Positions 1 through 64,000 of a stretch of 64,000 bases of DNA are shown here, piece by piece. The position numbers and the translations under genes were made by a program. How positions within the stretch are numbered: position 1 is the stretch's first letter; every line of letters begins with the position of its first letter. This stretch comes from Pseudomonadota bacterium. Its GTDB lineage: Bacteria; Pseudomonadota; Alphaproteobacteria; Rhizobiales; Amorphaceae. The stretch covers positions 91,289 to 155,288 of the forward strand of contig JBCCBM010000007.1 of the NCBI GenBank assembly GCA_039034015.1. The letters run 5' to 3'. The notes under the pieces were generated by a model. That model worked only from the letters and a program-made list of their open reading frames with translations. It was not told where the DNA came from and made no database searches.

Positions 1-1300
1 CGTCGGCGGGGGTGCGGCCGGTGTGGGCAGCATCTTCCAGCGGGGCGAGGAAGACGCGTTCGTCCTCCCCACCATCGCCCCGCTCGTCGCCCCGCCGGCG
101 CAGACCCTCCGAGGCGAGCGCCACCGCATCGGCCGCAATCTCGCGCACGGTGCGGTTCCCCACCGCGCCGGACAGGCCGTCGCGCGGGACTGTGCGCCAC
201 AAATGCGCGCGGTCGTCGGCGGAGAGCGTGGCGGCAAGCGCCGCGGCCTGATCGAGCACGCCAGGGTCATACATCAGCCCGACCCAGAAGGCGGGGAGCG
301 CGCAAATGCGCCGCCAGGGCCCGCCATCGGCGCCCCGCATTTCGAGGAATTTTTTGAGCCGCACGTCGGGGAACAGCGTCGACAGGTGGTTCACCCAGTC
401 CCCATGGGTGGGCCGCGCGCCGGGGACGGGGGATGTTCCGTCCAAAAACTCGCGGAATGTGACGTGCGTTGCGTCGTGATAGGTGTCGCCGCGCTTCACA
501 AAATACATTGGGACATCAAGGGCGTAGTCCACATACGCCTCGTAACCAAACCCTTCGTCAAACGCGAAAGGGATGGGGCCGGAGCGGGCAAGGTCCACAT
601 CGTGCCACACCGCGCCGCGGTTGGATTTGAGGCCGTTGGCCGCGCCATCCACAAAGGGGGAGTTGGCAAAGAGCGCCGTTGCGATGGGCTGGAGCGCAAG
701 GCCAACGCGCATCTTCTTCACCATGTCGGCTTCGCTCGAAAAGTCGAGGTTCACCTGGATGGTGGACGTGCGGTACATCATGTCGAGCCCGCGGGTGCCG
801 ACCCGGGGCATGTGCCGCGTCATGATGTCATAACGCTGTTTTGGCATTTTCGGCAGCTCTGCGCGCTGCCATTCGGGGGCAAAGCCGACGCCAAGAAAGC
901 CGACGCCGAGCCGCTCGGCCACCTCACGCACATCGGCAAGGTGCTGGTTTGCCTCCCGGCAGGTCTCGTGCAGCGTTTGGAGCGGGGCGCCCGACAGCTC
1001 GAACTGGCCGCCGGGCTCCACGCTGATCGCGCCGCCGCCATCGGCGTCCGCAAGGCCGATGATGTTGCCATGCTCGGTGATGGGGGCCCAGCCGGTGCGC
1101 TCGGCCATGCCCGACAAGACTGCGCCAATGCCCGACGGGCCCTCATAGGGCACCGGGCGGTGACCCTCGGCGGTGAAGGCGAATTTTTCGTGCTCGGTGC
1201 CGATGCGAAAGTCGGCCGCGGGCTTTTCACCGGCTGAGAGAAAGGAGGCCAAAACGGCGCGATCCTCGATCGGCCGGTCGTCCTCTGTGTCACGCGCCAT
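1..1300 (-). CDS. gshA: glutamate--cysteine ligase (partial, runs off the left edge)
   Basis: The reverse-strand reading from ATG 1300 is MARDTEDDRPIEDRAVLASFLSAGEKPAADFRIGTEHEKFAF, the alphaproteobacterial GshA N-terminus. It has no stop in the window, so it is absent from the ORF track. Confidence 0.9.
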   Translation of the reverse strand, partial: MARDTEDDRPIEDRAVLASFLSAGEKPAADFRIGTEHEKFAFTAEGHRPVPYEGPSGIGAVLSGMAERTGWAPITEHGNIIGLADADGGGAISVEPGGQFELSGAPLQTLHETCREANQHLADVREVAERLGVGFLGVGFAPEWQRAELPKMPKQRYDIMTRHMPRVGTRGLDMMYRTSTIQVNLDFSSEADMVKKMRVGLALQPIATALFANSPFVDGAANGLKSNRGAVWHDVDLARSGPIPFAFDEGFGYEAYVDYALDVPMYFVKRGDTYHDATHVTFREFLDGTSPVPGARPTHGDWVNHLSTLFPDVRLKKFLEMRGADGGPWRRICALPAFWVGLMYDPGVLDQAAALAATLSADDRAHLWRTVPRDGLSGAVGNRTVREIAADAVALASEGLRRRGDERGDGGEDERVFLAPLEDAAHTGRTPAD

Positions 1301-1375
1301 GTCCCGCTCCTCGTCAGCGCCGGGAACCTAACGATGGTCCCGGTGCCGCGCAACAATGAGTGGCATACCACGCAA

Positions 1376-2080
1376 CTATGATGGGTGCGCCGCCTCCACC
1401 AACGCCAAAAGCGCCACCGCCGCCGTGTCCGCCCGAAGGATGCGCGGCCCCAAACCAACGCGGATGGCGCGCGCTTGGATGGCCGCCCGCTCCGCGATCG
1501 AAAAGCCGCCCTCCGGCCCCACAAGCACGGTGAGCGGGGGTTTTGCGGCGCGGATGTCATCAATCGCGGCGCCCGGCGTGCCGGCCAGCCCCTCATCGGC
1601 CACAATCAGCGTGCCGGTGGCGGCCAAAAGATCGTGAAGGTCGACGGCTGCGTGCACAGGCGGCACCGTCAAGATGCCGCACTGCTCGCACGCCTCGATG
1701 ACGTTGGCCTGGAGCCGGGCAAGGTTCAGCCGGCGCATTTGGGTGTGCTGCGTCATCACCGGTTGGAGCGCGCCGGCGCCCATCTCGGCCGCCTTCTCCA
1801 CCAGATAGTCGAGCCGGGCAAATTTGGGCGGGGCGAACGCATAGGTGAGGGTGGGCGCCGGCGTTTGCGCGCGCACGCGCCGGGTGGCCTCCAAAGTGCC
1901 CGTTTTCTTTGAGAGCGCTGTGATGGTGGCGGCAAACTCCCCATCGCGCCCGTTGAACACGAAAACGGTCGCGCCCACCGCAAGGCGCAGCACATTTTTG
2001 AGATAGTTGGTCTGCCCATCCGACAGGGGCACGGGGCCGGGAAGATCCACCGTCACATAAAGGCGGGGAGCGGTCTTCAT
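1376..2080 (-). CDS. rsmE: 16S rRNA (uracil-1498-N3) methyltransferase
   Basis: C-terminal part of ORF 1376..3259. Motifs MKTAPRLYV, YLKNVLRL, LVEKAAEMG, EACEQCG, LVGPEGGFS, LGPRILRADTA. Confidence 0.93.
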   Translation of the reverse strand: MKTAPRLYVTVDLPGPVPLSDGQTNYLKNVLRLAVGATVFVFNGRDGEFAATITALSKKTGTLEATRRVRAQTPAPTLTYAFAPPKFARLDYLVEKAAEMGAGALQPVMTQHTQMRRLNLARLQANVIEACEQCGILTVPPVHAAVDLHDLLAATGTLIVADEGLAGTPGAAIDDIRAAKPPLTVLVGPEGGFSIAERAAIQARAIRVGLGPRILRADTAAVALLALVEAAHPS

Positions 2081-2131
2081 GGCGTTGCGGAGAAACTTTC
2101 GCCATCGGGCGCGCCGCTGTAGTTTGCCGCC

Positions 2132-3910
2132 ATGAGTGCTCCTGTTCCCGTTGACGATGCCGGCACCAACGATGCCGCCTACACCGTGTCCGAACTCTCC
2201 CGCTCGGTGAAGCGGACGGTGGAGGACGGTTTTTCGCACGTGCGCGTCCGGGGCGAAATTGGCGGCTTTCGCGGCCGCCACAGTTCGGGCCACGGCTACT
2301 TTTCGCTCAAAGACGAGAATGCGGCCATCGACGCGGTGGTCTGGCGCAGCGCATGGGCGAAGCTCGGCGTGAAGCCGGAGGAGGGGCTGGAGGTGATTGC
2401 CACCGGCCGCCTCACGACGTTTGCCAAAAAGTCGAGCTACCAGATTGTGGTGGAGCAGCTGGAGCCGGCGGGCCTCGGCGCCCTCATGAAGCTTTTGGAG
2501 GAGCGGCGCAAAAAGCTTGCCGCGGAGGGCCTCTTTGACGAGGCGCGCAAGCGACCGCTCCCCGTGTTGCCGGGTGTGATCGGCGTGGTGACGTCCCCCA
2601 CAGGCGCCGTCATCCGCGACATTTTGCACCGCGTGTCGGACCGTTTTCCCCGCCACGTGGTGGTTTGGCCGGTGCGCGTGCAGGGCGAGACGTCGGCCGC
2701 CGAGGTGACCGCGGCCGTCACCGGCTTTGCCACCTATGGGGGCCCCCGGCCGGATGTGATTATCGTTGCCCGGGGCGGCGGCAGCGTTGAAGATCTTTGG
2801 GGTTTTAATGACGAGGCGCTGGTGCGCGCCGTGGCGGCCTCGCCGATCCCCATCATTTCCGCCGTCGGGCACGAAACGGATTGGACGCTGATCGACCATG
2901 CGGCCGACCTTCGCGCGCCCACCCCCACGGGCGCGGCGGAGCGGGCGGTCCCTGTGCGGCGCGATGCGATGGCAACGCTCTCTGACCGCGCCCGCCGCCT
3001 CACCCTTTCGGTGGACGGCGGGCTTGACCGGCGGCAGTCCGCGCTCCGGCTGTTGGCCCGGGCACTGCCGGATGGGGAGCGGTTGTTGGGCCCCCTTGCC
3101 CAGCGTGTGGATGCGGCGGCTGACCGCGCGGCAAGCGCCCTCCTTCGCCGCACGACGCTGGCGGCCGAGCGGATGGCCCGCGCCGGCGGCCGGCTCAGCC
3201 ACCAACATCTGGCGGCCTTGGTGGACGGCAAGGCGGCGCGGCTTGAGGCCCTTGCCCATCGCCTTTCGCGCGCTGCCGAACGGGGGCGGGCTGAGCGTGC
3301 GGCCGCCCTTGCCGCCCTTTCATCGCGCACCGCGCCCGCCGCCCACAACGCGCTCCACCGCAAGGCAGACCGGGCGGGCGCGCTCGGCCGTCGCCTTTCG
3401 GTGCGGCTCCTGTCGCGCACACTGTCGGTGGAGGCGGACCGGCTTGCGCGCACCGGCGACAGGCTGGCGCGCGGCGGCGATCAGCGGCTTTTGAGAGCGG
3501 ATGCGGCGCTCAAGGCCGTGCGGCTCGACGGGCGGCGCCTGGATGGCGAGCTTGCCGCCCTTGAGGCACGGGCTGCCCGGGCCGGCGGGCGGCTCCAGAC
3601 AACATTTCTCGTCAGCGTGACGGCCCGCGAAAAAGCGCTTCGCACCGCCACAAAAATGCTGGACGCGGTGTCCTACCGCCGGGTGCTGGATCGCGGCTTT
3701 GCGCTCATCCACCGCGCGGAAGGGGGCGCGGTGAAGCGCGCGGGCGATGTCGTGGCGGGCGACGCTTTGGCCGTCGAATTTGCCGACGGCCGCATTGCCG
3801 CGACCGCGGGCGGCGATGCGCCGGCCAAACCCCGCACCGCCGCAAAAGCCGCGCCCCGCCCGACGCGCCGCTCATCGAGGGTCGACGACCGCCAGGGTTC
3901 TTTGTTTTAG
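2132..3910 (+). CDS. xseA: exodeoxyribonuclease VII large subunit
   Basis: OB-fold YTVSELS...VRGEI...[10 protein letters not shown], plus [37 protein letters not shown] and VLDRGFA. Confidence 0.95.
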
Positions 3911-3931
3911 GCCGGTGCTCGCCTGGGCTCT

Positions 3932-4126
3932 TTACTTCAGGCCAGTGCTTGCCCGGCTGGTGAACACCGCGCCGTGCCACGCGCGCGCGGCGCGGCGAAG
4001 GCCGCGGTGAACCAGCGCTTGGACGGCGTGCTTGCCCTGCGAGAGCCCATCATGCACCGCTTCGCTGCGCAGGCGGCGGCCGTTGGCCATGGCGCGTCTC
4101 AGATCGACTTGTGTGGGCGTGCCCAT
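3932..4126 (-). CDS. small basic protein (64 aa) divergent from the LysR gene
   Basis: ATG 4126 has an AAGGA RBS 8 nt upstream. Product MGTPTQVDLRRAMANGRRLRSEAVHDGL... is Arg-rich and helical. Confidence 0.5.
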   Translation of the reverse strand: MGTPTQVDLRRAMANGRRLRSEAVHDGLSQGKHAVQALVHRGLRRAARAWHGAVFTSRASTGLK

Positions 4127-4210
4127 CGGAAGAATCCTTGTGTGTAGGTCCGATAGAGCGATAGATGCGCCCACCACCGCTGGCCGACAAACGAGATGTG
4201 TGCGCACCAC

Positions 4211-4224
4211 AGTTTAGAAAAACT
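4211..4224. promoter_or_regulatory. candidate LysR operator (inverted repeat)
   Basis: AGTTT-AGAA-AAACT dyad, AT-rich, 5 nt before the LysR ATG in the divergent intergenic gap. Confidence 0.45.
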
Positions 4225-4229
4225 TGACC

Positions 4230-5168
4230 ATGGCCGACCGGCTCCCCTCCCTCACGGCCCTGCGCGCCTTTGAGGCGGCCGCGCGCCACCTCAGCTTTGC
4301 CAAAGCGGCGGAGGAGCTTGCCGTCACCCCCGCCGCGCTCTCCTTCCAGATCAAGCAGCTGGAAGAAGCGCTGGGCGCCCCGCTCTTCACGCGGCTCACC
4401 CGGCAGGTGGCGCTGACGGAGGCTGGCAAAGCGTTGGCGCCGGGGGCAAGCGCGGGGTTCGATGCCCTGCGCGCCGCATGGCGGGCGGCCGGCCGCGTGG
4501 GCGGGACCGATCGCCTCACCGTCACCGCAGGCCCCGCCTTCACCGCAAAATGGCTCGCCCCGTCCCTCTCCCGGTTTGCGTCCGCCCACCCGACGATCGA
4601 GCTGCGCTTTGTGGCAACCCTTGCCATGCTCGACTTTGCCCGCGATGGGATCGACCTTGCCGTTCGCTTCGGGGAGGGGGACGACGCGGGCTACTTCTCC
4701 GAGCCGCTCCTCACCGAGCGCGTCTTCCCCGCCATGCGCCCCGAAATTGCTGCGCGGGTGAAAACGCCGGCCGACCTTTTGAATGAGACTTTGATTTCGG
4801 AGGAGAGCATTGCGTTTTTGCGCCCCGCCCCCTCGTGGGAGGTGTGGCTTCGGGCGGCGGGCGTCTCGCAGGTGCCGGCGCCTGCGCTCTCGTTCAGCCA
4901 GGCCGATCACGCCATTGATGCCGCGCTGGAGGGTGTTGGCGTCACGCTGGGCCGCCTCTCTCTGGCGACCCACGCGCTCCAAACCGGGGCGCTGGTGGCC
5001 CCGTTCCCCCTCGTGTTGTCGGTCAAGGCGCAGTACCGCGTGGTTTGCCCGCGCGGGGAGGAGGTGCGCCCCGCCGTTGCCGCCTTCCGCGCCTTCTTAA
5101 AAGCCCAGGCCGACGTCGACCCCCTGGGGCCCGACCGCACGGTTGTGCCCCTCGCAGCGCTCGGTTGA
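4230..5168 (+). CDS. LysR-family transcriptional regulator, GcvA-like
   Basis: LPSLTALRAFEAAARHLSFAKAAEELAVTPAALSFQIKQLEEALG HTH, plus FAAKWL-like FTAKWLAPSL and AALEGVGVTLGR. Confidence 0.93.
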   Translation: MADRLPSLTALRAFEAAARHLSFAKAAEELAVTPAALSFQIKQLEEALGAPLFTRLTRQVALTEAGKALAPGASAGFDALRAAWRAAGRVGGTDRLTVTAGPAFTAKWLAPSLSRFASAHPTIELRFVATLAMLDFARDGIDLAVRFGEGDDAGYFSEPLLTERVFPAMRPEIAARVKTPADLLNETLISEESIAFLRPAPSWEVWLRAAGVSQVPAPALSFSQADHAIDAALEGVGVTLGRLSLATHALQTGALVAPFPLVLSVKAQYRVVCPRGEEVRPAVAAFRAFLKAQADVDPLGPDRTVVPLAALG

Positions 5169-5415
5169 CGCAACGATGTGACACGCAATCAGAAAGTCTC
5201 GCGTGCGCCTTTTGCGTCGGTGAATGCGTCTCTCAAGCAACAGGTCTGGGGTGGTCGTGTCGTTTTGGGCACAGATGCCGCTCTTTGGCGCTTTTGTGTC
5301 CGCCGGCGCAGATGGATCGGAGGGCCGGGGCGCGTCAAACAGGGTTATGACTTGCCATTCTTTGAAGGTCAGTCGTGGAAAACCACCGCGGACCCCGGTG
5401 GCGCGAGGATGAGGC

Positions 5416-6099
5416 ATGTCGGAACGCAATGATTGTTTAAGTCGCCGCAGCTTTGTGGTGCTCGGCGCGGGCGCGGCGGCCGCGACCGTCGCCGGCTGCA
5501 CCACCGAGGGCGGCAACACCTTCCAGTCCGCAACGCTGGGGTACCGCCCCGTGCCGCAGCTGGGGACGCCGGAAAGCGAAAAGTTCGCGCTGCCCCGCGT
5601 GGATCTGCGCAAGATCCCAAAGCAGTATCACCGCCAATACGTCTCTCACTCGGGCAAGTATAAGCCCGGCACCATTGTGGTCGACGTGGCGAACAAGCAC
5701 CTTTACCTGATCGGCAAAGACAAAGAGGCGATCCGCTACGGTGTTGGCGTCGGCCGCGCAGGCTTTGCCTGGGGCGGGAAGGCGCGCATCGGCCGCAAGG
5801 CGCAGTGGCCGACCTGGACGCCGCCGCCCGCCATGATCCGCCGTGAGCCGCACCTCAAAGAGTTCGCCAGCGGCATGCAAGGCGGCCCCACAAACCCCCT
5901 CGGCGCCCGCGCGCTCTACCTTTATCGCGGCAACCGGGACACGCTTTACCGCCTCCACGGCACCAACGCGCCGGCTTCCATCGGGCAGGCCATGTCATCC
6001 GGCTGCATCCGCATGCTGAACCGCGACGTGATCGACCTTTATGAGCGGGCCCGCGTTGGCGCTGCGGTGGTCGTCAGCCAAAACGGCGCTGTCGTCTAA
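5416..6099 (+). CDS. L,D-transpeptidase (YkuD family), Tat lipoprotein
   Basis: SRRSFV Tat motif, VAGC lipobox, catalytic YRLHGT...SSGCIRM. Confidence 0.92.
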   Translation: MSERNDCLSRRSFVVLGAGAAAATVAGCTTEGGNTFQSATLGYRPVPQLGTPESEKFALPRVDLRKIPKQYHRQYVSHSGKYKPGTIVVDVANKHLYLIGKDKEAIRYGVGVGRAGFAWGGKARIGRKAQWPTWTPPPAMIRREPHLKEFASGMQGGPTNPLGARALYLYRGNRDTLYRLHGTNAPASIGQAMSSGCIRMLNRDVIDLYERARVGAAVVVSQNGAVV

Positions 6100-6121
6100 G
6101 ACCGGCCGCGACAGCGTATTG

Positions 6122-6151
6122 AAAGGGGTGGCCCTGCGCCGCCCCTTTTTT
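6122..6151. terminator. bidirectional intrinsic terminator
   Basis: aaaggggtggc-cctgc-gccgccccttt followed by a T-run, between convergent genes. Confidence 0.7.
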
Positions 6152-6170
6152 GTGGGCGGCTCACCAGCGT

Positions 6171-7376
6171 TTAGGGCGTGCCGGCCCAGGCGGCGAGGGC
6201 GGCGCGCTCGTCCGCCGTCATCCCGGTGATGTTGCCAAGGGGCATGGCGTGGGTCTCCACCGACTGGGCGATGATCGCGCCCGCGTGCCGGCGCATCAGC
6301 TCGGGCGTGTGGAGCGCAACGCCGCCGGGTGCCGAGGAAAAGCCCTCAAACGTTGGCTCCGCCGCGTGGCACGACGCGCACCGGCGCTCCACAATTTCAA
6401 AGGCCAACGGGTCGAGGACGGCGTTAAAACTGCCGGCGGGCGTTGCGGCAACGGCCGCGGTATCGAGCGTCCCCACACGGCCGGTGGAGGCAAAAATCGT
6501 CATCGCGCCGGCAAGCACCACCGCGGCCGGCCACTGCCAGGCAATGCGAAGGCCGGACGCCCCCGTCTCATAGGTGTTGAACCAGTGGCGCACGATCGCG
6601 CCCAAAAACAGCGCCATTGCCACAATCGCCCACGCCTGCGGGTGTCCGAACGCTGCTGGATAGTGGTTCGACAGCATCAGGAAAATGACCGGCAGCGTCA
6701 GATAATTGTTGTGGGTGGAGCGCAGTTTGCCAATTTCGCCAAGGCGCCCGTCAGGCGTGCGGCCGGCCATCAAATCGCCCACCATTTTGCGCTGGTTGGG
6801 GATGATGATGAAAAAGACGTTCGCCGACATGATGGTCGCAATGATCGCGCCCGTCTGCAAAAACGCCGCCCGGCCGGAGAAAACCTCGCCATAAGCCCAC
6901 GCCGTCGCCGTGATCAGCACGAAGAGCAGCGCAAACAAAAGCTCCGGCCGTTTTGACAGCGGCGAACGGCACAAAAGGTCGTACACCACCCAGCCCACCG
7001 CGAGGCCGCCGGCCGACAGCGCAATCGCCTGCCAAGGGGCAAGGTCAACCTTGTCGGGCGCGATGAGGTAAAGCTCTGCGTTCCAATAATAGACGATCGC
7101 AAGGAGAAGCGCGCCCGATAGCCACGTCGCATAGCTTTCCCACTTGAACCAGTGGAGTTCACCCGGCATCTCTTTGGGCGCCACCAAGAACTTTTGCGAA
7201 TGGTAAAAGCCGCCGCCATGGACGGTCCAGTTTTCGCCCTTGATGGTGGGGTCCATGCCGGCGCGACGTTTGAGCGAGGCGTCCAGCCACATGAAGTAAA
7301 ACGAGGATCCGATCCACGAGATGGCCGCAACAACGTGCGCCCAGCGGACGAACAGGCTCAAAAACTCTTGCATCAT
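6171..7376 (-). CDS. puuD: urate hydroxylase PuuD (integral membrane, cytochrome c)
   Basis: RWAHVVAAISWIGSSFYF, VHGGGFY, LHWFKWE, RSTHNNYLTLPV, C-terminal CASCH heme motif. Confidence 0.9.
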   Translation of the reverse strand: MMQEFLSLFVRWAHVVAAISWIGSSFYFMWLDASLKRRAGMDPTIKGENWTVHGGGFYHSQKFLVAPKEMPGELHWFKWESYATWLSGALLLAIVYYWNAELYLIAPDKVDLAPWQAIALSAGGLAVGWVVYDLLCRSPLSKRPELLFALLFVLITATAWAYGEVFSGRAAFLQTGAIIATIMSANVFFIIIPNQRKMVGDLMAGRTPDGRLGEIGKLRSTHNNYLTLPVIFLMLSNHYPAAFGHPQAWAIVAMALFLGAIVRHWFNTYETGASGLRIAWQWPAAVVLAGAMTIFASTGRVGTLDTAAVAATPAGSFNAVLDPLAFEIVERRCASCHAAEPTFEGFSSAPGGVALHTPELMRRHAGAIIAQSVETHAMPLGNITGMTADERAALAAWAGTP

Positions 7377-7496
7377 TCACCCAGTTGCGACGCTTGCGCC
7401 GGGCCGCTGAGGCGGTAGCATCGCGGCCTTGGTCCAAAAGGGTGTAGCACGACTTATGCCGTTCCCGTCACCGCCCCCTGCCCGCCGCGCTCACCG

Positions 7497-8966
7497 ATGA
7501 ACCGCGACACGTTCGTCGAGCGCTACGGCGCGCTTTATGAGCACAGCCCCTGGGTGGCCGAGCGGGCGTGGGACGGGGGCGTCTCGCCCGGCGCGCCCCT
7601 TGCCCCCGTTCTGCGCCGCGTGGTGGAGCGGGCGGGGGAGGGGGCGCAACTGGCGCTCCTGCGCGCGCACCCGGACCTTGCCGGCCGCATTGCCCTCACC
7701 GATGCCTCCACCGAGGAGCAAAAGGGCGCCGGCCTCGACCAATGCACCCCAGAGGAGTTCGAGGAGTTTTCCCGCCTCAACACCGACTACACCGCGCGCT
7801 TCGGCTTCCCCTTCATTGTCGCCGTGAAGGGCCTCGACCGCGCCGGCATTCTAAAGCGCTTTCGCGCGCGGGTTGAAAACGCGCCGGCCACAGAGTTTCG
7901 CACCGCGCTGGATGAGGTGCATAAAATTGCAGGCTTTCGCCTCGCGGCCCTCACCGCACCCGCCCCCGTTGCGCGCGAACATGTGCCGGCGGCGGAGGTG
8001 GAGCGGCTGGCGACCTCCGCCCTTGCGCGCGCCGGGGCGGATGCGGTGAATGCGGCCGCGATCGCCCACAACATGGCGCTCGCGGAGCGCTGCGGCAGCG
8101 AGTCCCACGGTCTCTTTCGCCTTGCCGCAAGCTGCGGCGCGCTGCAAGACGGGTGGATCAACGGCTCGGCCCGCCCACGCATCACCCGCCAAGGCGCGAG
8201 CCTTGTGATGGTGGATGGTGATGGCGGGGCAGCGCCCGGCGCCTACGATCTTGCCCTCCCCGCCCTTGGCGAGGCGGCAAAGGCGGAAGGGGTGGCGGTG
8301 CTCTCGCTCACCAACACCGTGCACTTTGGCGCCATGTGGCCGGAGGTGGAGGTTTTGGCGCGGGAGGGCCTTGCCGCCTTTGCCGCCACCGCCAACGTGC
8401 CATATCTGGCGCCCCACGGTGGCACGCGGCCCTTTTTTGGCACCAACCCGCTGGCGTTCGCTTGGCCGACTGCCGAGGGGCCCATCGCGTTTGACTTTGC
8501 GACCTCCGCCATGGCGCGGGGGGACGTGATGCTGGCCGCCCGCGATGGCCGGGCCGTCGCCGAAGGGGTGGGCGTTGACGCCGAGGGCGCATCCACCACC
8601 GACCCCGAAGCGGTGCTCGCAGGCGCGCAGCTCCCCTTTGGGGCGCACAAAGGTTCGCTCATCGCCATGATGGTCGAGCTTTTGGCGGCGGGCCTGCTCG
8701 ATGCGCCCTTCAGCATTGAGACGCCGGCCGAACGGCGCACCCGCGGGATTGTGCGTGCGGGCGTTTTCGTGCTCGCCCTTTCGCCCGATGCCATTGGCGG
8801 GCCGGGTGCACGGGCGCGGGCGGACGCGTGGGTGGCGCGGCTTGGCGCCGAAGAGGGGGTGCGCCTGCCTGGTGTCCGTCGCCGGGCCCTTGCGAACACA
8901 CCCACCGTGGCGGTGGAGGCAACGCTCCTTCAGACAGTGCGCAAACTCGCCGGCGAGACAAACTGA
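7497..8966 (+). CDS. fusion of OHCU decarboxylase (UraD) and Ldh_2-family oxidoreductase
   Basis: The first ~150 aa carry LYEHSPWVAE, LLRAHPDLAG, STEEQKGAG and FGFPFIVAV. The remainder carries SHGLFRL, HFGA, GTNPLAF, DFATS and HKGS. Confidence 0.88.
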   Translation: MNRDTFVERYGALYEHSPWVAERAWDGGVSPGAPLAPVLRRVVERAGEGAQLALLRAHPDLAGRIALTDASTEEQKGAGLDQCTPEEFEEFSRLNTDYTARFGFPFIVAVKGLDRAGILKRFRARVENAPATEFRTALDEVHKIAGFRLAALTAPAPVAREHVPAAEVERLATSALARAGADAVNAAAIAHNMALAERCGSESHGLFRLAASCGALQDGWINGSARPRITRQGASLVMVDGDGGAAPGAYDLALPALGEAAKAEGVAVLSLTNTVHFGAMWPEVEVLAREGLAAFAATANVPYLAPHGGTRPFFGTNPLAFAWPTAEGPIAFDFATSAMARGDVMLAARDGRAVAEGVGVDAEGASTTDPEAVLAGAQLPFGAHKGSLIAMMVELLAAGLLDAPFSIETPAERRTRGIVRAGVFVLALSPDAIGGPGARARADAWVARLGAEEGVRLPGVRRRALANTPTVAVEATLLQTVRKLAGETN

Positions 8967-9334
8967 CGGTGAAATGACGGGCCCGTGATCGCCGTCACGC
9001 ACAAACGCGTCAGGCCCCTCCACTTTATGTTTCGTGAACGGGACACGGGAGCGGAAGGCGCCAACATACTGACACCAGGGGGAAATTTTGCGTCCCCTGC
9101 GGCGGTGCCCTCAACCCGTGTTTCAGGTCACACACCGTTTGACCCTCTGCAACGCGTTTTGCCGCGCAGATCTTTTGATGAACCCGTGGACGATGAGGAG
9201 GCCTTTTTGACCGCCTTCCAAATCCTCACGGCCGGACGATTGAACGCTTTATGCCGGCCCTTTTCGGCCGCCAGCGAATTTTGAATGCGCAAGCCATTGT
9301 TAAGGCACCACACTCAGGCAATTTGAGTTGATGC

Positions 9335-9369
9335 GGGCGGGTTCGGCACAAGCTGAGCCCGCCCTTTTT
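9335..9369 (+). terminator. intrinsic terminator
   Basis: 13-bp stem gggcgggttcggc / gctgagcccgccc (two G-U pairs), loop acaa, then TTTTT. Confidence 0.65.
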
Positions 9370-9373
9370 CGTG

Positions 9374-9769
9374 TCAGAACCGGCGGACGGGGTTGGCCCG
9401 CTCAAGGTCGTGGCGGAGCAGCTTCATGTTGGCGCGGTTCGCCTTCCACATCACGTCCACCACAGTGCCAAGCACTGGGATTGAGCCAACGATCGTATCG
9501 CCGGCAACGTTGGCCACCATGCGCGCAATGGTGCGCTTTCGCGCGCCCAGGCGAACACCTTGCGCGATGATGGTGGACGACAGTCCAAGGCCCACAAGGT
9601 CGCCGATGCCGGGCACAAGGCCCACAATGGAATCAAGGCCGAAGCGAATGCCAAACAGGCTGAACTTTGAATCGAGCCAGTGCGCGAGATTGTCGAGCTC
9701 CTGGGTGGACGGCTTTGCGCTAAAACTGCCGTCCTTGTCCGAACGGCGCATGGTGATGGTGCGAGACAT
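9374..9769 (-). CDS. DUF4112 membrane protein
   Basis: LAHWLDSKF...RFGLDSIVGLVPGIGD...RMVAN...GSIPVLG..VD..WKAN..N..LL. GAGGAG RBS before ATG 9769. Confidence 0.88.
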   Translation of the reverse strand: MSRTITMRRSDKDGSFSAKPSTQELDNLAHWLDSKFSLFGIRFGLDSIVGLVPGIGDLVGLGLSSTIIAQGVRLGARKRTIARMVANVAGDTIVGSIPVLGTVVDVMWKANRANMKLLRHDLERANPVRRF

Positions 9770-9839
9770 GACAAAACTCCTCACCCCTTAAATCGGGGCG
9801 CGGCCGACTTTGTTCCAGCCGCGCGCGTGTCAGGACGCG

Positions 9840-11417
9840 CTAGTCCCGCGGGGCGGCAATCCGGAGCGCGGGGCGGCTCTCAGTGTCCCGCGCGGCCTTA
9901 AAGGCTCGGATCTTGTCGGCGAGCGACAATTCCCGCGGTTCGGCAACGCGCACCACGTCTGGCGCGTCCATGAACCGCTCGGCAAGATCGCGGATGGTGG
10001 CCTTGAGCGCGGCCACCTCTTGCGGGTCGACCGTCATGCCGTGGCCCGCGCGCGCGGCCGCCAGCGCCTCCTCCAGCGCGGCGATTTTTTCCTTCGCGGC
10101 CCCATCGTCGGCGGCGGGCGCGCTGGCAAGGGCGGCCTCCTGGGCTTTGATGGCCTCATCCCGTTCGGCAAGGGCAGCGTCCCGCTCGGCGGCCATAGCG
10201 CGTTCGGCCTCGCGCGCGGCTTCCAGGGCGAGCGACACGTCGCCGTCCTCGCCCACGATGGCGTCTTCGGCAATTTCGGCGCGGCGCAACGAGTCGGCAA
10301 TCTTGCCCTGCTGGTTGCGCAGCGAGGTTTGCAGCTCCTCAATCTTTTGGAGCCGCAATTCGAGCAGCGCGTCGCGTTTTTCCACCTCCGCGCGGGCCTC
10401 TCGCTCGGTGCGCTCGGCGGCCTCCACGCGGGTTTTCATACCATCACGGTCGTAGGCGAGGCGGGAGAGGCTCTCGTTTGCGGTGCGCTCGCGCCCCTCG
10501 GCAGCGTCGAGCGCATCTTTGAGGCGGGCAATTTCGGCCTCGAGAGGCTCTGTGGCGTCGTCGTCAGTGCGCGCGGCAAGGGCATTGCGCAGCTCTTGGA
10601 TCTGGCCGTCCCGCTCTCGCACGGTGCGGGAGAGGAGCGCCTCGCGTTCGCGCAGGGCCTCCAGCTCGCGGGCGAGCGTGTCGCGGCCCTTCTCAATTTC
10701 GGTGACGTTGCCGACCTTTTCGGCCATTTGCGCCATCTCGCGGCGGAGGGCGTCGGCCACATTGACCTGGCGCGCAAGGTCTTCCAGCGCCTCGTCCCGC
10801 GCCTTGGTCAGCGCTTCCACGTCGCCTTGGCGGTTTTGCCGCTCGGCGGTGGCCTTGGAGAGTTTTGTCATGGTCTCCGAGAGCTCGCGCCGTAAATCGC
10901 TCAGCTCTTGGGACTTTGTTTCAAGCTCCTGGACCGCGCGGTCCCGCTCGCTCTGAAGCTTTGGGACGCCTTGGATGCGGGCCTTTTGCTCATCAAGATC
11001 CTGCGCGATGCGGGCGGTGCGGGCGCGCTCGGTCTGAAGGTCTTTTTCAAGGGCGGCGACGCGGCCTTCGTCAGCCTGGAGCTTTTGCTCGGCCGCCTTC
11101 AGCTTGAGCGTTGCGTCCATCTCACTTTGCAGGCGCTCCTGGGCCTCGGCGAGTTTGGTTTCCAGGGTTGCAATGTCCACCGCGTGGTTGGCGCGCAAGA
11201 CGTCGCGCTCAGCCTGGACGGCGGCAATCATCTGGGCGGTGTCGCGCCCGCTCCCTTTGCGAAGGCCGGCAAAGAGCCACAGAAGGGCGATCAGCAGGAG
11301 GCCGCCGCCAATCAACAAAACAGGAAGGTCGATGCCGTCGGGCAGGGTCATGGCGCTCACTCTCACAGGCTCCATCGGCGGCGCTGTGACGGGCGCCTGC
11401 GGGCCGACCTGCCTCAT
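9840..11417 (-). CDS. membrane-anchored long coiled-coil protein
   Basis: Single N-terminal TM followed by RK, about 400 aa of E/A/R/L heptads, C-terminal SLADKIRAF. The start may be 11351. Confidence 0.8.
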   Translation of the reverse strand: MRQVGPQAPVTAPPMEPVRVSAMTLPDGIDLPVLLIGGGLLLIALLWLFAGLRKGSGRDTAQMIAAVQAERDVLRANHAVDIATLETKLAEAQERLQSEMDATLKLKAAEQKLQADEGRVAALEKDLQTERARTARIAQDLDEQKARIQGVPKLQSERDRAVQELETKSQELSDLRRELSETMTKLSKATAERQNRQGDVEALTKARDEALEDLARQVNVADALRREMAQMAEKVGNVTEIEKGRDTLARELEALREREALLSRTVRERDGQIQELRNALAARTDDDATEPLEAEIARLKDALDAAEGRERTANESLSRLAYDRDGMKTRVEAAERTEREARAEVEKRDALLELRLQKIEELQTSLRNQQGKIADSLRRAEIAEDAIVGEDGDVSLALEAAREAERAMAAERDAALAERDEAIKAQEAALASAPAADDGAAKEKIAALEEALAAARAGHGMTVDPQEVAALKATIRDLAERFMDAPDVVRVAEPRELSLADKIRAFKAARDTESRPALRIAAPRD

Positions 11418-11540
11418 GCCACCGACCCCATTGGCGTCTCACGGCTGGCGGATTTGTTCAACATGAGGGCTGTGCCCGCCGGCGCGATGGCGCGGCGGGC
11501 GATGCGGCAGGGCCACAGGCAACCACAGTTCTGCCGCATT

Positions 11541-12128
11541 TCAGAAGGGGTTCCAGGTGGGCTTGTCGGTGAATTTGAGATAGCCGAGGCTCACCCCAAG
11601 CCGCGCGCCGACCCCTGTGCGCACCGGCACAAGGTAGCTTTCGTGGGCGGCCATCACCGTCATCGAGACCCCGCCGACGAGGTAGGCTGAGCCGTCCACC
11701 CCCGTAAAACGCTGGAGGAGCGTCCGGGGGGAGCGGGCGTTATAAACCAGCATCATCACGCGGCTGCCGGAGCCGCCAAAATCCCAGCCGACGCTGGGCC
11801 CTTGCCAGAAAATTTGCGTTGGCGCTTGGCCGGCCAGCTGCAGCGCACCCTCGCCATAGCGAAGGCCCCCGAAGAAGGCGGCGGCGCCCTCTTCGCCAAC
11901 AATATAGCCGTCGGGCGGGCCAAAGCGGGACAGGATGTTTTGGAGCGCCGCCGCAAGCCCATGGGTGGTGGTGCCAAAGAGGTTATGGCCGGCGTGGAGG
12001 ATTTCTTCGCCCGACACCTTTGGGGTGGAGCCGGCGTAGGCCCGCGGATGGTCTTCAAAGGCGGCGGCGGGGGTGGCAAGGGCCAGGAGGAGTGCAAGGA
12101 CGACACGCAACATAAACGATCCTTTCAT
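11541..12128 (-). CDS. eipA: DUF1134 periplasmic protein EipA
   Basis: Signal peptide, YIVGEEG..AF.GGLRYGEG, WQGPSVGWDFG, GARLGVSLGYLKFT.KPTWNPF. Next to chpT/ctrA. Confidence 0.88.
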   Translation of the reverse strand: MKGSFMLRVVLALLLALATPAAAFEDHPRAYAGSTPKVSGEEILHAGHNLFGTTTHGLAAALQNILSRFGPPDGYIVGEEGAAAFFGGLRYGEGALQLAGQAPTQIFWQGPSVGWDFGGSGSRVMMLVYNARSPRTLLQRFTGVDGSAYLVGGVSMTVMAAHESYLVPVRTGVGARLGVSLGYLKFTDKPTWNPF

Positions 12129-12254
12129 GACGCCTTCCCCTCAGGGACGGGGGGGCTTAACGTCCGCGCGATCTGGGCAGGTCGCGGCGCGGCTGGGGTG
12201 CTCGATCCTTTGAAAAAGCGGGCGATGGGCCGCCTCTGAGGGGACCGGTGGGCG

Positions 12255-12836
12255 ATGACGGACGATCTTGATCTTGCAAGCCTCATTGCCTCGCGGCTCT
12301 GCCACGATGTGGTGGGCCCTGTGGGGGCCATTCAAAACGGGCTCGAGCTCATCGCCGAGGACAGTGCCATGGCCGATATGGCCATGGAGCTCATCAAGAA
12401 AAGCGCCCACCAGGCGAGCGCGAAACTCCAATTTGCCCGCCTTGCCTATGGCGCGGCTGGCGGCGCGGAAACGCTGGACCCGGGCGAAGCGGGCAAACTC
12501 ACCGCCGCAATCTTTGACGGGGAGCGGGCCGAGCTTGTCTGGGACATTTCGGGTGACGCAAAGCCGCGGAACGCGGTGAAAATTGCGATGCTGCTCGCCG
12601 CATTTGCGCTCGGCGCCGTGCCCCGGGGCGGGACGGTGACGGTGCGCGAGGGCGCGGTGGTCGCCGAGGGGCAGACCGTGCGCACACCCCCGTTCAGCGA
12701 GATTCTTGAAGGCGGGGATGAGGTGGCCGACCCGCGGGCGGCGCAAGCGCTGGTGATTGCGCGGCTTGTGAAGGCCGAGGGGCAGACCATTGAAGTCACC
12801 GCCGATGAAGCGACGGTGACGTTTTCGCTCTCGTGA
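12255..12836 (+). CDS. chpT: histidine phosphotransferase ChpT
   Basis: LIASRLCHDVVGPVGAIQNGLEL, LQFARLAYGAAG, PRGG. Adjacent to ctrA. Confidence 0.9.
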   Translation: MTDDLDLASLIASRLCHDVVGPVGAIQNGLELIAEDSAMADMAMELIKKSAHQASAKLQFARLAYGAAGGAETLDPGEAGKLTAAIFDGERAELVWDISGDAKPRNAVKIAMLLAAFALGAVPRGGTVTVREGAVVAEGQTVRTPPFSEILEGGDEVADPRAAQALVIARLVKAEGQTIEVTADEATVTFSLS

Positions 12837-12840
12837 GCGG

Positions 12841-13542
12841 TCAGGCCATCTCGCGTCGTTGTTCGGGTTCAGGCTCACGCAGAACATAGCCTCGACCCCA
12901 CACGGTTTCGATATAATTGCGCCCGCCCGTGGCCGACGACAGCTTCTTGCGCAGCTTGCAGATGAAGACGTCGATAATTTTGAGTTCGGGCTCGTCCATC
13001 CCACCATAAAGATGGTTGAGGAACATTTCTTTCGTCAGCGTCGTGCCTTTGCGCAGCGAAAGAAGTTCGAGCATTTGATACTCTTTGCCGGTCAGATGAA
13101 CCCGCTGGCCGTCCACATCGACGGTTTTGGTGTCAAGATTCACCGAGAGTTCGCCGGTGCGGATGATCGATTCCGCGTGGCCCTTGGAGCGGCGGACGAT
13201 GGCGTTGATGCGCGCCACCAGCTCGTCCTTGTGGAAGGGCTTTGTGAGATAGTCATCCGCGCCAAAGCCGAGGCCGCGGACCTTGTCTTCAATGTTGCCA
13301 AGGCCGGAGAGGATGAGGATCGGCGTTTCGATCTTTGACACGCGCAGCGTCCGCAAGACTTCATAGCCAGACATATCGGGCAAGTTGAGGTCGAGGAGGA
13401 TGATGTCGTAATCGTAGAGCTTGCCGAGGTCGATGCCCTCTTCTCCAAGGTTCGTCGTGTAGACGTTGAACCGTTCGGAGTTCAGCATCAGTTCAATGCT
13501 CTGCGCGGTCGCGCTGTCATCTTCGATCAGTAGAACGCGCAT
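12841..13542 (-). CDS. ctrA: cell-cycle master response regulator CtrA
   Basis: 233 aa. [69 protein letters not shown]. Confidence 0.97.
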
Positions 13543-13723
13543 GCGCTTCCTCTCATGCGGACCGCCGAGCGAGCGGCTTCCATTTTCCTTCGCCGGCGAA
13601 AACCGACGCAAATCATGCGAATCAGCACACCGAAACGTTACCAGATCGTCAGGTGCTGGCAGGTCAAGCGGGGCAATTGTCCCCCGTTTCGACCCTCGCT
13701 CAGTCAAACCATGAGCGAGGGGG

Positions 13724-13740
13724 GTTAACGGACCTTAAAT
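13724..13740. promoter_or_regulatory. candidate CtrA-binding site in the ctrA upstream region
   Basis: The minus strand reads TTTA-N7-TTAAC, one mismatch to TTAA-N7-TTAAC. There is another GTTAAC at 13789-13794 and a GANTC at 13619-13623. Confidence 0.5.
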
Positions 13741-13889
13741 ATCCAGGGCCGCCGCGCCGGTCTGCCGCGCCTTCGCGGCCTGTGTTGCGTTAACAGCGCA
13801 CAGAATTTTGCGTCGGAGAGGCGAACGAATTTGCAAGGGGCGAGGGGTAGATTGTCCTCATCGGGTCAGGTGTTACGGGTGAGGGTGTC

Positions 13890-14255
13890 ATGAAGCCGCG
13901 GGAATCCACAATCCAAGCCAAGGAATTTCAAGCGGATGCGCTCCGCCGGCAGCTCATGCAGTTTGAGCGCATGATTGCCGACCTTGAGACGATCCGCACC
14001 GAGCTTGGCAAACAAATCGAGATGGAAGAGCGCCGCTCGGGCGTGTCGGACACCAGTCACTACGCCTATTCCACCGTGGCGCGGGCCGCGCGCGAGCGGC
14101 GGGCAAACCTCACCCACACCATTGACGATTTGGCCGGCCGGCGCGAAACCGCACACGAGGCGCTTGCCGAAATCGACGGGTTTTTCGAGGCGCTGGAAAA
14201 TGCCGGCGACACGCTGGACGTGCCGGCAAGCCGCAAATCCCGCGTTGCGGCCTAA
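13890..14255 (+). CDS. FliJ-like coiled-coil protein of the ctrA locus
   Basis: KEFQAD..RRQ..Q.E.MIADL...[25 protein letters not shown] matches the small conserved gene divergent from ctrA in Rhizobiales. Confidence 0.75.
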
Positions 14256-15184
14256 TCGAACAAGGACGAGACGGACTTTTCCAGCGCCGTGCGGCTGATG
14301 GCCTCGCCGATGAGCGGGGCGATGGAGACGGTCCGGATTTTTTGAGCGTTGCGCACCGCTGCCGACGGCTCGATTGAGTCGGAAATGACGAGTTCGCCGA
14401 GGCTCGACGCGTCAATCCGCGCCACCGCCCCGCCGGACAGGACGCCGTGGGTGATGTAGGCGGACGCGCTTTTTGCGCCGGCCGCCATCAGCGCGTCCGC
14501 CGCGTTGCACAGTGTGCCGCCTGAATCCACAATATCGTCAAACAGCAGGCAGTCGCGGCCTTCCACGTTGCCGATGATGTTCATGACCTCTGATTCGCCA
14601 GGCCGCTCGCGCCGCTTGTCGACGATGGCGAGCGGGGCGTCGATGCGTTTGGCAAGGTCGCGCGCGCGCACCACACCGCCAACGTCGGGCGACACAACCA
14701 TCAAGTTTTCAAGGGCGTAGCGCTCTTTGATGTCGCGGCTCATGACCGGGGCGACATAAAGATTGTCGGTCGGGATGTCGAAAAAGCCTTGGATTTGGCC
14801 GGCGTGCAGGTCGAGCGTCAGGACGCGGCTTGCGCCGGCCCGGGTGATCATATTGGCGACGAGCTTGGCCGAAATGGGAGTGCGGCCGCCGGTGCGCCGG
14901 TCCTGCCGCGCATAGCCGAAATAGGGAAGGACGGCGGTGATGCGGCGGGCGGACGAGCGCAACAGCGCATCGATGATGATGAGGAGTTCCATCAGGTTGT
15001 CGTTGGCGGGGTAGCTCGTCGATTGGATGACGAACATGTCCTCGCCGCGGACATTGTCCCGCACCTCGACGAAGACCTCTTCGTCGGCAAAGCGGCGGAC
15101 CACGCATTCGGTCTGTGTGAGGTCCAAATAGGACGAGATGGCTTCGCTGAGGGCCCTGTTGGAGTTGCCGGCAACCAGTCGCAT
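14252..15184 (-). CDS. prs: ribose-phosphate pyrophosphokinase
   Basis: [61 protein letters not shown]. Confidence 0.97.
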
Positions 15185-15261
15185 CGTGCGTCCTCTTCTC
15201 GTTGCGGGGGGTCTACCCCATCCCGCACGGCGCACAAAGTGCCGCAGGGGGCGAAGCGGCG

Positions 15262-16323
15262 CTAATCAAACAGATCATCCGGGATATCACTCCCCACCGC
15301 CTTCAGGACGCGGGAGCGGTTGGTGATGAAGCGGACGATTTTGTCGCCGATGCCCTGCTCCACCTTCGGATTTTCAAACATCTCGATGAAGGCTTTGCCA
15401 TTCTGCGCAATCTCTTCACACTTGCCCTCGTTTTGGAGGCACCAATCAAACACCTCCTCAAGGTCGGCAAGGTCATACCGCACGGGGACATAGTGCACGT
15501 ATGGTCGAAGCATGTTTTCGCACGCCCACGTCATGATCGTGATGTGGGGCATGATGATGCAGGAGTTGGTGGCGAGCATCCATTTCAGGCCACTTGCGGT
15601 GTCGTTACCCTCCAGCGACAGAAGATAGCGAAATTTGACTTGTTCGCGGATGTCGATCCGCGGCGCAAAATAGTGCTCCCGCATGTGTTCGGCGCGATCG
15701 GGCGGGAGTTGCACGATTTTTGAGAACGCGATGTCCATGTCGCCGCGGTGTTTGATGCGGTCCATCAGTGCGGGGACATAGCTGCGCGACCCGAGGGGGC
15801 TCCCGGGTTTGATGCGAAATTCGCCCGTGGTGGCGCCGCGCCACATGAGGGTGGGTTCTTTGTCGGCGAAGGCGATGTCATGCTTTCGCGCCATGTACAC
15901 CGGCTTGAAATGGCGGATGAAATGGAGCTGCATCAGCGCGCTCAGCCCCGCCTCAAACGCGGGGCGCGACTTGCAGACCGAGGGGTAGGCGATGGTGTGG
16001 TGGTTGTCGCCGGGGCGCACCAGCATCGCCTTGTCGATCTCCTGCCGCTCCAGGGATTCAATCACCGGCTTCATGTAGTTGGTGAAGAAGATGTCGATGA
16101 ATTCGTCCCGCTCGTTCCGCAAGAGGTTTTTGCCCTGCGCAAAATAGGGGAGAATTTCGCGGAACTTTGCGTTGTCCATCCCCGCGCGGACGATGAAAAA
16201 CTGCTCGTTGCCCGAGATTTCAAACACGCCGCGGCGCATCTTGGTGAGATGGCCAAGGTAAAGCTTTTCGCGGTTGCCGGGGTTGAGGCCGGCGATGGGG
16301 TTGACGGGCTTTGGCGCGGACAT
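15262..16323 (-). CDS. glycosyltransferase family 90 (CAP10-like) protein
   Basis: [60 protein letters not shown]. Confidence 0.8.
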
Positions 16324-16330
16324 GGCGGGC

Positions 16331-16822
16331 TCAGTGGTCGGCGTGGAGCCATGCCTTGAGGAGGGCGGCCAGGCGGTTTGCGACCGTTTCAAGGTCGCGC
16401 CCGGCAACGCCGCCCCAGGGGTCAATGTCGCCATCGCCAGAGCGCTGCTCGCCGCTGATGCGGTGGAGGCGCCGGCCCGCCGTGTCGTTCACGTCAAAGA
16501 CGTAAAACACGGTGGAGTTGGTTTGGTCGGACACGGCGGTGATTGCCCCCTTCACCGTGAAAAGCGCCCGCCCGCCAGGCCGTTTCACGACGGTGAGCCC
16601 CTCTTCCTCCGCATTTTTCCAGATGCGGGACAAAAGGTCGTCCCCCGCATTGCCCGGCACGCCCTCAAAGGGGAGGAAGGCGAAGGTTGCCTTTTCCGGG
16701 TCAATGCCAGGGCCGCGAGGCTTGTCAAAATTGACTCCAACGTCCGCCGCAATGCCCGACACCGTGGGCGCCGCGCAGGCCGAGAGCGCCAATGCACACA
16801 AAAGGGCGCAAAGACGGATCAC
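16331..16822 (-). CDS. conserved lipoprotein
   Basis: The GTG start overlaps the upstream TGA (GTGA). Signal MIRLCALLCALALSAC with lipobox LSAC. Confidence 0.8.
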   Translation of the reverse strand: MIRLCALLCALALSACAAPTVSGIAADVGVNFDKPRGPGIDPEKATFAFLPFEGVPGNAGDDLLSRIWKNAEEEGLTVVKRPGGRALFTVKGAITAVSDQTNSTVFYVFDVNDTAGRRLHRISGEQRSGDGDIDPWGGVAGRDLETVANRLAALLKAWLHADH

Positions 16823-17970
16823 CGCACCACCAGCGCGGGGGCGATGGCCGACAGGGGCTCGGCCGGGCCATCGCTTGTCAAAAAGGTGCGGCCGAGGGTC
16901 ATTGCGGTTTCGGTCTCTGAATCCATCAAGATCATGTGCGCGAAAAGCACCATGTTCGGTTCGATGGGGGCTGGATTGCCGTGATAAAACATGGGCGTAT
17001 CCATCCAGGACGGCGTGAATGTGGCGCCCAGAGAGTAGCCACATGCGTTGAGCTTGTGGGCCTGCATACCACGATCGTTGAGCACGGTGGCGTGGGCGTG
17101 GAACACATCGCCAAAGGTGTTGCCCGGGCGCATCGCCTCCACCACCGCGTGAAGGGCAGCGCTGGCCGCCTCAAAGAGCTCCTCATGCCGTGGCCGGGGC
17201 GGACCGATGACGACCGTGTCCATCACCGCCGAATGGTAGCGCCGCCACACGCCCGCAAATTCCAGCGTCAGCTGATCGCTTGCCTCCAGCGTGCGCCGCC
17301 CGGCCGCGTACCGGCACAGGAGCGCGTCCCGGCCCGAGCCGATCACGAACTCGTTGCCCGGATAATCGCCGCCGCCCTCAAAAATGGCGGTGTGCATGGC
17401 GGCGAGGATCGCGCCCTCGCTGGCGCCCGGCGCGGCGCGCGCGACGCCCGCCTGCCAGGCCGCATCGCCAAGGGCGGCCGCTTGGCGCACCATCGCGATT
17501 TCTGCAGGGCTTTTGATGGCGCGAAGGCCTGGGACCACGGGCGACGCGTCCGAAAGGGTCGCAAAGCTGCGCAATTGCTCGTCCAGCAGGCGGCCGTTTT
17601 TGGCGGTCAACCCGTGGCTGTCGTACTCGACGCCAATCTTGGCGCCCAACAGGTCAAGCTCGAAGAGGTGGTCTTTCAGCATGCGGGTGGGGTCCGCGCC
17701 CGCGCGGTCGGCCCAGACCAAAATTTCTTCGATGATGGAGGTGTGGCGCGCCTGGCGAAGGTCGGCCGAGCGGGTGAGGAGCGCCATGTGTCCGTCGCGC
17801 TTCACGATCAGGCACTGGAAGAAGGTGAAGCCAAACGTGTCGTAGCCGGTCAGCCAATACATGCTCTCTTGGCTAAAAAGGAGCAGCGCGTCGAGCTTGT
17901 CGGCCGCCATCGCCTCCTGCAGGCGGGCGAGCCGGGCGGCGTATTCATCACGGTCGAAGTGGAGGGCCAT
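16819..17970 (-). CDS. Xaa-Pro peptidase, M24 family
   Basis: Creatinase N-domain (SMYWLTGYDTFG), IKSPAEI, GYSLG, NMVLFAHM. Confidence 0.9.
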   Translation of the reverse strand: MALHFDRDEYAARLARLQEAMAADKLDALLLFSQESMYWLTGYDTFGFTFFQCLIVKRDGHMALLTRSADLRQARHTSIIEEILVWADRAGADPTRMLKDHLFELDLLGAKIGVEYDSHGLTAKNGRLLDEQLRSFATLSDASPVVPGLRAIKSPAEIAMVRQAAALGDAAWQAGVARAAPGASEGAILAAMHTAIFEGGGDYPGNEFVIGSGRDALLCRYAAGRRTLEASDQLTLEFAGVWRRYHSAVMDTVVIGPPRPRHEELFEAASAALHAVVEAMRPGNTFGDVFHAHATVLNDRGMQAHKLNACGYSLGATFTPSWMDTPMFYHGNPAPIEPNMVLFAHMILMDSETETAMTLGRTFLTSDGPAEPLSAIAPALVVR

Positions 17971-17974
17971 GGGG

Positions 17975-18745
17975 TTACTCCGTCAGCACGATTGCCGACA
18001 ACAGCCGGCCATAGTCCGCCTCGCCCCGGTGGGTGGCTCGGCGGTAGGAGTAGAAGGTGTCCGGCGCGCCATAGGTGTCGCGGCCAAGGTTTTCTGCGAT
18101 GGCCCCTGCGCGCTGAAGGCGGGCGAGGATGTAGGCCGGCAGATCGAACATGTGGTGGCCCGCCTTCGCCGAGGGGCGGAAAAAGCGCGCCGCCTCCCCC
18201 CAATCCGCCACGATCGGGCCGGGAAATTCTGGGCCCACCTCGTAGGATTGTGGGCCGATGGTGGGCCCGATGGCGGCGCTGATGCTTTTTGCGCCAAGGC
18301 GCTCCATGGCCAAAAGTGTCGCCTCCAAAACGCCGCCTGTGGCGCCGCGCCACCCGGCGTGGCAGGCGCCAATCACCCGCGCTTTCGGGTCGGCGAAGAG
18401 GACGGGCGCGCAGTCGGCATGGAGGGCGGAAAGGGCAAGGCCTGGGGTGCGGGTTGCAAGGCCGTCGAGCTTGGGGCGCGCGGCGGGCGGCGCGTCGATG
18501 GCAATGGCATCGGCCGAGTGGATCTGGTGCATGGAGATGAGGTGGCCCGGCAGAACGCCGAGGGCGCCTGCAATGCGGCGGCGGTTTTCGGCCACCGCGG
18601 CGGCATCGTCGGCCGAGCCGGGGCCAGCGTTGAGCCCGGCATAAATCCCCGTGGACACGCCGCCGCGCCGACTGAAAAAGGCGTGGGCGACCCCCTCAGC
18701 TTTCAGGCCATCGGCCTCAAAGATTTCCAGCGTATCGCCCAACAC
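17975..18745 (-). CDS. pgeF: PgeF/YfiH laccase-domain protein
   Basis: HAFFSRRGGVS.G.YAGLN, QIHS, ADCAPVL, CHAGWRG, IGPTIGP.SYEVG, FYSYRR. Confidence 0.92.
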   Translation of the reverse strand: MLGDTLEIFEADGLKAEGVAHAFFSRRGGVSTGIYAGLNAGPGSADDAAAVAENRRRIAGALGVLPGHLISMHQIHSADAIAIDAPPAARPKLDGLATRTPGLALSALHADCAPVLFADPKARVIGACHAGWRGATGGVLEATLLAMERLGAKSISAAIGPTIGPQSYEVGPEFPGPIVADWGEAARFFRPSAKAGHHMFDLPAYILARLQRAGAIAENLGRDTYGAPDTFYSYRRATHRGEADYGRLLSAIVLTE

Positions 18746-18801
18746 AAACCCTCCGCGCGGCGCGGAGGGGTATCAGGCGGCGGCGGCGCACACAACGCGC
18801 C

Positions 18802-19086
18802 TCAGCGGCCCAGCATGCGAACCACGCGCAAAATGAGCCAGATGGGCACGACCACCACCGCGCCGAGGAGCAAAATCCCGCCTGCATCCTCCAGCGTGTT
18901 GAGGCTGAGGGACGACAGGTCAATCAACCGCTGCTCCACCCAGAGGATCACGTCGTTCGGATTGATATCAAGCGCATTCAAGACGATGCCGACCACGAAC
19001 GACACGATCAAAAGCTTGATCAGCACCGACAGCGGCGACCCGCCAAACAACGCGCTGGCGCCGCGGCGCCGGGGCAACTCACTCAT
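18802..19086 (-). CDS. small membrane protein (DUF6460-like)
   Basis: GGAGGA RBS before ATG 19086. GGSPLSVLIKLLIVSFVVGIVL...LLLGAVVVVPIWLILR. Confidence 0.75.
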   Translation of the reverse strand: MSELPRRRGASALFGGSPLSVLIKLLIVSFVVGIVLNALDINPNDVILWVEQRLIDLSSLSLNTLEDAGGILLLGAVVVVPIWLILRVVRMLGR

Positions 19087-19161
19087 TTCGTCCTCCCAGA
19101 GGGCCTGATATAGGCACCGCGCGGTGTTGATCCCAGACGCGCACCGCATGGGAGACGCGCA

Positions 19162-21111
19162 ATGAAAACAGAACCCCTTTGGCGCCCGAGCGATCCATCC
19201 GCAACGCGCCTTTCAGCCTTCATGGCCTATTGCGCCGAGCGCGCGGGGCAACCGTTCGACAATTTTCGCGCGCTCCACGCCTGGTCCATCGAGGACCCGC
19301 CCGCCTTCTGGGACGCGGTGTGGGACGCAACGGGCGTGATTGGCGAAAAGGGCGCGCGGGTGCTGATCGATGGCGATCAGATGCCGGGCGCTGCCTTCTT
19401 CCCTGATGCGACGCTAAACTTTGCGCAAAATCTCCTCGCCGGCGACCCGGACGGGGAAGCGCTGGTGTTCCGCGGGGAGGACAAAGCCAACCTTCGCCTC
19501 ACCCGCGGCGCGCTCACCGCGGCGGTCGCAAAAATGGCAGCGTTCCTCACCGAGGCGGGCGTCGGGCCGGGCGACCGTGTGGCCGCGATGCTCCCCAACA
19601 TGCCGCAGACCATTGTGGCGTGCCTTGCAACGGCCGCGGTGGGCGGCACATTCTCATCCGCCTCGCCCGACTTTGGCGAGCGCGGCGTCCTCGACCGGTT
19701 CGGCCAAATCGAGCCCAAGGTTTTTGTGACCTGCGATGGCTATTGGTATTCGGGAAAGCCCATCGATGTCTCGGCCAAGGTGGTGGCGGTGGCCGAAGCG
19801 CTGAACCCCGCCGCCACCGTCATCGTGCCGTATCTTGATGATCTGCGCGCCAACGAGTTGGCCGACCAAATCACCGGCGGCATCCTTTATGATGCGATCA
19901 TGGCGCGGGCCGAGACTGAGCCCGCCTACACGCCCATGCCCTTTGCGCACCCGCAATTCATCCTCTTCTCCTCCGGGACGACGGGGGTGCCAAAGTGCAT
20001 TGTCCACAGCGCCGGCGGCACGCTCCTCCAGCACAAGAAGGAGCACGCCTTCCACGCCGACATTGGGCCGGGCGACCGCATGTTTTATTTCACCACCTGC
20101 GGGTGGATGATGTGGAACTGGCTGATCACGGGACTGTCCGCCGGCGCAACGCTCATCTTATTCGACGGCTCGCCCTTTGCCCCCACACCCACCGTGTTGT
20201 GGGATTTGGCGCAGGACGAAAAAGTCACCTTCTTCGGCACCAGCGCAAAATATATCGATGCGCTGCGCAAAGAGGGCGTGCGGCCCGCCGATCGCCACGA
20301 CCTTTCGGCGCTGCGCACGGTCGCCTCCACAGGCTCCCCCCTGTCGGAGGAGGGGTTCCGCTATGTCTATGATGCCATCAAGGCCGACGTGCACCTCGCC
20401 TCCATCTCGGGTGGGACGGACATTGTGAGCTGCTTTGTGCTGGGCGTTCCCACCGAGCCTGTCTATGCGGGCGAAATCCAGGGCCCCGGCCTTGGCATGG
20501 CGGTGGATGTGGCGGCCGACGACGGCGCCCCGATGGCCGCCGGCAAGGGCGAGCTTGTGTGCCGCACCCCGTTCCCGTCGATGCCGGTGATGTTTTTCAA
20601 CGACCCTGACGGCGCAAAATACCGCGCGGCGTATTTTGAGCGGTTCTCCGGCATCTGGTGCCACGGGGATTTTGCCGAGTGGACGCCCCGGGGCGGCATG
20701 GTGATCCACGGCCGGTCCGACGCGGTGCTGAACCCCGGCGGCGTGCGCATCGGAACTGCTGAAATCTACGCGCAGGTGGAGCAGGTGCCGGACGTCTTGG
20801 AGGCCCTCGCCATTGGCCAGCAGATGGACGATGACGTGCGTGTGGTGCTCTTCGTGCGCCTTGCTCAAAACGTTGAATTGACGGACGAACTCCAAAAAGC
20901 GATCCGCACCAAGGTGCGCACCGGGGCCTCGCCGCGCCACGTGCCGGCGCGCATTGTGGCTGTGCCCGACATTCCGCGCACCAAATCGGGCAAGATTGTC
21001 GAGCTTGCCGTGCGCGAAGTGGTCCACGGGCGCGAGGTGAAAAACAAAGAAGCGCTCGCCAACCCCGAAGCGCTCGACCATTTTGCCGATCGTCCGGAGC
21101 TTGCCGACTAA
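19162..21111 (+). CDS. acetoacetate--CoA ligase
   Basis: LWRPS, FFPDATLNFAQNLL, FSSGTTGVPKCIVH, FTTCGWMMWNWL, SISGGTD, GRSDAVLNPGGVRIGTAEIY. Confidence 0.95.
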   Translation: MKTEPLWRPSDPSATRLSAFMAYCAERAGQPFDNFRALHAWSIEDPPAFWDAVWDATGVIGEKGARVLIDGDQMPGAAFFPDATLNFAQNLLAGDPDGEALVFRGEDKANLRLTRGALTAAVAKMAAFLTEAGVGPGDRVAAMLPNMPQTIVACLATAAVGGTFSSASPDFGERGVLDRFGQIEPKVFVTCDGYWYSGKPIDVSAKVVAVAEALNPAATVIVPYLDDLRANELADQITGGILYDAIMARAETEPAYTPMPFAHPQFILFSSGTTGVPKCIVHSAGGTLLQHKKEHAFHADIGPGDRMFYFTTCGWMMWNWLITGLSAGATLILFDGSPFAPTPTVLWDLAQDEKVTFFGTSAKYIDALRKEGVRPADRHDLSALRTVASTGSPLSEEGFRYVYDAIKADVHLASISGGTDIVSCFVLGVPTEPVYAGEIQGPGLGMAVDVAADDGAPMAAGKGELVCRTPFPSMPVMFFNDPDGAKYRAAYFERFSGIWCHGDFAEWTPRGGMVIHGRSDAVLNPGGVRIGTAEIYAQVEQVPDVLEALAIGQQMDDDVRVVLFVRLAQNVELTDELQKAIRTKVRTGASPRHVPARIVAVPDIPRTKSGKIVELAVREVVHGREVKNKEALANPEALDHFADRPELAD

Positions 21112-21172
21112 GACGGGCTCGCAAGTCAAAGAGGCGCGCATCTTGTCTGCGCCCGCCTGGGCGCAGGATGCG

Positions 21173-21496
21173 CTACGGCTCGAGCGTAAAAGTGGCGACC
21201 AGTTCGCCATCGGGGAGGTCCCGCACCTCGATCCGCGGGGCGTCGCCACCGATGCGCAGGACGAGGCTGTCGTCCGCGACGGTCGCCGAGACAAGGTCGG
21301 CCGCGCGGATGGGGAGGGCGACGGGCTCGGCTTGTTTGGCCTCCTCGATCTGCCCGACACGGTAAAAAATGCCGGCCACCACCGCGAGGAGGCCGAGCAC
21401 CATAATGCCGGTGGAAAAGAACAGGAGCCGCGCAAGTTTTTTGCGCACGCGCTCCATGGCGGGGTCGAGGTCGCCTTCCTCGTCGCGCTCGTCCAA
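21173..21496 (-). CDS. conserved small membrane protein
   Basis: TTG start with GGAGG RBS. MDERDEEGDLDPAMERVRKKL followed by one TM. Confidence 0.75.
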   Translation of the reverse strand: MDERDEEGDLDPAMERVRKKLARLLFFSTGIMVLGLLAVVAGIFYRVGQIEEAKQAEPVALPIRAADLVSATVADDSLVLRIGGDAPRIEVRDLPDGELVATFTLEP

Positions 21497-21505
21497 GATG
21501 CCTCC

Positions 21506-22459
21506 ATGGAGATCGTTGTTTCGTCCCCCGGCCGCGCGGATGCGGTGATTGCCGCAGCGGCGGACGACCTGTCGCGCACCAGGGTCAAAGGGCTGATACG
21601 GGCGGGCGCGGTGGAACTCAATGGGGAACCCCTCACCGACCCCGCGCAAAAGCTGGCGGCCGGCGACCGCATCCGCCTCACGCCACCCCCGCCAGAGCCC
21701 GCAAAGCCGGCGCCTGAGCCGATCCCCCTCGACATCCTCTACGAGGACGACAGCCTGATTGTGCTGGTAAAACCGGCCGGCATGGTGGTCCACCCCGCCG
21801 CCGGACACTTTTCGGGGACGCTCGTGAACGCCCTGCTCCACCATTGCGGCGACAGTCTTTCCGGCATAGGCGGCGTTGCGCGGCCGGGCATCGTGCACCG
21901 GCTCGACAAGGACACGTCCGGCGTGATGGTGGTGGCGAAGACCGACGCTGCCCACGCCCACCTTTCGGCCCAATTTGCCGATCATGGCCGCACCGGCCCC
22001 CTGTTGCGGCTTTATGATGCGCTGGTGTGGGGCGCGCCCGAGCCGCCCGCTGGCACCATCGATGCGGCGCTCGGCCGCCACCCCACCGACCGGCAGCGCT
22101 TTGCCGTGCGCGCCGATGGCAAAGTGGCCATCACCCATTTTGCGTTGGAAGAACGCCTGGGCGCGGCAAGCCGGCTCTCTCTGCGCCTGGAGACAGGCCG
22201 CACCCACCAGATCCGCGTTCACATGACGCACAAGGGGCACCCGCTTCTCGGCGATGCCACCTATGGGACGGGCTTTGCCACCAAAGCGAACCACCTTTCG
22301 CCCGAGGCGCGGGCGGCGCTCGCCGCACTGGGGCGGCAGGCGCTCCATGCGGCGCACCTGTCGTTTGCGCATCCAGCGACCGGTGCGCACCTATCATTTA
22401 ACGCGCCATTACCCAAAGACCTCTCACGGCTGCATTGTTGCCTTACTTCTGGCGCATAG
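21506..22459 (+). CDS. rluD: RluA/RluD-family pseudouridine synthase
   Basis: S4-like N-terminus (LSRTRVKGLI), VLVKPAGMVVHP, RPGIVHRLDKDTSG, LETGRTHQIRVH, RQALHA. Confidence 0.9.
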   Translation: MEIVVSSPGRADAVIAAAADDLSRTRVKGLIRAGAVELNGEPLTDPAQKLAAGDRIRLTPPPPEPAKPAPEPIPLDILYEDDSLIVLVKPAGMVVHPAAGHFSGTLVNALLHHCGDSLSGIGGVARPGIVHRLDKDTSGVMVVAKTDAAHAHLSAQFADHGRTGPLLRLYDALVWGAPEPPAGTIDAALGRHPTDRQRFAVRADGKVAITHFALEERLGAASRLSLRLETGRTHQIRVHMTHKGHPLLGDATYGTGFATKANHLSPEARAALAALGRQALHAAHLSFAHPATGAHLSFNAPLPKDLSRLHCCLTSGA

Positions 22460-22505
22460 GCGTTTCACCGCAGGTGCGTTGGCAAGGCCGCCACGGGGCG
22501 GTAAT

Positions 22506-22533
22506 TTGCAATGAAGGCCGAAGGCACCCATGT
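22506..22533 (+). promoter_or_regulatory. candidate sigma32-type promoter of rpoH
   Basis: TTGCAA-N15-CCCATGT resembles the sigma32 consensus CTTGAAA-N13-17-CCCCATNT. Confidence 0.4.
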
Positions 22534-22613
22534 CTGGGGATCGCGGTGCTTCGGACCGTGTACGTGCCGCCCGCGGGAGGTGGGGGTGCGAAACAGCCAA
22601 AAGGGGGGTGCTT

Positions 22614-23516
22614 ATGGCCCAATCCTTACCTGCGATTGCGTCCGGTGAAGCGGGCTTGTCACGCTATCTGGACGAAATTCGAAAATTTCCGATGCTGGAG
22701 CCCCAGCAGGAATACATGCTCGCGAAATCGTACCTTGAGCATGACGACGCCGATTCGGCCCACCAACTCGTCACCAGCCACCTGCGCCTGGTCGCCAAAA
22801 TCGCCATGGGCTACCGCGGCTACGGCCTGCCCATCTCCGAGGTGATCTCGGAAGGGAACGTTGGCTTGATGCAGGCGGTGAAGCGGTTTGACCCCGAAAA
22901 AGGCTTCCGCCTCGCCACCTACGCCATGTGGTGGATCAAAGCCGCGATCCAAGAGTACATCTTGCGCTCGTGGAGCCTTGTGAAGCTTGGCACAACGGCG
23001 AACCAAAAGCGGCTCTTCTTCAACCTGCGCAAAGCCAAAAGCTCCATCCAAGCGCTTGAGGATGGGGACCTTCGGCCCGACCAGGTGACCGCGATCGCCC
23101 AAAAGCTGAGCGTTCCGGAGAGCGATGTCATCTCCATGAACCGCCGGCTTTCAGGCGACAGTTCGCTCAACAGCCCCATCCGCCAGGAGGCCGACAGCGG
23201 CGAATGGCAAGACTGGCTGGTGGACGAGAGCGAAAGCCAAGAGCAGGTGCTTGCCGAGAATGAAGAGCTCGACAATCGCCGTGCGCTTCTGCGCGATGCC
23301 ATGGGCGTGCTGAACGAGCGGGAGCAGCGGATCTTTCAGATGCGCCGCCTCGCCGAAGAGCCGATGACGCTGGAAGCGCTGTCGGAAGAGTTTGGCGTCA
23401 GCCGCGAGCGGGTGCGCCAAATTGAAGTGCGCGCCTTTGAGAAGGTGCAAAAAGCGGTGGTAAAGGCGGCCCGTGAGCTGGAGCGGCCGACGGCCGAGCT
23501 CGCCCCGCCGTCCTAA
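22614..23516 (+). CDS. rpoH: RNA polymerase sigma factor RpoH (sigma32)
   Basis: LSRYLDEIRKFPML, HLRLVAKIAMGYRGYGL, RpoH box NQKRLFFNLRKAK, VSRERVRQIE. Confidence 0.96.
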   Translation: MAQSLPAIASGEAGLSRYLDEIRKFPMLEPQQEYMLAKSYLEHDDADSAHQLVTSHLRLVAKIAMGYRGYGLPISEVISEGNVGLMQAVKRFDPEKGFRLATYAMWWIKAAIQEYILRSWSLVKLGTTANQKRLFFNLRKAKSSIQALEDGDLRPDQVTAIAQKLSVPESDVISMNRRLSGDSSLNSPIRQEADSGEWQDWLVDESESQEQVLAENEELDNRRALLRDAMGVLNEREQRIFQMRRLAEEPMTLEALSEEFGVSRERVRQIEVRAFEKVQKAVVKAARELERPTAELAPPS

Positions 23517-23549
23517 ACTGTCGGCGCCGGCCATAAATTTCGGCAAAGG

Positions 23550-23576
23550 TGTCGAAATGGCCGGCCCACCTTCGTC
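23550..23576 (+). promoter_or_regulatory. ECF42-type promoter
   Basis: TGTCGA-N17-CGTC directly upstream of the DGPF gene. Confidence 0.65.
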
Positions 23577-23624
23577 ATGATGGCAGCGGGCGAGAGGCGC
23601 CCGCGCCAACTTGACGGAGACATC

Positions 23625-23990
23625 ATGCAATACGCCCTTTTGTACTTTGAGACGCCCACCGAGTACGCCCGCCGCACAGGCCCCGACCAAGACGCCTATT
23701 GGGGCGCCTGGACCACCTACATGGGCATGATGCACGAAAAGGGCGTCTCCCAAGGCGGGCAGGCGTTGCACCCTGGCCAGAGCACCGTTGTCCGGAGCGC
23801 CGGCGCGGACCGCATCATCGAAGACGGCCCCTTTGCCGAAGCGCGGGAGGAGCTGGGCGGCTTCGTGATTGTCGACGTGCCGGACCTTGATGCCGCGCTC
23901 ACCTATGCGCAGGCCGCACCCTGTGCCGCGCCCGGCGCGGGGCATGTGGAGGTGCACCCCGTCCTCCAAATGCAGACGGAAGACGCGTGA
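23625..23990 (+). CDS. YciI/DGPF-family protein
   Basis: GGAGA RBS. IEDGPFAEAREELGGFVIVDVPDLDAAL motif. Confidence 0.9.
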   Translation: MQYALLYFETPTEYARRTGPDQDAYWGAWTTYMGMMHEKGVSQGGQALHPGQSTVVRSAGADRIIEDGPFAEAREELGGFVIVDVPDLDAALTYAQAAPCAAPGAGHVEVHPVLQMQTEDA

Positions 23991-25186
23991 CCCCGTCGGC
24001 CGCAGACGCGCGCGCGGCCGCCGAGACGGCCGCACGTGACGCCTACGGCCGACTCCTCGCCCGCCTTGTGCGCCGCACCCGCGACATTGCGGCCGCCGAA
24101 GACGCCTTGTCCGACGCCTTTGCCAAGGCGCTTGCCGTGTGGCCCGAAACGGGCGTGCCGGCCGCGCCCGAGGCCTGGCTCACCACCGTTGCCACCAACG
24201 CTGCCCGTGATGCCGCCCGCCGCCGCGCCACAGGGGACGGCGCCATCCCCACCCTGCAACTCCTGGCCGAAGAGATTTCCGCACGCGACCCGGTGGCGGA
24301 TGAGCGACTGACGCTAATCCTGGCCGCCTCGCACCCCGCAATCGCCACCGCCGTCCACGCGCCGCTCATCCTTCAGGTGGTGTTTGGCGTGCCGGTGCAT
24401 GAGATTGCGCCGGCGTTTTTGATGGCGCCGTCGGCGCTTGGCCAGCGCCTGGTGCGCGCCAAGGCCAAGATCAAGAACGCGGGGATCCGCCTTGATGTGG
24501 GCGCGCACGAGCGGCCCGCGCGCCTTGCCCGCGCGCTGGACGCGGTCTACGCGCTCTACACCGTCGCCCGTGCTGCGCCCCCCTCCGCCACGGCCGAGGC
24601 GCGGGCCGGCGATGCGCTCACCCTCGCGCTCCTCATCGCGGACCTTGCCCGGGACGAGCCGGAGGCCTTTGGCCTTGTCTCGCTGATTGCGTTTTCCGAA
24701 AGCCGGCGGCCCGCCGCGCGGGTGGATGGGGCCTATGTGCCGCTCTCCAAACAAGATTGCGCCCTGTGGGACGCGCGGCTTTTGGCGCTGGCGGAGGGGC
24801 AGCTGGCGCGCGCGGCCCGCCACAGGGTCGCCGGGCCCTATCAGCTTGAGGCGGCGATCCAATCGGTCCACTGCAACCGCCGGCGGACCGGGGCCACCGA
24901 ATGGGCGGTGATTGCAACGCTTTATGATGCGCGGGTCGCGATGGCCCCCTCGGTGGGCGCAGAGGTCGCCCGGGCGGTCGCCCATGCCGAAGCCTTTGGC
25001 CCGGCCCAGGGGCTTGCCCTCCTTGCCGAAATTTCTGGCGAGAAGGCCGAGCGGTATCAGCCCTATTGGGCCGTTCGCGCGCACCTTGAGGCGGCCTCGG
25101 GGCAAGAAAGTTCGCAGGCCGCCGACCGCGCCATTGAGATGACCGGCGACGAGGCGGTGCGCTCCCACCTCAAAGCGCAGCGCTGA
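23987..25186 (+). CDS. ECF sigma factor with TPR-like C-terminal extension (ECF42-type)
   Basis: YGRLLARL...AEDALSDAF...WP..G.P..PEAWL, sigma4 EIAPAFL..PSALGQRLVRAKAKI, GPYQLEAAI. GTGA overlap with the DGPF gene. Confidence 0.88.
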   Translation: MTPSAADARAAAETAARDAYGRLLARLVRRTRDIAAAEDALSDAFAKALAVWPETGVPAAPEAWLTTVATNAARDAARRRATGDGAIPTLQLLAEEISARDPVADERLTLILAASHPAIATAVHAPLILQVVFGVPVHEIAPAFLMAPSALGQRLVRAKAKIKNAGIRLDVGAHERPARLARALDAVYALYTVARAAPPSATAEARAGDALTLALLIADLARDEPEAFGLVSLIAFSESRRPAARVDGAYVPLSKQDCALWDARLLALAEGQLARAARHRVAGPYQLEAAIQSVHCNRRRTGATEWAVIATLYDARVAMAPSVGAEVARAVAHAEAFGPAQGLALLAEISGEKAERYQPYWAVRAHLEAASGQESSQAADRAIEMTGDEAVRSHLKAQR

Positions 25187-25234
25187 TTTTGTGCTAAGCC
25201 ACGGCCGCGAAAGACGGGAAAGGATTGGGTCGCC

Positions 25235-26068
25235 ATGTGGACACGGGGGCAAAGGCGAACGCTCTCGTTCGGCCTGCAGACGGTGTTGGGCCTGCGCCAA
25301 AAGGGGTTTTTCATCCCCCTTCGCACCGCGCCCGCGGCCGCCCTTTGGTCCCAAACACCCTCCGAAGCCCTTGCCGCCCGCTTTGAGATGGCCCGCCCCA
25401 CTTTTGCCGCGCACCTTGAAGCCATTGGCACCCACGCGGCCGATCTTGCCGTTTTGAACGGGCCGCCGCCCGAACCGCGCTTTGACCAAACCTGGTTCCC
25501 CCGGCTTGACGCTGCCGCGCTCTATACGCTGGTGCGAACGGCAGCGCCCCGCCGGATTGTGGAGGTGGGCTCTGGCCACTCCACCCGCTTCTTGGCGCGG
25601 GCTGTGCGCGATGGCGGGCTTTCAACGGCCATCACCGCCATCGACCCGATGCCGCGGGCCGACCTTGCTGGCCTTCCCATCGACCTTCGGCGGCAAACCC
25701 TGCAAGAGGCGGGGCTGGAGGCGGTCTCACACCTTACCGCCGGTGATCTCCTGTTTGTGGATTCCAGCCACGTCTTGATGCCCGGGACGGACGTCGACAT
25801 CGTGCTGTCACACATCATCCCAGCGCTGCCGGCGGGCGTTTTGGTGGGCTTTCACGACATCTTTTTGCCCGACCCCTATCCGCCCGCCTGGCCCTTCTCG
25901 GCCTACAATGAGCAGAATGCGGTAGCGCCGCTGTTGCCCGGCGCCACGCTCGTGTTTTCAAGCCACTATGTGGTGACGCGCATGGCCGATGCCTTGGCCG
26001 CCGCGTGGCCGGGCGCGCCCCCCCTGAAGGCCGGGGCGCGCGAAAGCCTTCTCCTCATCAAGCTTTGA
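25235..26068 (+). CDS. class I SAM-dependent methyltransferase (Methyltransf_24-like)
   Basis: IVEVGSGHST, LLFVDSSH, VGFHDIFLP. Confidence 0.85.
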   Translation: MWTRGQRRTLSFGLQTVLGLRQKGFFIPLRTAPAAALWSQTPSEALAARFEMARPTFAAHLEAIGTHAADLAVLNGPPPEPRFDQTWFPRLDAAALYTLVRTAAPRRIVEVGSGHSTRFLARAVRDGGLSTAITAIDPMPRADLAGLPIDLRRQTLQEAGLEAVSHLTAGDLLFVDSSHVLMPGTDVDIVLSHIIPALPAGVLVGFHDIFLPDPYPPAWPFSAYNEQNAVAPLLPGATLVFSSHYVVTRMADALAAAWPGAPPLKAGARESLLLIKL

Positions 26069-26139
26069 TGCTTGCGCGCCTTTCGATTGACCCATTGTGC
26101 GCCGGCAAAGCCCGCGCGGCGCCTGAGCGTCACCCACAT

Positions 26140-26166
26140 GCTGACCAAGTCAAAGACTTGGGCAGC
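26140..26166. terminator. hairpin between convergent genes
   Basis: gctgaccaagtc-aaa-gacttgggcagc, 11/12 paired, no clear U-tract. Confidence 0.4.
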
Positions 26167-26185
26167 GTCGGTATGAGGGGAGCGC

Positions 26186-26818
26186 TCACTTCGGCTGGGG
26201 GACAATGCGCAAATAAGGGCGCGGGGCGGTCCACCCGTCGGGGAATTTTTCGCGCGCCTCTTCGTCCGACACCGCCGGCACGATGATGACATCCTCGCCC
26301 TGCTTCCAGTTCACCGGAGTGGCCACCTTGTGGGTCGCGGTGAGCTGCAGGCTGTCGATCACGCGAAGGATCTCGTCAAAATTGCGGCCGGTGGACGCCG
26401 GGTAGTTCAGCGTCATTTTGATCTTCTTGTCCGGGCCGACGACGAAGACGGAGCGCACCGTCATGGTGTCGGGCGCATCGTCAGGCAGCATCTCATAGAG
26501 CGTTGCGACTTTGCGGTCCTTGTCGGCAATCAGCGGGAAGTTCAGCGCGGTGCCTTGCGTTTGCGCAATATCGTCAGACCAACGGTCGTGGTCCTCCAGC
26601 CCATCCACCGAGAGGCCGAGCGCGACGACGCCGCGGGCATCAAACTCGCCCTTCAGCTTGGCGGTGTAGCCGAGTTCTGTGGTGCACACCGGCGTGAAAT
26701 TTTTGGGGTGTGAGAAGAGGATCGCCCACTTTCCGTCGATATAGTCGTGGAAGCGGATGGGGCCTTCGGTGGTCTGCGCCTCAAAGTCGGGCGCGGTCTG
26801 TCCGATGTGAATGGTCAT
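26186..26818 (-). CDS. 1-Cys peroxiredoxin (Prx6 type)
   Basis: WAILFSHPKNFTPVCTTELG, YPASTGRNFDEILR, ATPVNW. Confidence 0.95.
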   Translation of the reverse strand: MTIHIGQTAPDFEAQTTEGPIRFHDYIDGKWAILFSHPKNFTPVCTTELGYTAKLKGEFDARGVVALGLSVDGLEDHDRWSDDIAQTQGTALNFPLIADKDRKVATLYEMLPDDAPDTMTVRSVFVVGPDKKIKMTLNYPASTGRNFDEILRVIDSLQLTATHKVATPVNWKQGEDVIIVPAVSDEEAREKFPDGWTAPRPYLRIVPQPK

Positions 26819-26875
26819 GGCAAACTCACTTTCGTTGCCGCTCACATGTCTTTGATGGCAGGGGAGCGCAAGGGG

Positions 26876-26899
26876 GATTATGTGCAATGGCACACAATC
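26876..26899. promoter_or_regulatory. inverted repeat, candidate redox-regulator operator
   Basis: GATTATGTGC-aatg-GCACACAATC (9/10) between two divergent peroxiredoxin genes. Confidence 0.45.
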
Positions 26900-26917
26900 A
26901 GAACCCGTGAGACCCCC

Positions 26918-27472
26918 ATGTCCGATCTCTCCCCCCTCCTTCCGCGCGAACCTGTGCCGGCCCTCACCGTCCCCCTCGTCGGCGGCGGCACGTTTGACCT
27001 TGCCCGCGACCATGGCGAGCGCTTTACCCTCGTCGTCTTCTACCGCGGCCTGCACTGCCCCGTCTGCAAAGCGTATCTGGGCAGCCTCGAAAAGCTCCTG
27101 CCGCAGTTTGCCGAGCGCGGCGTTTCCGTGGTCGCCCTCTCCACCGACACGGAAGAGCGCGCTGCCACCGCAAAAACCGAATGGAAGCTCCCCAACCTTG
27201 CCCTCGGCCACTCCCTGTCACTCGCCGATGCGCGCGCGTGGGGGCTTTATGTCTCGTCCGGGATCGGCACAACATCCATCGGGCTTGAAGAGCCTGCGCA
27301 GTTTGCCGAACCCGGTCTCTACTTCGTGCGTGCAGATGGGACGCTTTATTTCGGCGCGGTCCAGACCATGCCGTTTGCCCGGCCGCGGTTTGAAGACATG
27401 CTGCCGGCGCTCGATTTCGTGATCAAGAAAGACTATCCGGCACGTGGTGAAGTGGCAAAGCTTGCCGCCTGA
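26918..27472 (+). CDS. peroxiredoxin-like AhpC/TSA redoxin
   Basis: LVVFYRGLHCPVCKAYL CxxC, FAEPGLYFV, QTMPFARP. Confidence 0.88.
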   Translation: MSDLSPLLPREPVPALTVPLVGGGTFDLARDHGERFTLVVFYRGLHCPVCKAYLGSLEKLLPQFAERGVSVVALSTDTEERAATAKTEWKLPNLALGHSLSLADARAWGLYVSSGIGTTSIGLEEPAQFAEPGLYFVRADGTLYFGAVQTMPFARPRFEDMLPALDFVIKKDYPARGEVAKLAA

Positions 27473-27482
27473 TCGCGTCTGG

Positions 27483-27589
27483 GGCGGGGGAGCAAGCCTC
27501 TCCCGCCTTGGTTCCATTCTCTCGCGGAGAAGAACGAGCCTCAACCCACGCTTCGCTCTTCGGGGTTGACCCTCGTTCGTCTCCGCGAG
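27483..27589. repeat. two tandem hairpins, including a 69-bp imperfect palindrome
   Basis: ggcgggggag/ctctcccgcc, then ctcgcggaga..gaacgag..tcaaccc paired with gggttga..ctcgttc..tctccgcgag (27521-27589). Confidence 0.7.
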
Positions 27590-27669
27590 CTTCTGAGGGT
27601 GTCGGCTCCGGAGGAAGGTCGGGCTTTCGTCTCACCAGAGGAAGTGTGGGGGGACTAGCGGCCCGCTCC

Positions 27670-28599
27670 TCACTTCAATTGCACGGCGTACGTGTCTAGG
27701 GGCGGGAGGTCGGTGACGAGGCCGGCTTCGGTCATGAAGTTGGCGAAGGTCTCGTATTTGGCGCGGTCAAGCGGTTTGGCGTCCTTCGGGAATTTTGGCA
27801 GCGTGTCCTTGAACGCTTGGCGGTTGAGGGCATCGTCAATGTCGGGATTGGCCTCGAAGAAGAGGTCTTCCGCCGCCTCCGGGTTGTCGGCTTGCCAGGC
27901 GCTCGCGGCGCTGACCGCGTCCAAGAAGCGGGACATGGCGTCTTCGTCCGCGCGATCCTGACGGGTGATGTAAATCAGCTCTTCATAGGTCGGGACGCCG
28001 TTCTCCTCGGGGAAGAAGGCGCGGCCCTCCGACCCCTCCAGGCGCAGCTGGGTGAGCTCAAAATTGCGGAACGCGCCAATCACGGCGTCAACGCGGCCGG
28101 AAATGAGCGCGGGGGTGAGCGCGAAGTTGACGTTCACCAGCGTGACGTCGCTGAGCGATAGCCCTTCTGTTTCCAGCATTTTGCCCAGGAGCGCGTCTTC
28201 AAAGCCGCCGACGGAAAAGCCGACCGTTGCGCCCTTGAGGTCGGCGATGGATTGGATCGGGCCGTCGGCCAGCGCCACCAGCGAGTTGAGCGGCGAGGCG
28301 ACCAGCGTGCCGATCCGTGCCACCGGGAGGCCCTGGTCGGCCTGTTGGTAGAGGCTTGGCTGGTAGGTGATCGCAATGTCGCCCTCGCCGGCGGCCACCA
28401 GGCGGGGCGGGGCAGAGGGGTCGGCCGGGGCGATGAAGGTCACGTCAAGGTCGCGGGAAGCAAACTCGCCGCGCGCTTCGGCAATGTAGAGCGGGGCGTG
28501 GTCGGGGTTCACGAACCAGTCGAGGAGGACGGTGAGCTCATCGCGCGCGTGGGCGGCGCTGGTGGTAAGGGCGAAGAGGGCGACAAGGAGGAGGCGCAT
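27670..28599 (-). CDS. NMT1/THI5-like (ThiY-type) ABC substrate-binding protein
   Basis: Signal peptide, LLDWFVNPDHAP, APADPSAPPRLVAAG, IGAFRNFE, GVPTYEELI. Confidence 0.92.
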   Translation of the reverse strand: MRLLLVALFALTTSAAHARDELTVLLDWFVNPDHAPLYIAEARGEFASRDLDVTFIAPADPSAPPRLVAAGEGDIAITYQPSLYQQADQGLPVARIGTLVASPLNSLVALADGPIQSIADLKGATVGFSVGGFEDALLGKMLETEGLSLSDVTLVNVNFALTPALISGRVDAVIGAFRNFELTQLRLEGSEGRAFFPEENGVPTYEELIYITRQDRADEDAMSRFLDAVSAASAWQADNPEAAEDLFFEANPDIDDALNRQAFKDTLPKFPKDAKPLDRAKYETFANFMTEAGLVTDLPPLDTYAVQLK

Positions 28600-28621
28600 C
28601 GGGCAACCCATGGCGTTGGCC

Positions 28622-29392
28622 CTATTGGGGCGCCAACCAGGGGACGAGCCGATCCACGGCGCGGTCCACCGCAAAGCGCACCAAAAGGGCAAGGGCAGAA
28701 AGACAAACGAGCGCGGCAAACAAAACATCGGTCTGGAGCCGCGCGTTGGCATGCAACATTACATAGCCAAGGCCCGCCGATGCGCCAACCCATTCGCCCA
28801 CCACTGCGCCAATGGGGGCAACGGTGGCTGCCACTTTCAGCCCGGCAACAAGGCCCGGAAGGCCCGCCGGCGCCCGCACAAGCCACAAAATTTGCCGTCG
28901 TCGTGCGCCGTGGAGCCGGGCAAGGTCAATGAGTTCGGCCGGCACGCGGGACATTGCCTCCGCATAGGCCGTTGCGATGGGGAAATAGATGATGAGCGCC
29001 GCCATCACGATTTTTGACGCAATCCCATAGCCGAGCCACACCACCAGAAGCGGCGCGATGGCAAAAACCGGCAGCGATTGCGTGACAATCACAATGGGGA
29101 GCACAAAGCGCCGGACGACGGGCGCTGCGGCAACGGCAAGCGCGGTGAGGACGCCCGCCACAAGGCCGACGCCAAGGCCGAGCACGATCTCGAGCGCCGT
29201 GATCCCCGCGTTGCGCAACAGCATGGGCCAGCGCTCGACAAACGCGTTGAAGACGGCCGACGGCGGGGGGAACACGTAGGCCGGCGGGTCGACAAGGGCG
29301 GTGAGCGCCCACCACAGCCCGATGAGCGTTGCGATGATGGTGAGGGCGCGGCGCAGGGGCTTAGCCTGGGCTCCACGCGTCGATGGCCGCAT
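28622..29392 (-). CDS. ABC permease, ThiX/SsuC type
   Basis: VFPPPSAV, TQSLPVFAIAPLLVVWLGYG, IGAVVGEWVGASAGLG. Confidence 0.9.
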   Translation of the reverse strand: MRPSTRGAQAKPLRRALTIIATLIGLWWALTALVDPPAYVFPPPSAVFNAFVERWPMLLRNAGITALEIVLGLGVGLVAGVLTALAVAAAPVVRRFVLPIVIVTQSLPVFAIAPLLVVWLGYGIASKIVMAALIIYFPIATAYAEAMSRVPAELIDLARLHGARRRQILWLVRAPAGLPGLVAGLKVAATVAPIGAVVGEWVGASAGLGYVMLHANARLQTDVLFAALVCLSALALLVRFAVDRAVDRLVPWLAPQ

Positions 29393-31118
29393 TCACCGAT
29401 TGCAGGCCATCGCTGCCCTTGCGCAGCGTGAGGATCGCGCGGCGGCCAGACTCGTAAAGGATCGGGATGTCGATCCAGTCGCGCTCACGCAGGAGTTTTA
29501 GGTTGTTGTCCCGGTCCTGCGGGTTTTCCGACAGGGCGATCCAGAAGAGGCCTGATGAGACACGGGCCGCCGCACCGCGCAACGCATCCCCGCGGGACTG
29601 CTCGCTCTCTTTCATGATCACGCCCGGCACGTTCTTGACGCCGCCGCCCTCAAACCCCTCCGGAAGGTTGAACGCGATCTCGATTAGGTGGCTTGCGGGG
29701 AGCGCGCTGTCAGAGTTTTCGCGCACCGTGATGGTGGTCGTCATGTTCCGCTCAGGGATGCTGGCGGTGGCGCGGATCACGGGCTCGGGGTCGCTCCCGC
29801 CGATGGACTGGCGCACCATCGACCATTCAACGCCGCCGGAGACCGCGCCGCCGGCCCCGCCCGCGGTGGCGGCCTCTTCGTAGAGCACAGCCGTTTGGGT
29901 GCCGCTGGCGGTGAATTCTGTGATGGGCGTTGCGGGCGTGGTGGCCGGGGCCTCGACGGGCGGCGCCGTTGCGGTTTCGACCGGTGTCGTCGGGGCGGTT
30001 TCTGGCTCCACCGTGCGGGCGGGCGGCGGGGCGACGGTGGGCTCAGTGTCGGTGGGGGCGGTGGCCGGTGCGCTGAGGTCGGGGCCAACGCGGGTGGTGG
30101 CGACGGTGCGCGTGTCTTCCCCGTCAAGCGTTGCGCCAAGGCGATCCTCGTTCTTGGCGGGGCTAGAGCGGCCGGTCACCGTGATGGGCGGGCGTTGATC
30201 CTCGCCCTGGAACTCTTCCAGCACCGAAAGGAGCGCTTCCCGCTGGGTGTAGGCGGCATAGGCCGCGCCCGCCAGAAGGCCAAGGAGCACGACGGGGAGG
30301 ATGACCCGCGAAAGCCCCCCCGCGCGGCTTTGTTTTGCGCGGCGGCGGGGCGCCTCTGTCGGGCCATCCACCGCGGCGCCAACGCTAGGCTGCCGGCGCT
30401 CGCGGGTTTTGGGCGTTTTGGATTTCGACCGGCGCTCGGCGCGAAGTCGCTTTTCCTCTTCCTTTTGGGCGCGGCGCTCTTCCTTCTGGCGACGCTTTTC
30501 CTCCCGCGGGTCGACCACGGGCTCATCGTAAAGGTCGTCGTCGTCGTGGCCGTCGAGCACTTCGTCGTACTCGCCGTCCACGATGCCGTCGTCTTGGGCG
30601 GGCTCGTCCTGGTCGTAGCCGTCGTCCTCGAACATGCGGCTGTCGTCGCGCGTGTCGTAGTAGGGGTCGGCCGGCTGTTGGACGGGCACGGGGACGGGGA
30701 CCGGCGGGGCGTTGACGGGTTCAGGCTCGGCGGTGGTCGCCTCGCTGACGGCGGCGGCGAGGAGGGCCGCGTTTTGCTTGCGCGCGCGGTCTGCCTCGGC
30801 CTTGCGGCGGACAATGTCGTCCTCATCAGGCTCGGCGGGGGTGGCCGGGCGTGGGCCTGGCTTCAAGGGCGTTGCGGCGGTTTGGAGCGCGCGCTGGGTG
30901 CGGATTTGCCGCGCAATCTCGTTCTCGATTTTGCGGATCGCATCTTCGAGCGCGAGGCGCTGGGCCGTCACATCGGAGGAGGGCAGCGGCGGGTCAAAAC
31001 TTTGCAGCTGCTTGAGGAGGGCCTTGCGGGCCTTGTCATAGACAGCCCGACGGTTCGGACCTGATCCGTCCGGCAATGTTGCAACGGCACGCTGCAATAC
31101 CGAGTAAAAATCGGTCAT
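29361..31118 (-). CDS. conserved Rhizobiales bitopic membrane protein, function unknown
   Basis: Helical N-terminus DFYSVLQRAV...RRAVYDKAR, acidic then basic linker, one TM, Pro/Thr linker, C-terminal domain AVLYEE...LPASHLIE...WIDIPILY.SGRRAILT. Confidence 0.82.
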   Translation of the reverse strand: MTDFYSVLQRAVATLPDGSGPNRRAVYDKARKALLKQLQSFDPPLPSSDVTAQRLALEDAIRKIENEIARQIRTQRALQTAATPLKPGPRPATPAEPDEDDIVRRKAEADRARKQNAALLAAAVSEATTAEPEPVNAPPVPVPVPVQQPADPYYDTRDDSRMFEDDGYDQDEPAQDDGIVDGEYDEVLDGHDDDDLYDEPVVDPREEKRRQKEERRAQKEEEKRLRAERRSKSKTPKTRERRQPSVGAAVDGPTEAPRRRAKQSRAGGLSRVILPVVLLGLLAGAAYAAYTQREALLSVLEEFQGEDQRPPITVTGRSSPAKNEDRLGATLDGEDTRTVATTRVGPDLSAPATAPTDTEPTVAPPPARTVEPETAPTTPVETATAPPVEAPATTPATPITEFTASGTQTAVLYEEAATAGGAGGAVSGGVEWSMVRQSIGGSDPEPVIRATASIPERNMTTTITVRENSDSALPASHLIEIAFNLPEGFEGGGVKNVPGVIMKESEQSRGDALRGAAARVSSGLFWIALSENPQDRDNNLKLLRERDWIDIPILYESGRRAILTLRKGSDGLQSVNAAIDAWSPG

Positions 31119-31154
31119 CAGGACCTCAAGCCCTTTCGCCCAAGCCTTTTGGAA

Positions 31155-32444
31155 TTATACGCGAAACGGATCGTCAACAAGTATTGTATCGATTCGTTCC
31201 GGGCTCGTCGACAGCATGGCCACCGGTGCCCCCACCAGTTCTTCCACATGTCGGACATACTTCACAGCCTCCGCAGGCAACTCACCCCACGTGCGGGCAC
31301 CTTTTGTGGATTGCGTCCAGCCGGGCACCGTCTCATAGACCGGCTGAACACGCGATTGACGGGCCGTGTCCGCCGGAAGCCGGTCCATCCGCTCCCCGTC
31401 CACCTCGTAGGCGACGCAGATCTTCAGCGTTTCCATCCCGTCAAGCACATCAAGCTTTGTGAGCGCCAGCCCGTCGATCCCGCCGGTCGCCACCGCTTGT
31501 CGCACCATCACCGCGTCAAACCAACCGCAGCGGCGCTTTCGCCCCGTCACCGTGCCGAACTCGGCGCCGCGCCGGCCCAGGGTCTCGCCGATGTCATTGT
31601 CCTGCTCGGTGGGGAAGGGGCCGTTCCCCACCCGCGTTGTGTAGGCTTTGGTGATGCCAAGCGTGCGGTCAAGGGCCTTTGGCCCCATGCCCGACCCGGC
31701 GGCCGCCTGGCCCGCCACCGTGTTGGACGACGTCACAAACGGGAAGGTGCCGTGGTCAATATCAAGCATCGCGCCCTGCGCGGCCTCAAAGAGGATGTTG
31801 GCGCCCCGGTCCCGCGCGGCTTTCAGCGTGCGCCAGGTGGGGTCGGCATAGGCAAGGAGCGGGCGCGCGGCTTCAAGTTCGGCCACAATGGCGTCCGCAG
31901 TCACGGGTGCGGCGCCAAGCCCCACCCGCAGCGCATTGTGGTGCGCAAGCAGCCGCTCGATCCGCGCTGAAAGGCCGGCAATGTCGGAAAGGTCGATCAG
32001 GCGGAGCGCGCGGCGGCCCACTTTATCCTCGTAGGCCGGGCCGATGCCGCGGCCTGTGGTGCCGATGGCGCCTTTGCCGGAAGCGGCCTCGCGCAGCTGG
32101 TCAAGCTCCCGGTGGACGCTGAGGATGAGGGGCACCGTCTCGGCCACCTTCAGCGTTTGTGGGGAGACTTCGATCCCTTCCGCGCGGACGGCCGCAATTT
32201 CGCTCGTCAGCGCCACAGGGTCGAGCACGACGCCGTTGCCGATGATCGACACCTTGCCGGGCCGGGCAACGCCGGAGGGGAGAAGGCTCAGCTTATAGGT
32301 GTGGCCATCAATGACGAGGGTGTGGCCGGCATTGTGCCCGCCCTGGAAGCGCACGATCACCTCCGCGCGCTCCGACAGCCAGTCCACAATCTTGCCTTTG
32401 CCCTCGTCGCCCCACTGGGAGCCGACCACCACGACGCTGCCCAT
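31155..32444 (-). CDS. purA: adenylosuccinate synthetase
   Basis: [66 protein letters not shown]. Confidence 0.97.
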
Positions 32445-32560
32445 CGAACCTCTCGACATGAATGGCGCGCGGGTGCCACAACGCCGCCCGCGGTCAGGCG
32501 GGCTTGTGGCCCCTTTCGGATGGGGAAATCAAGCTCGCGGCGCCGCGGAAAGGAACTGCC

Positions 32561-33484
32561 ATGGGCCCGATCCTGGCGCGGCTCGACCGTGCAAGCGTCC
32601 TGTTGTCGCTAACGATGGTGTTTTGGGCAAGCAACATGTTGCTGGCGCGCGCCATATCGGGCGACGTTCCGCCGGTCGCCCTTGCCCAAATCCGCTGGAC
32701 GTTTGCAGCGGTCATCCTGTTGCCCTTCGCCGCCCGGCATCTGCGCGATGATTGGCCCGTCATCCGCCGCCATGCCAAAACGCTGCTGCTCTTGGGCTTT
32801 TTCGGCATCAGCCTTTACAACACGCTCGTTTACATCGGGCTGCAGTTCACCACCGCCATCAACGCGACCATGTTGAGCTCGACCTTCCCGATGATGATCG
32901 CACTGGTTGGCTTCATCCTTTATCGGGATCGTCTGTCCAACTGGCAGGTGGCGGGCCTTCTCATCTCTGCCATCGGCGCCGTGATCATCTTGTCCCGCGG
33001 TGACGTCTCGGTCATCACAGGGCTTGTCTTCAACCGGGGTGACCTTTGGGTGATCCTCGCGCTCGCCACCTATGCGGTTTACACGGTGATGCTGCGGGAG
33101 CGGCCAAAGATCCATCCGCTCACCTTTTTGTTTGCCACAATTGTGGTGGGGCAATTTTTGCTGATCCCCTTCACCGTTGGCGAGGCGATGCTGGGCGCCG
33201 TTTTTGTGCTCGATGGGCTCACCGTTGCGGTGGGACTTTATTTGGCGATTTTTCCCGCAATCTTGGCCTACATCTGCTTCAACCGCGGGGTGGGGCTCAT
33301 CGGGTCGAACCGGGCCGCGCCCTATTTTCACCTGGTGCCGGTGTTTGCGTCGGTGGGGGCGATTGCGCTTTTGGGGGAGCGGCTGGAGGTGTTTCACGTG
33401 GTCGGCTGGCCGCTGATCTTGTCAGGCATTGCGCTCGCGCAGATCGAGCGGCGGGAACGATCGCGCCCGTCAGAACCTCTTTAG
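32561..33484 (+). CDS. DMT/EamA-family transporter
   Basis: About 10 hydrophobic segments, two EamA repeats (YIGLQFTTAINA, ALLGERL). Confidence 0.9.
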   Translation: MGPILARLDRASVLLSLTMVFWASNMLLARAISGDVPPVALAQIRWTFAAVILLPFAARHLRDDWPVIRRHAKTLLLLGFFGISLYNTLVYIGLQFTTAINATMLSSTFPMMIALVGFILYRDRLSNWQVAGLLISAIGAVIILSRGDVSVITGLVFNRGDLWVILALATYAVYTVMLRERPKIHPLTFLFATIVVGQFLLIPFTVGEAMLGAVFVLDGLTVAVGLYLAIFPAILAYICFNRGVGLIGSNRAAPYFHLVPVFASVGAIALLGERLEVFHVVGWPLILSGIALAQIERRERSRPSEPL

Positions 33485-33565
33485 TCAGGCGCCATGCATG
33501 ACAAGCAGTGTGCGCCTCGCTAGACCGGAATGAATTTGCGGCCGATCGGCCATACGGGAGCCACC

Positions 33566-35332
33566 ATGACGACCCTGCGCCAACCCTTGTTTATTGTGGT
33601 TGCCGTTATCGCCCTTTTGGCGATTGCTGCGGCCATCACCTATGCTATCCGCGCCGGTGACCGGGCCGATGCCCTCACCGCCCTCCAGCGCGAGGCCGAC
33701 AGCGCGCAGGCCGCCCTCACGGCCGACATTGCCGAGCTGCGGGAAGCCAACGGCAACCTTGACCAGGTGAACACCGCCCTCACCGACGCGCAGGAGAGGC
33801 TCACAACCATTGAAGAGGCCGTGACGGACGCCGAGGCCCAAACCGCCACCGCCCGGGAAGAGACCGAAACGCTAACCGCGCAGGCGGCCGAAATTCAGGC
33901 CCAGATCGCAGCCCTTGAGGCGAGCCTCGAGACCGCGAGCCAAGCCGAAAGCACCGCCGTTGCCCGGGCGAGCGAGTTGGAAGAGACGGTCGCAAGCCTC
34001 CTTGCCAACCGCGACACGCTGGAATCGGCCGTGGATGAGTTGGGCGAGCGGTCGCAAACGCTGACCGCGCAGATCGACGATGCGCAGTCCGAACTCGCCA
34101 GCCGCGAAATGGCGGCCACCGAGGTGAGCGAGCGGCTTGGGGCGATCGAAGTGGAGATTGCCGCTCTGTCGTCCACCCGTGACCGGTTGGCCGCAGAGGT
34201 GGAAGGGCTTGAAACGCAGAACGAGCGCCTGACGGCCGAGGTTGCCGCAGCGGTCACCGCGCTTGAAACAAGCCAAGCGGAGGTTGCAGCGGCGGAGTCC
34301 GCACGGGCGGGGCTTGAAGAAAACCTTGCCGAACTCACCACCTCGCGCGATGCGCTGGTGGCGGCTGCCGAGGCTGCGGAAGAAGACCAGGCGACGCTGC
34401 GAGCTGAAGTGGCAGGCCTCACCGCAACGCGCGATGAGCTGGCGACCGCCGCTGAGACCGCCGCAACCCAGCGTGACACCCTGGCCGCCGAGATTGAAGC
34501 GCTCGACGCCTCCGCGGAGGAGGCGCGCGCGCAGCAGGTGGCCCTGTCCCAGGAGATCGACACCCTTCAGGCGACCGTCTCAGAGGTGCAGTTGGAGCGC
34601 GACGCGTTGAGTGATGAGGTGGCTCGCCTCGCAGCCGCCCGCGACGAGGCCGTTGCTGGACGCGACGCTGCGTCCGCCGCCCTTGCCGAGGCAAACGCTG
34701 CCCGCGATGCCGCCATCGCGGCCCGGGACGAGGCTGACAGTGCGCGCGAGGCGGCCCTTGCCGCGCGGGACGAGGCTGAGCGTGAGCGCGAGGCGGCCCT
34801 TGCCGCGCGCGACGAGGCTGAGAGCGAGCGCCAGGCGGCCCTTGCCGCGCAGGAAGAGGCTGACAGCGAGCTTGAGGCTGCCGTTGCTGCGCGGGAAGAG
34901 GCGGAGAGCGAGCGTGAGGCTGCCGTTGCAGCGCGCGACGAGGCCCGTGCGGCCGAGGCTGCCGCAAAAGCCGCGGCCGAGGAGGCGGAGGCCATTGCCG
35001 CAACCCTTGAGGCAACCGCGGAGGCGAACGCCGAAAGCGCAACCGCGCCCGAGGGCGATGCGCCAGCCGCTTTGAGCGGCGCCTTCGTCAACGATCAGGT
35101 CCGCATCGTGTTCGAGGACGCAGGCTTCACGCTGTCAATTTCAGGCGGGCCGGATGTCGCCGGCGCCTTCGTGTTGTCGGACGGGATCTTGCGCTTTAGC
35201 GACGTGAGCGGCGAGGCGGCCGCCCTCTTCCCCATGAGCTGCGCGGCGGCCATTGAAGGCGAAACGCTTGCCCTTGCCGCCCACCGCGGCTCCTGCATTC
35301 CGCTGAACGGCCTCACCCTCACCCGCGAGTGA
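33566..35332 (+). CDS. membrane-anchored very long coiled-coil protein with a small C-terminal beta domain
   Basis: GGGAG RBS, N-terminal TM, about 470 aa of A/E-rich heptads, C-terminal ~90 aa with two Cys. Confidence 0.85.
   Translation: MTTLRQPLFIVVAVIALLAIAAAITYAIRAGDRADALTALQREADSAQAALTADIAELREANGNLDQVNTALTDAQERLTTIEEAVTDAEAQTATAREETETLTAQAAEIQAQIAALEASLETASQAESTAVARASELEETVASLLANRDTLESAVDELGERSQTLTAQIDDAQSELASREMAATEVSERLGAIEVEIAALSSTRDRLAAEVEGLETQNERLTAEVAAAVTALETSQAEVAAAESARAGLEENLAELTTSRDALVAAAEAAEEDQATLRAEVAGLTATRDELATAAETAATQRDTLAAEIEALDASAEEARAQQVALSQEIDTLQATVSEVQLERDALSDEVARLAAARDEAVAGRDAASAALAEANAARDAAIAARDEADSAREAALAARDEAEREREAALAARDEAESERQAALAAQEEADSELEAAVAAREEAESEREAAVAARDEARAAEAAAKAAAEEAEAIAATLEATAEANAESATAPEGDAPAALSGAFVNDQVRIVFEDAGFTLSISGGPDVAGAFVLSDGILRFSDVSGEAAALFPMSCAAAIEGETLALAAHRGSCIPLNGLTLTRE
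34721..34945 (+). repeat. 42-nt in-frame tandem repeat, 5 full copies plus one partial
   Basis: Units start at 34721, 34763, 34805, 34847, 34889 and 34931. Consensus peptide ARDEAESEREAALA. Confidence 0.9.
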
Positions 35333-35356
35333 GGGCGCGGGCCGCGAGGCGCAGGT

Positions 35357-38284
35357 TTAGTGCGCCTCCGCCCAGGAGCGCCCGGCCCGGGCGTCCACAT
35401 CAAGCGGCACGGTGAGGTGGACGGCCGGCGCGCCGGCCCCCTCCATGACGCGGCGGATGATGGCAATCGCGGGTTCCACCGCGGCCTCCGGCGCCTCAAA
35501 CAACAATTCATCGTGCACCTGGAGGAGCATGGTGGCCTCGCACCCTTCGGTCGCCAGCGCGGGGCCCATCCGCACCATGGCGGAGCGGATGATGTCGGCC
35601 GCCGACCCCTGGATGGGCGCGTTGATGGCGGCCCGCTCATAAAACGCGCGCAGCGAGGGGTTTTTCGTGTCGATCTCCGGATAGTGCGCCTTGCGGCCAA
35701 AGAGCGTCGTCACATAACCATGCTCGTGCACGAACTTTTTCGTGCGGTCCATGTAATCACGAATGCCGGGGAAGCGCTCAAAGTAACGTTTGATGTACGC
35801 GCCGGCCTCCTCCCTCGGGATGGAGAGCTGGTTGGCAAGGCCAAACGCTGAAATCCCATAAATGATGCCAAAGTTGATGGCTTTGGCGCGCCGGCGCACC
35901 GAGGGGTCCATCCCCTCCACAGGCACGCCGAACATTTCCGACGCGGTCAGCGCGTGAATGTCCTGCCCCTCCGCAAAGGCTTGTTTGAGCTGCGGAATTT
36001 CGGCGATGTGGGCCAGCACCCGAAGCTCAATCTGCCCATAGTCGGCCGCAATCAGCCGTGTTCCCTCCGCGGCCACGAAGGCGGTGCGGATCTTGCGCCC
36101 CTCCTCGGTGCGGATGGGGATGTTTTGGACATTGGGCTCGGTGGACGAGAGCCGGCCGGTGGTGGTGGAGGCCATGGAAAACGTGGTGTGCACGCGGCCG
36201 GTGTCGGCGTTGATGTCCTCCTGCAGGGCGTCGGTGTAGGTGTTTTTGAGCTTTGTGAGCTGCCGCCATTCCAGGAGTTTGACGGGAAGCGGGTGCCCAG
36301 CGGCGGCCAAATCGTCCAAAACTTGCGCGCCGGTGGACCAGGCGCCGGTCTTGGTCTTCTTGCCCCCTGGCAGGCCAAGCTTGTCGAACAAGATCTCTGA
36401 CAGTTGCTTGGTGGAGCCGATGTTGAACCGCTCACCGGCGAGTTCATAAACCTCGTCCTCAAGGCGGGCGAGGGTTTGGGAAAAGTCGGCCGACATGCGC
36501 GACAACACGTTGCGGTCCACCACAACGCCCGCCGCCTCCATCGCCGCCAGCACCGGCACCAGAGGCCGCTCCAGCTTTTGGTAAACGGTGAGCGTTTTGG
36601 CCGCGATCGCCCGCTGTTTCAAAAGCGGATGGAGGCGGAGCGCAAGGTCGGCCTCCTCCGCGGCGTGTTTGGTGGCCGCATCCGCGGGGACGGCCGCAAA
36701 GGGGATTTTGCTTTTGCCCGTTCCCATCACATCGCGATCGTCGATGGGCGTGTGGCCAATGTACCGTTTTGAAAGGCTTTTTAGGTCGTGCTGCCCGGCG
36801 CCCGCGTCCGCTGCGTAGGACAAAAGGCCGGTGTCATCCGCCGGCGTCACCGGAAGGCCCACCCGCGAGAGCGCCAAAACGTCCCGCTTCAGCGCGCCGG
36901 AGATTTTAAGGATGGCCGGGTCGGTGAGCGGGCCTTTTAATGCCGCAAACAGCGTTTCGGGCGAGAGCCCTTCGCTGGCGGAGACGAGATCGCCGCCCCG
37001 GTGGCCCACCGGCACATAGCCCGCAACGCCGGGCGCAACAGCAAGCGCGACACCGGCAATCTCGGAGCGCATGGGCGGCCCGTCGGCCATGCGCACGGCA
37101 AGGGCGAGGGTGCCCCGGTCGGCCGCGGTGGCGAGCCACTCCGCGAGCGCCGTCTCGGTGAGGATCGTGTCGTATCCGTCGGTGTCGACAGCGGCGCCTT
37201 GGAGGGCGGCTTCCATCTCGGCGGCGAGGGTCTGCGCGGTTTTGGGCGCGCCCTCGTCCGCGGCGGGGGCAGCGGCCACGGCATCCTCGATGCGGGGCGC
37301 AAAGCGCGGATCAGGCGCGATCTTGCTGTGCTCCACATCAAAATCATCGGCAATGCGGCGGGTGAGCGTGCCAAAATCGAGCGCTTTGAAGAACGCGATC
37401 AGCGGCTTTGCGTCGACCGCGGCCATCGCAAAGTCGGCGAGCGGCACGTCAACGTCCACATGTTGATCAAGGGTGACCAGCGTTCGCGACAGGCGCGCTT
37501 GATCAGCAAATTCGATCAAGTTTTCGCGCCGCTTTTGCTGCTTGATGTTGGGCGCCTCGGCCAAAAGCGTATCAAGGTCACCGTAGTCGTGGATGAGCTG
37601 GGCGGCGGTCTTCTTGCCGATCCCGGGGACGCCGGGCACATTGTCGGTGGAATCGCCCACCAGCGCCTGAACGTCGATCACCTTGTCAGGGGTGACGCCA
37701 AAGTATTCGACCACCTCGTCAACGCCGATGCGCCGCTCGGCCCGCACGCCCTGTTTGCCGGACCCGGCGCGCCGCCCCTCGCCGGAGGCGGGGTCGTACA
37801 TGGACACGTGCGGCCCGACCAGCTGCATGAGGTCTTTGTCGGCCGAGACAATCACCACGTCCGCACCGTTCCCGGCCGCTTCCCTCGCGTAGGTGGCGAT
37901 AAGATCGTCGGCCTCAAACCCCTTTTTCTCCACCGGGATGAGGCCGAACGCCTCCACCGCCGAGCGCATGAGCGGAAATTGCGGGATCAAATCGTCCGGC
38001 GGCGCGGAGCGGTTTGCTTTATAGTCTGAATAAAGTTCGTTGCGGAACGAGTGCTCGGATTTGTCAAAGATAATCGCAAGATGTGTCGGCATCACATCCG
38101 CCGCACCGTCTTTGATAAACTGGTACATCTTGTTGCAAAAGAGGCGGACGGCGCCTGTCGGAAAATTGTCGGCCGCGCGATAGTTGTACTTTCGGTCCTG
38201 GTTCATGGACTGAAAATACGCGCGGAAAACGAACGAAGAGCCGTCCACCAAGAAGACCGTGTCGCCTTTGCCGGGCGCGCTCAT
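35357..38284 (-). CDS. polA: DNA polymerase I
   Basis: 5'-exonuclease LVDGSSFVFRAY, EADDLIAT, GDSTDNVPGV. Polymerase GRLSSTEPNVQNIP, ADYGQIELR, KAINFGIIYG, LQVHDELL. Confidence 0.98.
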   Translation of the reverse strand: MSAPGKGDTVFLVDGSSFVFRAYFQSMNQDRKYNYRAADNFPTGAVRLFCNKMYQFIKDGAADVMPTHLAIIFDKSEHSFRNELYSDYKANRSAPPDDLIPQFPLMRSAVEAFGLIPVEKKGFEADDLIATYAREAAGNGADVVIVSADKDLMQLVGPHVSMYDPASGEGRRAGSGKQGVRAERRIGVDEVVEYFGVTPDKVIDVQALVGDSTDNVPGVPGIGKKTAAQLIHDYGDLDTLLAEAPNIKQQKRRENLIEFADQARLSRTLVTLDQHVDVDVPLADFAMAAVDAKPLIAFFKALDFGTLTRRIADDFDVEHSKIAPDPRFAPRIEDAVAAAPAADEGAPKTAQTLAAEMEAALQGAAVDTDGYDTILTETALAEWLATAADRGTLALAVRMADGPPMRSEIAGVALAVAPGVAGYVPVGHRGGDLVSASEGLSPETLFAALKGPLTDPAILKISGALKRDVLALSRVGLPVTPADDTGLLSYAADAGAGQHDLKSLSKRYIGHTPIDDRDVMGTGKSKIPFAAVPADAATKHAAEEADLALRLHPLLKQRAIAAKTLTVYQKLERPLVPVLAAMEAAGVVVDRNVLSRMSADFSQTLARLEDEVYELAGERFNIGSTKQLSEILFDKLGLPGGKKTKTGAWSTGAQVLDDLAAAGHPLPVKLLEWRQLTKLKNTYTDALQEDINADTGRVHTTFSMASTTTGRLSSTEPNVQNIPIRTEEGRKIRTAFVAAEGTRLIAADYGQIELRVLAHIAEIPQLKQAFAEGQDIHALTASEMFGVPVEGMDPSVRRRAKAINFGIIYGISAFGLANQLSIPREEAGAYIKRYFERFPGIRDYMDRTKKFVHEHGYVTTLFGRKAHYPEIDTKNPSLRAFYERAAINAPIQGSAADIIRSAMVRMGPALATEGCEATMLLQVHDELLFEAPEAAVEPAIAIIRRVMEGAGAPAVHLTVPLDVDARAGRSWAEAH

Positions 38285-38907
38285 GCGTCAAACTCCTTTG
38301 CCATGAGGCTGCCGATGGCGCGGGCCCCCTCGGCCGGCTCGGCCAAAAGGCCGGTTGCGGCGCCGCGCCGGTCGGCCTCTGGCTTGTGCTGGGCCAGTTT
38401 GAAGGCGCCCTTCAGCGTGTCGACCTTCAGCCGCACGCCCACAATGGCCCGGGAGAGGCGGGGAATGTACCCCTCCGGCGCATCCTCCACCGACCAGGGG
38501 GCCGTCCGGCCGGCCTCGTTCTCGTCCGTCATTGCGGCAAGGTGAGACAGGAGCGCGGGCGCCTCCATCGCCGTCATCACCCCTTCAGCGTGGATGACCA
38601 CATAGTTCCACGTGGGGACGACCTTGCCGTCTTCGGCTTTGCTCGCATACCAGCCGGGGGAGATGTAGGCCTGTGGGCCCTGAAAGATCGCCAACGAGGC
38701 GTGGCCAAGGGCCGAACAATGGTCGTTCGCCCGGGCAAAATGGGTCTCGATGGTGAGGCCGTCCGCGGCCTCGTGCACCACCGCGGGGGCGTGGGTGGCG
38801 TGATAGGCGCCCTTTGCGTGGGTGATGAAGAGCGCAAAGCGCACCTGCCGCATGACGCCGACCAGAACGTTGCGCCGCGTTTCTGAAAATTGCGCCGGCA
38901 CGTACAT
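38281..38907 (-). CDS. FMN-binding PaiB-family protein
   Basis: [47 protein letters not shown] overlap with polA. Confidence 0.88.
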
Positions 38908-39043
38908 GGCCGCCCCCGTTTGCCTCTGGCTCTGCCCGATGCATAAAGGCGCGGGCCTTTCTTCGCCAGCCGCCGGCCGCGTTAAAGGCCCCGTTCAGGT
39001 GGGCTGTGGCAGGCAGGCGGCGCAACGGTTGGAGTTTTGCCGG

Positions 39044-41122
39044 GTGAGTAGACGCGCAGGCCGCCCCGCGGCGCCAAAACCCCTGCGCGCCGGGCCCCCG
39101 CCCAAGCGCCGCGCCCCCCAAAAACGGCGAAAGGCCGCGCCGAAAAAGCGCCGGTTTCGCCTCGCCCGATTCCTTTGGCGCAGCACCGTTGCGCTCACGC
39201 TGACGGGCCTTGTGGGCCTTACCGCCATCATCGCCTACTACGCCGCCACCATGCCCCCCATCGCCGAATGGGCCGTCCCCGCGCGCCCGCCCAACGTCGC
39301 GATTTTGTCCGAGCGGGGCCGCCTCATCGCCAACCGGGGCGACACGGGGGGCCGCGCCGTGACGCTCGCCGCGCTGCCCGATCATGTGCCCGAAGCGGTG
39401 ATCGCCATTGAGGATCGCCGGTTTTACAGCCACCCGGGCATCGACCCCATCGGCCTTGCGCGCGCGGTGATGGCCAACTTGCGCGCCGGCCGCCGTGTCC
39501 AAGGCGGGTCAACGTTGACGCAGCAGCTTGCGAAAAACCTCTTTCTCGACCCCTCGCGCACATTGGAGCGAAAAATCCAAGAGATGATCTTGGCCGTCTG
39601 GCTGGAAATCCAGTACGACAAGGGCGAGATCTTAGAAATGTACTTGAACCGCGTTTACCTCGGCGCGGGGGCAACGGGGGTGGACGGTGCCGCCCGCCGC
39701 TATTTTGATAAGCCCGCCGAAGATCTTTCCATCGCCGAGGCCGCCCTCATTGCGGGCCTTTTGAAGGCGCCCAGCGTCTATGCCCCCACCGTTGACGAGG
39801 CGCGCGCCAACGCCCGCGCCGCCACCGTCCTTGCCGCCATGCGCGAGGAAGGCTTCATCTCCGCCGGCGAACATCGCGCGGCGCGCGACACCCCCGCAAC
39901 GCTGAAAACCCCGGCGGTCGCAGCCTCAGGCGGCTATATTGCCGATTGGGTGGCTGATGTCCTGCCCGAACTCTCCGGCTCGGTGCGCGCCGATGTGATT
40001 GTGGAAACCTCCATCGACCTTGAACTTCAGGATCTTGCGGAGGAGGCGCTGGAGGCGCTGCTCGCCAAAGAGGGGGCGGAAAAGGGTGCTTCGCAGGGCG
40101 CTGTGGTGGTTTTGGATGCGGCGGGCGCCGTCAAAGCGCTGGTGGGCGGCCGGTCGTACGCGCAAAGCCAGTTCAACCGCGCCGTGGAGGCGGTGCGCCA
40201 GCCCGGCAGCGCGTTCAAGCCGTTCGTCTATCTCGCCGCGCTGGAAGACGGCTTGTCGGAGCAGACGATGCGCATCGACGGGCCAACCCGCATTGGCAAT
40301 TGGACCCCGCAAAACTACACCCGGCAGTATTATGGGCCAGTATCGCTGACGCGGGCACTTGCCCTGTCGCTCAACACCATTGCCGCGCAACTCACCAACG
40401 AGGTGGGGGCGCAGACGGTGGCACGGACGGCCGCGCGCATGGGCGTGCGCTCCCCGCTCAAGGCCAACGGGTCGCTCGCGCTTGGCACATCCGAGGTCAC
40501 GCTGCTTGAGCTTGCGACCGCCTACGTGCCTTTTTCCAATGGCGGGGTTGGGGTGGTGCCCCATGTGGTGCGCCGCATTCGCACGGTGGACGGCGCGCTC
40601 CTTTATGAGCGGCAGGTGGAGACGGCCGGCACCGTTGCCGCGCTTGACGATGTGGGCGCGATGAACCGCATGCTGACCACAGTGCTGGAGACCGGCACCG
40701 GCCAGCGCGCGCGCCTCAAGGGCTGGCAGGCCGCCGGGAAGACTGGCACCAGCCAAAATTGGCGGGACGCTTGGTTTGTGGGCTACACGGCGTTTTTCAC
40801 CGCCGGCGTGTGGCTTGGCAACGATGACAACGCGCCCACAAAGCGCGCCACCGGCGGCACACTGCCCGCGCTGTTGTGGACGCGGCTGATGGAAAAGGTG
40901 CACCGGGGTATGGTGCCTGCGGGCTTGCCGGGGGTTGAGCGTGCGCCGCGTGCGGTGGTCCCGGCCGACATTCCGCCTGACGATCCGTGGAATGCGCCGC
41001 GCACCGTGTCCGCCGGCCCCACGGTTTCTGCGCGTGATGGCGTGCCCGGCGCGCGCTCCCCCCGGGAGTGGACCGCCCCATCCGAGCGCCGCGGGTTTTT
41101 CGAGCGGCTCTTTGGGGGGTGA
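39044..41122 (+). CDS. class A penicillin-binding protein (transglycosylase/transpeptidase)
   Basis: GTG start with GGAG RBS, basic N-terminus plus [38 protein letters not shown]. Confidence 0.93.
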
Positions 41123-41185
41123 TGCTTGCCGCTTGGCGGGGGGTGGCGTACCCTTCAACCACATTTTCAATTAAGTGTGGTTCAA

Positions 41186-42133
41186 ATGAAAACACGAATT
41201 TGGTTTCAGAGATTTGCAATTCGCCTTGCTGTCATAGTGTCCGTATTGATGGCGGTTTGGTATTTTTTGCCGCTTACAATGGTCAGTGCTTCAAGTGTCA
41301 AAGGCTTTATTGTAGACATATTTTCATCGGAGAAAGGCGATGAATCGCTGTTCGACGCCAATATCCAAGCGGTGCGCGATAGTGCGCGGTTCAAAGCAAT
41401 GTCGAAGGAGGAGCAGCAAGAGTTCGACGACATGGTTGACGAGCTCGAGGAAGCCAAGGGTTCAGCGCCTGAGAAGAAGCTGTGGTCGGCCGAGCTCAGA
41501 AGCGTCGCAGAGATGCGCTTCGATTACCTTGATTTTTGCTTCAAGCGTAATCTCAAGCAGGTTTTTGATGAGGGGCGGCTTGATCGCCTACGTGCGTGCG
41601 GCCGCTACTATGTTGAGAACCTCGAGAACCCGAGTAAAATCTACTACATCCGCCGCGCGATCGACGATCAGCGGGACAACCTGAGGGCCGTCCTGCCCGA
41701 ATTGCGAGACCGACACACTTACAATGTTACATTCCCGGTCGCGTTGGCAATCGTGAGCTGGCTCCTCCTATTCACCTTCGCAAGACTGGCAATCGCAATC
41801 CCTTCTGCGATCGCAATTTTGTTGGTCTCAACAATCACACTGGGCGCCTTTGGCCGCGCCGAGCAGCTCCAAGCGGTCAACACCGCCGTGACACGCCTCC
41901 ATGTGTTGAAGGTGGAGGTGGACGGCGCCGTCATCCGCACCGTGGGGCGCACCTCAAAAGAGCCCGGTCTTTGGGCAAGCGACACGTCTCGAGAGAAAGT
42001 AACGTTCCCCAAAGAGCTCTCGGCAGAATATATGGAGCGGTTTCGCGAAATCATCGATGACCTTGCCACTGGCGCATCGGCAGGCATCAAAGGCCCGAAT
42101 TACGAGGGCGTCGTGCCTATAAAATTCCAGTAG
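41186..42133 (+). CDS. low-GC membrane protein with an N-terminal TM and a SLATT-like 2TM/helical C-terminal half
   Basis: 315-aa ORF with atypical composition. TM hairpin FPVALAIVSWLLLFTF/LAIAIPSAIAILLVSTITL followed by amphipathic helices. The family call is by eye. Confidence 0.75.
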   Translation: MKTRIWFQRFAIRLAVIVSVLMAVWYFLPLTMVSASSVKGFIVDIFSSEKGDESLFDANIQAVRDSARFKAMSKEEQQEFDDMVDELEEAKGSAPEKKLWSAELRSVAEMRFDYLDFCFKRNLKQVFDEGRLDRLRACGRYYVENLENPSKIYYIRRAIDDQRDNLRAVLPELRDRHTYNVTFPVALAIVSWLLLFTFARLAIAIPSAIAILLVSTITLGAFGRAEQLQAVNTAVTRLHVLKVEVDGAVIRTVGRTSKEPGLWASDTSREKVTFPKELSAEYMERFREIIDDLATGASAGIKGPNYEGVVPIKFQ

Positions 42134-42199
42134 CGGGCACGTCAGCCTCGGGCAGGGGGCTCGTCGTACTCTCGTCGGCGTCGACCATAGAGATGTGCG

Positions 42200-42718
42200 A
42201 TGCCGCCCTTAGAACGAGATCCACAACCGCCGGTGCGGCTCACCCCGCTCCTCACCAATCTGGCCCGCAGCGCCACCGCCGCGGGCTACATGGATGTTGC
42301 CGATTGGGCCAACTCCGAGCGCCAGGGCTATCGCTCGGACGTGCCGGTGTATCGCCGGGTGACGGGCGTCCCCATGGGGTTTAGCCCCATGAAGGGCTGG
42401 GTGCCGCTATTTGTGGAAAACAAAGCGCTCCTGCGCGAGGTGGGCGCCCACGGCCTGCGCCAGTCCATCGGCCACATCGAAAATGCCATCGCCAACTCCG
42501 ACAGCGGCAAGGCTTACGTCCACTACACGTCCGAAGAGATCGGCCTCATCAACATTGCCGCCGGCACGCGCTTTGCGCAAATGGCCTCCGCCATCGACAT
42601 TGGCGCGCTGCAGCGCATCGTCACCTCCGTCACCAGCCTTGCGCGCCAATGGTCCCACCAAATCCACGCGCGCACACCGCCGACCCCGCCAAAAGACCCG
42701 CCCACCATCGCCGCTTGA
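42200..42718 (+). CDS. stand-alone AbiTii-like domain protein
   Basis: LL..LA..A..AG...VADWANSERQGY..DVPVYRRVTG..MGFSPMKGWVP...RQSIGHIEN...IV..V......W fits the AbiTii pattern W..NEL.GY...VP.YR...G....FNP..GW.P...RQSI.EIE. Confidence 0.75.
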   Translation: MPPLERDPQPPVRLTPLLTNLARSATAAGYMDVADWANSERQGYRSDVPVYRRVTGVPMGFSPMKGWVPLFVENKALLREVGAHGLRQSIGHIENAIANSDSGKAYVHYTSEEIGLINIAAGTRFAQMASAIDIGALQRIVTSVTSLARQWSHQIHARTPPTPPKDPPTIAA

Positions 42719-42749
42719 CGCACCGCCGCCGCCGCGCCAAACGCGGGGC

Positions 42750-43115
42750 ATGACGATCGCCGACGTCACCTACCTCGTGCCGCGTTTTGAAGCGGGCGCC
42801 GCCTTCCTCACCGATGTGCTCGCCTACCGCGACCTCACCCGCGAGCCCGCCTGGCCCGTCTTTGCCCCCACACGCCACGCCGGCGCCACCCTGCGCCTTG
42901 CGGAGCCAAAGCCGGGCGAGGCGGCCGCCATCGGCCGGCAGGCGGGCTCACGCGTTTTCCTCTTTCTGCGCGTTGCGGACATGGCGGCCGAGTGCGCAGC
43001 CCTTGCCCGCGCGGGCCACCCCATCGAAGAACCCCTGCGACACGAACCTTATGGCGCCATCGTCGTGATCCGCGACCCGTTCGGCAACCGGTGGGACATT
43101 ATCGAACCCGCCTGA
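42750..43115 (+). CDS. VOC/glyoxalase-family protein
   Basis: GRQAGSRVFLFLRVAD, RHEPYG.IVVIRDPFGNRWDIIEP. Confidence 0.85.
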   Translation: MTIADVTYLVPRFEAGAAFLTDVLAYRDLTREPAWPVFAPTRHAGATLRLAEPKPGEAAAIGRQAGSRVFLFLRVADMAAECAALARAGHPIEEPLRHEPYGAIVVIRDPFGNRWDIIEPA

Positions 43116-43158
43116 CAGCGCTTGGCGCGGCGGCCAAGGGCGCATAACCTTCGATGCA

Positions 43159-43917
43159 ATGAATGCATCGCTCCCCCCCTTCACCCTCACCGGCCGCGCG
43201 TTGGTGACCGGCGCCAGCCGCGGCATCGGCCAGGCCCTCGCGCTCGCCGTTGCCGAGGCGGGCGCCGATCTCATCCTCACCGCCCGCTCGGCGGATGCGC
43301 TGCGGGGCACCGCCGCCGCCGTCACCGCGATGGGCCGCGCGTGCCACACCGTCCCCCTCGACCTTGCCGCCCCCGGCGCCGCCGAGCGCCTGTTTGCGGG
43401 CCTTTCGGCGGAGGGCCTGTCGCCCACACTCCTCATCAACAACGCCGGCACGGAGGACGTTGCCCCCTCAAAAGATGTCACCGAGGCGCAGTGGGACCGC
43501 ATTGTCGGCACCAACCTCAAGGCCGCCTTCTTTGTGGCGACTGCGTTTGCCCGCCAGACCGAGCGTGGCGCGATCCTCAACCTCGGCTCCCTCACCAGCG
43601 CCGTGGGGATCCCGACCGCGGTGCCCTACACTGCCTCAAAGTCAGGCATTTTGGGCATGACGCGGGCGCTTGCCGCCGAGTGGGCGCCCAACATCCGCGT
43701 CAACGCCCTTGGCCCCGGCTACTTTCGCACCGCCATGACCGAAGGCTTTTATGCCGATGCCGCCTGGGCGGACGCCATGCTCGGCAAAATCCCCATGGCC
43801 CGCTTTGGCGCCATGGAGGACCTCACGGGCCCAGCCGTCTTCCTCCTCTCCGATGCCGCCCGCTACATCACCGGCCAAATCCTTTATGTGGACGGTGGGA
43901 CGCTGGCCGCGCTCTGA
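43159..43917 (+). CDS. short-chain dehydrogenase/reductase
   Basis: ALVTGASRGIG, LINNAG, YTASK, RVNALGPG, YITGQILYVDGG. Confidence 0.93.
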   Translation: MNASLPPFTLTGRALVTGASRGIGQALALAVAEAGADLILTARSADALRGTAAAVTAMGRACHTVPLDLAAPGAAERLFAGLSAEGLSPTLLINNAGTEDVAPSKDVTEAQWDRIVGTNLKAAFFVATAFARQTERGAILNLGSLTSAVGIPTAVPYTASKSGILGMTRALAAEWAPNIRVNALGPGYFRTAMTEGFYADAAWADAMLGKIPMARFGAMEDLTGPAVFLLSDAARYITGQILYVDGGTLAAL

Positions 43918-43950
43918 ACGCTGGCGGCAAACTTGCATCTCAAAACAGCG

Positions 43951-45027
43951 ATGACTGCGCCCGATCCTTCCACCGCCATGGTCGCCCTTGAGGGCGTCAC
44001 AAAACGCTTTGGCGCCACAACCGCCGTGGATGGCGCCTCGTTCACCCTGGAGGCGGGCGCGTTTTTGACCATCGTCGGCCCGTCCGGCTGCGGGAAGACG
44101 ACGCTGCTCCGCATGATTGCAGGCTTCGAGCGGCCGACGGAGGGCCGCATCGCGCTGGCGGGTCAGGATGTCTCCAAAACGCCCGCCCATGCCCGCGCGG
44201 TGGGCATGGTGTTCCAAAAGCTGGCGCTCTTCCCGCACATGACGGCGGCGGACAACATTGCCTATCCGCTCCGCCGGCGCGGCACGCCAAAGGCCGAGAT
44301 TGCCGCGCGGGTGGATGAAATGTTGGCGCTGGTGCGCCTCCCCGGCCTTGGCGCCCGCCGCCCGCATGAGCTTTCGGGCGGGCAGCAGCAGCGGGTTGCG
44401 ATTGCGCGCGCGCTGTCGTTCCGCCCCAACCTTTTGCTGCTGGATGAGCCGCTGTCGGCGCTCGACAAAAAGCTGCGTGAGGACATGCAGCTGGAATTTC
44501 GCCGCATCCAGCAAGAGCTTGGCGTCACCACCATCAACGTCACCCACGACCAGCGGGAGGCGCTGGTGATGTCGGACCGCATCGTGGTGATGAACGAGGG
44601 CCGCATCCAACAAACCGCGACGCCGCAAACGCTTTATGGCGCACCCCAAAACCCATTTGTGGCGACCTTCATCGGCCTCACAACGATGTTCCCTGGAACG
44701 GTGCGCACGGGCGACCCGCTCACGGTTGATGCAGGCAGCCTCACCCTCCGCGCGCGGGGCGATGGGGCGCCGGGCGCTGCGGTCGACTGCGCGATCCGGG
44801 CCGAGCATGTGACGGTCTCCGAAACGCCGCTTACGGCGGACAACGCCCTTACCGGGACCGTCACCGATGCTGTCTTTGAGGGGGAGCGGTCGACGCTCAT
44901 TGTGGCCGTTTCAGGCCTTCCCCCGCTTTCCGCCTTCCACCACGGACCGCCGCCCGCGCCGGGCACGGCGGTCCACGTGGGGTTTGACGCCAAACATCTT
45001 CTCACCTTTGCGAAGGAGACACCATGA
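43951..45027 (+). CDS. ABC ATP-binding protein, PotA-like
   Basis: GPSGCGKTT, LSGGQQQRVAIARAL, LLLDEPLSALD, C-terminal TOBE. Confidence 0.95.
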   Translation: MTAPDPSTAMVALEGVTKRFGATTAVDGASFTLEAGAFLTIVGPSGCGKTTLLRMIAGFERPTEGRIALAGQDVSKTPAHARAVGMVFQKLALFPHMTAADNIAYPLRRRGTPKAEIAARVDEMLALVRLPGLGARRPHELSGGQQQRVAIARALSFRPNLLLLDEPLSALDKKLREDMQLEFRRIQQELGVTTINVTHDQREALVMSDRIVVMNEGRIQQTATPQTLYGAPQNPFVATFIGLTTMFPGTVRTGDPLTVDAGSLTLRARGDGAPGAAVDCAIRAEHVTVSETPLTADNALTGTVTDAVFEGERSTLIVAVSGLPPLSAFHHGPPPAPGTAVHVGFDAKHLLTFAKETP

Positions 45028-46103
45028 AGCTCACCCGCCGCACCCTGTTGCGCACCACGGCCGCTGGCGCGGGCGTTTTGGCCATGCCCGCCGTCCTGCG
45101 GGCGCAAGAGCCTGAAAAACCATCTGAAATCATTGTCCGCGCCTGGGGTGGCGCCTGGGGCGATGCGCTGAAAGCGGGCGTTGCGGACCCCTTCACCGCC
45201 GCGACCGGCATCCCCGTCCGGCTCGATTTCACCGAAGACAATGAGATCAAGCCAAAGATTTGGGCCGCCGTTGACCAAGGCCGCGTGCCGCCCATTCACG
45301 TCAACTGGGACACGTCCACCAACGCCACCATCTCCGCCCTGCGCGGCGCGTGCGTGGACCTTTCGGACCTTTCCAACCTTGAAGGTCTGTTGCCGCTCCA
45401 CAAGCCGGTGGGCCTTGAGGGCTACCCCCTCGTCAACACCTACGCCTACGTTTACGTCTGCGCGTACCGGCCCGAAGCCTTCCCCGATGGCGCGCCGGAC
45501 AGCTGGTCGGTGCTGATTGACGAAAAGTTCAAAGGCCGCATCGCGCTTTATGATGATGGCATCGGCTTCAACCCCATCGCCGTGATTGCCGGCGGCGGCA
45601 CCTTTGACGACATCCCCGGCAACATGGAGCCTGGGTACGAGTTCTATCGAAAGCTGAAGGCCAACGAGCCGCTGCTCGGCGAAGACCCCGACTTCACCTC
45701 ATGGTTCCAAAACGGCGAGATCGATGTGGCGTGCACCATCTCGGTGAACGCCCGCGCCGCGCGCACATCTGGCATCAACGTCGAGTGGACCGTGCCCAAA
45801 GAGGGCTGCAAGGTCGACACCGACGGCCTTTGGATCCCCAAAGGGCTGCCAGCCAACGAAGAGTATTGGGCGAAAGAATTCATCAACCTTGCCCTCACCG
45901 AAGACGTCCAAAAGAATTGGTGTGGCCAGCTGGGCCTCCCGCCGGTCTTCCCGGGCATTGAGCCCCCCGCCGATCTTGTGGGCGACCCGTCCTACCCGAC
46001 GTCGCCGGAAGATTTTGCCGCGCTCGTCTCGGTGCCGACACCCATCTTGGTGGAGAACCAGCCGTTGTGGTTCGCCAAATTCTCGGAAATTTTCCAGGGC
46101 TAA
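45024..46103 (+). CDS. ABC substrate-binding protein, PotD/PotF-like, Tat signal
   Basis: TRRTLL Tat motif, WGGAWGD, PDSWSVL.D.KFKGRIAL, VPKEG. ATGA overlap with the ATPase gene. Confidence 0.9.
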   Translation: MKLTRRTLLRTTAAGAGVLAMPAVLRAQEPEKPSEIIVRAWGGAWGDALKAGVADPFTAATGIPVRLDFTEDNEIKPKIWAAVDQGRVPPIHVNWDTSTNATISALRGACVDLSDLSNLEGLLPLHKPVGLEGYPLVNTYAYVYVCAYRPEAFPDGAPDSWSVLIDEKFKGRIALYDDGIGFNPIAVIAGGGTFDDIPGNMEPGYEFYRKLKANEPLLGEDPDFTSWFQNGEIDVACTISVNARAARTSGINVEWTVPKEGCKVDTDGLWIPKGLPANEEYWAKEFINLALTEDVQKNWCGQLGLPPVFPGIEPPADLVGDPSYPTSPEDFAALVSVPTPILVENQPLWFAKFSEIFQG

Positions 46104-46108
46104 TACGC

Positions 46109-46142
46109 GGGGGCCGGGCGGTGCTTGCGCCGCCCGGCCCCT
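46109..46142 (+). promoter_or_regulatory. intra-operon stem-loop after the SBP gene
   Basis: Perfect 13-bp stem gggggccgggcgg/ccgcccggccccc with an 8-nt loop and only a short U-tract. Typical of elements that stabilise the SBP part of ABC mRNAs. Confidence 0.7.
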
Positions 46143-46167
46143 TCAATTGACCGCGGGAGGCAGGGCC

Positions 46168-47022
46168 ATGAAACGCACCACCGGCTGGCTTCTCCTCACC
46201 CCTGCGCTGGCGCTGACGGGCATTCTCCTCATCGGCCTTGGGTGGATGCTGGAACTGTCGCTCCACACCCTCAACATTGCCACCTACCGCCTCAACCCCG
46301 AATACACGGTCGAGAATTACGCAACGATCCTGTCCCGCCCCGTGACGTGGACGGTGATGGCGCGCACCCTCGGCGGTGCCGCGCTGGTGACGCTCGCGAC
46401 CCTCATCCTCGCGATCCCCTACGCCTACTTGCTCGTGCGCACCCCGTCCGCCTTCACGCGAAAGGCGCTTTTGATCGCGCTCTTCCTGCCGTTTTTCATC
46501 GGCCAGGTGGTGCGCGCCTATGGCTGGCTCATCATCCTCGGGCGCGAGGGGCTCGCCAATGACATCATCACGGGGCTGGGGTTGCCACCCCAGGACCTCT
46601 TGTTCAACTACGGCACCGTGGTCTTCGGTCTTGTCCAATACATGCTCCCCTTCGCCGTCCTCTTGTTGGTGCCGGCGTTGTCGGCCATCCCGGAGGATGT
46701 GGAGCGTGCGTCTGAGGGGCTCGGCGCGGGCTGGCCGCAAACCTTTTGGTTCGTGCTCATCCCCATGGCGGGGCCAGGCTTGATTGGCGCGTCGGTGGTG
46801 GTCTTCACGCTGACGGTGACAGACTTTGCCATGCCCGAAATTTTGGGCGGCGGCACGCAAGACTTCTTTGCATCCCTGATTTACGACGCGTTCTTCCAGA
46901 TTTCCAACGCGGGTCTTGGGGCAGCGCTTGCCCTGTTGTTGACGGCGGTGGGCAGCCTCATCGTGGCGGTCATCTTCGCCCTCGCGGGGACGGGGACGCT
47001 CGGCTTCCGCAGCGCGCGCTGA
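46168..47022 (+). CDS. ABC permease, PotB-like
   Basis: GGAGG RBS, LFLPFFIGQVVRAYGW, EAA-like RASEGLGA, PEILGGG. Confidence 0.93.
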   Translation: MKRTTGWLLLTPALALTGILLIGLGWMLELSLHTLNIATYRLNPEYTVENYATILSRPVTWTVMARTLGGAALVTLATLILAIPYAYLLVRTPSAFTRKALLIALFLPFFIGQVVRAYGWLIILGREGLANDIITGLGLPPQDLLFNYGTVVFGLVQYMLPFAVLLLVPALSAIPEDVERASEGLGAGWPQTFWFVLIPMAGPGLIGASVVVFTLTVTDFAMPEILGGGTQDFFASLIYDAFFQISNAGLGAALALLLTAVGSLIVAVIFALAGTGTLGFRSAR

Positions 47023-47035
47023 GCCCGACTTGGCG

Positions 47036-48340
47036 TCACGCGGCCTGTGGGGGCGCGGATGACACATCCCGCCCCTGGTGGCCAAAGCGTTTGGCAACGG
47101 TTTTGATTGGCATTGGCCCGGCATCGGTCCAGGTGACGTCGCGCGCCGCGCGGGCCGGTCCTGGCCGGGCGATATAGTAGCCCTGGGCAAGGGCGACACC
47201 GGCGCCCTTCAGCGCTGCCAACTCGTCGGCGGTCTCCACCCCTTCGGCAATCAAGTCCGCCCCAACCCCTTGGGAAAACTGCACCATCGCCGTCATCAGC
47301 GAGTGGCGGGCCGGGTCATGGTCGAGCCCGCGCACCAGTGACATGTCGGCTTTGATGATGTCCGGCGACAGCTGGAGGGTGTGGTTAAGGCTGGCATAGC
47401 CACCGCCCACATCGTCCACCGCAAGGCGCAGGCCCGCCGCCCGCAGCGGATGGAGCGCCGCCTCAAGCCCGGCATAATCGCGCACCGCGCAATGCTCGGT
47501 GACCTCCAAAATGACGCGCTCCAGCGGGGCGCCGGCCAACACCTCGGCCAGGCGCTTGTCGGTGGCCAAGGCGGGCGACATGTTGAGGCTCACCGCCACC
47601 CCCCGGTCAAAGGGTGCAGCTTTCAGCGCAGTCTTGATGGCGTGAATTTCCAAGGTGTTGCGCATGCCGACCGTCTCCGCGTCCGACAGCCACACCGGCG
47701 GTGCGCGATACTCGCCATCGTCAAAGCGGGACAGGGCCTCCATGGCGAACATGCGCCCTGTGGCAATGTTGACGATGGGTTGGAACACCGGCCGCACCCG
47801 GCCCCCGGTCAACACCCGCTCAATGCGCAGCGCCCGTTCGCGGTGGTTGCGCTCGGCCAAAAGCTCCCGCCGCAGCTCCACCGCCGCCACATCCGCAAAG
47901 GCCTCCATCACCCGTTGATCGCGTGGGGAGAGGGTGTGGTTCGGATCGTTGGAGTAGCAACAAAACATGCCGTAGGCCGTGCCGTTCTCATCCAGCAACG
48001 GCACCGAAATGTGGGCGCCGACGTCCAGCGCGTGGACCGCGTCAAACGTGGTGGCAAACGGGTCCTTTCGCGCATCGGGCAGGATGGGCGCCAGGTTGCC
48101 GGACGCGGTGTGATAGCAAAGCGTGCAGTCCTTCGGCATTTTGAGGCCGACGGGGCCAAGCTCGCAGCCCTCCTGCGCGTCGACCGCCAACAGCTCCCAC
48201 GTGTCACCCGAAAGGTCGGAAATATAGGCGACATCCATCCCAAGGTGTTCGCGCACGGTGCGCAGCGCACGGTTGACGGTCGTGCGCGGCGCCGCGTCCT
48301 CCATGGTCAGAAGGCCAGACAGGTTCGACCGTTTTGTCAT
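47036..48340 (-). CDS. GAF-EAL c-di-GMP phosphodiesterase
   Basis: GGAGG RBS. GAF (VREHLGMDVAYI, YGMFCC) plus EAL (FQPIV, EALSRF, LNMSP, LEVTE, DDVGGGYAS, IKAD, AEGVET, QGYYIARP). Confidence 0.93.
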   Translation of the reverse strand: MTKRSNLSGLLTMEDAAPRTTVNRALRTVREHLGMDVAYISDLSGDTWELLAVDAQEGCELGPVGLKMPKDCTLCYHTASGNLAPILPDARKDPFATTFDAVHALDVGAHISVPLLDENGTAYGMFCCYSNDPNHTLSPRDQRVMEAFADVAAVELRRELLAERNHRERALRIERVLTGGRVRPVFQPIVNIATGRMFAMEALSRFDDGEYRAPPVWLSDAETVGMRNTLEIHAIKTALKAAPFDRGVAVSLNMSPALATDKRLAEVLAGAPLERVILEVTEHCAVRDYAGLEAALHPLRAAGLRLAVDDVGGGYASLNHTLQLSPDIIKADMSLVRGLDHDPARHSLMTAMVQFSQGVGADLIAEGVETADELAALKGAGVALAQGYYIARPGPARAARDVTWTDAGPMPIKTVAKRFGHQGRDVSSAPPQAA

Positions 48341-48454
48341 GATGCCCTCCGCCGCGTGGTCGCTCGGGCTAGGAGTTAGATCAGTCAACTTGTCGCAAGC
48401 TGGCGCGATGGGTTCCATGCCGTTACCGTTGAGCCGTCGTTGCACGAGGCGCGC

Positions 48455-49243
48455 ATGTCGAAATCGATGACCCTATGGGCCCTCACCAGCTTCTCCCTCC
48501 TCATCTTGTCCTTGCCGACGGTTGTGGTGGTGGGCGCCTCGTTCACCGCGGGTGAGATCATCGCCTTCCCGCCGGACGGGTTTTCACTCCGCTGGTATTC
48601 TGAGATGTGGGCGCTGCCGTCCTTCAAGGCCGCCCTTTGGCGCACGCTTTATGTGAGCCTTATCTGCACCATCATCGCGATCCCCGCGGGGACGCTGGCC
48701 GCCATCGCGCTCGCCAAGGCGCGGTTTCGCTTCCGCACCACCATCCAGGTTTACCTGTTGCTCCCCTTCACAATCCCGCTGGTGGTCTCCGGCATTGCGA
48801 TGATGCTGATCTTTGGCGAGATCCGCATTCTGGGCAACTTGTGGCCCGTCGGCCTTGCGCTGTGCGTGATCAACCTTCCCTTCATGATCTGGGCGGTGGC
48901 CGCCAGCGTGAACGCCCTTGACCCTGAACTCGAAAACGCGGCCCAAAGCTGCGGCGCGCGGCCGCTTGCCGCCTTCTTCACCGTCACGCTGCCGGCGGTG
49001 GCGCCGGGGGTGATCACGGGCGCGCTGTTGATGTTCATCCTCGCATTCAACGAGTTTTTGGTGTCGCTCTTCCTCACCGACAGCCGCACCGTGACGCTGC
49101 CGGTTCAGATCTTCAACTCCATCCGCAGCGTCATCACGCCCGACCTTGCGGCGGTGTCCGTGCTTTACATTGCCATCGCGCTGGTGACGGTGATCGTGCT
49201 TGACCGCCTCGTCGGCCTCGACATTTTTCTGAAATCGAAGTGA
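48455..49243 (+). CDS. ABC permease, PotC-like
   Basis: FPPDGFSLRWY, ELENAAQSCGARP, FILAFNEF, TLPVQIF. Confidence 0.93.
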   Translation: MSKSMTLWALTSFSLLILSLPTVVVVGASFTAGEIIAFPPDGFSLRWYSEMWALPSFKAALWRTLYVSLICTIIAIPAGTLAAIALAKARFRFRTTIQVYLLLPFTIPLVVSGIAMMLIFGEIRILGNLWPVGLALCVINLPFMIWAVAASVNALDPELENAAQSCGARPLAAFFTVTLPAVAPGVITGALLMFILAFNEFLVSLFLTDSRTVTLPVQIFNSIRSVITPDLAAVSVLYIAIALVTVIVLDRLVGLDIFLKSK

Positions 49244-49250
49244 GCCTTCC

Positions 49251-50582
49251 GTGAGCCCAACGCCCCCCATCACCGTCCACGTCTTGAAGGATCTGTCGCC
49301 CGACCAACGCGAAAAACTGCTGGAACGGGCGGAGGTGGGCCTTGACCATTTTATCGACAAGGTCGGCCCCATCATCGAGGCGGTGGCGACCGAGGGGGAC
49401 GCCGCCCTCGCCCGCTTTGCCCAAGAGTTTGACAAGTCGCCGGTGGCCGCCAACGCCATTGCCGCCACCCCGGCCGACTTTGACGCCGCCTTCGCCACCG
49501 TCGAGCCAGAAATGATCAAGGTGCTCGAGATGGCGGCCGACAATGTGCGCCGCTTTCACGAAGCGCAGATGCCGCAAGAGTTTTGGCTCAAAGAAATGTC
49601 CCCCGGCGTTTACTGCGGCGAGCGGGCAAGCCCGATCCCCTCTGTCGCCTGCTATGTGCCGCGCGGGAAGGGCTCGTTCCCGTCCGTCGTCAACATGACG
49701 GCGATCCCCGCTGTCGTCGCAGGTGTCCCCCAGCCGATCATCGTCACCCCGCCCGGCCCTGACGGCAAAGTGGACGCCGCAACGCTGGTTGCCGCTCGCA
49801 TTGCCGGCGTCGAAGAGGTTTTTAAGTGCGGCGGCGCCCAGGCCGTTGCGGCCGTTGCCTATGGCACCGAGACCGTGCCCCGCTGCGCCAAGATCGTCGG
49901 CCCCGGCTCCCCCTGGGTGGTGGCCGCCAAGCGCATGCTCTCCGGCCGGATCGACCCCGGCCCCCCCGCCGGCCCCTCCGAGGCGATCGTGCTCGCCGAT
50001 GAGACCGCGAACCCAAAGGTTGCCGCCCTCGACCTTCTCAACGAGAGCGAACACGGGCCCGACAGTTCCGCCTATCTCGTCACCAATTCCCGCGCGGTCG
50101 CCGAGGGCGTCCTTGCCGCCATCCCCGGCTACTGGGCGCACATGGGTGACGAGCGCACCGGTTTTAGCCACACCGTGCTCACCGGCGCGCGCGGCGGCAT
50201 CGTCATCTGCGACACGATGGACCAGGCGATCGCTTTCACCAACGATTACGCCCCCGAACACCTCCAGGTGCACGCCAAAAGCCCGTTCGATTACCTCGGC
50301 GCCCTAAAACACGCCGGCGAGATCCTGCTTGGCGAGCATTCCGCCATTTGCCTCGGCAACTACGCGCTTGGCCCCAACGCTGTGTTGCCCACCAACGGCG
50401 CGGCGACCACGCGCTCCCCCCTCGGCGTGCACGACTATCTGAAGCTCACGTCCGTCGCCCACGTCACCAAGCGCGGCTACGATCGCCTGGCGCCCAGCGT
50501 CCACCGCTTTGCCCAGTATGAAGGGTTTGACGCCCATGCCAACGCCGTCTCCCCGCTGCGGGACAAAGCGTTTTCGGAGTGA
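49251..50582 (+). CDS. histidinol dehydrogenase-like protein (divergent HisD paralog)
   Basis: [35 protein letters not shown]. The LLNESEH and [13 protein letters not shown] motifs differ from canonical HisD. Confidence 0.9.
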
Positions 50583-50992
50583 TTTCAGAGCTTTGCGAAC
50601 CCGACCCGGCGGCGATCAACGCAATCGCCGCCCTCTGGCGCGCCTGCGACCTCACCCGCCCCTGGAACGACCCCCACGCCGACATTTTTCGCGCCATCGC
50701 CCACCCCACGGCCGCGCTCCTCATCGCGCGCGACCCGGAGATTGTCGGCACAGTCATGGTGGGTGACGACGGCCACCGCGGCGCGATCTATTATCTCGCC
50801 GTCGCTCCCACCCACCAGCGAACAGGCCTCGGCCGAGATTTGCTGAGCGCCGCCGAGGATCACCTCAAAACCAACGGCTGCCCAAAACTAAACCTGGTAA
50901 TCCGCGCCGAAAACACGGCGGTTGCCGCCTTCTACAAGGCGTGCGGCTACGCCCAAGAGGACCGCATGATGATGGCCAAGAGGCTCATGTGA
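50579..50992 (+). CDS. GNAT acetyltransferase (YpeA-like)
   Basis: LTRPWNDP..DI, GTVMVGDDGHRG.IYYLAV.P..QR.GLG, CPKLNL. GTGA overlap with the HisD-like gene. Confidence 0.9.
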   Translation: MISELCEPDPAAINAIAALWRACDLTRPWNDPHADIFRAIAHPTAALLIARDPEIVGTVMVGDDGHRGAIYYLAVAPTHQRTGLGRDLLSAAEDHLKTNGCPKLNLVIRAENTAVAAFYKACGYAQEDRMMMAKRLM

Positions 50993-51020
50993 GCCCCCTT
51001 TTGCAGCAACCGCCGCTGTA

Positions 51021-51171
51021 GTCTGATCGCCGGAGCCGTCGTCGCTTCCCCTGATCAGCGCCGCCGTCAGATGGTGTCAAGGGGCCCGAAGGGCCAGCGA
51101 AGCTGCTTGCCCTTGATGCCATCTGGCGGGGGTGCCAGGGGCAAAAGCGACGTCGGCTCCGGCGATCAGAC
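51021..51171. repeat. 151-bp nested palindromic element (REP/MITE-like)
   Basis: Outer arms 51021-51047 / 51145-51171 match 26/27. Inner arms 51068-51083 / 51110-51125 match 14/16, the other two being G-U. Confidence 0.85.
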
Positions 51172-51225
51172 GGCCCTGATTGCTGGTGAGTTTGAGCCCG
51201 CCGGAGGCCCGCGCGTCCCACAGCT

Positions 51226-51975
51226 TCAGGCGGCGGCCAGCTTCTCCATCACCTCATCACTCATCTCATAGTTGGCAAAGACGTTCTGCACATCGTCATC
51301 GTCTTCCAACACATCGATGAGCTTCATGAGCGTCGCGCCCTTGTCCTCATCGATGGGCGTCCCGTTCTGCGGCCGCCACACAATTCGAACCGCGGCGGGT
51401 TCGCCAAGCGCCGCAGTCAGCGCCCCGGACACCTCCGCCACATCCGTAAAGCCGCACGTGATGACGTGGGTCTCCTCATCGGACACCACATCATCAGCCC
51501 CTCCTTCGATCGCCGCTTCCATCACCGCATCGGCGTCCGCAGCATCGGCGGGGTACTCAATTTCTCCGACACGGTCGAACATGAAGGAGACGGAGCCCGT
51601 TTCGCCGAGCGCCCCGCCGTGTTTGGAGAAGGCAGCGCGCACAACGCCGGCGGTGCGGTTGCGGTTGTCGGTGAGGGCCTCCACGAGGACGGCGACGCCA
51701 CCGGGACCATACCCCTCGTAGCGCACCTCTTCGTAGTTGGCGTCATCGTCGCCGGCGGCCTTTTTGATGGCGCGCTCGATGTTGTCTTTGGGCACCGATT
51801 GCGCCTTTGCGGCGTTTATAGCGAGGCGCAGGCGCGGGTTCATGTCGGGGTCGGGCGTGCCCATTTTGGCCGCCACCGTGATCTCGCGCGACAGTTTTGA
51901 GAACAGCTTTGACCGCTTGGCGTCCTGCGCGCCCTTGCGATGCATGATGTTCTTGAATTTGGAATGCCCGGCCAT
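51226..51975 (-). CDS. yebC: YebC/PmpR-family protein
   Basis: [56 protein letters not shown]. Confidence 0.96.
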
Positions 51976-52044
51976 CACCCTCTCCTCTTGCCATCGAGAT
52001 AAAGGTTGGCCGGCGCGAAGGGAAGCGCCGCGGGTGATCGCAGC

Positions 52045-52305
52045 TCAGTGCAGCGTCACATAACCCCCGCCCAGGGCGTCCGGCGCGGTGAGGCAGGCGA
52101 ACACGGCAAGCCAGAAGCCGCCCTCCTGGTCGTCCCCGTCGCGCTGGGCTTCCACGGCGCGGGTCATGGCCTCAAGGGCCGCGCTGGTGCCGTAAAAGAC
52201 GTCAAGATCGGCGGCTGCCTCTTGAACGGTCACGTCGCGGCGCCAGTCCACGGCATCGAAGAAATTTTGCATCTCACGGGCGAAATTAGCCAGTTCACTT
52301 GCCAT
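52045..52305 (-). CDS. small acidic helical protein (86 aa)
   Basis: Protein-like helical sequence ending A.EAQRDGDQEGGFWLAVF. Host-like codon usage, fills the yebC-luxR gap. Confidence 0.65.
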   Translation of the reverse strand: MASELANFAREMQNFFDAVDWRRDVTVQEAAADLDVFYGTSAALEAMTRAVEAQRDGDDQEGGFWLAVFACLTAPDALGGGYVTLH

Positions 52306-52377
52306 CACACTGTTCCGTCAATTCGACCTGTGGTTAAGTCACTGCGACTATAGATCGAACGATCGGGCTGTGGCACC

Positions 52378-52393
52378 TCCCCCATATGGGGGA
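52378..52393. promoter_or_regulatory. perfect 16-bp palindrome, candidate operator
   Basis: TCCCCCATATGGGGGA between the small ORF and luxR. Confidence 0.55.
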
Positions 52394-52427
52394 ACCCATG
52401 GGCGAGATTGGCGACTGGGGACACACC

Positions 52428-53216
52428 ATGACACCGCGCGATGATGCCGGTGCCGTGCCGCTTTTGCGCGCGGCCCTCGACGAGCCGAAAACCGGCGACA
52501 AAGTTGTCAGAAGCGCGCTCGACGCGGTCATCGCGGCCGATGGCATGGAGCGCGCCGTGGTCACGGTGCGCGATGCCTTCCAGCTGAAACACGTGAGTTA
52601 TCTCGCCGCTCGCTACGGCGCCTCGCCCGAGCGCGACCCTTACGTGCGCTCCACCTATCCGGCGCTCTGGATGGCGCGCTACCTGATGAAGCGCTACTGG
52701 CGTGTGGACCCCATCATCACCGAGGGGTTTCGCCGGGCCGCCCCGTTCGACTGGGCCACCATCGACCGCTCAACGCCGCGCATCGCAGAGTTTTTCGACG
52801 ATGCGGCCCGCTTCAAGGTGGGCCAAAACGGCATGTGCGTGCCGCTCACCGATCGGTCCGGCCGGCGGGGCATCCTGTCACTCTCCAGCGACCTGGAGGG
52901 GAACGCGTGGACGGACTACGCCGCCGCGTTTTTGAAGGATTTCATTGAGGTGGGCGCCGCGCTTCACGCCCGCGGCCTGAAAGAGGTGTTTGGCGACGCA
53001 AAAGCACCGCCCCGCCTGTCGCCGCGCGAAAAAGAGGTTCTGCGGTGGACGGCGGAGGGCAAAGAGGTGCCCGACATTGCCATCATCACCAGCCTCTCGG
53101 AGCACACAGTGCGCACCTACATCAAATCCGCGCGCTTAAAACTCGACTGTGGGACGAAGGCGCAGGCGGCCGTGAAGGCCGAGCGCCTCAACCTCCTCAA
53201 CGAGGACGAGGCGTAG
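52428..53216 (+). CDS. LuxR-family AHL receptor
   Basis: Autoinducer domain YP..W...Y....Y...DP...PFDW, HTH LSPREKEVLRWTAEGK...IA....LSEHTV. Confidence 0.95.
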   Translation: MTPRDDAGAVPLLRAALDEPKTGDKVVRSALDAVIAADGMERAVVTVRDAFQLKHVSYLAARYGASPERDPYVRSTYPALWMARYLMKRYWRVDPIITEGFRRAAPFDWATIDRSTPRIAEFFDDAARFKVGQNGMCVPLTDRSGRRGILSLSSDLEGNAWTDYAAAFLKDFIEVGAALHARGLKEVFGDAKAPPRLSPREKEVLRWTAEGKEVPDIAIITSLSEHTVRTYIKSARLKLDCGTKAQAAVKAERLNLLNEDEA

Positions 53217-53280
53217 CAAAACACCATCGCGGCCGACGCGCGGGCAAAGTGCGCGGCAAGGATTGCATCGGGCCCCAACA

Positions 53281-53922
53281 TCACGCCGCCTCTTTGAGCG
53301 CGCCCGGCAGAGGCGGCGACACCAAAAGCGACCCAGAGACTCCAAGGCGCGCCCGTGCGTCGGCCAAGATCTCTTCCGTGCAGGCCGTCATCCCAAGGTG
53401 GACGGGGACGGAGAAGGCCTCGGACGTGCCCAGAATGTCGAAGTGGACGCCCATCACGCGCCACATGCGCCGGCGCAGGGGGTCAAAGTTGGCCAGATAC
53501 GCGTCAACGCCGGCCGAGAGGCCAAATTCCAGGGCCGCCACGTGGAGGCCGCGCAGGATGGTGAGCCGTTCCTTGTCGCGGCCGTGGGCGCGGATCTTCT
53601 CATCATCAATGCAAAGGCGCGTCACCTCCCACACGAAGGGCGAGGCAAAGTCGATGTCCGGCACGGTCTCGCCGAACACATCGGCCAGAAGGGTTGGCCC
53701 ATTGGTGGGCATCAGACGGCCGCAGGCAAGGAGTTCGGTGCCCGTCGCATTCGTGTGCATCACATAGACAGGGTTGTGCGCGTCGTAAACATCGCGCTCA
53801 TGGTCGCCGACGGTCTCTACCCAGTTGAGTTCGTCGCCAAACACTTTTTGGCGCAGGCGAAACATTTGATCGGAGAGTTCCGGATAGCGATGAAGTTCAC
53901 TGCCATGGATGAGGAAGTACAT
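53281..53922 (-). CDS. LuxI-family acyl-homoserine-lactone synthase
   Basis: MFRLRQKVF...LNW, ERDVYD, GRLMPT.GPTLL, WEVTRLC. Confidence 0.95.
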   Translation of the reverse strand: MYFLIHGSELHRYPELSDQMFRLRQKVFGDELNWVETVGDHERDVYDAHNPVYVMHTNATGTELLACGRLMPTNGPTLLADVFGETVPDIDFASPFVWEVTRLCIDDEKIRAHGRDKERLTILRGLHVAALEFGLSAGVDAYLANFDPLRRRMWRVMGVHFDILGTSEAFSVPVHLGMTACTEEILADARARLGVSGSLLVSPPLPGALKEAA

Positions 53923-53927
53923 GGGGG

Positions 53928-53957
53928 ATCACCTTCGATATTTGTTATGAAGGTGAT
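53928..53957 (-). promoter_or_regulatory. hairpin sequestering the luxI ribosome-binding site
   Basis: The mRNA reads AUCACCUUC-N12-GAAGGUGAU-CCCCC-AUG, a perfect 9-bp stem covering the SD. Confidence 0.7.
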
Positions 53958-54071
53958 ACTAGGGCGCACTTACATGGCGAGGGTTGTGCAAAATCTTGGC
54001 GTTAATGTCCCCGTGCGCCCGCCCGCTGTGGGCGAAGGGCGCGGCTTTATCCCCGCCGTCCCCCGGGGATA

Positions 54072-54908
54072 TCAGGGGGCGGGCGCCGTTTCCCAACGGG
54101 TGGGGAGGGTCTCTTCAAGCTCACCGCCGCAGCGGATCGGCGCAATAAAGTGCGCAAGGCCTGTGCGATCGTCGGTCTCCACCGCAACGCCGGACAACGT
54201 GGCGGGGCCGGTGGCGGGGCCAATCCTGTGGCCGGGCACACGCTCAATCATGCGGCGCACCGGCTCGGCCTTGTCCATGCCGATCACGCTGTCATAGGCG
54301 CCGCACATCCCAAGATCGGTGATGAAGGCCGTGCCGCCCGGCAAAATCCGGTGGTCGGCGGTGGGCACATGGGTGTGCGTCCCCACCACCAGCGAGACGC
54401 GCCCGTCCAGCATGTGGCCAAACACCTGCTTTTCGCTGGTCGCCTCCGCGTGCACGTCGACAATTGCGGCGTCCACCTCGCTCCCCAGCGCATGGTGTTC
54501 GAGCGCTGCCTCCAAAAGGCGCACCGGATCGTCGAGCGGTTCCATGAAGGTGCGGCCCATGAGGTTGGCGACGAAAACGCGCTTGCCGGTCCGGGTCGTG
54601 AACATTGCCGCGCCTTGGCCGGGCGTTCCGGGGGGGAAGTTGATGGGGCGCAACAGCTGCGGGTGACGCTCGATAAACACAAGGGCGTCCCGCTGGTCCC
54701 ACACGTGGTTGCCGGTGGTGATGCAGTCGACGCCAGCGTCCAGAAAATCGTTCACAATGTCTTCGGAGATGCCGAAGCCGCCGGCCGCATTCTCGCCGTT
54801 CACAACCACGAAGTCGGGGGAAAACCGCTCAATCAGGCGTGGCAAACGGGTGAGAAGCACCGTGCGGCCGGTGCGGCCCACAACGTCGCCCAGAACAATC
54901 AGGCGCAC
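54072..54908 (-). CDS. TIGR00282/YmdB-family metallophosphoesterase
   Basis: GDVVGR.GR, VNGENAAGGFG, TTGNHVWD, DVHAEATSEK, GTHTHVPTAD, TDLGMCG. AAGGAGG RBS. Confidence 0.95.
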   Translation of the reverse strand: MRLIVLGDVVGRTGRTVLLTRLPRLIERFSPDFVVVNGENAAGGFGISEDIVNDFLDAGVDCITTGNHVWDQRDALVFIERHPQLLRPINFPPGTPGQGAAMFTTRTGKRVFVANLMGRTFMEPLDDPVRLLEAALEHHALGSEVDAAIVDVHAEATSEKQVFGHMLDGRVSLVVGTHTHVPTADHRILPGGTAFITDLGMCGAYDSVIGMDKAEPVRRMIERVPGHRIGPATGPATLSGVAVETDDRTGLAHFIAPIRCGGELEETLPTRWETAPAP

Positions 54909-55423
54909 GCACCCTCCTTGCATTGAATGAATTCGGCCTCGGTGGCCACCGCCTCAAGCGGCACGTCGTGCGCCTCCACGGGCAACGACGGCACCTCCTG
55001 CGCGGCATAGGCCACCCCGATGGGCACCCCACCGTGGGCGCTGAGATAGCGGTCATAATGCCCAGCGCCATACCCCAGCCGCGCCCCACCCCGCGTGAAC
55101 GCCAAAAGCGGCACCAAAAGGACATCCGGCCGCACCATCGGCCCCGTGGGCTCCAAAATGCCAAAGGCGCCTTCGGTGAGCGGCTCACCCGGCCGCCAGG
55201 CGCGAAACTCCATGATCGGCCCCTCCGTCACCGGGAGCGCAACCGTTTCGCCGCGCGACAGCGCAAGGGGGAGGGGGTCAATCTCGTTGCGGATGGGGCG
55301 ATAGGCGGCGATGAGGCCGGGTGGCAACCGGTCCGCGTGGCGGGCGAGGCGGTCGGCAGTGTCTCCCGGCTCGATGGCGGCGCGAACCGCCTTCATGGTG
55401 GCGCGCAGCTCCGCCTTGGTCAC
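54899..55423 (-). CDS. 5-formyltetrahydrofolate cyclo-ligase
   Basis: KAELR, YRPIRNEIDP, GAFGILEP, PDVLLVPLLAF...RLGYGAGHYDR, PVEAHDVPL. GTGA overlap with the upstream gene. Confidence 0.92.
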   Translation of the reverse strand: MTKAELRATMKAVRAAIEPGDTADRLARHADRLPPGLIAAYRPIRNEIDPLPLALSRGETVALPVTEGPIMEFRAWRPGEPLTEGAFGILEPTGPMVRPDVLLVPLLAFTRGGARLGYGAGHYDRYLSAHGGVPIGVAYAAQEVPSLPVEAHDVPLEAVATEAEFIQCKEGACA

Positions 55424-56451
55424 AAAAGGCGGCCGTCGATGGCCACCGGCGTGCCATCGAGCGCGATGGTGCAGCCCATCATGGGCAGGTCGAAATGGCC
55501 TTCGGTGAAGCGGCCTGCAAACTCGTTGGCGCCGGTGGAGAAGAGAAAATTGCCGGGGACGGCGCGCAGCTCCGTGCCGTTGGTGTCCTTGCGGTCCACC
55601 ATGGTGAGCGCGTCCCAGCGGGCCTCTCGGTTGAGGCCCCAGCCCACATGGCTGACGGCGCGGGCGGCGGGGTCGTTCCATGCATCCCATGTGTCGCGCA
55701 TCAGTTTTGCGTCGACCCCCTCGCCCTCCACCGCCACCACATGGTCATCCGCGAGCGTGAGCGTGACGGGCGCCTCGATGTAGCGCTTGTAGGTGAGGTT
55801 CATGTCGCCGGGCGACAGCACCAGCCGGCCCGACACCGTCCCCGCGCGCGGGAAGGAGACCACAATGCCGCCCGGCCAGTGGGCCAGCGTCCCCGGCCGG
55901 TCCGTCCAGCCCCAAACGCCAACCGTCGCCGCCCCGCCCATGTCGACGGAAAGGTCGGACCCGGCGGCGGACGTCACGGTCATGCGCGACGCCTCCCGCG
56001 CCTTGCGCGCGCCGGCCCGCACGGCCTCTTTGAGGGCCGGGTCGGGGGAGAAGCGGGCCAAAATGTCGGGATGCTCGTCCGAGATGACTTGGATCCGCGT
56101 GCCGGCCTTCAAGATCTCGGCCGTTTGCGGCGCGTGCATCAAACCCTCAAGGGTGAGGTCGATCACAACGTCGGCGGCCTTCAGTGCCTCGACCAGGGGC
56201 GGGGCGCCGGTCAGCACCTGCGAGGCGCCCGTGGAGCGCACAATCATCGCCCCCATTTTTGGGGTCTGCGCCACCAGGTGGAAGGGTTTTGCGCCGATCT
56301 GAGCGAGCGCCAGGGTGGCGGTCTCCACATTGATGGGGCGGGAGCCGGTTTCGGACAGCACCGCCACCGTCTCCTCGGGGCGGATGGCGCATGCCTCGAA
56401 CAGGGCCACAAGGCCCGCCACATGGTGCCCCTCGATGCGCGCGCCGTGCAT
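55420..56451 (-). CDS. NicX-like (M29-fold) non-heme iron dioxygenase homolog
   Basis: [20 protein letters not shown]...[19 protein letters not shown] parallel the 2,5-dihydroxypyridine dioxygenase family. Confidence 0.78.
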
Positions 56452-56513
56452 CCTCTTCCCTTCGGTCAAAAGCTTCGCCAGAACGGGGTGGTATCAGACG
56501 CGAAGGGCTTTGC

Positions 56514-58103
56514 GTGACCATTTTGTCATCCACCCTCGACGCCGCCACCCGCACCAAGAACGGCGCGGACATGGCAGCGCTCACCGATGCCCTTGGCGCA
56601 GCGCTGGCGGAGGCTGCGGCCGGCGGCCCGCCCCGCGCCCGCGAACGGCACGTGGCCCGGGGCAAAATGCTCCCCCGCGCGCGGGTGAACGCGCTGCTCG
56701 ACCCTGGCGCGCCCTTCCTAGAACTTTCGCCATTGGCGGCCAACGGGATGTACGAGGGCGCGATCCACGGGGCGGGGCTCATCACAGGGATTGGCCGTGT
56801 GGAGGGCCGGCTCGTGATGGTGGTGTGCAACGATGCGACCATCAAAGGCGGCACGTACTATCCGATGACGGTGAAAAAGCACCTGCGCGCCCAAGAGATC
56901 GCGCGGGAAAATCGCCTCCCGTGCGTTTACCTCGTGGACTCAGGCGGCGCGAACCTTCCCAACCAGACCGATGTCTTTCCCGACCGGGAGCATTTTGGCC
57001 GGATTTTCTACAACCAGGCGACCATGTCGGCGGCGGGGATTGCGCAGATTGCGGTCGTGATGGGCTCCTGCACCGCGGGGGGCGCCTATGTGCCCGCGAT
57101 GGCCGATGAGGCGATCATCGTGCGCCGCCAGGGCACGATTTTCCTGGGCGGCCCGCCGCTGGTGAAGGCCGCAACAGGGGAGGTGGTGAGCGCGGAGGAC
57201 CTTGGCGGGGCCGACGTCCATGCCCGGCAATCAGGCGTTGCGGACCACTATGCGCTGGATGATGCGCAGGCGCTCGCCCTTGCCCGCCGCGCGGTGCGCA
57301 ACCTGCCGCGCCCCGAGCGGCCGGTGGCTGAGCCCATCGTCTCGCCGCTTTATGATGATATCGACAGCGTCATGCCGGCCGATCTTCGCCAGCAGGTGGA
57401 TGTGCGGCAGATCATTGCCAGGCTCGTGGACGGGTCCGCGTTTGACGAGTTCAAGGCGCTTTATGGCACCACGCTGGTGACCGGCTTTGCCCGGATCTCG
57501 GGCATGACGGTGGGGATTGTCGCCAACAACGGCATCTTGTTTGCCGAAAGTGCCAACAAGGGCGCGCACTTTGTGGAGCTGTGCTGCCAGCGCAAAATCC
57601 CGCTTTTGTTTTTGCAAAATATCACCGGCTTCATGGTCGGCCGGGAGTATGAGGCGGGGGGCATTGCCCGGGCGGGCGCCAAGCTGGTGACGGCGGTGGC
57701 GTGCGCGGCGGTGCCGAAAATCACGCTGATTGTTGGCGGGTCCTATGGGGCGGGCAACTATGGGATGTGCGGCCGGGCGTACGGGCCGCGCTTTTTGTTC
57801 ATGTGGCCCACCGCGCGCATTTCGGTGATGGGCGGGGAGCAGGCGGCCTCGGTGCTTGCCACCGTCAAGCGGGACAATTTTGAGGCCGACGGCAGCACCT
57901 GGTCCACCGAGGATGAGGAGGCGTTTAAGGCCCCGATCCGCGACACGTATGAGCGGGAGGGGCACCCGCTCTATGCCACCGCCCGGCTGTGGGACGATGG
58001 GATCATCACGCCGCGGGACACGCGCCGTGTCCTGTCGCTGGCGCTGGCCGCCAGCCTTCAGGCCCCCATACCCGACACGCGGTTTGGCGTCTTCCGCATG
58101 TAG
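56514..58103 (+). CDS. mccB: methylcrotonoyl-CoA carboxylase beta subunit (carboxyl transferase)
   Basis: [78 protein letters not shown]. Confidence 0.92.
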
Positions 58104-58106
58104 GCG

Positions 58107-60329
58107 TTAGGCGGCGCGCACCATCTCGATGAACTCGTCGGAGCGGCGCAGGAGGTCGTCGTTCACGCCGGTGAGTTCGGAGGCGGATGTCACGAGGGTG
58201 CGTGCCACCTCCACGTTCTCGTTGGAAACGCCGGCCGCATCGTCGATGGAGGAGGCGGCTTGGCTGACGCCGGCGGCGGCCTCCTGGGCGTTTTGGGAGA
58301 TTTCGGCGGTGGCGGCTTGCTGCTCCTCCGCCGCGGTGGCGATTGAGGAGAAGGTTTCTGTGATCGCCTGGATTGCCACCGACACTTCGCCAACGCCCGT
58401 GGTCACCGTGTCAATGAGCGACAGCACGGTGTTGGAGCGCTGGCGCACCTCCTCGGTGGCGCGGGCGGTCTGCTCGGCAAGGCTCTTCACCTCCTGGGCG
58501 ACCACGGCGAAGGCGCGGCCCGCCTCGCCGGCGCTCGCCGCTTCGATGGTGGCGTTCAGCGCCAAAAGGTTGGTCTTGGAGGCAATCTCGGCGATGGTGC
58601 CGGCCACCTCATTGATCCGCTGGCTGGCCTCGGAGAGGTCGGCCGCGTTTTTGGCAACGCGCGTCGTCTCGTCGGACGCGGCTTGCGCGCGGGTGGTGGA
58701 GGCGGCCATTTGGCTCGCAATCTCGGCGACGGAGGAGGACAGTTGCTCCGCCGCGGCCGCAACGGTCTGAACGTTGCTCGCCGCTTCGCCCACAGCGCCA
58801 GAGCCCTCCGCAAGGCCTGCCCGGGTGCGCTCGGCCGCGCTGGAGATGGCCTCGATCTGCGCCACCATGTGCTTCAGCGTCTTGGCAGCATCCTCCGCCG
58901 ACCCCTTCACCGACGTCTCAAAGGTTGCCAGCTGTTGCACGCTGTCGGTCACAATCTCCCAGGCGAGCATCGTGGAAATGTAGTTGCCCTCCGGGTCCCG
59001 CAGCGGAACGACGTTGAGGTCGAGCCACTCTTTGTCGGCCACGCAAATCCGCGCGCTCCACGGCAGCTTTGAGGGGTCGGCGATGATGTCGCGCTGGTGC
59101 TTTGGGTTCTTGTGGAAGATGTCGATGCTTTGGCCGACCATCTCTTCCACGTGGCAGGGCAGCAGATCGTCGATGCGCTTGAGTGCCGTCTCCGCCGCCT
59201 TGTTCATGTACGTCATGCGCATCTCATCATGGGGGTTGGCCAAGATGATGGGGATCGGCAACTGCTCGATCATCTCCGCGCGGGTGAAGGCCTCCGTCAC
59301 CTTGTGCTTAAGGGTGGCGGTGGCGTTCCACATGCGGCCGATCTCGCCGCCGCCTTCCTGCTTCCAGATGGTGAAGCCGGTGTGGGCGTCCGCCAGCTGG
59401 GACAAACGGTTGGAGAGGACGTTGAGCGGAAGAACGGTTGCGCGAATGAGGAACGTGATCCCGATGGCGCCAAGCAACGCCGTCAACCCCGCACCCCAAA
59501 GAACAGCGCTGGTCACCTGACCCATCACGTCAGCGGTCTGGGCAAACAGATCAGTGGTCTGGGCCTTCACGGCGTCGGCCACCGCATCAAGGTCGGCCAC
59601 CATTTTGGGGCCGATCGCGTCCAGCTGATCGGCGTAGATCACCTGCACATTAGCGGAGAGCAGTGCGACCCGCTCGGCCGCATCGGCCAAGGTCCCGATG
59701 AGGCGGCTGACGTCGGCATACCCGGCAGTTTCGCTCACCAGCACCCGCAAACGGACCGCCGCGCTGCCGTCTGCGGCGAGGCGCCCGCCAAGGGCCGCGT
59801 CAAGCACGATAATCGCATCGCGCACCGCAGCCCCGGCCAAGGTCCGCGGGCCGGGCGAAAAGAGCCCCGCAAGGGTGGCGCGCCCATCCGTCAGGGTCGC
59901 CTCGTTTTCCGCAATCTCGCGCTTGAGGGCGATGGCCTGCGCAAAGGCGGCCCTGTAGGCCGACGCGCTCTCCTGAAGCGCATCCAACGTGGGATGAAGG
60001 GACGAGGGGACGTCGGCGCGGCTGTCGGCAACGGTCGATAGGAGTGTGCCAAGGCTTGTGTCCGTTTGCTCGGCCCAGCCCATATTGTCGGTGTTGGCGC
60101 GGAATTTGAGCGCGCTCACCCGCGCCTGGAGCGCTGACTGTTTGAGGTCCGCCACCAGCGCCACATAGTCTGCGTTGGCGCGGTAATTGCCGAAACTGTT
60201 TTCCAGCTTGTGAAGGCCGATGAAGGTGACGACGCAAAGCCCCACCAACAGCGTCAACAGACCGCCAGAAATCCCGATCAGCTTGGTCTGAATGCTGAGA
60301 TTGTTGAGAAAACCACGTTTGTGTTTCAT
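58107..60329 (-). CDS. methyl-accepting chemotaxis protein: 2 TM, periplasmic helical sensor, HAMP, PAS, MA domain
   Basis: Two TMs, [15 protein letters not shown], signalling domain [37 protein letters not shown]. Confidence 0.95.
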
Positions 60330-60377
60330 TACGCGCCCGCCTGTCTTTTCCGGCGGTCCTCACCACCGATGACAGCT

Positions 60378-61325
60378 TTACGGGCGCAAGGGTGCCCCAA
60401 CCTTGCGCTCCGCACGGGTGAGCCCCAACCGCCGCTCCCGCAGGATGACGAAAATGCCCGACGCAATCACGATCGACGCACCCACCATCACCGCAGGCGT
60501 CGGCAGTTCGGCAAACACAAAGTAGCCGACGGCCAGCACCCACAACATGGACGTGTATTCAAACGGGGCAATCAAAGACGCCTCCGCATAGTGGAACGCG
60601 TGGGTGAGAAACAGCTGGCCAAGCCCGCCCAAAATGCCAATCAACAGCAACAGCAGCGCATCTTGCCATGAGGGCATCACCCAGGTGGGGGCGGTCAACA
60701 GCGTGATCGCAGAGCCAGCAATCAGGAAGTAAAGCACGATGGTGATCGTGTTGTCCTTTTGCGCAAGCTGCCGCACGAAGACGGTGGTGAGCGCCATAAA
60801 CGCTGCGGCCCCCAGCGCCAACATCGCGCCTAGCGCCTTCACATCCTTTGTGGGGTCAAACCCCTCCCGCATTTGTGGCCACAGGATGATGAGGACACCA
60901 AACAGCCCCACACCCACCGCCGACCAGCGATAAATCCGCACCGTTTCGCCCAAAATGGTGGCCGCCAAGATCACCATCATCAGTGGCGCGGCGTAAACGA
61001 TCGCCGTCGCCTCCGGGAATGACAGAAACTGGAGCGACGCAAACCACAGCCCCATGGCAAGCATCCCGGAGATGGCGCGCTTAAAGTGCCCGGCATAACT
61101 GTTGGTCTTCAGCGCATCGCCGAGATGACCGGTCATCACCACAACGATGACCACGGGGATGAGGCCGAAGAAATTGCGCGCAAACAACATCTGCCCGACA
61201 GGCATTCCCTGTTCGCCCAAGATTTTGACGATGGTGAGCATGGCGGTGAAGAACATCGCCGAGATGACCTTGCACCCGATGCCAAGGACGGTGGGGTTCG
61301 TGGAGGTGAGGGCAAGTGTTGTCAT
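60378..61325 (-). CDS. DMT/EamA-family transporter
   Basis: About 10 TM, LGETVRIYRWSAV.VG..GVLII, ASLIAPFEYTSMLW. Confidence 0.9.
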   Translation of the reverse strand: MTTLALTSTNPTVLGIGCKVISAMFFTAMLTIVKILGEQGMPVGQMLFARNFFGLIPVVIVVVMTGHLGDALKTNSYAGHFKRAISGMLAMGLWFASLQFLSFPEATAIVYAAPLMMVILAATILGETVRIYRWSAVGVGLFGVLIILWPQMREGFDPTKDVKALGAMLALGAAAFMALTTVFVRQLAQKDNTITIVLYFLIAGSAITLLTAPTWVMPSWQDALLLLLIGILGGLGQLFLTHAFHYAEASLIAPFEYTSMLWVLAVGYFVFAELPTPAVMVGASIVIASGIFVILRERRLGLTRAERKVGAPLRP

Positions 61326-61410
61326 GGGCCAAATGTCTGCCCCTTGGCGTGCCCGCGCAAGGGCAACCTTTGCGTGTCACCCATGCGCTGGGCGCCGGTC
61401 CCCCGCGCTG

Positions 61411-61447
61411 CAAACAAAAACGCCCCCGGGGGGAGACCCCGGGGGCG
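61411..61447 (-). terminator. intrinsic terminator
   Basis: Perfect 11-bp stem cgcccccgggg/ccccgggggcg followed on the minus strand by TTTTTGTTTG. Confidence 0.8.
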
Positions 61448-61474
61448 CTGCAACGCTTAAAATCGCGCGGGTGA

Positions 61475-62458
61475 TCAGTTGAAGGATTCGCTGACCTGAC
61501 GCTCCAGGTCGCCCACCATCTCGTTCACGCCATACTCTTCCGAAAGGCCCTCCACCTCACGCATGAGGCGCGCAAGGGGGCCATCCTGCGGGACGAAGGC
61601 ATCGGCCGGCAGCGCGCGGAGCTTTGCGATGAACTCCTCATAGTCGGCCTGGGCCCAGGTGTCTTCAAGCTTGGCCGGATCGCCGGAGAAGAGGAGCGCT
61701 TTAGAACACATGGCGCGCTCGGTCTTCGTCTCGCCAAGGCCGAACCAAGACAAGTCGTAGGGCGCCTTGCGGTTGAGGTAGAAGTCGGACGAGCCGCGGG
61801 CGACCGCCGGCGACAAGATGCCCATGATGTCCATGTCTTCGTCATAGGCGGCGTTGATCATGCCGTCGGTGGGGTTGGGGTAGGCGTAGAAGACGCCAAC
61901 TGCGCCGCGCGTGCTCTTCACCGTGTTGAGGATCGAGGCCTGGCCGGACGCGTAGGAGAAGTTCGGCTGCGTGCCGGCAAGCGACGGCTCGGCCGCAAAC
62001 ACCTTTCGGATGAACGCCTCAGAGCCCGACCCCTCCGGCACCACGAAGGTGACGCGGCGGGCGTTTTCCATCACCGAACGCCAGTTGGGCAGCCGCGGCT
62101 CGTTGGTGAAGGCCATGGCGCATTCGCCCGGCAGGTCGTTGCGCAGGATGCGGGTTGCCCCGGACTCCACCGCTTCATAGGTGAGGCCGCCCTGGCCGAT
62201 GCCAAAGCAGATGTTGCGCGTTTCATTGGCGCAGGCGTTGGCGTTGGCGACCGCGCCGCCGGAGGGAATGCGCCGCACCTCGTAGCCGAAGGGGCGGGCA
62301 AGCTCCCGCAGCTGTTCCTCAACGGCTTTGCCCATCCCGTTGTGATAGGTGGACCCTTCGCCGGTGGGCGCACCGCCCGTGTAGATGACGATCTCCGTTG
62401 CCTGCGCGGCACCCATGGACGCGGCAAGCACCGTCGCGACGGCCAAAAGTCGTTTCAT
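61475..62458 (-). CDS. secreted solute-binding protein, TAXI-like
   Basis: Signal peptide, IYTGG...GSTY, SGGAVAN, PEGSGSE motifs of the TAXI/NMT1_3 fold. Confidence 0.65.
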   Translation of the reverse strand: MKRLLAVATVLAASMGAAQATEIVIYTGGAPTGEGSTYHNGMGKAVEEQLRELARPFGYEVRRIPSGGAVANANACANETRNICFGIGQGGLTYEAVESGATRILRNDLPGECAMAFTNEPRLPNWRSVMENARRVTFVVPEGSGSEAFIRKVFAAEPSLAGTQPNFSYASGQASILNTVKSTRGAVGVFYAYPNPTDGMINAAYDEDMDIMGILSPAVARGSSDFYLNRKAPYDLSWFGLGETKTERAMCSKALLFSGDPAKLEDTWAQADYEEFIAKLRALPADAFVPQDGPLARLMREVEGLSEEYGVNEMVGDLERQVSESFN

Positions 62459-62558
62459 CGTTATAAATTTCCCTGTTGAGACGGGGCAATGCGCCGCCCT
62501 TCCACCAGACATAAGAAGCCAATCCGCCGGTGAAAAGTGATCGGCCGTGATCGTGCCC

Positions 62559-63839
62559 TCAAAACGCCCCCTCCGGAATGGCCCGCCCCACGAGCCGTTT
62601 GTGCAGGATCCACTGGCCGATGGGCGTGGTGGCGTCGCCTTTTGAAAATTGTGCAATGGTGTTGAAATGAAGCGTCGGCACACCCGCAACGTCCTCCACG
62701 GTGGTGACCTGAAACGCCTCCCAGCGCCGCTCCACCACCTCAAGCTTGCCGTCAAAAACGCGCACATCCGTCCGCTCGCCAGGGCGCACCGGCGCGTTCA
62801 CCACCAGCCGGCGGATGGGGCCGATGCCGTATTGCGGCCGGGCGAGCACCGTGTTGGCAACGGTGGTGAGTGCGCCATCGCCAATGTCATCTGGCAGCGT
62901 GGGCGCCGCCGCCGGGCCAACCCGCGCCACAAGCGCTTCGTAGCGCGCCGCGTTTTCGACAAACCCGTCCCGAAGGCTTGAGAAGCGGGGCCCAAGGTCG
63001 AACGCCACCTCAAGCGTTGCCGCAGCATTCAGCATTTTTAGGGTTTGCGCATCCTTTTCAAAGCCTTGGGCGGCGCCCCCGCGGATCCGATCCTCATGGC
63101 GCAAAGGGTCGAGGGCGGCCCTGCGGGCGGTCTCGTCCACCCCGCGCTGCACCACGCCCTCAAGGCGCCGGGCCATGGACCGGACGCGCTCGTTATAGTC
63201 GCGGATCATGCCGCCGCGCATGGCCGCATAAAGCGTGTTGTCGGAGCGAAAGTGCGGCGCAAGGCGCTCCATAATCGGAAGGTCCGCGGCGAGCGACAGC
63301 TCGGTCTCCTCCCGGTCGCCGATCAGGGCAATGGCCTCGTCCTCAGTGAGGACACCGTCCCGCAGAACATGGTTGGGGTCGGGCAGCGCCATCAGGCCGT
63401 TCCCCATATAGGTCCGGCGAAAACCGTCGAGCGTTGCGCGGGCTTGGGCCTCGCTCATGCCGTAGGGCGTTTGGGGCTCGGCCCGCGGGGCTGGATTGGC
63501 GCCGGTGGCGGTTGCGATGATTTGGCGCGCAATGTCGGCAAGATAACCGTCCACCGCGGCGCGGTCGGCTGGCGACACATCCTCGATGGCGAACAATTGT
63601 GCGCCAAGGGTTTTCAGCTCCTGAATGAGGGCGGTTGCGGCGGGGATGTCGCCGGGCGCAAGCGCATCGGCCTTTGCGCCAAGGGCCGCGCCCTCCAACA
63701 AAAGCCCGGCGAGGGCATGGTTTTGCACCTGCGGCGGCTGTGGCGCCGCGCTCGCCATACTGACGGTGCCGGCCACAATGATGGCGGCGATTGCGCGAAA
63801 GATTCCCTTGGCCACTGTTGTCCCCCATAATTTTGCCAT
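62559..63839 (-). CDS. secreted hypothetical protein
   Basis: Signal-like ...ASAA, helical core, beta-rich C-terminus, host-like codon usage. Confidence 0.72.
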   Translation of the reverse strand: MAKLWGTTVAKGIFRAIAAIIVAGTVSMASAAPQPPQVQNHALAGLLLEGAALGAKADALAPGDIPAATALIQELKTLGAQLFAIEDVSPADRAAVDGYLADIARQIIATATGANPAPRAEPQTPYGMSEAQARATLDGFRRTYMGNGLMALPDPNHVLRDGVLTEDEAIALIGDREETELSLAADLPIMERLAPHFRSDNTLYAAMRGGMIRDYNERVRSMARRLEGVVQRGVDETARRAALDPLRHEDRIRGGAAQGFEKDAQTLKMLNAAATLEVAFDLGPRFSSLRDGFVENAARYEALVARVGPAAAPTLPDDIGDGALTTVANTVLARPQYGIGPIRRLVVNAPVRPGERTDVRVFDGKLEVVERRWEAFQVTTVEDVAGVPTLHFNTIAQFSKGDATTPIGQWILHKRLVGRAIPEGAF

Positions 63840-63887
63840 CCCATCGCCGGGAAACGGATGGTGGGTCAAGACAACGAGGGGCCGCCC

Positions 63888-64000
63888 ATGGAGACCGAGA
63901 AAGACACCCGCGAGGAACGGCTCGCCAAAGCGCTGCGGGCAAACCTTCGCCGGCGCAAGGACGCGGCCAAAACGCGCGACGCGCCCAAAGAGCCACCATC
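63888..64000 (+). CDS. small conserved alphaproteobacterial protein (partial)
   Basis: GAGGGG RBS, METEKDTREERLAKALRANLRRRK. Runs off the right edge. Confidence 0.6.
   Translation, partial: METEKDTREERLAKALRANLRRRKDAAKTRDAPKEPP

Follow-up and report, generated by a model that had tools for sequence, protein, structure and literature searches.

A single reading frame in the window, as we call the whole 64,000-nucleotide stretch of DNA analysed here, joins an OHCU decarboxylase (UraD) to an oxidoreductase of the Ldh_2 family, and this UraD-Ldh_2 fusion is real. Its genus-limited distribution, together with the single clade that its Ldh_2 halves form in a tree, indicates a genus marker with a single origin. 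The DpkA residues that are kept, the AllD residues that are absent and a set of fixed pocket columns suggest that the Ldh_2 half is a reductase of alpha-imino or alpha-oxo acids, of the NADP(H) type and with an altered pocket, and not AllD, the ureidoglycolate dehydrogenase. The reading that we favour, at a probability of roughly 0.45, is that this half has been recruited to reduce an alpha-imino (or alpha-oxo) acid derived from urate. The architecture is apparently undescribed; it is conserved, genus-specific and built from two known enzyme families. A literature search yielded nothing on UraD-Ldh_2 fusions or on Acuticoccus purine catabolism (most subscription journals and supplements lie outside the coverage of the search). 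In excerpt, a review of uricolytic enzymes from 2026 treats Urah-Urad fusions without containing the term 'Ldh' (PMC13751858), and the PuuD paper shows no UraD partner of the Ldh_2 type (PMC4562309).

The sequence-only reading had described one 489-aa frame divergent from puuD, and this description held. The frame is open, the linker and both motifs quoted are present in the translation, and the divergent gene carries Urate_ox_N (Table 1). Pfam places OHCU_decarbox at aa 1-150 (E 1.8e-42) and Ldh_2 at aa 164-465 (E 8.1e-76), and the UraD half lies well above the cut-offs of TIGR03164 (183 bits against 96) and PF09349 (146 against 24). The AlphaFold model of the fused protein is confident across both halves (mean pLDDT 91.7, pTM 0.81). 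From Arg148 to Leu176 the linker region spans exactly 29 aa in 32 of 40 family members and 27-31 aa in 39 of them, and the GC3 of the gene (0.79-0.83) is alike in the UraD and Ldh_2 halves. A complex prediction of the UraD half against an Ldh_2 dimer gave a score of 0.00 and no verdict. NCBI names for the fused proteins mention OHCU decarboxylase only, so the Ldh_2 domain is hidden in the annotation.

Table 1. Positions of the fused gene, its parts and its divergent neighbour in the window.
Feature	Position	Strand	Details and basis
Fused OHCU decarboxylase and DpkA-like Ldh_2 oxidoreductase	7497-8966	+	489 aa, one frame without internal stop
UraD half, aa 1-152	7497-7952	+	Pfam, NCBIfam, alignment
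Short Ala/Pro-rich linker, about aa 153-161	7953-7979	+	AlphaFold model, family alignment
Ldh_2 half, aa 162-489	7980-8963	+	Structure match, family alignment
puuD, membrane cytochrome c urate oxidase	6171-7376	-	Urate_ox_N, E 1.5e-128; CxxCH motif in translation
Divergent intergenic region between puuD and the fused gene, 120 bp	7377-7496		Comparison over 8 genomes

An assembly artefact or a read-through of two genes is ruled out by at least 39 further full-length two-domain clusters, by 14 more genomes of the genus with an intact frame and by a contig from run X1 that covers the entire gene with zero differences; the fusion is therefore not an assembly accident, and the stop or indel at the junction that would have counted against it is absent. 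The X1 contig by itself is not independent support because X1 may be the source sample. The absence of a ribosome-binding site at the junction, which had been offered as evidence, is weak evidence, since the start ATG of the fused gene also lacks a Shine-Dalgarno sequence.

In a protein search, at least 40 two-domain clusters including that of the window were found at 94-100% query coverage and 56-64% identity (best 120 of 461 matches). The named clusters are mostly Acuticoccus; one bears the label Stappia and includes A. yangtzensis as well, and Devosia is the label of one genome bin. In a family-wide genome search, 15 of the 17 genomes of this marine genus had an intact fusion. In one further genome (G013) each half of the fused gene has indels of one or two bases at scattered points, and another (G014, 92% complete) has no fused gene. 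The fusion was seen in none of four genomes from two other genera of the family and in none of 20 from other families of the order; far from being a common architecture, it is confined to one genus among the genomes searched. A profile search of 1.84 billion representatives returned one full-length fusion cluster in its best 150. No independent UraD-Ldh_2 fusion appeared among those 150 or the best 120 of 461 matches, nor, in the length class searched, among the 79 genome and 80 metagenome loci listed.

An Ldh_2 tree of 174 rows groups all 40 fused halves into a single clade (SH-aLRT 100, stem 0.68) within marine stand-alone proteins, with E. coli AllD and the two Ldh_2 paralogues of the window's genome far outside; the tree comes from a quick search with a midpoint root and omits every second stand-alone protein from the protein search. 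Three candidate stand-alone members of the fused clade were set aside: P0121 was taken as a shorter gene call because a 497-aa fusion from the species of the same name falls into its 90% cluster, P0128 is part of a frameshifted gene, and P0041 is a fragment that looks chimeric. One sequence of 420 aa (P0042) lacks the middle of its UraD half, including the HPDL and SxxEQ motifs, and has an intact Ldh_2 half.

Both halves are under purifying selection. Among 91 genome pairs, the six closest give a dN/dS of 0.11-0.28 for the Ldh_2 half; the medians over all 91 pairs are 0.32 for the Ldh_2 half and 0.20 for the UraD half (14 genomes, G007 and G013 omitted, with dS likely saturated for distant pairs). 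Mean pairwise identity among members is 60% in the Ldh_2 half and 68% in the UraD half.

The N-terminal half very probably acts after PuuD and UraH and converts OHCU to (S)-allantoin by decarboxylation, with its stereospecificity predicted. In an alignment to 2o70, His58 (7668-7670) and Glu74 (7716-7718), both invariant in 40 of 40 members, correspond to zebrafish His67 and Glu87, which we take to be the catalytic residues. Like the UraD proteins of TIGR03164 (2o8i, Atu2327; 2o70, zebrafish), this half has intact HPDL and SxxEQ motifs, and its gene adjoins puuD, xdh, uraH or guaD; unlike them, the fused protein continues at its C-terminal end into an oxidoreductase of some 330 aa. In each genome that carries it, the fused protein is the only UraD or the best one, and the upstream steps (Xdh, urate oxidase and UraH) are all encoded in the window's genome. 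The earlier remark that no uraH lies in the window is true of the window but carries no weight as a clue, because uraH sits elsewhere in the genome, directly before xdhABC on contig C8, with puuD and the fusion on C7.

For the Ldh_2 half, the sequence-only reading had leaned towards DpkA, and structure agrees. The best solved sequence match is P. syringae DpkA (1wtj, E 2e-62, against 1e-26 for AllD), which is also the top Foldseek match (38% identity, rmsd 2.0); the DpkA affinity rests on these sequence and fold matches, as the Ldh_2 tree contained no DpkA sequence. The half falls under every named Ldh_2 equivalog cut-off in NCBIfam, AllD included. The carboxylate site of DpkA is made up of Arg58, Thr166 and the 192-193 backbone, with His54 as the acid (PMC10127515, in excerpt), and all have kept equivalents in Arg208, Thr316, Arg341-Gly342 and His204. 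DpkA selects NADPH through Arg314-Arg315 (PMC3527362, in excerpt), matched here by Arg461-Arg462 (8877-8882; 35/40 and 40/40, respectively). Equivalents of DpkA Ser53, His126 and Gly193 are likewise present, and His204, Arg208, His276, Thr316, Asp333, Arg341, Gly342, Lys385 and Arg462 are invariant across all 40 fused halves.

The differences from DpkA lie in the pocket and in the setting. Ser150-Met151-Thr152-Cys153 of DpkA become Asn-Phe-Pro-Tyr in the fused family and His192 becomes Arg; the fused half is joined to UraD in purine clusters, whereas DpkA lies with D-lysine or hydroxyproline genes. The ring pocket is formed by Phe117, Met141 and Pro262 in P. putida numbering (PMC6775277, in excerpt), positions at which the family has Phe (25/40), Phe (31/40) and Pro (39/40) and the window's copy Phe, Val and Val. 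In the alignment there is no obvious ureido-binding pair in this pocket, and its residues stay hydrophobic. Tyr250 (40/40), Asn300 (33/40), Tyr303 (39/40) and Asp407 (33/40) are among the changes fixed in the fused halves and rare in 115 stand-alone relatives, whose acidic loop is replaced in the fused halves. Of all members, the copy in the window has diverged most (tip 0.82), with the changes Asp199Cys, Tyr212Ser and Pro419Val.

The suggestion that the fusion joins UraD to an AllD-type step did not survive this comparison. Arg48, Ser140 and Asp141 are AllD-specific and Asp308-Gln309 select NAD (PMC3527362, in excerpt). In the fused half Ser140-Asp141 are replaced by Asn300-Val301 in the window's copy (Asn-Phe in the family) and Asp308-Gln309 by Arg-Arg, and the scores are 124 bits against a cut-off of 496 for TIGR03175 and 126 against 356 for PRK15025. 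AllD Arg48 and His116 are kept as Arg208 and His276, a retention that is not diagnostic because both are common to the aligned Ldh_2 rows. The likeness to E. coli AllD (4fjs, 1xrh) thus comprises the Ldh_2 fold, these two residues and the purine setting; the differences are an identity of 26%, the missing Ser140-Asp141 pair, an NADP-type rather than NAD-type signature and a distant place in the tree. A ComC-type sulfolactate dehydrogenase was also rejected (146 bits against the NF040650 cut-off of 500; the genome's C23 paralogue lies on a separate branch). On that contig (L073:2333-8927; G000:C23:10332-16926), a TRAP transporter, HisD-like and two more dehydrogenases, a UxaA-like pair and a second Ldh_2 gene form what we take to resemble a dihydroxypropanesulfonate/sulfolactate cluster with a ComC-like enzyme.

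In all 14 loci with sufficient flank, a purine gene lies within about 8 kb of the fusion (puuD, xdhABC, uraH, or guanine or adenine deaminase, in varying arrangement), a neighbourhood that the UraD half alone explains. No conserved operator or motif was found in the 120-bp spacer between puuD and the fusion across 8 genomes. The nearest stand-alone Ldh_2 relatives have sarcosine oxidase, betaine transport, carnitine and hydroxyproline genes as neighbours. Among the loci listed, uraD occurs in the fetched flank of 3 of 77 genome and 1 of 76 metagenome loci of such relatives, in SAR116-type loci, where it is an independent gene on the other strand, some 5 kb distant; the SAR116-type Ldh_2 is not sister to the fused clade in the tree. 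Deaminases beside stand-alone relatives were rejected as a purine link, being tRNA adenosine deaminase-like by sequence and context (judged by eye), as was an adenine deaminase in one locus (L200) with a methylamine-type context. A recurring marine operon (L105, L112, L115, L137, L141, L142, L144, L201, L203 and L205) ends with a stand-alone Ldh_2 gene, preceded in order by a membrane-dipeptidase-like gene, a 570-aa gene and a 210-aa gene, these three having no NCBIfam match at 1e-25. At two loci (L034:7017-8141 and L096:7993-9117), a second, unrelated Ldh_2 gene lies tail-to-tail with the fused gene, with 2-3 bases between them.

Judged by gene content, the genus is mostly without recognised allantoate-degrading enzymes. 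Allantoicase was found in none of its 17 genomes (the same search found G035 and no control genome), nor was the uraD-linked type of allantoate amidohydrolase (G037 query, E<=1e-70); the ureidoglycine-hydrolase cupin was found in three and a ureidoglycolate lyase-like gene in 10. The window's genome, which has PuuE on contig C29 as well as urease and bhcABCD, gave no match to allantoicase, the cupin or ureidoglycolate lyase. Of the 20 genomes from other families, nine bear UraD, and each of these has an allantoate enzyme (cupin in four, allantoicase in one, amidohydrolase in four), and in five of the nine it directly follows uraD or is fused to it, the slot that the reductase holds here. The 2-7 other M20 amidohydrolases in each genus genome could act on allantoate. 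A stretch with allB, cupin and xdh genes in one genome (L192; G015:C3:3000-20000) lies amid ORFs that look foreign for the genus; it may be contamination or transfer, in which case the cupin count falls from three to two of 17.

Because only five of the 17 genomes, G014 among them, have a canonical PuuE allantoinase that scores above cut-off, many members may simply stop at allantoin. PuuE-like genes of seven other genomes of the genus form a separate clade in a tree. Allantoin cross-feeding has been inferred among marine bacteria (PMC11698098, in excerpt), so stopping at allantoin is a real option. An AllB/hydantoinase-like gene scores at least 335 bits in 14 of 17 genomes, with four above the cut-off of 358. 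A beta-ureidopropionase-like carbamoylase and urease are each present in five of five genomes tested, and an AtzH/HpxZ-like gene in three of the five, as an orphan in the window's genome. Such carbamoylases are broad, with N-carbamoylglycine among the assayed substrates (PMC10952681, in excerpt). The genome without the fused gene (G014) also lacks PuuD and true XdhB.

If the reductase was recruited into purine breakdown, the fused gene would encode a two-enzyme protein of purine catabolism, whose DpkA-type reductase would have been acquired once, in the ancestor of the genus, and would be active, probably using NADPH. Retention of the carboxylate site suggests a substrate with an alpha-carboxy group, for which chemical reasoning offers two candidates. 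The fused half might reduce an acyl-imine, formed from allantoate by loss of urea or from ureidoglycolate by loss of water, to hydantoate (N-carbamoylglycine); a carbamoylase would then yield glycine, CO2 and NH3, and the urea would pass to urease. Alternatively, it might salvage a by-product by reducing alloxanate, the non-enzymatic decay product of OHCU, via a five-membered cyclic imine. The available excerpts describe non-enzymatic decay of the OHCU-stage intermediate to urea and alloxanic acid (PMC13751858), reduction of glyoxylate-amine imines by DpkA in vitro (PMC6775277) and reduction of 2-oxo acids by the same enzyme (PMC10127515), all of which support recruitment.

Also in favour are the persistence of an intact fusion through most of the genus with low reductase-half dN/dS in the closest pairs, the retention of the DpkA carboxylate-binding and catalytic residues together with the long stem and fixed pocket changes, and the allantoate-enzyme gap of the genus when all nine UraD genomes of other families have such an enzyme. 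Every other UraD fusion partner found is a purine enzyme, urease and the carbamoylase are in place in the genomes tested, and the fusion was lost together with PuuD and true XdhB in G014 (one event, in a 92%-complete genome). Counting against recruitment, the purine context is owed to the UraD half and the nearest stand-alone relatives are not purine-linked; the ring pocket is hydrophobic; canonical PuuE is patchy and M20 amidohydrolases might serve for allantoate; P0042 pairs a gutted UraD with an intact reductase; and the window's copy is the most diverged.

We consider it unlikely, if worth stating, that the genus has gone further and swapped the hydrolytic allantoate step for an NADPH-dependent reductive one, in which the fused domain would produce hydantoate, or hydantoin-5-carboxylate from the alloxanate imine. 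Were this so, purine carbon would exit as glycine and not glyoxylate, through a general hydantoinase and carbamoylase; aerobic purine catabolism would gain a new branch, and DpkA-type reductases a natural substrate class new to them. Missing steps of purine catabolism have repeatedly been supplied by tracing fusions and gene gaps, as with PuuD, and the coincidence of a conserved fusion with a genus-wide gap in recognised allantoate enzymes allows a small and direct test for a reductive step. DpkA-type enzymes also serve as biocatalysts for N-alkyl amino acids, which makes a variant with a changed pocket of practical interest.

It is nearly as likely as recruitment, instead, that adjacent genes fused and were fixed without any purine link, the half keeping an ancestral NADPH-dependent reduction of pyrroline-2-carboxylate or piperideine-2-carboxylate from hydroxyproline, D-proline, D-lysine or betaine catabolism. 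Its sister genes do lie among betaine, sarcosine and hydroxyproline genes, one of them (L164) directly after a trans-3-hydroxyproline dehydratase gene, and Ldh_2 members beside such dehydratases reduce the proline ketimine, pyrroline-2-carboxylate (PMC4113996 and PMC3958920, in excerpt). The ring pocket stays hydrophobic; the long stem and fixed pocket changes count against this reading. A trans-3-hydroxyproline dehydratase occurs in G000 (543 bits, just below the cut-off of 550), G006, G011 and G005 (contig C35) with no reductase among the ORFs called nearby, and the fused half is the sole candidate in G011 because that genome has no OCD-family gene and no other DpkA-like gene; however, 5 of 13 intact-fusion genomes, three of them 97-98% complete, lack a proline-racemase-family (dehydratase) gene, and in G004 the hydroxyproline cluster contains an Ldh_2 gene of its own, additional to the fusion. 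P0042 retains a reductase half without a working UraD, and the SAR116-type loci show that chance can place uraD and Ldh_2 within about 5 kb of each other; yet G014 did not retain the half, and neither the best 120 of 461 matches nor the best 150 of 1.84 billion representatives included a split form of the fused clade. DpkA is promiscuous, so recruitment and an ancestral activity could both hold. A plain pyrroline-2-carboxylate reductase would make this a lineage-specific fusion of unrelated enzymes, of modest interest.

That the half has converged on oxidising (S)-ureidoglycolate to oxalurate as AllD does, using NADP+, is very improbable. The shared fold with its kept Arg and His, the lack of a ureidoglycolate lyase match in the window's genome and the AtzH/HpxZ-like gene in three of five genomes would suit such a role, set against the lost Ser140-Asp141 and Asp308-Gln309, the low identity and TIGR03175 score, an orphan HpxZ-like gene in the window's genome and a genus most of which lacks a recognised ureidoglycolate-making enzyme. 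Very improbable, too, is a non-catalytic scaffold that dimerises or stabilises UraD and no longer needs turnover, since the somewhat faster evolution of the reductase half and the several family residues missing from the window's copy must be squared with His204, Arg208, His276, Thr316, Asp333, Lys385 and Arg462 staying invariant at 55-65% identity. A glyoxylate reductase role is not favoured because the genome's bhcABCD would handle glyoxylate.

The sequence-only reading knew UraD fusions with PuuE, and these exist, but PuuE is not the sole partner: UraD is also fused to UraH (allantoin synthase, 5z5m), to an amidohydrolase (PRK13799), to allantoicase (PRK13797) and to a ureidoglycine-hydrolase cupin (G029). 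The present protein resembles these in carrying a second enzyme in one chain, often for a non-consecutive step. It differs in that their partners are known hydrolytic purine enzymes, whereas the partner here is an oxidoreductase of the NAD(P)H kind whose clade has no other link with purines. The cupin fusion (L060:146-1495; G029:C4) is one 449-aa frame of UraD and a ureidoglycine-hydrolase/allantoicase-type cupin, followed by a ureidoglycolate lyase gene.

Several further loci are worth recording. Canonical-clade PuuE lies in a housekeeping context (mazG-like, hflX, hfq) in the window's genome (L071:9932-10813; G000:C29:26931-27812) and at L085, and is retained in G014 despite the missing urate pathway. 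The separate PuuE-like clade (L078, L079, L089, L075, L087 and L090) lies with a ureidoglycolate-lyase-like gene and ABC/TRAP transporters, away from purine genes. A sister-genus genome (G018, 89% complete; L176 and L177) has puuD and true xdhB with no uraD match, and in G023 a stand-alone uraD is followed on its own strand by the gene for an FAD-dependent DAO-family oxidoreductase that matches nothing in NCBIfam at 1e-60 (L046:8708-9892). The window's genome encodes a complete bhcABCD beta-hydroxyaspartate cycle, all four genes above NCBIfam cut-offs (L289:178-4562; G000:C11:58677-63061), and photosynthetic reaction-centre-like genes (L074; G000:C27:40038-43999), presumably pufL, pufM and puhA from their motifs. 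Within the window, a 525-aa coiled-coil protein that has a membrane segment in its N-terminal part and matches no Pfam family is encoded beside eipA and a ctrA-like regulator (9840-11417, minus strand), and a glycosyltransferase family 90 gene between prs and another gene (15262-16434, minus strand) has a less Ala/Gly-rich sequence than its neighbours.

What the first reader, a model, noticed from the sequence alone, without database searches (positions are those of the whole stretch)
41186..42718. Candidate two-gene anti-phage module: SLATT-like membrane protein plus stand-alone AbiTii-like protein
Seen: two co-oriented genes 66 bp apart sit between a class A PBP and a glyoxalase. GC falls from 47/60 (41041-41100) to 18/60 (41161-41220) and 27/60 (41221-41280). 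Gene 1 has an N-terminal TM, a ~145-aa soluble region, a two-TM hairpin and a helical tail (GRAEQLQAVNTAVTRLHVLKVEVD...YMERFREII). Gene 2 has the AbiTii pattern (WANSERQGY, VPVYRR, FSPMKGWVP, RQSIGHIE) and no fused effector. Known: SLATT domains are 2TM effectors found in defence systems, AbiTii is named after the lactococcal AbiT abortive-infection system, and AbiTii domains usually occur fused to other domains. Inference: a sensor/effector pair that could kill infected cells through the membrane, in an architecture I do not recognise from named systems. The second gene has more host-like GC, so the two genes may have arrived separately.
Basis: partly seen in the sequence, partly recalled or inferred. 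Interest (0 to 1): 0.8.

Follow-up and report, generated by a model that had tools for sequence, protein, structure and literature searches.

The report
Orphan membrane gene inserted beside AbiTii
The second gene is a real AbiTii-type (phage-abortion family) protein that sits alone behind the same cell-wall gene in related bacteria. The first gene is a foreign, one-of-a-kind membrane protein with no SLATT signature that was inserted next to it, so a paired defence system is not supported.

Summary

Gene 2 (42200-42718) is a genuine stand-alone AbiTii protein. It scores 58.7 bits against PF18864 (cut-off 27.6), keeps the W..E..GY..P.YR signature, and gives an alpha+beta AF2 model.

Gene 1 (41186-42133) is a real-looking coding ORF for a 3-TM protein. 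It matches no SLATT or other profile in Pfam, PADLOC, NCBIfam or PHROGs. Apart from itself, it has no homolog in 5.8 billion protein clusters, in an exhaustive phmmer search of 1.84 billion representatives, or in 40 relatives.

Gene 2 orthologs (47-62% identity) lie directly 3' of the class A PBP gene in 5 of 5 same-genus (Acuticoccus) genomes and in 4 distinct metagenome loci. None of these loci has gene 1. The closest ortholog pairs show purifying selection (dN/dS 0.17-0.25).

Gene 1 has 53.7% GC against 65.4% for the genome, the lowest 0.24% of windows. It is therefore a strain-specific insertion of about 1 kb into the PBP-AbiTii spacer.

The "two-gene module" rests on adjacency in one genome only. 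An AbiT-like pairing (upstream partner plus AbiTii) stays possible at about 20%, but nothing supports it. Interest is low to moderate.

The parts
39200..41122 (+). Class A penicillin-binding protein gene (3' part; the ORF opens at 38822). This is the conserved upstream anchor of the locus.
   Evidence: It is 65-75% identical to one ortholog in 15 of 16 other same-genus genomes. Orthologs carry PF00912 Transgly + PF00905 Transpeptidase.
41154..42140 (+). Low-GC insertion of about 1 kb that carries only gene 1. The boundaries are approximate.
   Evidence: GC is 40% at 41150-41350 and 53.7% over the gene, against 65.4% for the genome. The segment is absent from all syntenic PBP-AbiTii loci. The sequence 3' of it resembles the ancestral intergenic spacer. 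No target-site duplication or terminal inverted repeat was found.
41154..41185 (+). Imperfect palindrome TTCAACCACATTT / AAGTGTGGTTCAA that abuts the gene 1 ATG. Its role is unknown (operator or 5' hairpin).
   Evidence: Inverted repeat I7, 13-nt arms, 85% complementary. It folds as a 10-bp hairpin within a -24.9 kcal/mol structure, z = -2.0. It is unique in the genome.
41186..42133 (+). Gene 1: an ORFan 315-aa predicted membrane protein with an N-terminal TM/signal-anchor, a charged helical region of about 145 aa, a 2-TM hairpin and a 93-aa tail.
   Evidence: No family hit. No homolog other than itself. The single-sequence AF2 model is poor, pLDDT 47.
42134..42199 (+). The 66-bp spacer, probably the retained native upstream region of the AbiTii gene.
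   Evidence: CTCGGGCAGG...CGTA at 42147-42170 matches (T)TCGGGCAGG...CGTAG, or CCGTGCAGG...GTAG, at a similar distance from the AbiTii ATG in L026, L002 and L003. No terminator-like site was found on the + strand between 40800 and 43300.
42200..42718 (+). Gene 2: a stand-alone AbiTii-domain protein of 172 aa.
   Evidence: PF18864 at 58.7 bits (cut-off 27.6) and PADLOC PDLC02334 at 2.1e-16. Invariant W36, E40, G43, Y44, P49 and R52 are shared with canonical AbiTii. The AF2 model has pLDDT 80 and is alpha+beta.
42750..43115 (+). Glyoxalase/VOC-family gene, 121 aa (context). It is not found in the other syntenic loci.
   Evidence: PF00903 on the identical Logan contig. tblastn found no match in L002, L003, L020-L023 or L026.

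Best explanation
These are two unrelated genes that are neighbours by accident of insertion.

Gene 2 is an effector-less AbiTii-family gene. It has been resident directly behind the class A PBP gene in a clade of Acuticoccus. It is kept under purifying selection on its own and probably retains its own upstream region.

Gene 1 is a strain-specific, horizontally acquired ORFan. It encodes a three-TM membrane protein and arrived as a low-GC segment of about 1 kb dropped into the PBP-AbiTii spacer, with an AT-rich 5' end of its own.

Shown: the AbiTii identity, the synteny, the absence of gene 1 elsewhere, the foreign composition, and the coding-like features.

Inferred: gene 1 acts independently as an accessory envelope protein of unknown role. 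The AbiTii protein, by analogy with AbiTii-HEPN fusions and lactococcal AbiT, is a sensor or adaptor-like domain that would need an effector in trans.
For: - AbiTii identity.
- Synteny: a gene 2 ortholog lies immediately 3' of the PBP gene (gaps of 79-230 bp, measured at six loci), with no gene between, in G008, G010, G011, G013 and G016. The same holds in metagenome loci L023/L024, L025 and L026-L028.
- G003 has PBP and SDR directly adjacent.
- dN/dS is 0.17-0.25 among the closest ortholog pairs, all of which lack gene 1.
- Gene 1 has no homolog: 5.8e9 clusters, exhaustive phmmer of 1.84e9 representatives, 40 relatives, phages and plasmids, and no paralog in its own genome.
- Composition: gene 1 has 53.7% GC and GC3 0.64, against 65.5% and 0.81 for gene 2. 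It falls in the lowest 0.24% of genome windows.
- The spacer 3' of gene 1 resembles the ancestral PBP-AbiTii intergenic region.
- The two proteins share no motif.
- The whole run from the PBP gene to the ABC transporter is co-oriented with short gaps, so a 66-bp gap is not specific evidence of coupling.
Against: - The gene order (an upstream partner with hydrophobic segments, then AbiTii) mirrors the archetypal two-gene AbiT.
- A stand-alone AbiTii domain lacks any effector, so an adjacent membrane protein is a natural candidate.
- No terminator-like site separates the two genes, so read-through co-transcription is possible.
- Foreign genes tend to accrete next to defence genes.
Confidence: 0.65

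Rival explanations
1. The pair is a newly assembled AbiT-like two-component abortive-infection system. The resident AbiTii protein senses a phage cue and the recently captured membrane protein (gene 1) is its effector, killing or arresting the cell by damaging the membrane.
For: - Gene 1 is upstream, co-oriented and 66 bp away, with no terminator-like site between.
- Lactococcal AbiT is a two-gene system, AbiTi then AbiTii (PMC13064643). From my own recollection of Bouchard 2002, which was not held, AbiTi needs a hydrophobic C-terminal region.
- AbiTii domains are normally N-terminal to effector domains (PMC3710099), and this one has none.
- Other AbiTii proteins show membrane links: a C-terminal TM helix in L030 and a small 3-TM ORF upstream in L029.
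Against: - Gene 1 has no homolog anywhere, so there is no co-occurrence.
- Gene 2 orthologs persist under purifying selection without any partner.
- The two proteins share no motif.
- 53 canonical AbiTii loci show no consistent TM neighbour.
- The neighbourhood is not a defence island.
Confidence: 0.2
2. Gene 1 is not a functional gene. It would be an open frame in a fragment of foreign DNA, for example a decaying remnant of a mobile element, that is annotated only because it is long.
For: - It has no homolog in about 15 billion proteins.
- There is no recognisable Shine-Dalgarno sequence before any candidate start.
- Gene callers disagree on the start, 315 aa against 294 aa.
- The AF2 model is poor, pLDDT 47.
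Against: - It has 315 stop-free codons at 54% GC, while the other five frames hold only ORFs of 83-123 aa.
- It shows coding-type GC periodicity, 0.58/0.39/0.64.
- It has three well-formed TM helices, with positive charges before TM1.
Confidence: 0.1
3. Gene 1 is a highly diverged SLATT-family pore-forming effector.
For: It has a 2-TM hairpin followed by a helical segment. This matches the general shape of SLATT domains, from my own knowledge of Burroughs et al. 2015.
Against: - No SLATT family (all are in Pfam-A), and no PADLOC model, matched even at E<=10.
- No nucleotide-signalling, SMODS/SLOG or reverse-transcriptase partner lies nearby.
- An extra N-terminal TM helix and a 145-aa domain precede the hairpin.
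Confidence: 0.04

Closest known systems
AbiTii domain family (Pfam PF18864; Anantharaman et al. 2013, PMC3710099)
   Same: Gene 2 matches the profile above the curated cut-off. It keeps the signature with the conserved Glu (W36-x3-E40-x2-G43-Y44 ... P49-x-Y-R52) and is predicted to be alpha+beta.
   Different: At 172 aa it is stand-alone. Most relatives found here are single proteins of about 305 aa with a C-terminal domain, and the literature describes fusions to c2405/Ymh HEPN. It scores only 58 bits, against 107-142 bits for canonical alphaproteobacterial members. It sits in a housekeeping context behind a PBP gene, not in a defence island.
Lactococcus lactis AbiT (AbiTi 127 aa + AbiTii 213 aa; Bouchard et al. 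2002, reviewed in PMC13064643)
   Same: It has a stand-alone AbiTii protein preceded by a co-oriented upstream gene.
   Different: Gene 1 is 315 aa with three TM helices and has no detectable similarity to anything. It is not conserved with the AbiTii gene, it was acquired separately, and there are no phenotype data.
SLATT 2-TM effector domains (Pfam SLATT_1-6)
   Same: It has a 2-TM hairpin followed by a helical segment.
   Different: There is no profile match, no nucleotide-signalling or RT partner, and the architecture has additional elements (an N-terminal TM helix and a 145-aa soluble region).

Membership tests
AbiTii (PF18864) | Profile match above Pfam's gathering score | tested here: met
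   58.7 bits against a cut-off of 27.6, covering residues 13-159. PADLOC PDLC02334 at 2.1e-16.
AbiTii (PF18864) | Conserved N-terminal signature with the highly conserved glutamate (PMC3710099) | tested here: met
   W36, E40, G43, Y44, P49 and R52 are invariant in an alignment with canonical AbiTii proteins and with orthologs.
AbiTii (PF18864) | Globular alpha+beta fold of about 180 aa | tested here: met
   The AF2 model built with 9 sequences has pLDDT 80.4 and contains 6 helices and 4 strands. Foldseek found no PDB chain with a similar fold at E<=0.001.
AbiT two-gene system | A partner gene (AbiTi-like) that is conserved together with AbiTii | tested here: not met
   Gene 1 has no homolog. 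All 9 distinct syntenic ortholog loci lack it.
AbiT two-gene system | Sequence similarity of the partner to AbiTi | tested here: inconclusive
   Gene 1 has no PADLOC or Pfam hit. I could not confirm that an AbiTi model is in those libraries.
AbiT two-gene system | Phage resistance that requires both genes | not testable with these tools
   This needs expression and phage challenge experiments.
SLATT | Profile match to any SLATT family | tested here: not met
   Pfam-A hmmscan at E<=10 returned only DUF5313 (0.025) and TipAS (0.033). PADLOC returned 0 families.
SLATT | 2-TM hairpin core | tested here: met
   Hydrophobic segments at 179-198 and 200-222. This feature is generic and not diagnostic.
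SLATT | Genomic association with SMODS/SLOG/CBASS/RT-type partners | tested here: not met
   The neighbours are the PBP gene, AbiTii, glyoxalase, SDR and an ABC transporter.

The most novel reading that the evidence does not exclude
A resident, effector-less AbiTii sensor has just captured a completely new membrane effector with no relatives in 15 billion proteins. That would be a snapshot of how two-component abortive-infection systems are assembled from parts.
Probability: 0.15. Interest if true: 0.65.

Novelty: new member of a known kind. Interest (0 to 1): 0.25.

Why it matters
As it stands, little. Gene 2 adds a divergent stand-alone branch to a known family that is mechanistically opaque, and gene 1 is an uninterpretable ORFan.

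Two points have modest value. First, an AbiTii-family gene is kept under purifying selection in a fixed housekeeping position (behind PBP1A) with no effector. So AbiTii domains can function without a fused or adjacent partner, and "AbiTii" annotation alone should not be read as a defence system. Second, if the pair did prove functional, it would show effector capture by a sensor gene in the act.

Tried and rejected
- SLATT or any other family for gene 1: Pfam, PADLOC, NCBIfam, PHROGs and PDB sequence search were all negative.
- Homologs of gene 1: none in the word-indexed search, exhaustive phmmer, 40 relatives, phage and plasmid tblastn, or its own genome. The only other record is a Logan contig that is 100% identical over 4183 bp, that is, the same organism.
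- Structure of gene 1: single-sequence AF2 gave pLDDT 47, unusable for a fold search.
- Mobile-element signatures around the insertion: no convincing direct or terminal inverted repeats.
- Promoter and terminator scan: nothing informative at the gene boundaries.
- Palindrome at 41154-41185 as a regulon operator: it is unique in the genome.
- General rule 'stand-alone AbiTii pairs with a TM protein': in 53 canonical AbiTii loci nearly all are fused proteins of about 305 aa with no consistent TM neighbour. My gene calling there was crude.
- Shared tail motif between AbiTii and partner (a lead from earlier notes): absent.
- Fold search of the gene 2 model: no significant PDB match. The weak roadblock/longin-like hits (E about 1-4, TM below 0.25) were rejected as noise.
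- Bouchard 2002 was not held.
- A broad AbiTii alignment was too divergent for the search for related loci.

Full report
**Observation**

The two ORFs exist as described. Gene 1 is 41186-42133 (+), 315 aa. Gene 2 is 42200-42718 (+), 172 aa, 66 bp downstream.

Gene 1 has 53.7% GC in a 65.4% GC genome. That places it in the lowest 0.24% of 948-bp windows, about 3.5 sd below the mean. Its first 60 codons have 41.7% GC.

Kyte-Doolittle analysis gives three hydrophobic segments, at residues 14-33, 179-198 and 200-222. Four K/R residues precede the first. The region 34-178 is strongly charged (25 K/R, 30 D/E) and predicted helical, and a 93-residue tail follows the hairpin.

All quoted peptide strings are present. 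The upstream gene is a class A PBP: its orthologs carry Transgly + Transpeptidase and are 65-75% identical. The downstream gene is a 121-aa PF00903 glyoxalase.

**Gene 2 is AbiTii**

- It scores 58.7 bits against PF18864, whose cut-off is 27.6, and matches PADLOC's AbiTii model at 2.1e-16.
- Aligned with canonical alphaproteobacterial AbiTii proteins, it keeps the only invariant columns: W36, E40, G43, Y44, P49 and R52. This includes the 'highly conserved glutamate' noted when the domain was defined (PMC3710099).
- An AF2 model built on nine orthologs has pLDDT 80 and is alpha+beta. Foldseek found no PDB chain with a similar fold.
- The domain is rare in the class, found in 9 of 401 sampled genomes.
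- Most relatives are proteins of about 305 aa with a C-terminal extension. This agrees with the literature description of AbiTii as an N-terminal domain fused to HEPN effectors (PMC3710099).

**Gene 1 is not recognisably SLATT or anything else**

Pfam-A (which contains the SLATT families), PADLOC, NCBIfam, PHROGs and PDB sequences gave only noise, with a best E of 0.025.

The only match in 5.8 billion protein clusters is itself. The same holds for an exhaustive phmmer pass over 1.84 billion representatives. It is absent from 40 relatives, from phage and plasmid collections and from the rest of its own genome. The single other record is a Logan contig identical over 4183 bp, which is the same organism.

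It still looks like a real gene. It has 315 stop-free codons at 54% GC, while the other frames hold at most 123 aa. Its GC1/2/3 values are 0.58/0.39/0.64, and its TM helices are well formed. Single-sequence AF2 was uninformative, with pLDDT 47.

**The pair is not a conserved module**

Gene 2 has orthologs of 47-62% identity and 167-172 aa.

- In all five same-genus genomes that have one (the genus is Acuticoccus, from the name attached to P0008), the gene lies directly 3' of the PBP gene and is followed by the SDR gene.
- The same holds in metagenome contigs L023/L024, L025 and L026-L028. Gaps measured at six of these loci are 79-230 bp.
- One genus member, G003, has PBP and SDR directly adjacent.
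- Only L004/L005 place the gene elsewhere, next to a sulfatase and a lipoprotein.
- None of these loci has anything in the position of gene 1.
- Among the closest ortholog pairs dN/dS is 0.17-0.25, so the stand-alone AbiTii gene is maintained without gene 1.

The 66-bp spacer before gene 2 contains CTCGGGCAGG...CGTA. This matches a motif at a similar distance from the ATG in the ancestral PBP-AbiTii spacer of L026, L002 and L003. By my own estimate a 9-mer match of this kind has a chance probability of about 0.02-0.05, so this point is suggestive only.

Together with the GC profile, this places an insertion of about 1 kb at roughly 41154-42140, just after the PBP stop codon. No target duplication or terminal repeat was found. 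An imperfect palindrome at 41154-41185 abuts the gene 1 ATG and is unique in the genome.

**How it most likely works**

*Independent neighbours, 65%.* The AbiTii gene is a long-resident accessory gene of this lineage with its own upstream region. Gene 1 is a recent foreign ORFan encoding an envelope protein of unknown role.

The co-orientation and short gap are not discriminating. Every gene from the PBP gene through the ABC transporter is co-oriented with gaps of 15-66 bp.

What the AbiTii protein does alone is unknown. By analogy with its fused relatives it is a sensor or adaptor domain that would need an effector in trans.

*AbiT-like pair, about 20%.* The main rival is that gene 1 has become that effector. 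Lactococcal AbiT is itself two genes, AbiTi upstream of AbiTii (PMC13064643). From my recollection of Bouchard 2002, which was not held, AbiTi needs a hydrophobic C-terminal region.

I also saw membrane links in other AbiTii loci: a C-terminal TM helix in L030 and a small 3-TM ORF upstream of a truncated AbiTii in Dongia mobilis. Earlier notes of this scan report AbiTii-partner pairs that share a tail motif. I tested that here and found none.

*Smaller rivals.* Gene 1 may be non-functional (about 10%) or a diverged SLATT (about 4%).

**Comparison and novelty**

Gene 2 is a new, divergent, stand-alone member of a known family. Gene 1 cannot be filed anywhere. The proposed system rests on adjacency in one genome.

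Both are met for gene 1 and for the pairing, while the AbiTii call stands.

**Limits**

- No HHpred-grade profile comparison for gene 1 was possible, since it has no homologs to build a profile from.
- The neighbour survey used a crude ORF caller.

Noticed in passing
window 39200-42718; L002, L003, L020-L026: A stand-alone AbiTii-family gene is fixed immediately 3' of the class A PBP gene across an Acuticoccus clade and related metagenome contigs. The context is purely housekeeping (polA-PBP-AbiTii-SDR-ABC), and dN/dS is 0.17-0.25. This is an unusual, non-island setting for an 'Abi' family gene.
   Followed up: partly
window 42750-43115: A 121-aa glyoxalase/VOC gene lies between AbiTii and the SDR gene. 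It is absent from the other syntenic loci, so the PBP-SDR interval of this strain has gained two extra genes (gene 1 and this one).
   Followed up: partly
L029 = L038 (Dongia mobilis) 1160-2085: A 200-aa, apparently truncated canonical AbiTii gene is preceded by a small ORF of about 85 aa with about three TM helices. It is flanked by a large ATPase/nuclease-like ORF (not profile-checked) and a fragment that looks like a tyrosine integrase.
   Followed up: no
L030 1177-2046 (-): A 289-aa AbiTii protein with a C-terminal hydrophobic helix (residues 266-287), that is, a membrane-anchored AbiTii.
   Followed up: no
L002, L003, L023, L024: In these loci the AbiTii reading frame is the same frame as the PBP gene, and a single stop codon separates the two. 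This is probably chance in high-GC DNA (two independent cases out of four lineages).
   Followed up: no
window 41186/41249 and 42200/42233: Gene callers disagree on both starts. Gene 1 is 315 aa (NCBI) or 294 aa (Logan), and gene 2 is 161 aa (NCBI) or 172 aa (Logan). Neither gene has an obvious Shine-Dalgarno sequence.
   Followed up: partly
L013, L014, L016-L019: In the other same-genus genomes the PBP gene is followed by a different housekeeping run. From reading the ORF N-termini only, this looks like a GNAT-like gene, an inositol-monophosphatase-like gene, an amidohydrolase-like gene and a response regulator. The PBP-SDR synteny therefore marks only part of the genus.
   Followed up: partly

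What the first reader, a model, noticed from the sequence alone, without database searches (positions are those of the whole stretch)
43159..50992. Uncharacterised catabolic cluster built around an active-site-rewired HisD paralog
Seen: SDR, PotA-, PotD-, PotB- and PotC-like ABC genes, a HisD-like gene and a GNAT, all co-oriented, with ATGA/GTGA overlaps. Known: E. coli HisD uses Gln259, His262, Asp360 and His419 for Zn, and Glu326/His327/His367 at the substrate. Here SQAEH becomes NESEH (Q to E) and GDYASGTNHVLPT becomes [13 protein letters not shown] (D360 to N, H367 to A), while EH and the last His are kept. It also lacks the AGPTE/GDK signature I associate with HpsN. Inference: an NAD-dependent alcohol-to-acid oxidase for a different imported substrate, working with the SDR and a coupled acetyltransferase. 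No other his gene is nearby.
Basis: partly seen in the sequence, partly recalled or inferred. Interest (0 to 1): 0.72.

Follow-up and report, generated by a model that had tools for sequence, protein, structure and literature searches.

The report
Swapped-zinc-ligand histidinol dehydrogenase in importer cluster
The "rewired" HisD-like gene is real, but it belongs to a large undescribed branch of the family that probably still makes histidine. It is the only such enzyme left in this bacterium, and it sits in a conserved uptake-plus-reductase cluster whose imported compound is still unknown.

Summary
The genes and substitutions are real (Q259E, D360N, H367A; Glu326/His327, His262, Glu414 and His419 kept).

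The substitutions do not mark a new substrate.
- E259/N360 defines a monophyletic clade inside HisD proper, far from HpsN.
- In many near-complete alphaproteobacterial genomes this clade supplies the only HisD-family gene. In several it lies among hisG, hisB, hisH and hisA.
- Only three non-active-site positions separate those sole-copy enzymes from the importer-linked subclade that holds the window protein.

This genome (Acuticoccus by GTDB genus) has hisG, hisC, hisB, hisH, hisA, hisF, hisE and hisI. Its canonical hisD was cleanly deleted from its syntenic site. Its other two family members are HpsN and an HpsN-like paralog.

So the gene is most likely the working histidinol dehydrogenase.

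The SDR + PotABCD-like importer + HisD module recurs in Rhodovulum, Paroceanicella, S. meliloti pSymA (hisD2, SMa0398) and, with another transporter type, on Klebsiella and Pantoea plasmids. Three copies carry a HutC-type repressor. This points to a histidine-yielding salvage module (inferred).

In passing: a kinase-like neighbour of this HisD clade is present in 8 of 9 genomes that lack IGPD.

The parts
43159..43917 (+). Classical SDR oxidoreductase, the conserved partner of the HisD-type gene. Its Gly-motif TGASRGIG and the Arg after strand beta-2 suggest NADP(H) preference (my inference from the sequence).
   Evidence: PF13561/PF00106. Below every NCBIfam equivalog cut-off. Orthologs at 51-65% identity stand next to the HisD-type gene in S. 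meliloti, Klebsiella, Paroceanicella, G131, G060 and G212. Best PDB match is 4j2h, an S. meliloti SDR of unknown function.
43933..45027 (+). ABC importer ATPase (PotA/PhnT-like, with a TOBE domain).
   Evidence: PF00005 + PF08402. TIGR01187 potA subfamily 356.1 bits against a cut-off of 355.6. The start codon is uncertain (TTG at 43933).
45024..46103 (+). Periplasmic solute-binding protein of the PotD/PotF superfamily; ligand unknown.
   Evidence: PF13416. PotD equivalog only 34 bits against a cut-off of 582. Distant PDB relatives bind spermidine, putrescine, GABA, agropine and mannopine. 83-90% identical in the genus and 68% identical to S. meliloti SMa0392. ATGA overlap with the ATPase gene.
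46168..47022 (+). ABC permease 1 (PotB-like).
   Evidence: PF00528. Intact to its last residues when compared with relatives.
47036..48343 (-). GAF-EAL gene (putative c-di-GMP phosphodiesterase). It is an insertion, specific to this genome, between the two permease genes, and is not part of the conserved module. The start is at 48341, 48418 or 48445.
   Evidence: PF01590 + PF00563. Relatives have the permease genes 15-100 bp apart. The nearest homologs in the genus are only 41-46% identical and lie elsewhere. There are no flanking IS-like repeats.
48455..49243 (+). ABC permease 2 (PotC-like). The start is the ATG at 48455 or the TTG at 48440.
   Evidence: PF00528. 81-86% identical in the genus. 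Sequence read.
49251..50582 (+). HisD-family NAD/Zn four-electron dehydrogenase of the E259/N360 clade (S. meliloti HisD2 type). Most likely the genome's only histidinol dehydrogenase.
   Evidence: PF00815 and TIGR00069 above cut-off. Motifs. It is one of only three family genes in the genome, and the other two are HpsN-type. Clade placement. No active-site difference from sole-copy clade members.
50579..50992 (+). YpeA-like GNAT acetyltransferase. It is translationally coupled (GTGA overlap) and is a genus-specific addition; role unknown.
   Evidence: NF002959 158 bits against a cut-off of 124. PDB YpeA 2pdo, 104 bits. Present after the HisD-type gene in G011, G013, G012 and G003 but not outside the genus.

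Best explanation
Gene 49251-50582 encodes a genuine L-histidinol dehydrogenase (EC 1.1.1.23) of a distinct, undescribed branch of the HisD family.

In this branch the neutral and anionic zinc ligands are swapped: Gln259 becomes Glu and Asp360 becomes Asn. The catalytic Glu326/His327 pair, the zinc ligands His262 and His419', and the imidazole-binding Glu414' are all kept.

In this Acuticoccus genome the canonical hisD has been deleted. This enzyme therefore has to carry out the last two steps of histidine biosynthesis.

The gene lies in a module that is older and more widespread than that replacement: an SDR, a PotABCD-like ABC importer and the HisD-type gene. Elsewhere this module coexists with a canonical hisD, is often plasmid-borne, and in three cases is controlled by a HutC-type (urocanate-sensing) repressor.

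My reading of the module is that it imports histidinol, or a closely related imidazole alcohol, and converts it to L-histidine for biosynthesis or for Hut catabolism. The SDR would act on a neighbouring carbonyl or alcohol step.

Shown here: the gene content, residues, phylogeny, synteny, the deletion, the sole-copy status and the completeness of the pathway. Inferred: histidinol turnover, zinc binding through Glu/Asn, the importer's ligand, and the roles of the SDR and the GNAT.
For: 1. Only three PF00815 genes exist in the 96.75%-complete genome. The window gene is one. C23 is a true HpsN (683 bits to PDB 8wwe). C12 is HpsN-like.
2. The canonical hisD is cleanly missing. About 1.3 kb present in relative G004 is replaced by about 25 bp between conserved flanking genes on own contig C37.
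3. The rest of the pathway is intact: hisB, hisH, hisA, hisF, hisE and hisI, and hisG and hisC above NCBIfam cut-offs.
4. In the genus, 10 genomes lack the canonical hisD; at least nine of them carry this gene (the tenth, G001, is fragmentary), and no genome lacks a HisD-family gene. G011 (98% complete, 7 contigs) has it as its only family member. The 9 of these that are over half complete keep IGPD.
5. In a class-wide sample, 21 further genomes without a canonical HisD carry E259/N360 homologs at 43-68% identity. In 14 it is the sole copy. Several lie beside hisG (G058, G416) or among hisB, hisH and hisA (G076, G401, G304, G224).
6. The E/N clade is monophyletic (SH-aLRT 100). It groups with HisD, not HpsN, and the window protein is nested inside it.
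7. Only positions 284, 298 and 353 separate the importer-linked members from the sole-copy members.
8. In the M. truncatula structure the histidinol oxygen contacts the main-chain carbonyl of the residue equivalent to His367, so a side-chain change there need not matter. The imidazole binds zinc and Glu414', which are kept (PMC5585171).
9. HutC equivalogs (250-258 bits against a cut-off of 220) sit inside three independent copies of the module. A histidinol-phosphate transaminase homolog lies beside the S. meliloti copy. That cluster falls in expression together with hutUGH and ntrBC in a tolC mutant (PMC2912261).
10. This genome has hutU.
Against: - No enzyme of this clade has been assayed, so histidinol turnover is inferred from genomes alone.
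- In HpsN, the mutation D352A (equivalent to D360) abolishes activity (PMC11382572). The Asn/Glu arrangement therefore needs direct proof of zinc binding.
- Where the module coexists with a canonical hisD (Rhodovulum, Paroceanicella, S. meliloti, four Acuticoccus genomes), a second histidinol dehydrogenase needs a reason to exist. A different preferred substrate remains possible.
- Histidinol is not a known abundant environmental nutrient.
- The SDR has no obvious role in histidinol oxidation.
- This cluster has no regulator of its own, and it is interrupted by an antisense GAF-EAL gene, so co-expression of its two halves is unproven.
- Most sole-copy genomes are uncultured MAGs, so their prototrophy is assumed, not known.
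Confidence: 0.64

Rival explanations
1. The HisD2-type enzyme's native substrate is another imported 2-amino (or 2-hydroxy) primary alcohol. The SDR and importer belong to that catabolic route. A promiscuous histidinol activity was enough to let Acuticoccus lose its canonical hisD.
For: The module coexists with a canonical hisD in Rhodovulum, Paroceanicella, S. meliloti and four Acuticoccus genomes. It is plasmid-borne and horizontally spread. It always travels with an SDR, and often with a Zn-ADH and a small-molecule kinase, none of which plain histidinol oxidation needs. The NAD loop is also altered, from GPGNA[YF] to GPGSPW.
Against: No active-site position separates importer-linked members from sole-copy members. 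GPGSPW and A367 also occur in the hisG-adjacent sole-copy genes of G058 and G416. The HutC-type regulators and the HisC homolog point to histidine chemistry. Ten same-genus genomes, each standing for a species (one genome is held per species), rely on it alone.
Confidence: 0.2
2. The HisD-type gene is simply the housekeeping hisD of this lineage. The neighbouring SDR and ABC genes are functionally unrelated, for example a polyamine-like importer, and are linked only by history.
For: The binding protein and ATPase resemble polyamine and aminoethylphosphonate systems. In G003 the transporter is lost while SDR-HisD-GNAT remains. In this genome the operon is split by an inserted gene.
Against: The SDR + importer + HisD order is kept across Hyphomicrobiales, Rhodobacterales and S. 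meliloti plasmids. The HisD + SDR linkage survives a swap to an NMT1-type transporter in Klebsiella and Pantoea. Linkage that persistent across horizontal transfer implies a shared function.
Confidence: 0.1
3. The organism is a histidine auxotroph, or obtains HisD activity from its HpsN-type paralogs, and the window gene has nothing to do with histidinol.
For: The canonical hisD is deleted. Two HpsN-type paralogs exist in this genome. Acuticoccus isolates are usually grown on rich marine media (my knowledge).
Against: All other his genes are intact here. IGPD is kept in the hisD-less Acuticoccus genomes that are over half complete, which argues for selection on a working pathway. G011 has no HpsN-type paralog at all.
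Confidence: 0.05

Closest known systems
Canonical L-histidinol dehydrogenase HisD (E. coli 1K75/1KAE; Brucella 4G07; Medicago truncatula 5VLB)
   Same: Same family (PF00815, TIGR00069) and length. Shares AGPSE, the catalytic Glu326/His327 pair, zinc ligands His262 and His419', and the imidazole-binding Glu414'. About 36% identical to E. coli HisD, with phmmer E-values of 1e-74 to 1e-83 to solved HisDs.
   Different: The zinc ligands are Glu259/Asn360 instead of Gln259/Asp360, and position 367 is Ala instead of His. The clade-wide signature is G133R, A136G, Y138F, D231G, D263G, A266S, A347E, F349L and L416F, and the NAD loop reads GPGSPW. No member of this clade has been solved or assayed.
S. 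meliloti pSymA hisD2 (SMa0398) cluster, SMa0387-SMa0402 and the two genes downstream
   Same: 57% identical, with the same E259/N360/A367 and [11 protein letters not shown] motifs. The neighbours are orthologous: SDR at 58% identity, ATPase at 53% and binding protein at 68%.
   Different: The S. meliloti cluster also has hisC3, a Zn-ADH, a HutC-type repressor, a kinase-like protein and an FMN alpha-hydroxy-acid oxidase, and it coexists with a chromosomal hisD. It is known only from transcript lists, not from function (PMC2912261, PMC8844928, PMC12542648).
HpsN, (R)-DHPS 3-dehydrogenase / sulfopropanediol 3-dehydrogenase (PDB 8V35, 8WWE)
   Same: Same superfamily and the same four-electron alcohol-to-acid chemistry with zinc and NAD. 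HpsN is a precedent for HisD paralogs placed in importer-linked catabolic clusters.
   Different: HpsN keeps Gln/Asp/His and has AGPT[DE], GDK and the sulfonate-binding GRY[A/S]H loop. The window protein has none of these and branches with HisD, not HpsN. A true HpsN is encoded elsewhere in this genome, on C23.
PotABCD / PotFGHI polyamine ABC importers
   Same: Same four-component architecture and protein families.
   Different: The binding protein is far below the PotD equivalog cut-off (34 bits against 582). The ligand is unknown, and the genomic partner is a HisD-type dehydrogenase rather than polyamine genes.

Membership tests
HisD family (PF00815 / TIGR00069) | Full-length match to the family models above the curated cut-offs | tested here: met
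   PF00815 462.3 bits (cut-off 27). TIGR00069 447 bits (cut-off 243.8).
Canonical histidinol dehydrogenase | Zinc ligands Gln259, His262, Asp360 and His419' (E. coli numbering) | tested here: not met
   His262 and His419 are kept. Position 259 is Glu and position 360 is Asn, invariant across the clade (39/39 and 120/120).
Canonical histidinol dehydrogenase | Catalytic Glu326/His327 and imidazole-binding Glu414' | tested here: met
   APEHL and EGFDAH are conserved. Residue roles are taken from PMC11382572 and PMC5585171.
Histidinol dehydrogenase by role (EC 1.1.1.23) | Supplies the last steps of an otherwise complete histidine pathway | tested here: met
   It is the only non-HpsN family member. 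The canonical hisD is deleted. hisG, hisC, hisB, hisH, hisA, hisF, hisE and hisI are present. Clade members lie in his operons elsewhere. This evidence is genomic only.
Histidinol dehydrogenase by role (EC 1.1.1.23) | Measured NAD-dependent oxidation of L-histidinol to L-histidine, or complementation of a hisD mutant | not testable with these tools
HpsN (DHPS 3-dehydrogenase) | The GRY[A/S]H loop with a sulfonate-binding and zinc-binding His, the GDK motif and AGPT[DE] | tested here: not met
   The window protein has [12 protein letters not shown] and AGPSE. The genome's C23 and C12 paralogs carry the GDK and AGPT[DE] marks (C23 also the GRYAH loop). The tree separates the clades at SH-aLRT 100.
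PotABCD polyamine importer | Binding protein matches the PotD/PotF equivalog models | tested here: not met
   PotD NF007048 scores 34 bits against a cut-off of 582. Only the ATPase just reaches the potA subfamily cut-off (356.1 against 355.6).
HutC-controlled histidine-utilisation regulon | A HutC equivalog regulator in or beside the cluster | tested here: not met
   There is no regulator gene in the window cluster, and the best hit to S. meliloti HutC in this genome is 31% identical on another contig. The feature is met in the S. meliloti, Paroceanicella and G131 copies.

The most novel reading that the evidence does not exclude
The E259/N360 branch is a mechanistically distinct 'type II' histidinol dehydrogenase, and it anchors an alternative lower half of histidine metabolism.

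In its importer-linked form (SDR, with or without Zn-ADH, kinase-like protein, HisC homolog and HutC) it would funnel imported imidazole C3 compounds into histidine. Candidates are histidinol, imidazole acetol or propanediol, and imidazole glycerol or lactate. This form has displaced the canonical hisD in Acuticoccus.

In other lineages its kinase-like neighbour would replace imidazoleglycerol-phosphate dehydratase, perhaps by ATP-driven phosphorylation followed by elimination.
Probability: 0.2. Interest if true: 0.8.

Novelty: new variant of a known kind. Interest (0 to 1): 0.55.

Why it matters
HisD is a textbook enzyme and a drug and herbicide target (Brucella, Mycobacterium, plants). Its zinc site, Gln/His/Asp/His, is treated as invariant. 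A large natural clade with Glu/His/Asn/His that appears to be the only HisD in many Alphaproteobacteria would show that the metal site tolerates a charge swap. It would also give enzymologists a natural double mutant to study.

For annotation, the result cuts both ways. The automatic name 'histidinol dehydrogenase' is probably right here, even though residue-level reasoning suggests otherwise. Yet the SDR + importer module around it (S. meliloti hisD2 cluster) still has no known substrate.

The genus-level replacement of canonical hisD by this paralog is a clean example of a paralog displacing an essential gene.

The side observation may matter more. If a kinase-like protein stands in for IGPD in at least five alphaproteobacterial families, a step of histidine biosynthesis thought to be universal has an unrecognised alternative.

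Tried and rejected
- Cysteinolate or DHPS oxidation. Rejected: those substrates use HpsN-type enzymes (PMC12814064, PMC11382572), the window protein lacks the HpsN motifs, and the genome has a true HpsN elsewhere.
- Canonical hisD hidden in an assembly gap. Rejected: its syntenic site is assembled and empty.
- HpsN-type paralogs acting as HisD. Unlikely: G011 has none.
- Opine-type catabolism, suggested by distant similarity of the binding protein to agropine and mannopine binders. No supporting genes were found.
- A mobile-element origin for the GAF-EAL insertion. No flanking repeats were found.
- A leader or riboswitch. Rfam found nothing credible in 38000-54000.
- The promoter and terminator scan was uninformative, at or below shuffle expectation.
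- 'ORF332' at the hisB position in G224 looked like an IGPD replacement. It is an antisense artefact of hslV.
- Papers: E. coli HisD (PNAS 2002) and the S. meliloti transportome (PNAS 2006) are not held. Searches for hisD2/SMa0398 function, for E/N-type HisD and for a non-homologous IGPD found nothing relevant.
- Earlier notes of this scan on HisD paralogs mostly concern HpsN-like clades and did not bear on this case.


Full report
**What is in the sequence**

Between 43159 and 50992 the plus strand carries these genes:
- a classical SDR (43159-43917);
- an ABC ATPase with a TOBE domain (43933-45027);
- a PotD/PotF-superfamily binding protein (45024-46103);
- two permeases (46168-47022 and 48440/48455-49243);
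- a HisD-family gene (49251-50582; PF00815 462 bits; TIGR00069 447 bits against a cut-off of 243.8);
- a YpeA-like GNAT (50579-50992).

The ATGA and GTGA overlaps are real. In five same-genus genomes those genes are 15-100 bp apart. The nearest homologs of the GAF-EAL gene in relatives are only 41-46% identical and lie elsewhere. It has no IS-like flanks. It is therefore an insertion specific to this genome.

**The substitutions**

Aligned to E. coli HisD (taken from NC_000913), the protein reads [28 protein letters not shown] and EGFDAHAN. That corresponds to Q259E, D360N and H367A, with H262, E326, H327, E414 and H419 kept. All 120 nearest homologs (66-87% identity) carry the same three changes. 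These come from Acuticoccus, Granulosicoccus, Rhodovulum, Inquilinus, Paroceanicella, Kiloniellaceae and Competibacteraceae.

**The genome has no other hisD**

The assembly (43 contigs, 96.75% complete) has three PF00815 genes. The C23 copy scores 683 bits to the solved (R)-DHPS dehydrogenase 8wwe and is a true HpsN. The C12 copy is HpsN-like. Both have AGPT[DE]/GDK, and C23 also the GRYAH loop that the HpsN structure paper gives as diagnostic.

A canonical hisD is not hidden in a gap. In relative G004 it lies between two conserved genes. In this genome those genes are contiguous on contig C37, with about 25 bp where about 1.3 kb of hisD should be.

The rest of the pathway is present: hisB, hisH, hisA, hisF, hisE and hisI, plus hisG and hisC above NCBIfam cut-offs.

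**The pattern in the genus**

The contig length of G011 equals that of Acuticoccus sp. MNP-M23, so the GTDB genus is Acuticoccus (Hyphomicrobiales). Among 17 genomes:
- three have only a canonical HisD;
- four have both types;
- ten have no canonical HisD, and at least nine of them carry the variant (the tenth, G001, is fragmentary);
- none lacks a HisD-family gene.

G011 (98% complete, 7 contigs) has the variant as its only PF00815 gene. The 9 of the 10 canonical-less genomes that are over half complete keep IGPD. The cluster is syntenic in the genus, next to PBP1A and an AbiTii-like gene.

**E259/N360 is a clade of likely real histidinol dehydrogenases**

I sampled 400 alphaproteobacterial genomes of at least 90% completeness. 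About 35 lacked a canonical-scoring HisD. Searching those with the window protein gave 21 homologs at 43-68% identity. All carry E259, N360 and (all but L073) the YxPRGKG loop. Position 367 is Ala, Cys, Asn or even His.

In 14 near-complete genomes this is the only family member. Several lie among his genes:
- beside hisG-hisB-hisH-hisF in G058 and G416 (A367 type);
- between hisB and hisA in G076;
- between hisH and hisB in G401 and G304;
- next to hisH-hisA-hisF in G224.

In a maximum-likelihood tree the E/N clade is monophyletic (SH-aLRT 100) and groups with HisD proper, far from HpsN. The his-operon sole copies are basal, and the window protein is nested deep inside.

Only three positions (E. 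coli 284, 298, 353), none in the active site, separate the importer-linked members from the sole-copy members. The clade-wide signature against canonical HisD is G133R, A136G, Y138F, D231G, Q259E, D263G, A266S, A347E, F349L, D360N and L416F.

Structural literature fits this. The histidinol oxygen contacts the main-chain carbonyl of the His367 equivalent, and the imidazole binds zinc and Glu414' (PMC5585171). Gln259 and Asp360 are both oxygen ligands, so the Glu/Asn pair keeps the donor atoms and the net charge. That last point is my inference. D352A kills HpsN (PMC11382572), so zinc binding by Asn360 still needs proof.

**The module around the gene**

SDR + ATPase + binding protein + two permeases + HisD-type gene recurs in several places:
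- Rhodovulum sp. P5, on the chromosome;
- Paroceanicella profunda, on a plasmid with a GntR gene;
- genome G131, with the gene order rearranged;
- S. meliloti pSymA, as SMa0387-0402 and the two genes downstream, where the gene is called hisD2.

Klebsiella and Pantoea plasmids keep the HisD-type gene, the SDR, a Zn-ADH and a 430-aa protein, but use an NMT1-type transporter.

All of these proteins carry the E/N/A motifs, and their SDRs are 51-65% identical to the window SDR. The GntR regulators of S. meliloti, Paroceanicella and G131 pass the HutC equivalog model (250-258 bits against a cut-off of 220). S. meliloti adds a histidinol-phosphate-transaminase homolog and an FMN alpha-hydroxy-acid oxidase. 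Its cluster drops in expression together with hutUGH and ntrBC in a tolC mutant (PMC2912261).

Rhodovulum and Paroceanicella also have a canonical hisD. The module is therefore an accessory, histidine-linked unit in most hosts. I read it as a salvage or catabolic route that yields histidine from an imported imidazole alcohol, with histidinol the simplest candidate. The ligand and the SDR's step are unproven. The GNAT is confined to Acuticoccus.

The cluster is real, conserved and uncharacterised. The argument 'rewired residues, therefore a different substrate' does not hold. PGAP's name 'histidinol dehydrogenase' is probably right. A different preferred substrate with promiscuous histidinol activity remains a live rival; I put it at about 0.2.

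**Side finding**

The 406-431-aa protein next to many E/N HisD genes has no Pfam family. Its features are:
- a confident model (pLDDT 93);
- a small-molecule-kinase fold, with matches to MTR kinase, APH, fructosamine-3-kinase, homoserine kinase II and the lanthipeptide dehydratase kinase LxmK;
- invariant Lys65, HGDAHNAN and Asp276.

I tested HisD-bearing genomes of at least 90% completeness for both genes. The counts are:

| | kinase-like present | kinase-like absent |
|---|---|---|
| IGPD absent | 8 | 1 |
| IGPD present | 7 | 47 |

Fisher's exact p is 1.3e-5, uncorrected for phylogeny. The eight IGPD-negative, kinase-positive genomes span five GTDB families. The seven of them tested for HisA/HisF all keep both.

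Within one genus, G076 has hisB-IMPase(HisN)-HisD and no kinase. G224 has a HAD hydrolase next to HisD, plus the kinase, and no IGPD.

This suggests a non-homologous replacement of IGPD, or an alternative lower pathway. This genome has IGPD and lacks the kinase, so the point does not bear on the window itself.

**Limits**

- All functional claims rest on comparative genomics.
- Two key papers were not held.
- The caps on genome and homolog searches were reached.

Noticed in passing
L045:2931-4226 (Paroceanicella); L050:12248-13468 (S. meliloti); L051:4034-5329 (Klebsiella); L100:8048-9466 (G224); not in the window: A 406-431-aa protein with no Pfam family sits next to many E259/N360 HisD genes. 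It has a small-molecule-kinase fold with intact catalytic residues. It is present in 8 of 9 HisD-bearing alphaproteobacterial genomes that lack IGPD (hisB), against 7 of 54 that have IGPD. In one genus, kinase + HAD (G224) takes the place of hisB + IMPase (G076). It is a candidate non-homologous replacement of IGPD, or a marker of an alternative lower histidine pathway.
   Followed up: partly
window 47036-48445 (minus strand): A GAF-EAL gene (putative c-di-GMP phosphodiesterase) is inserted between the two permease genes of the importer operon, only in this genome. There are no IS-like repeats. It leaves a divergent gap of 36-113 bp before permease 2. It may give the permease 2, HisD and GNAT genes their own promoter, or it may polarise them.
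   Followed up: partly
own genome contig C37:11229-11255 (outside the window): A clean deletion scar of the canonical hisD. The flanking genes are conserved with relative G004, and about 1.3 kb is replaced by about 25 bp.
   Followed up: yes
own genome C23:10428-11651 and C12:92054-93277 (outside the window): C23 carries a true HpsN (683 bits to PDB 8wwe) and C12 a second HpsN-like paralog, so the organism probably uses DHPS or cysteinolate-type sulfonates. Their neighbourhoods were not examined.
   Followed up: no
L043 (G003:C3) and L037 (G010:C71): G003 keeps SDR-HisD-GNAT but has lost the four transporter genes. G010 has an unidentified stretch of about 1.2 kb between the two permease genes, at the same place as the GAF-EAL insertion here, and it is not homologous to that gene.
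   Followed up: no
window 42200-42718, 42747-43115, 52386-53216 and 53281-53922: An AbiTii-like gene and a glyoxalase-fold gene lie directly upstream of the cluster; the AbiTii-like gene is syntenic in G011, G013 and G010. A LuxR/LuxI (acyl-homoserine-lactone synthase) pair lies about 1.4 kb downstream.
   Followed up: no
L054/L085 (G060) and L055 (G212): In GTDB genus g46 the only HisD is an E/N-type gene directly preceded by the SDR ortholog and facing the kinase-like gene, with no transporter. G060 has a second E/N copy. So the SDR-HisD pairing persists even where the enzyme must be the housekeeping one.
   Followed up: partly
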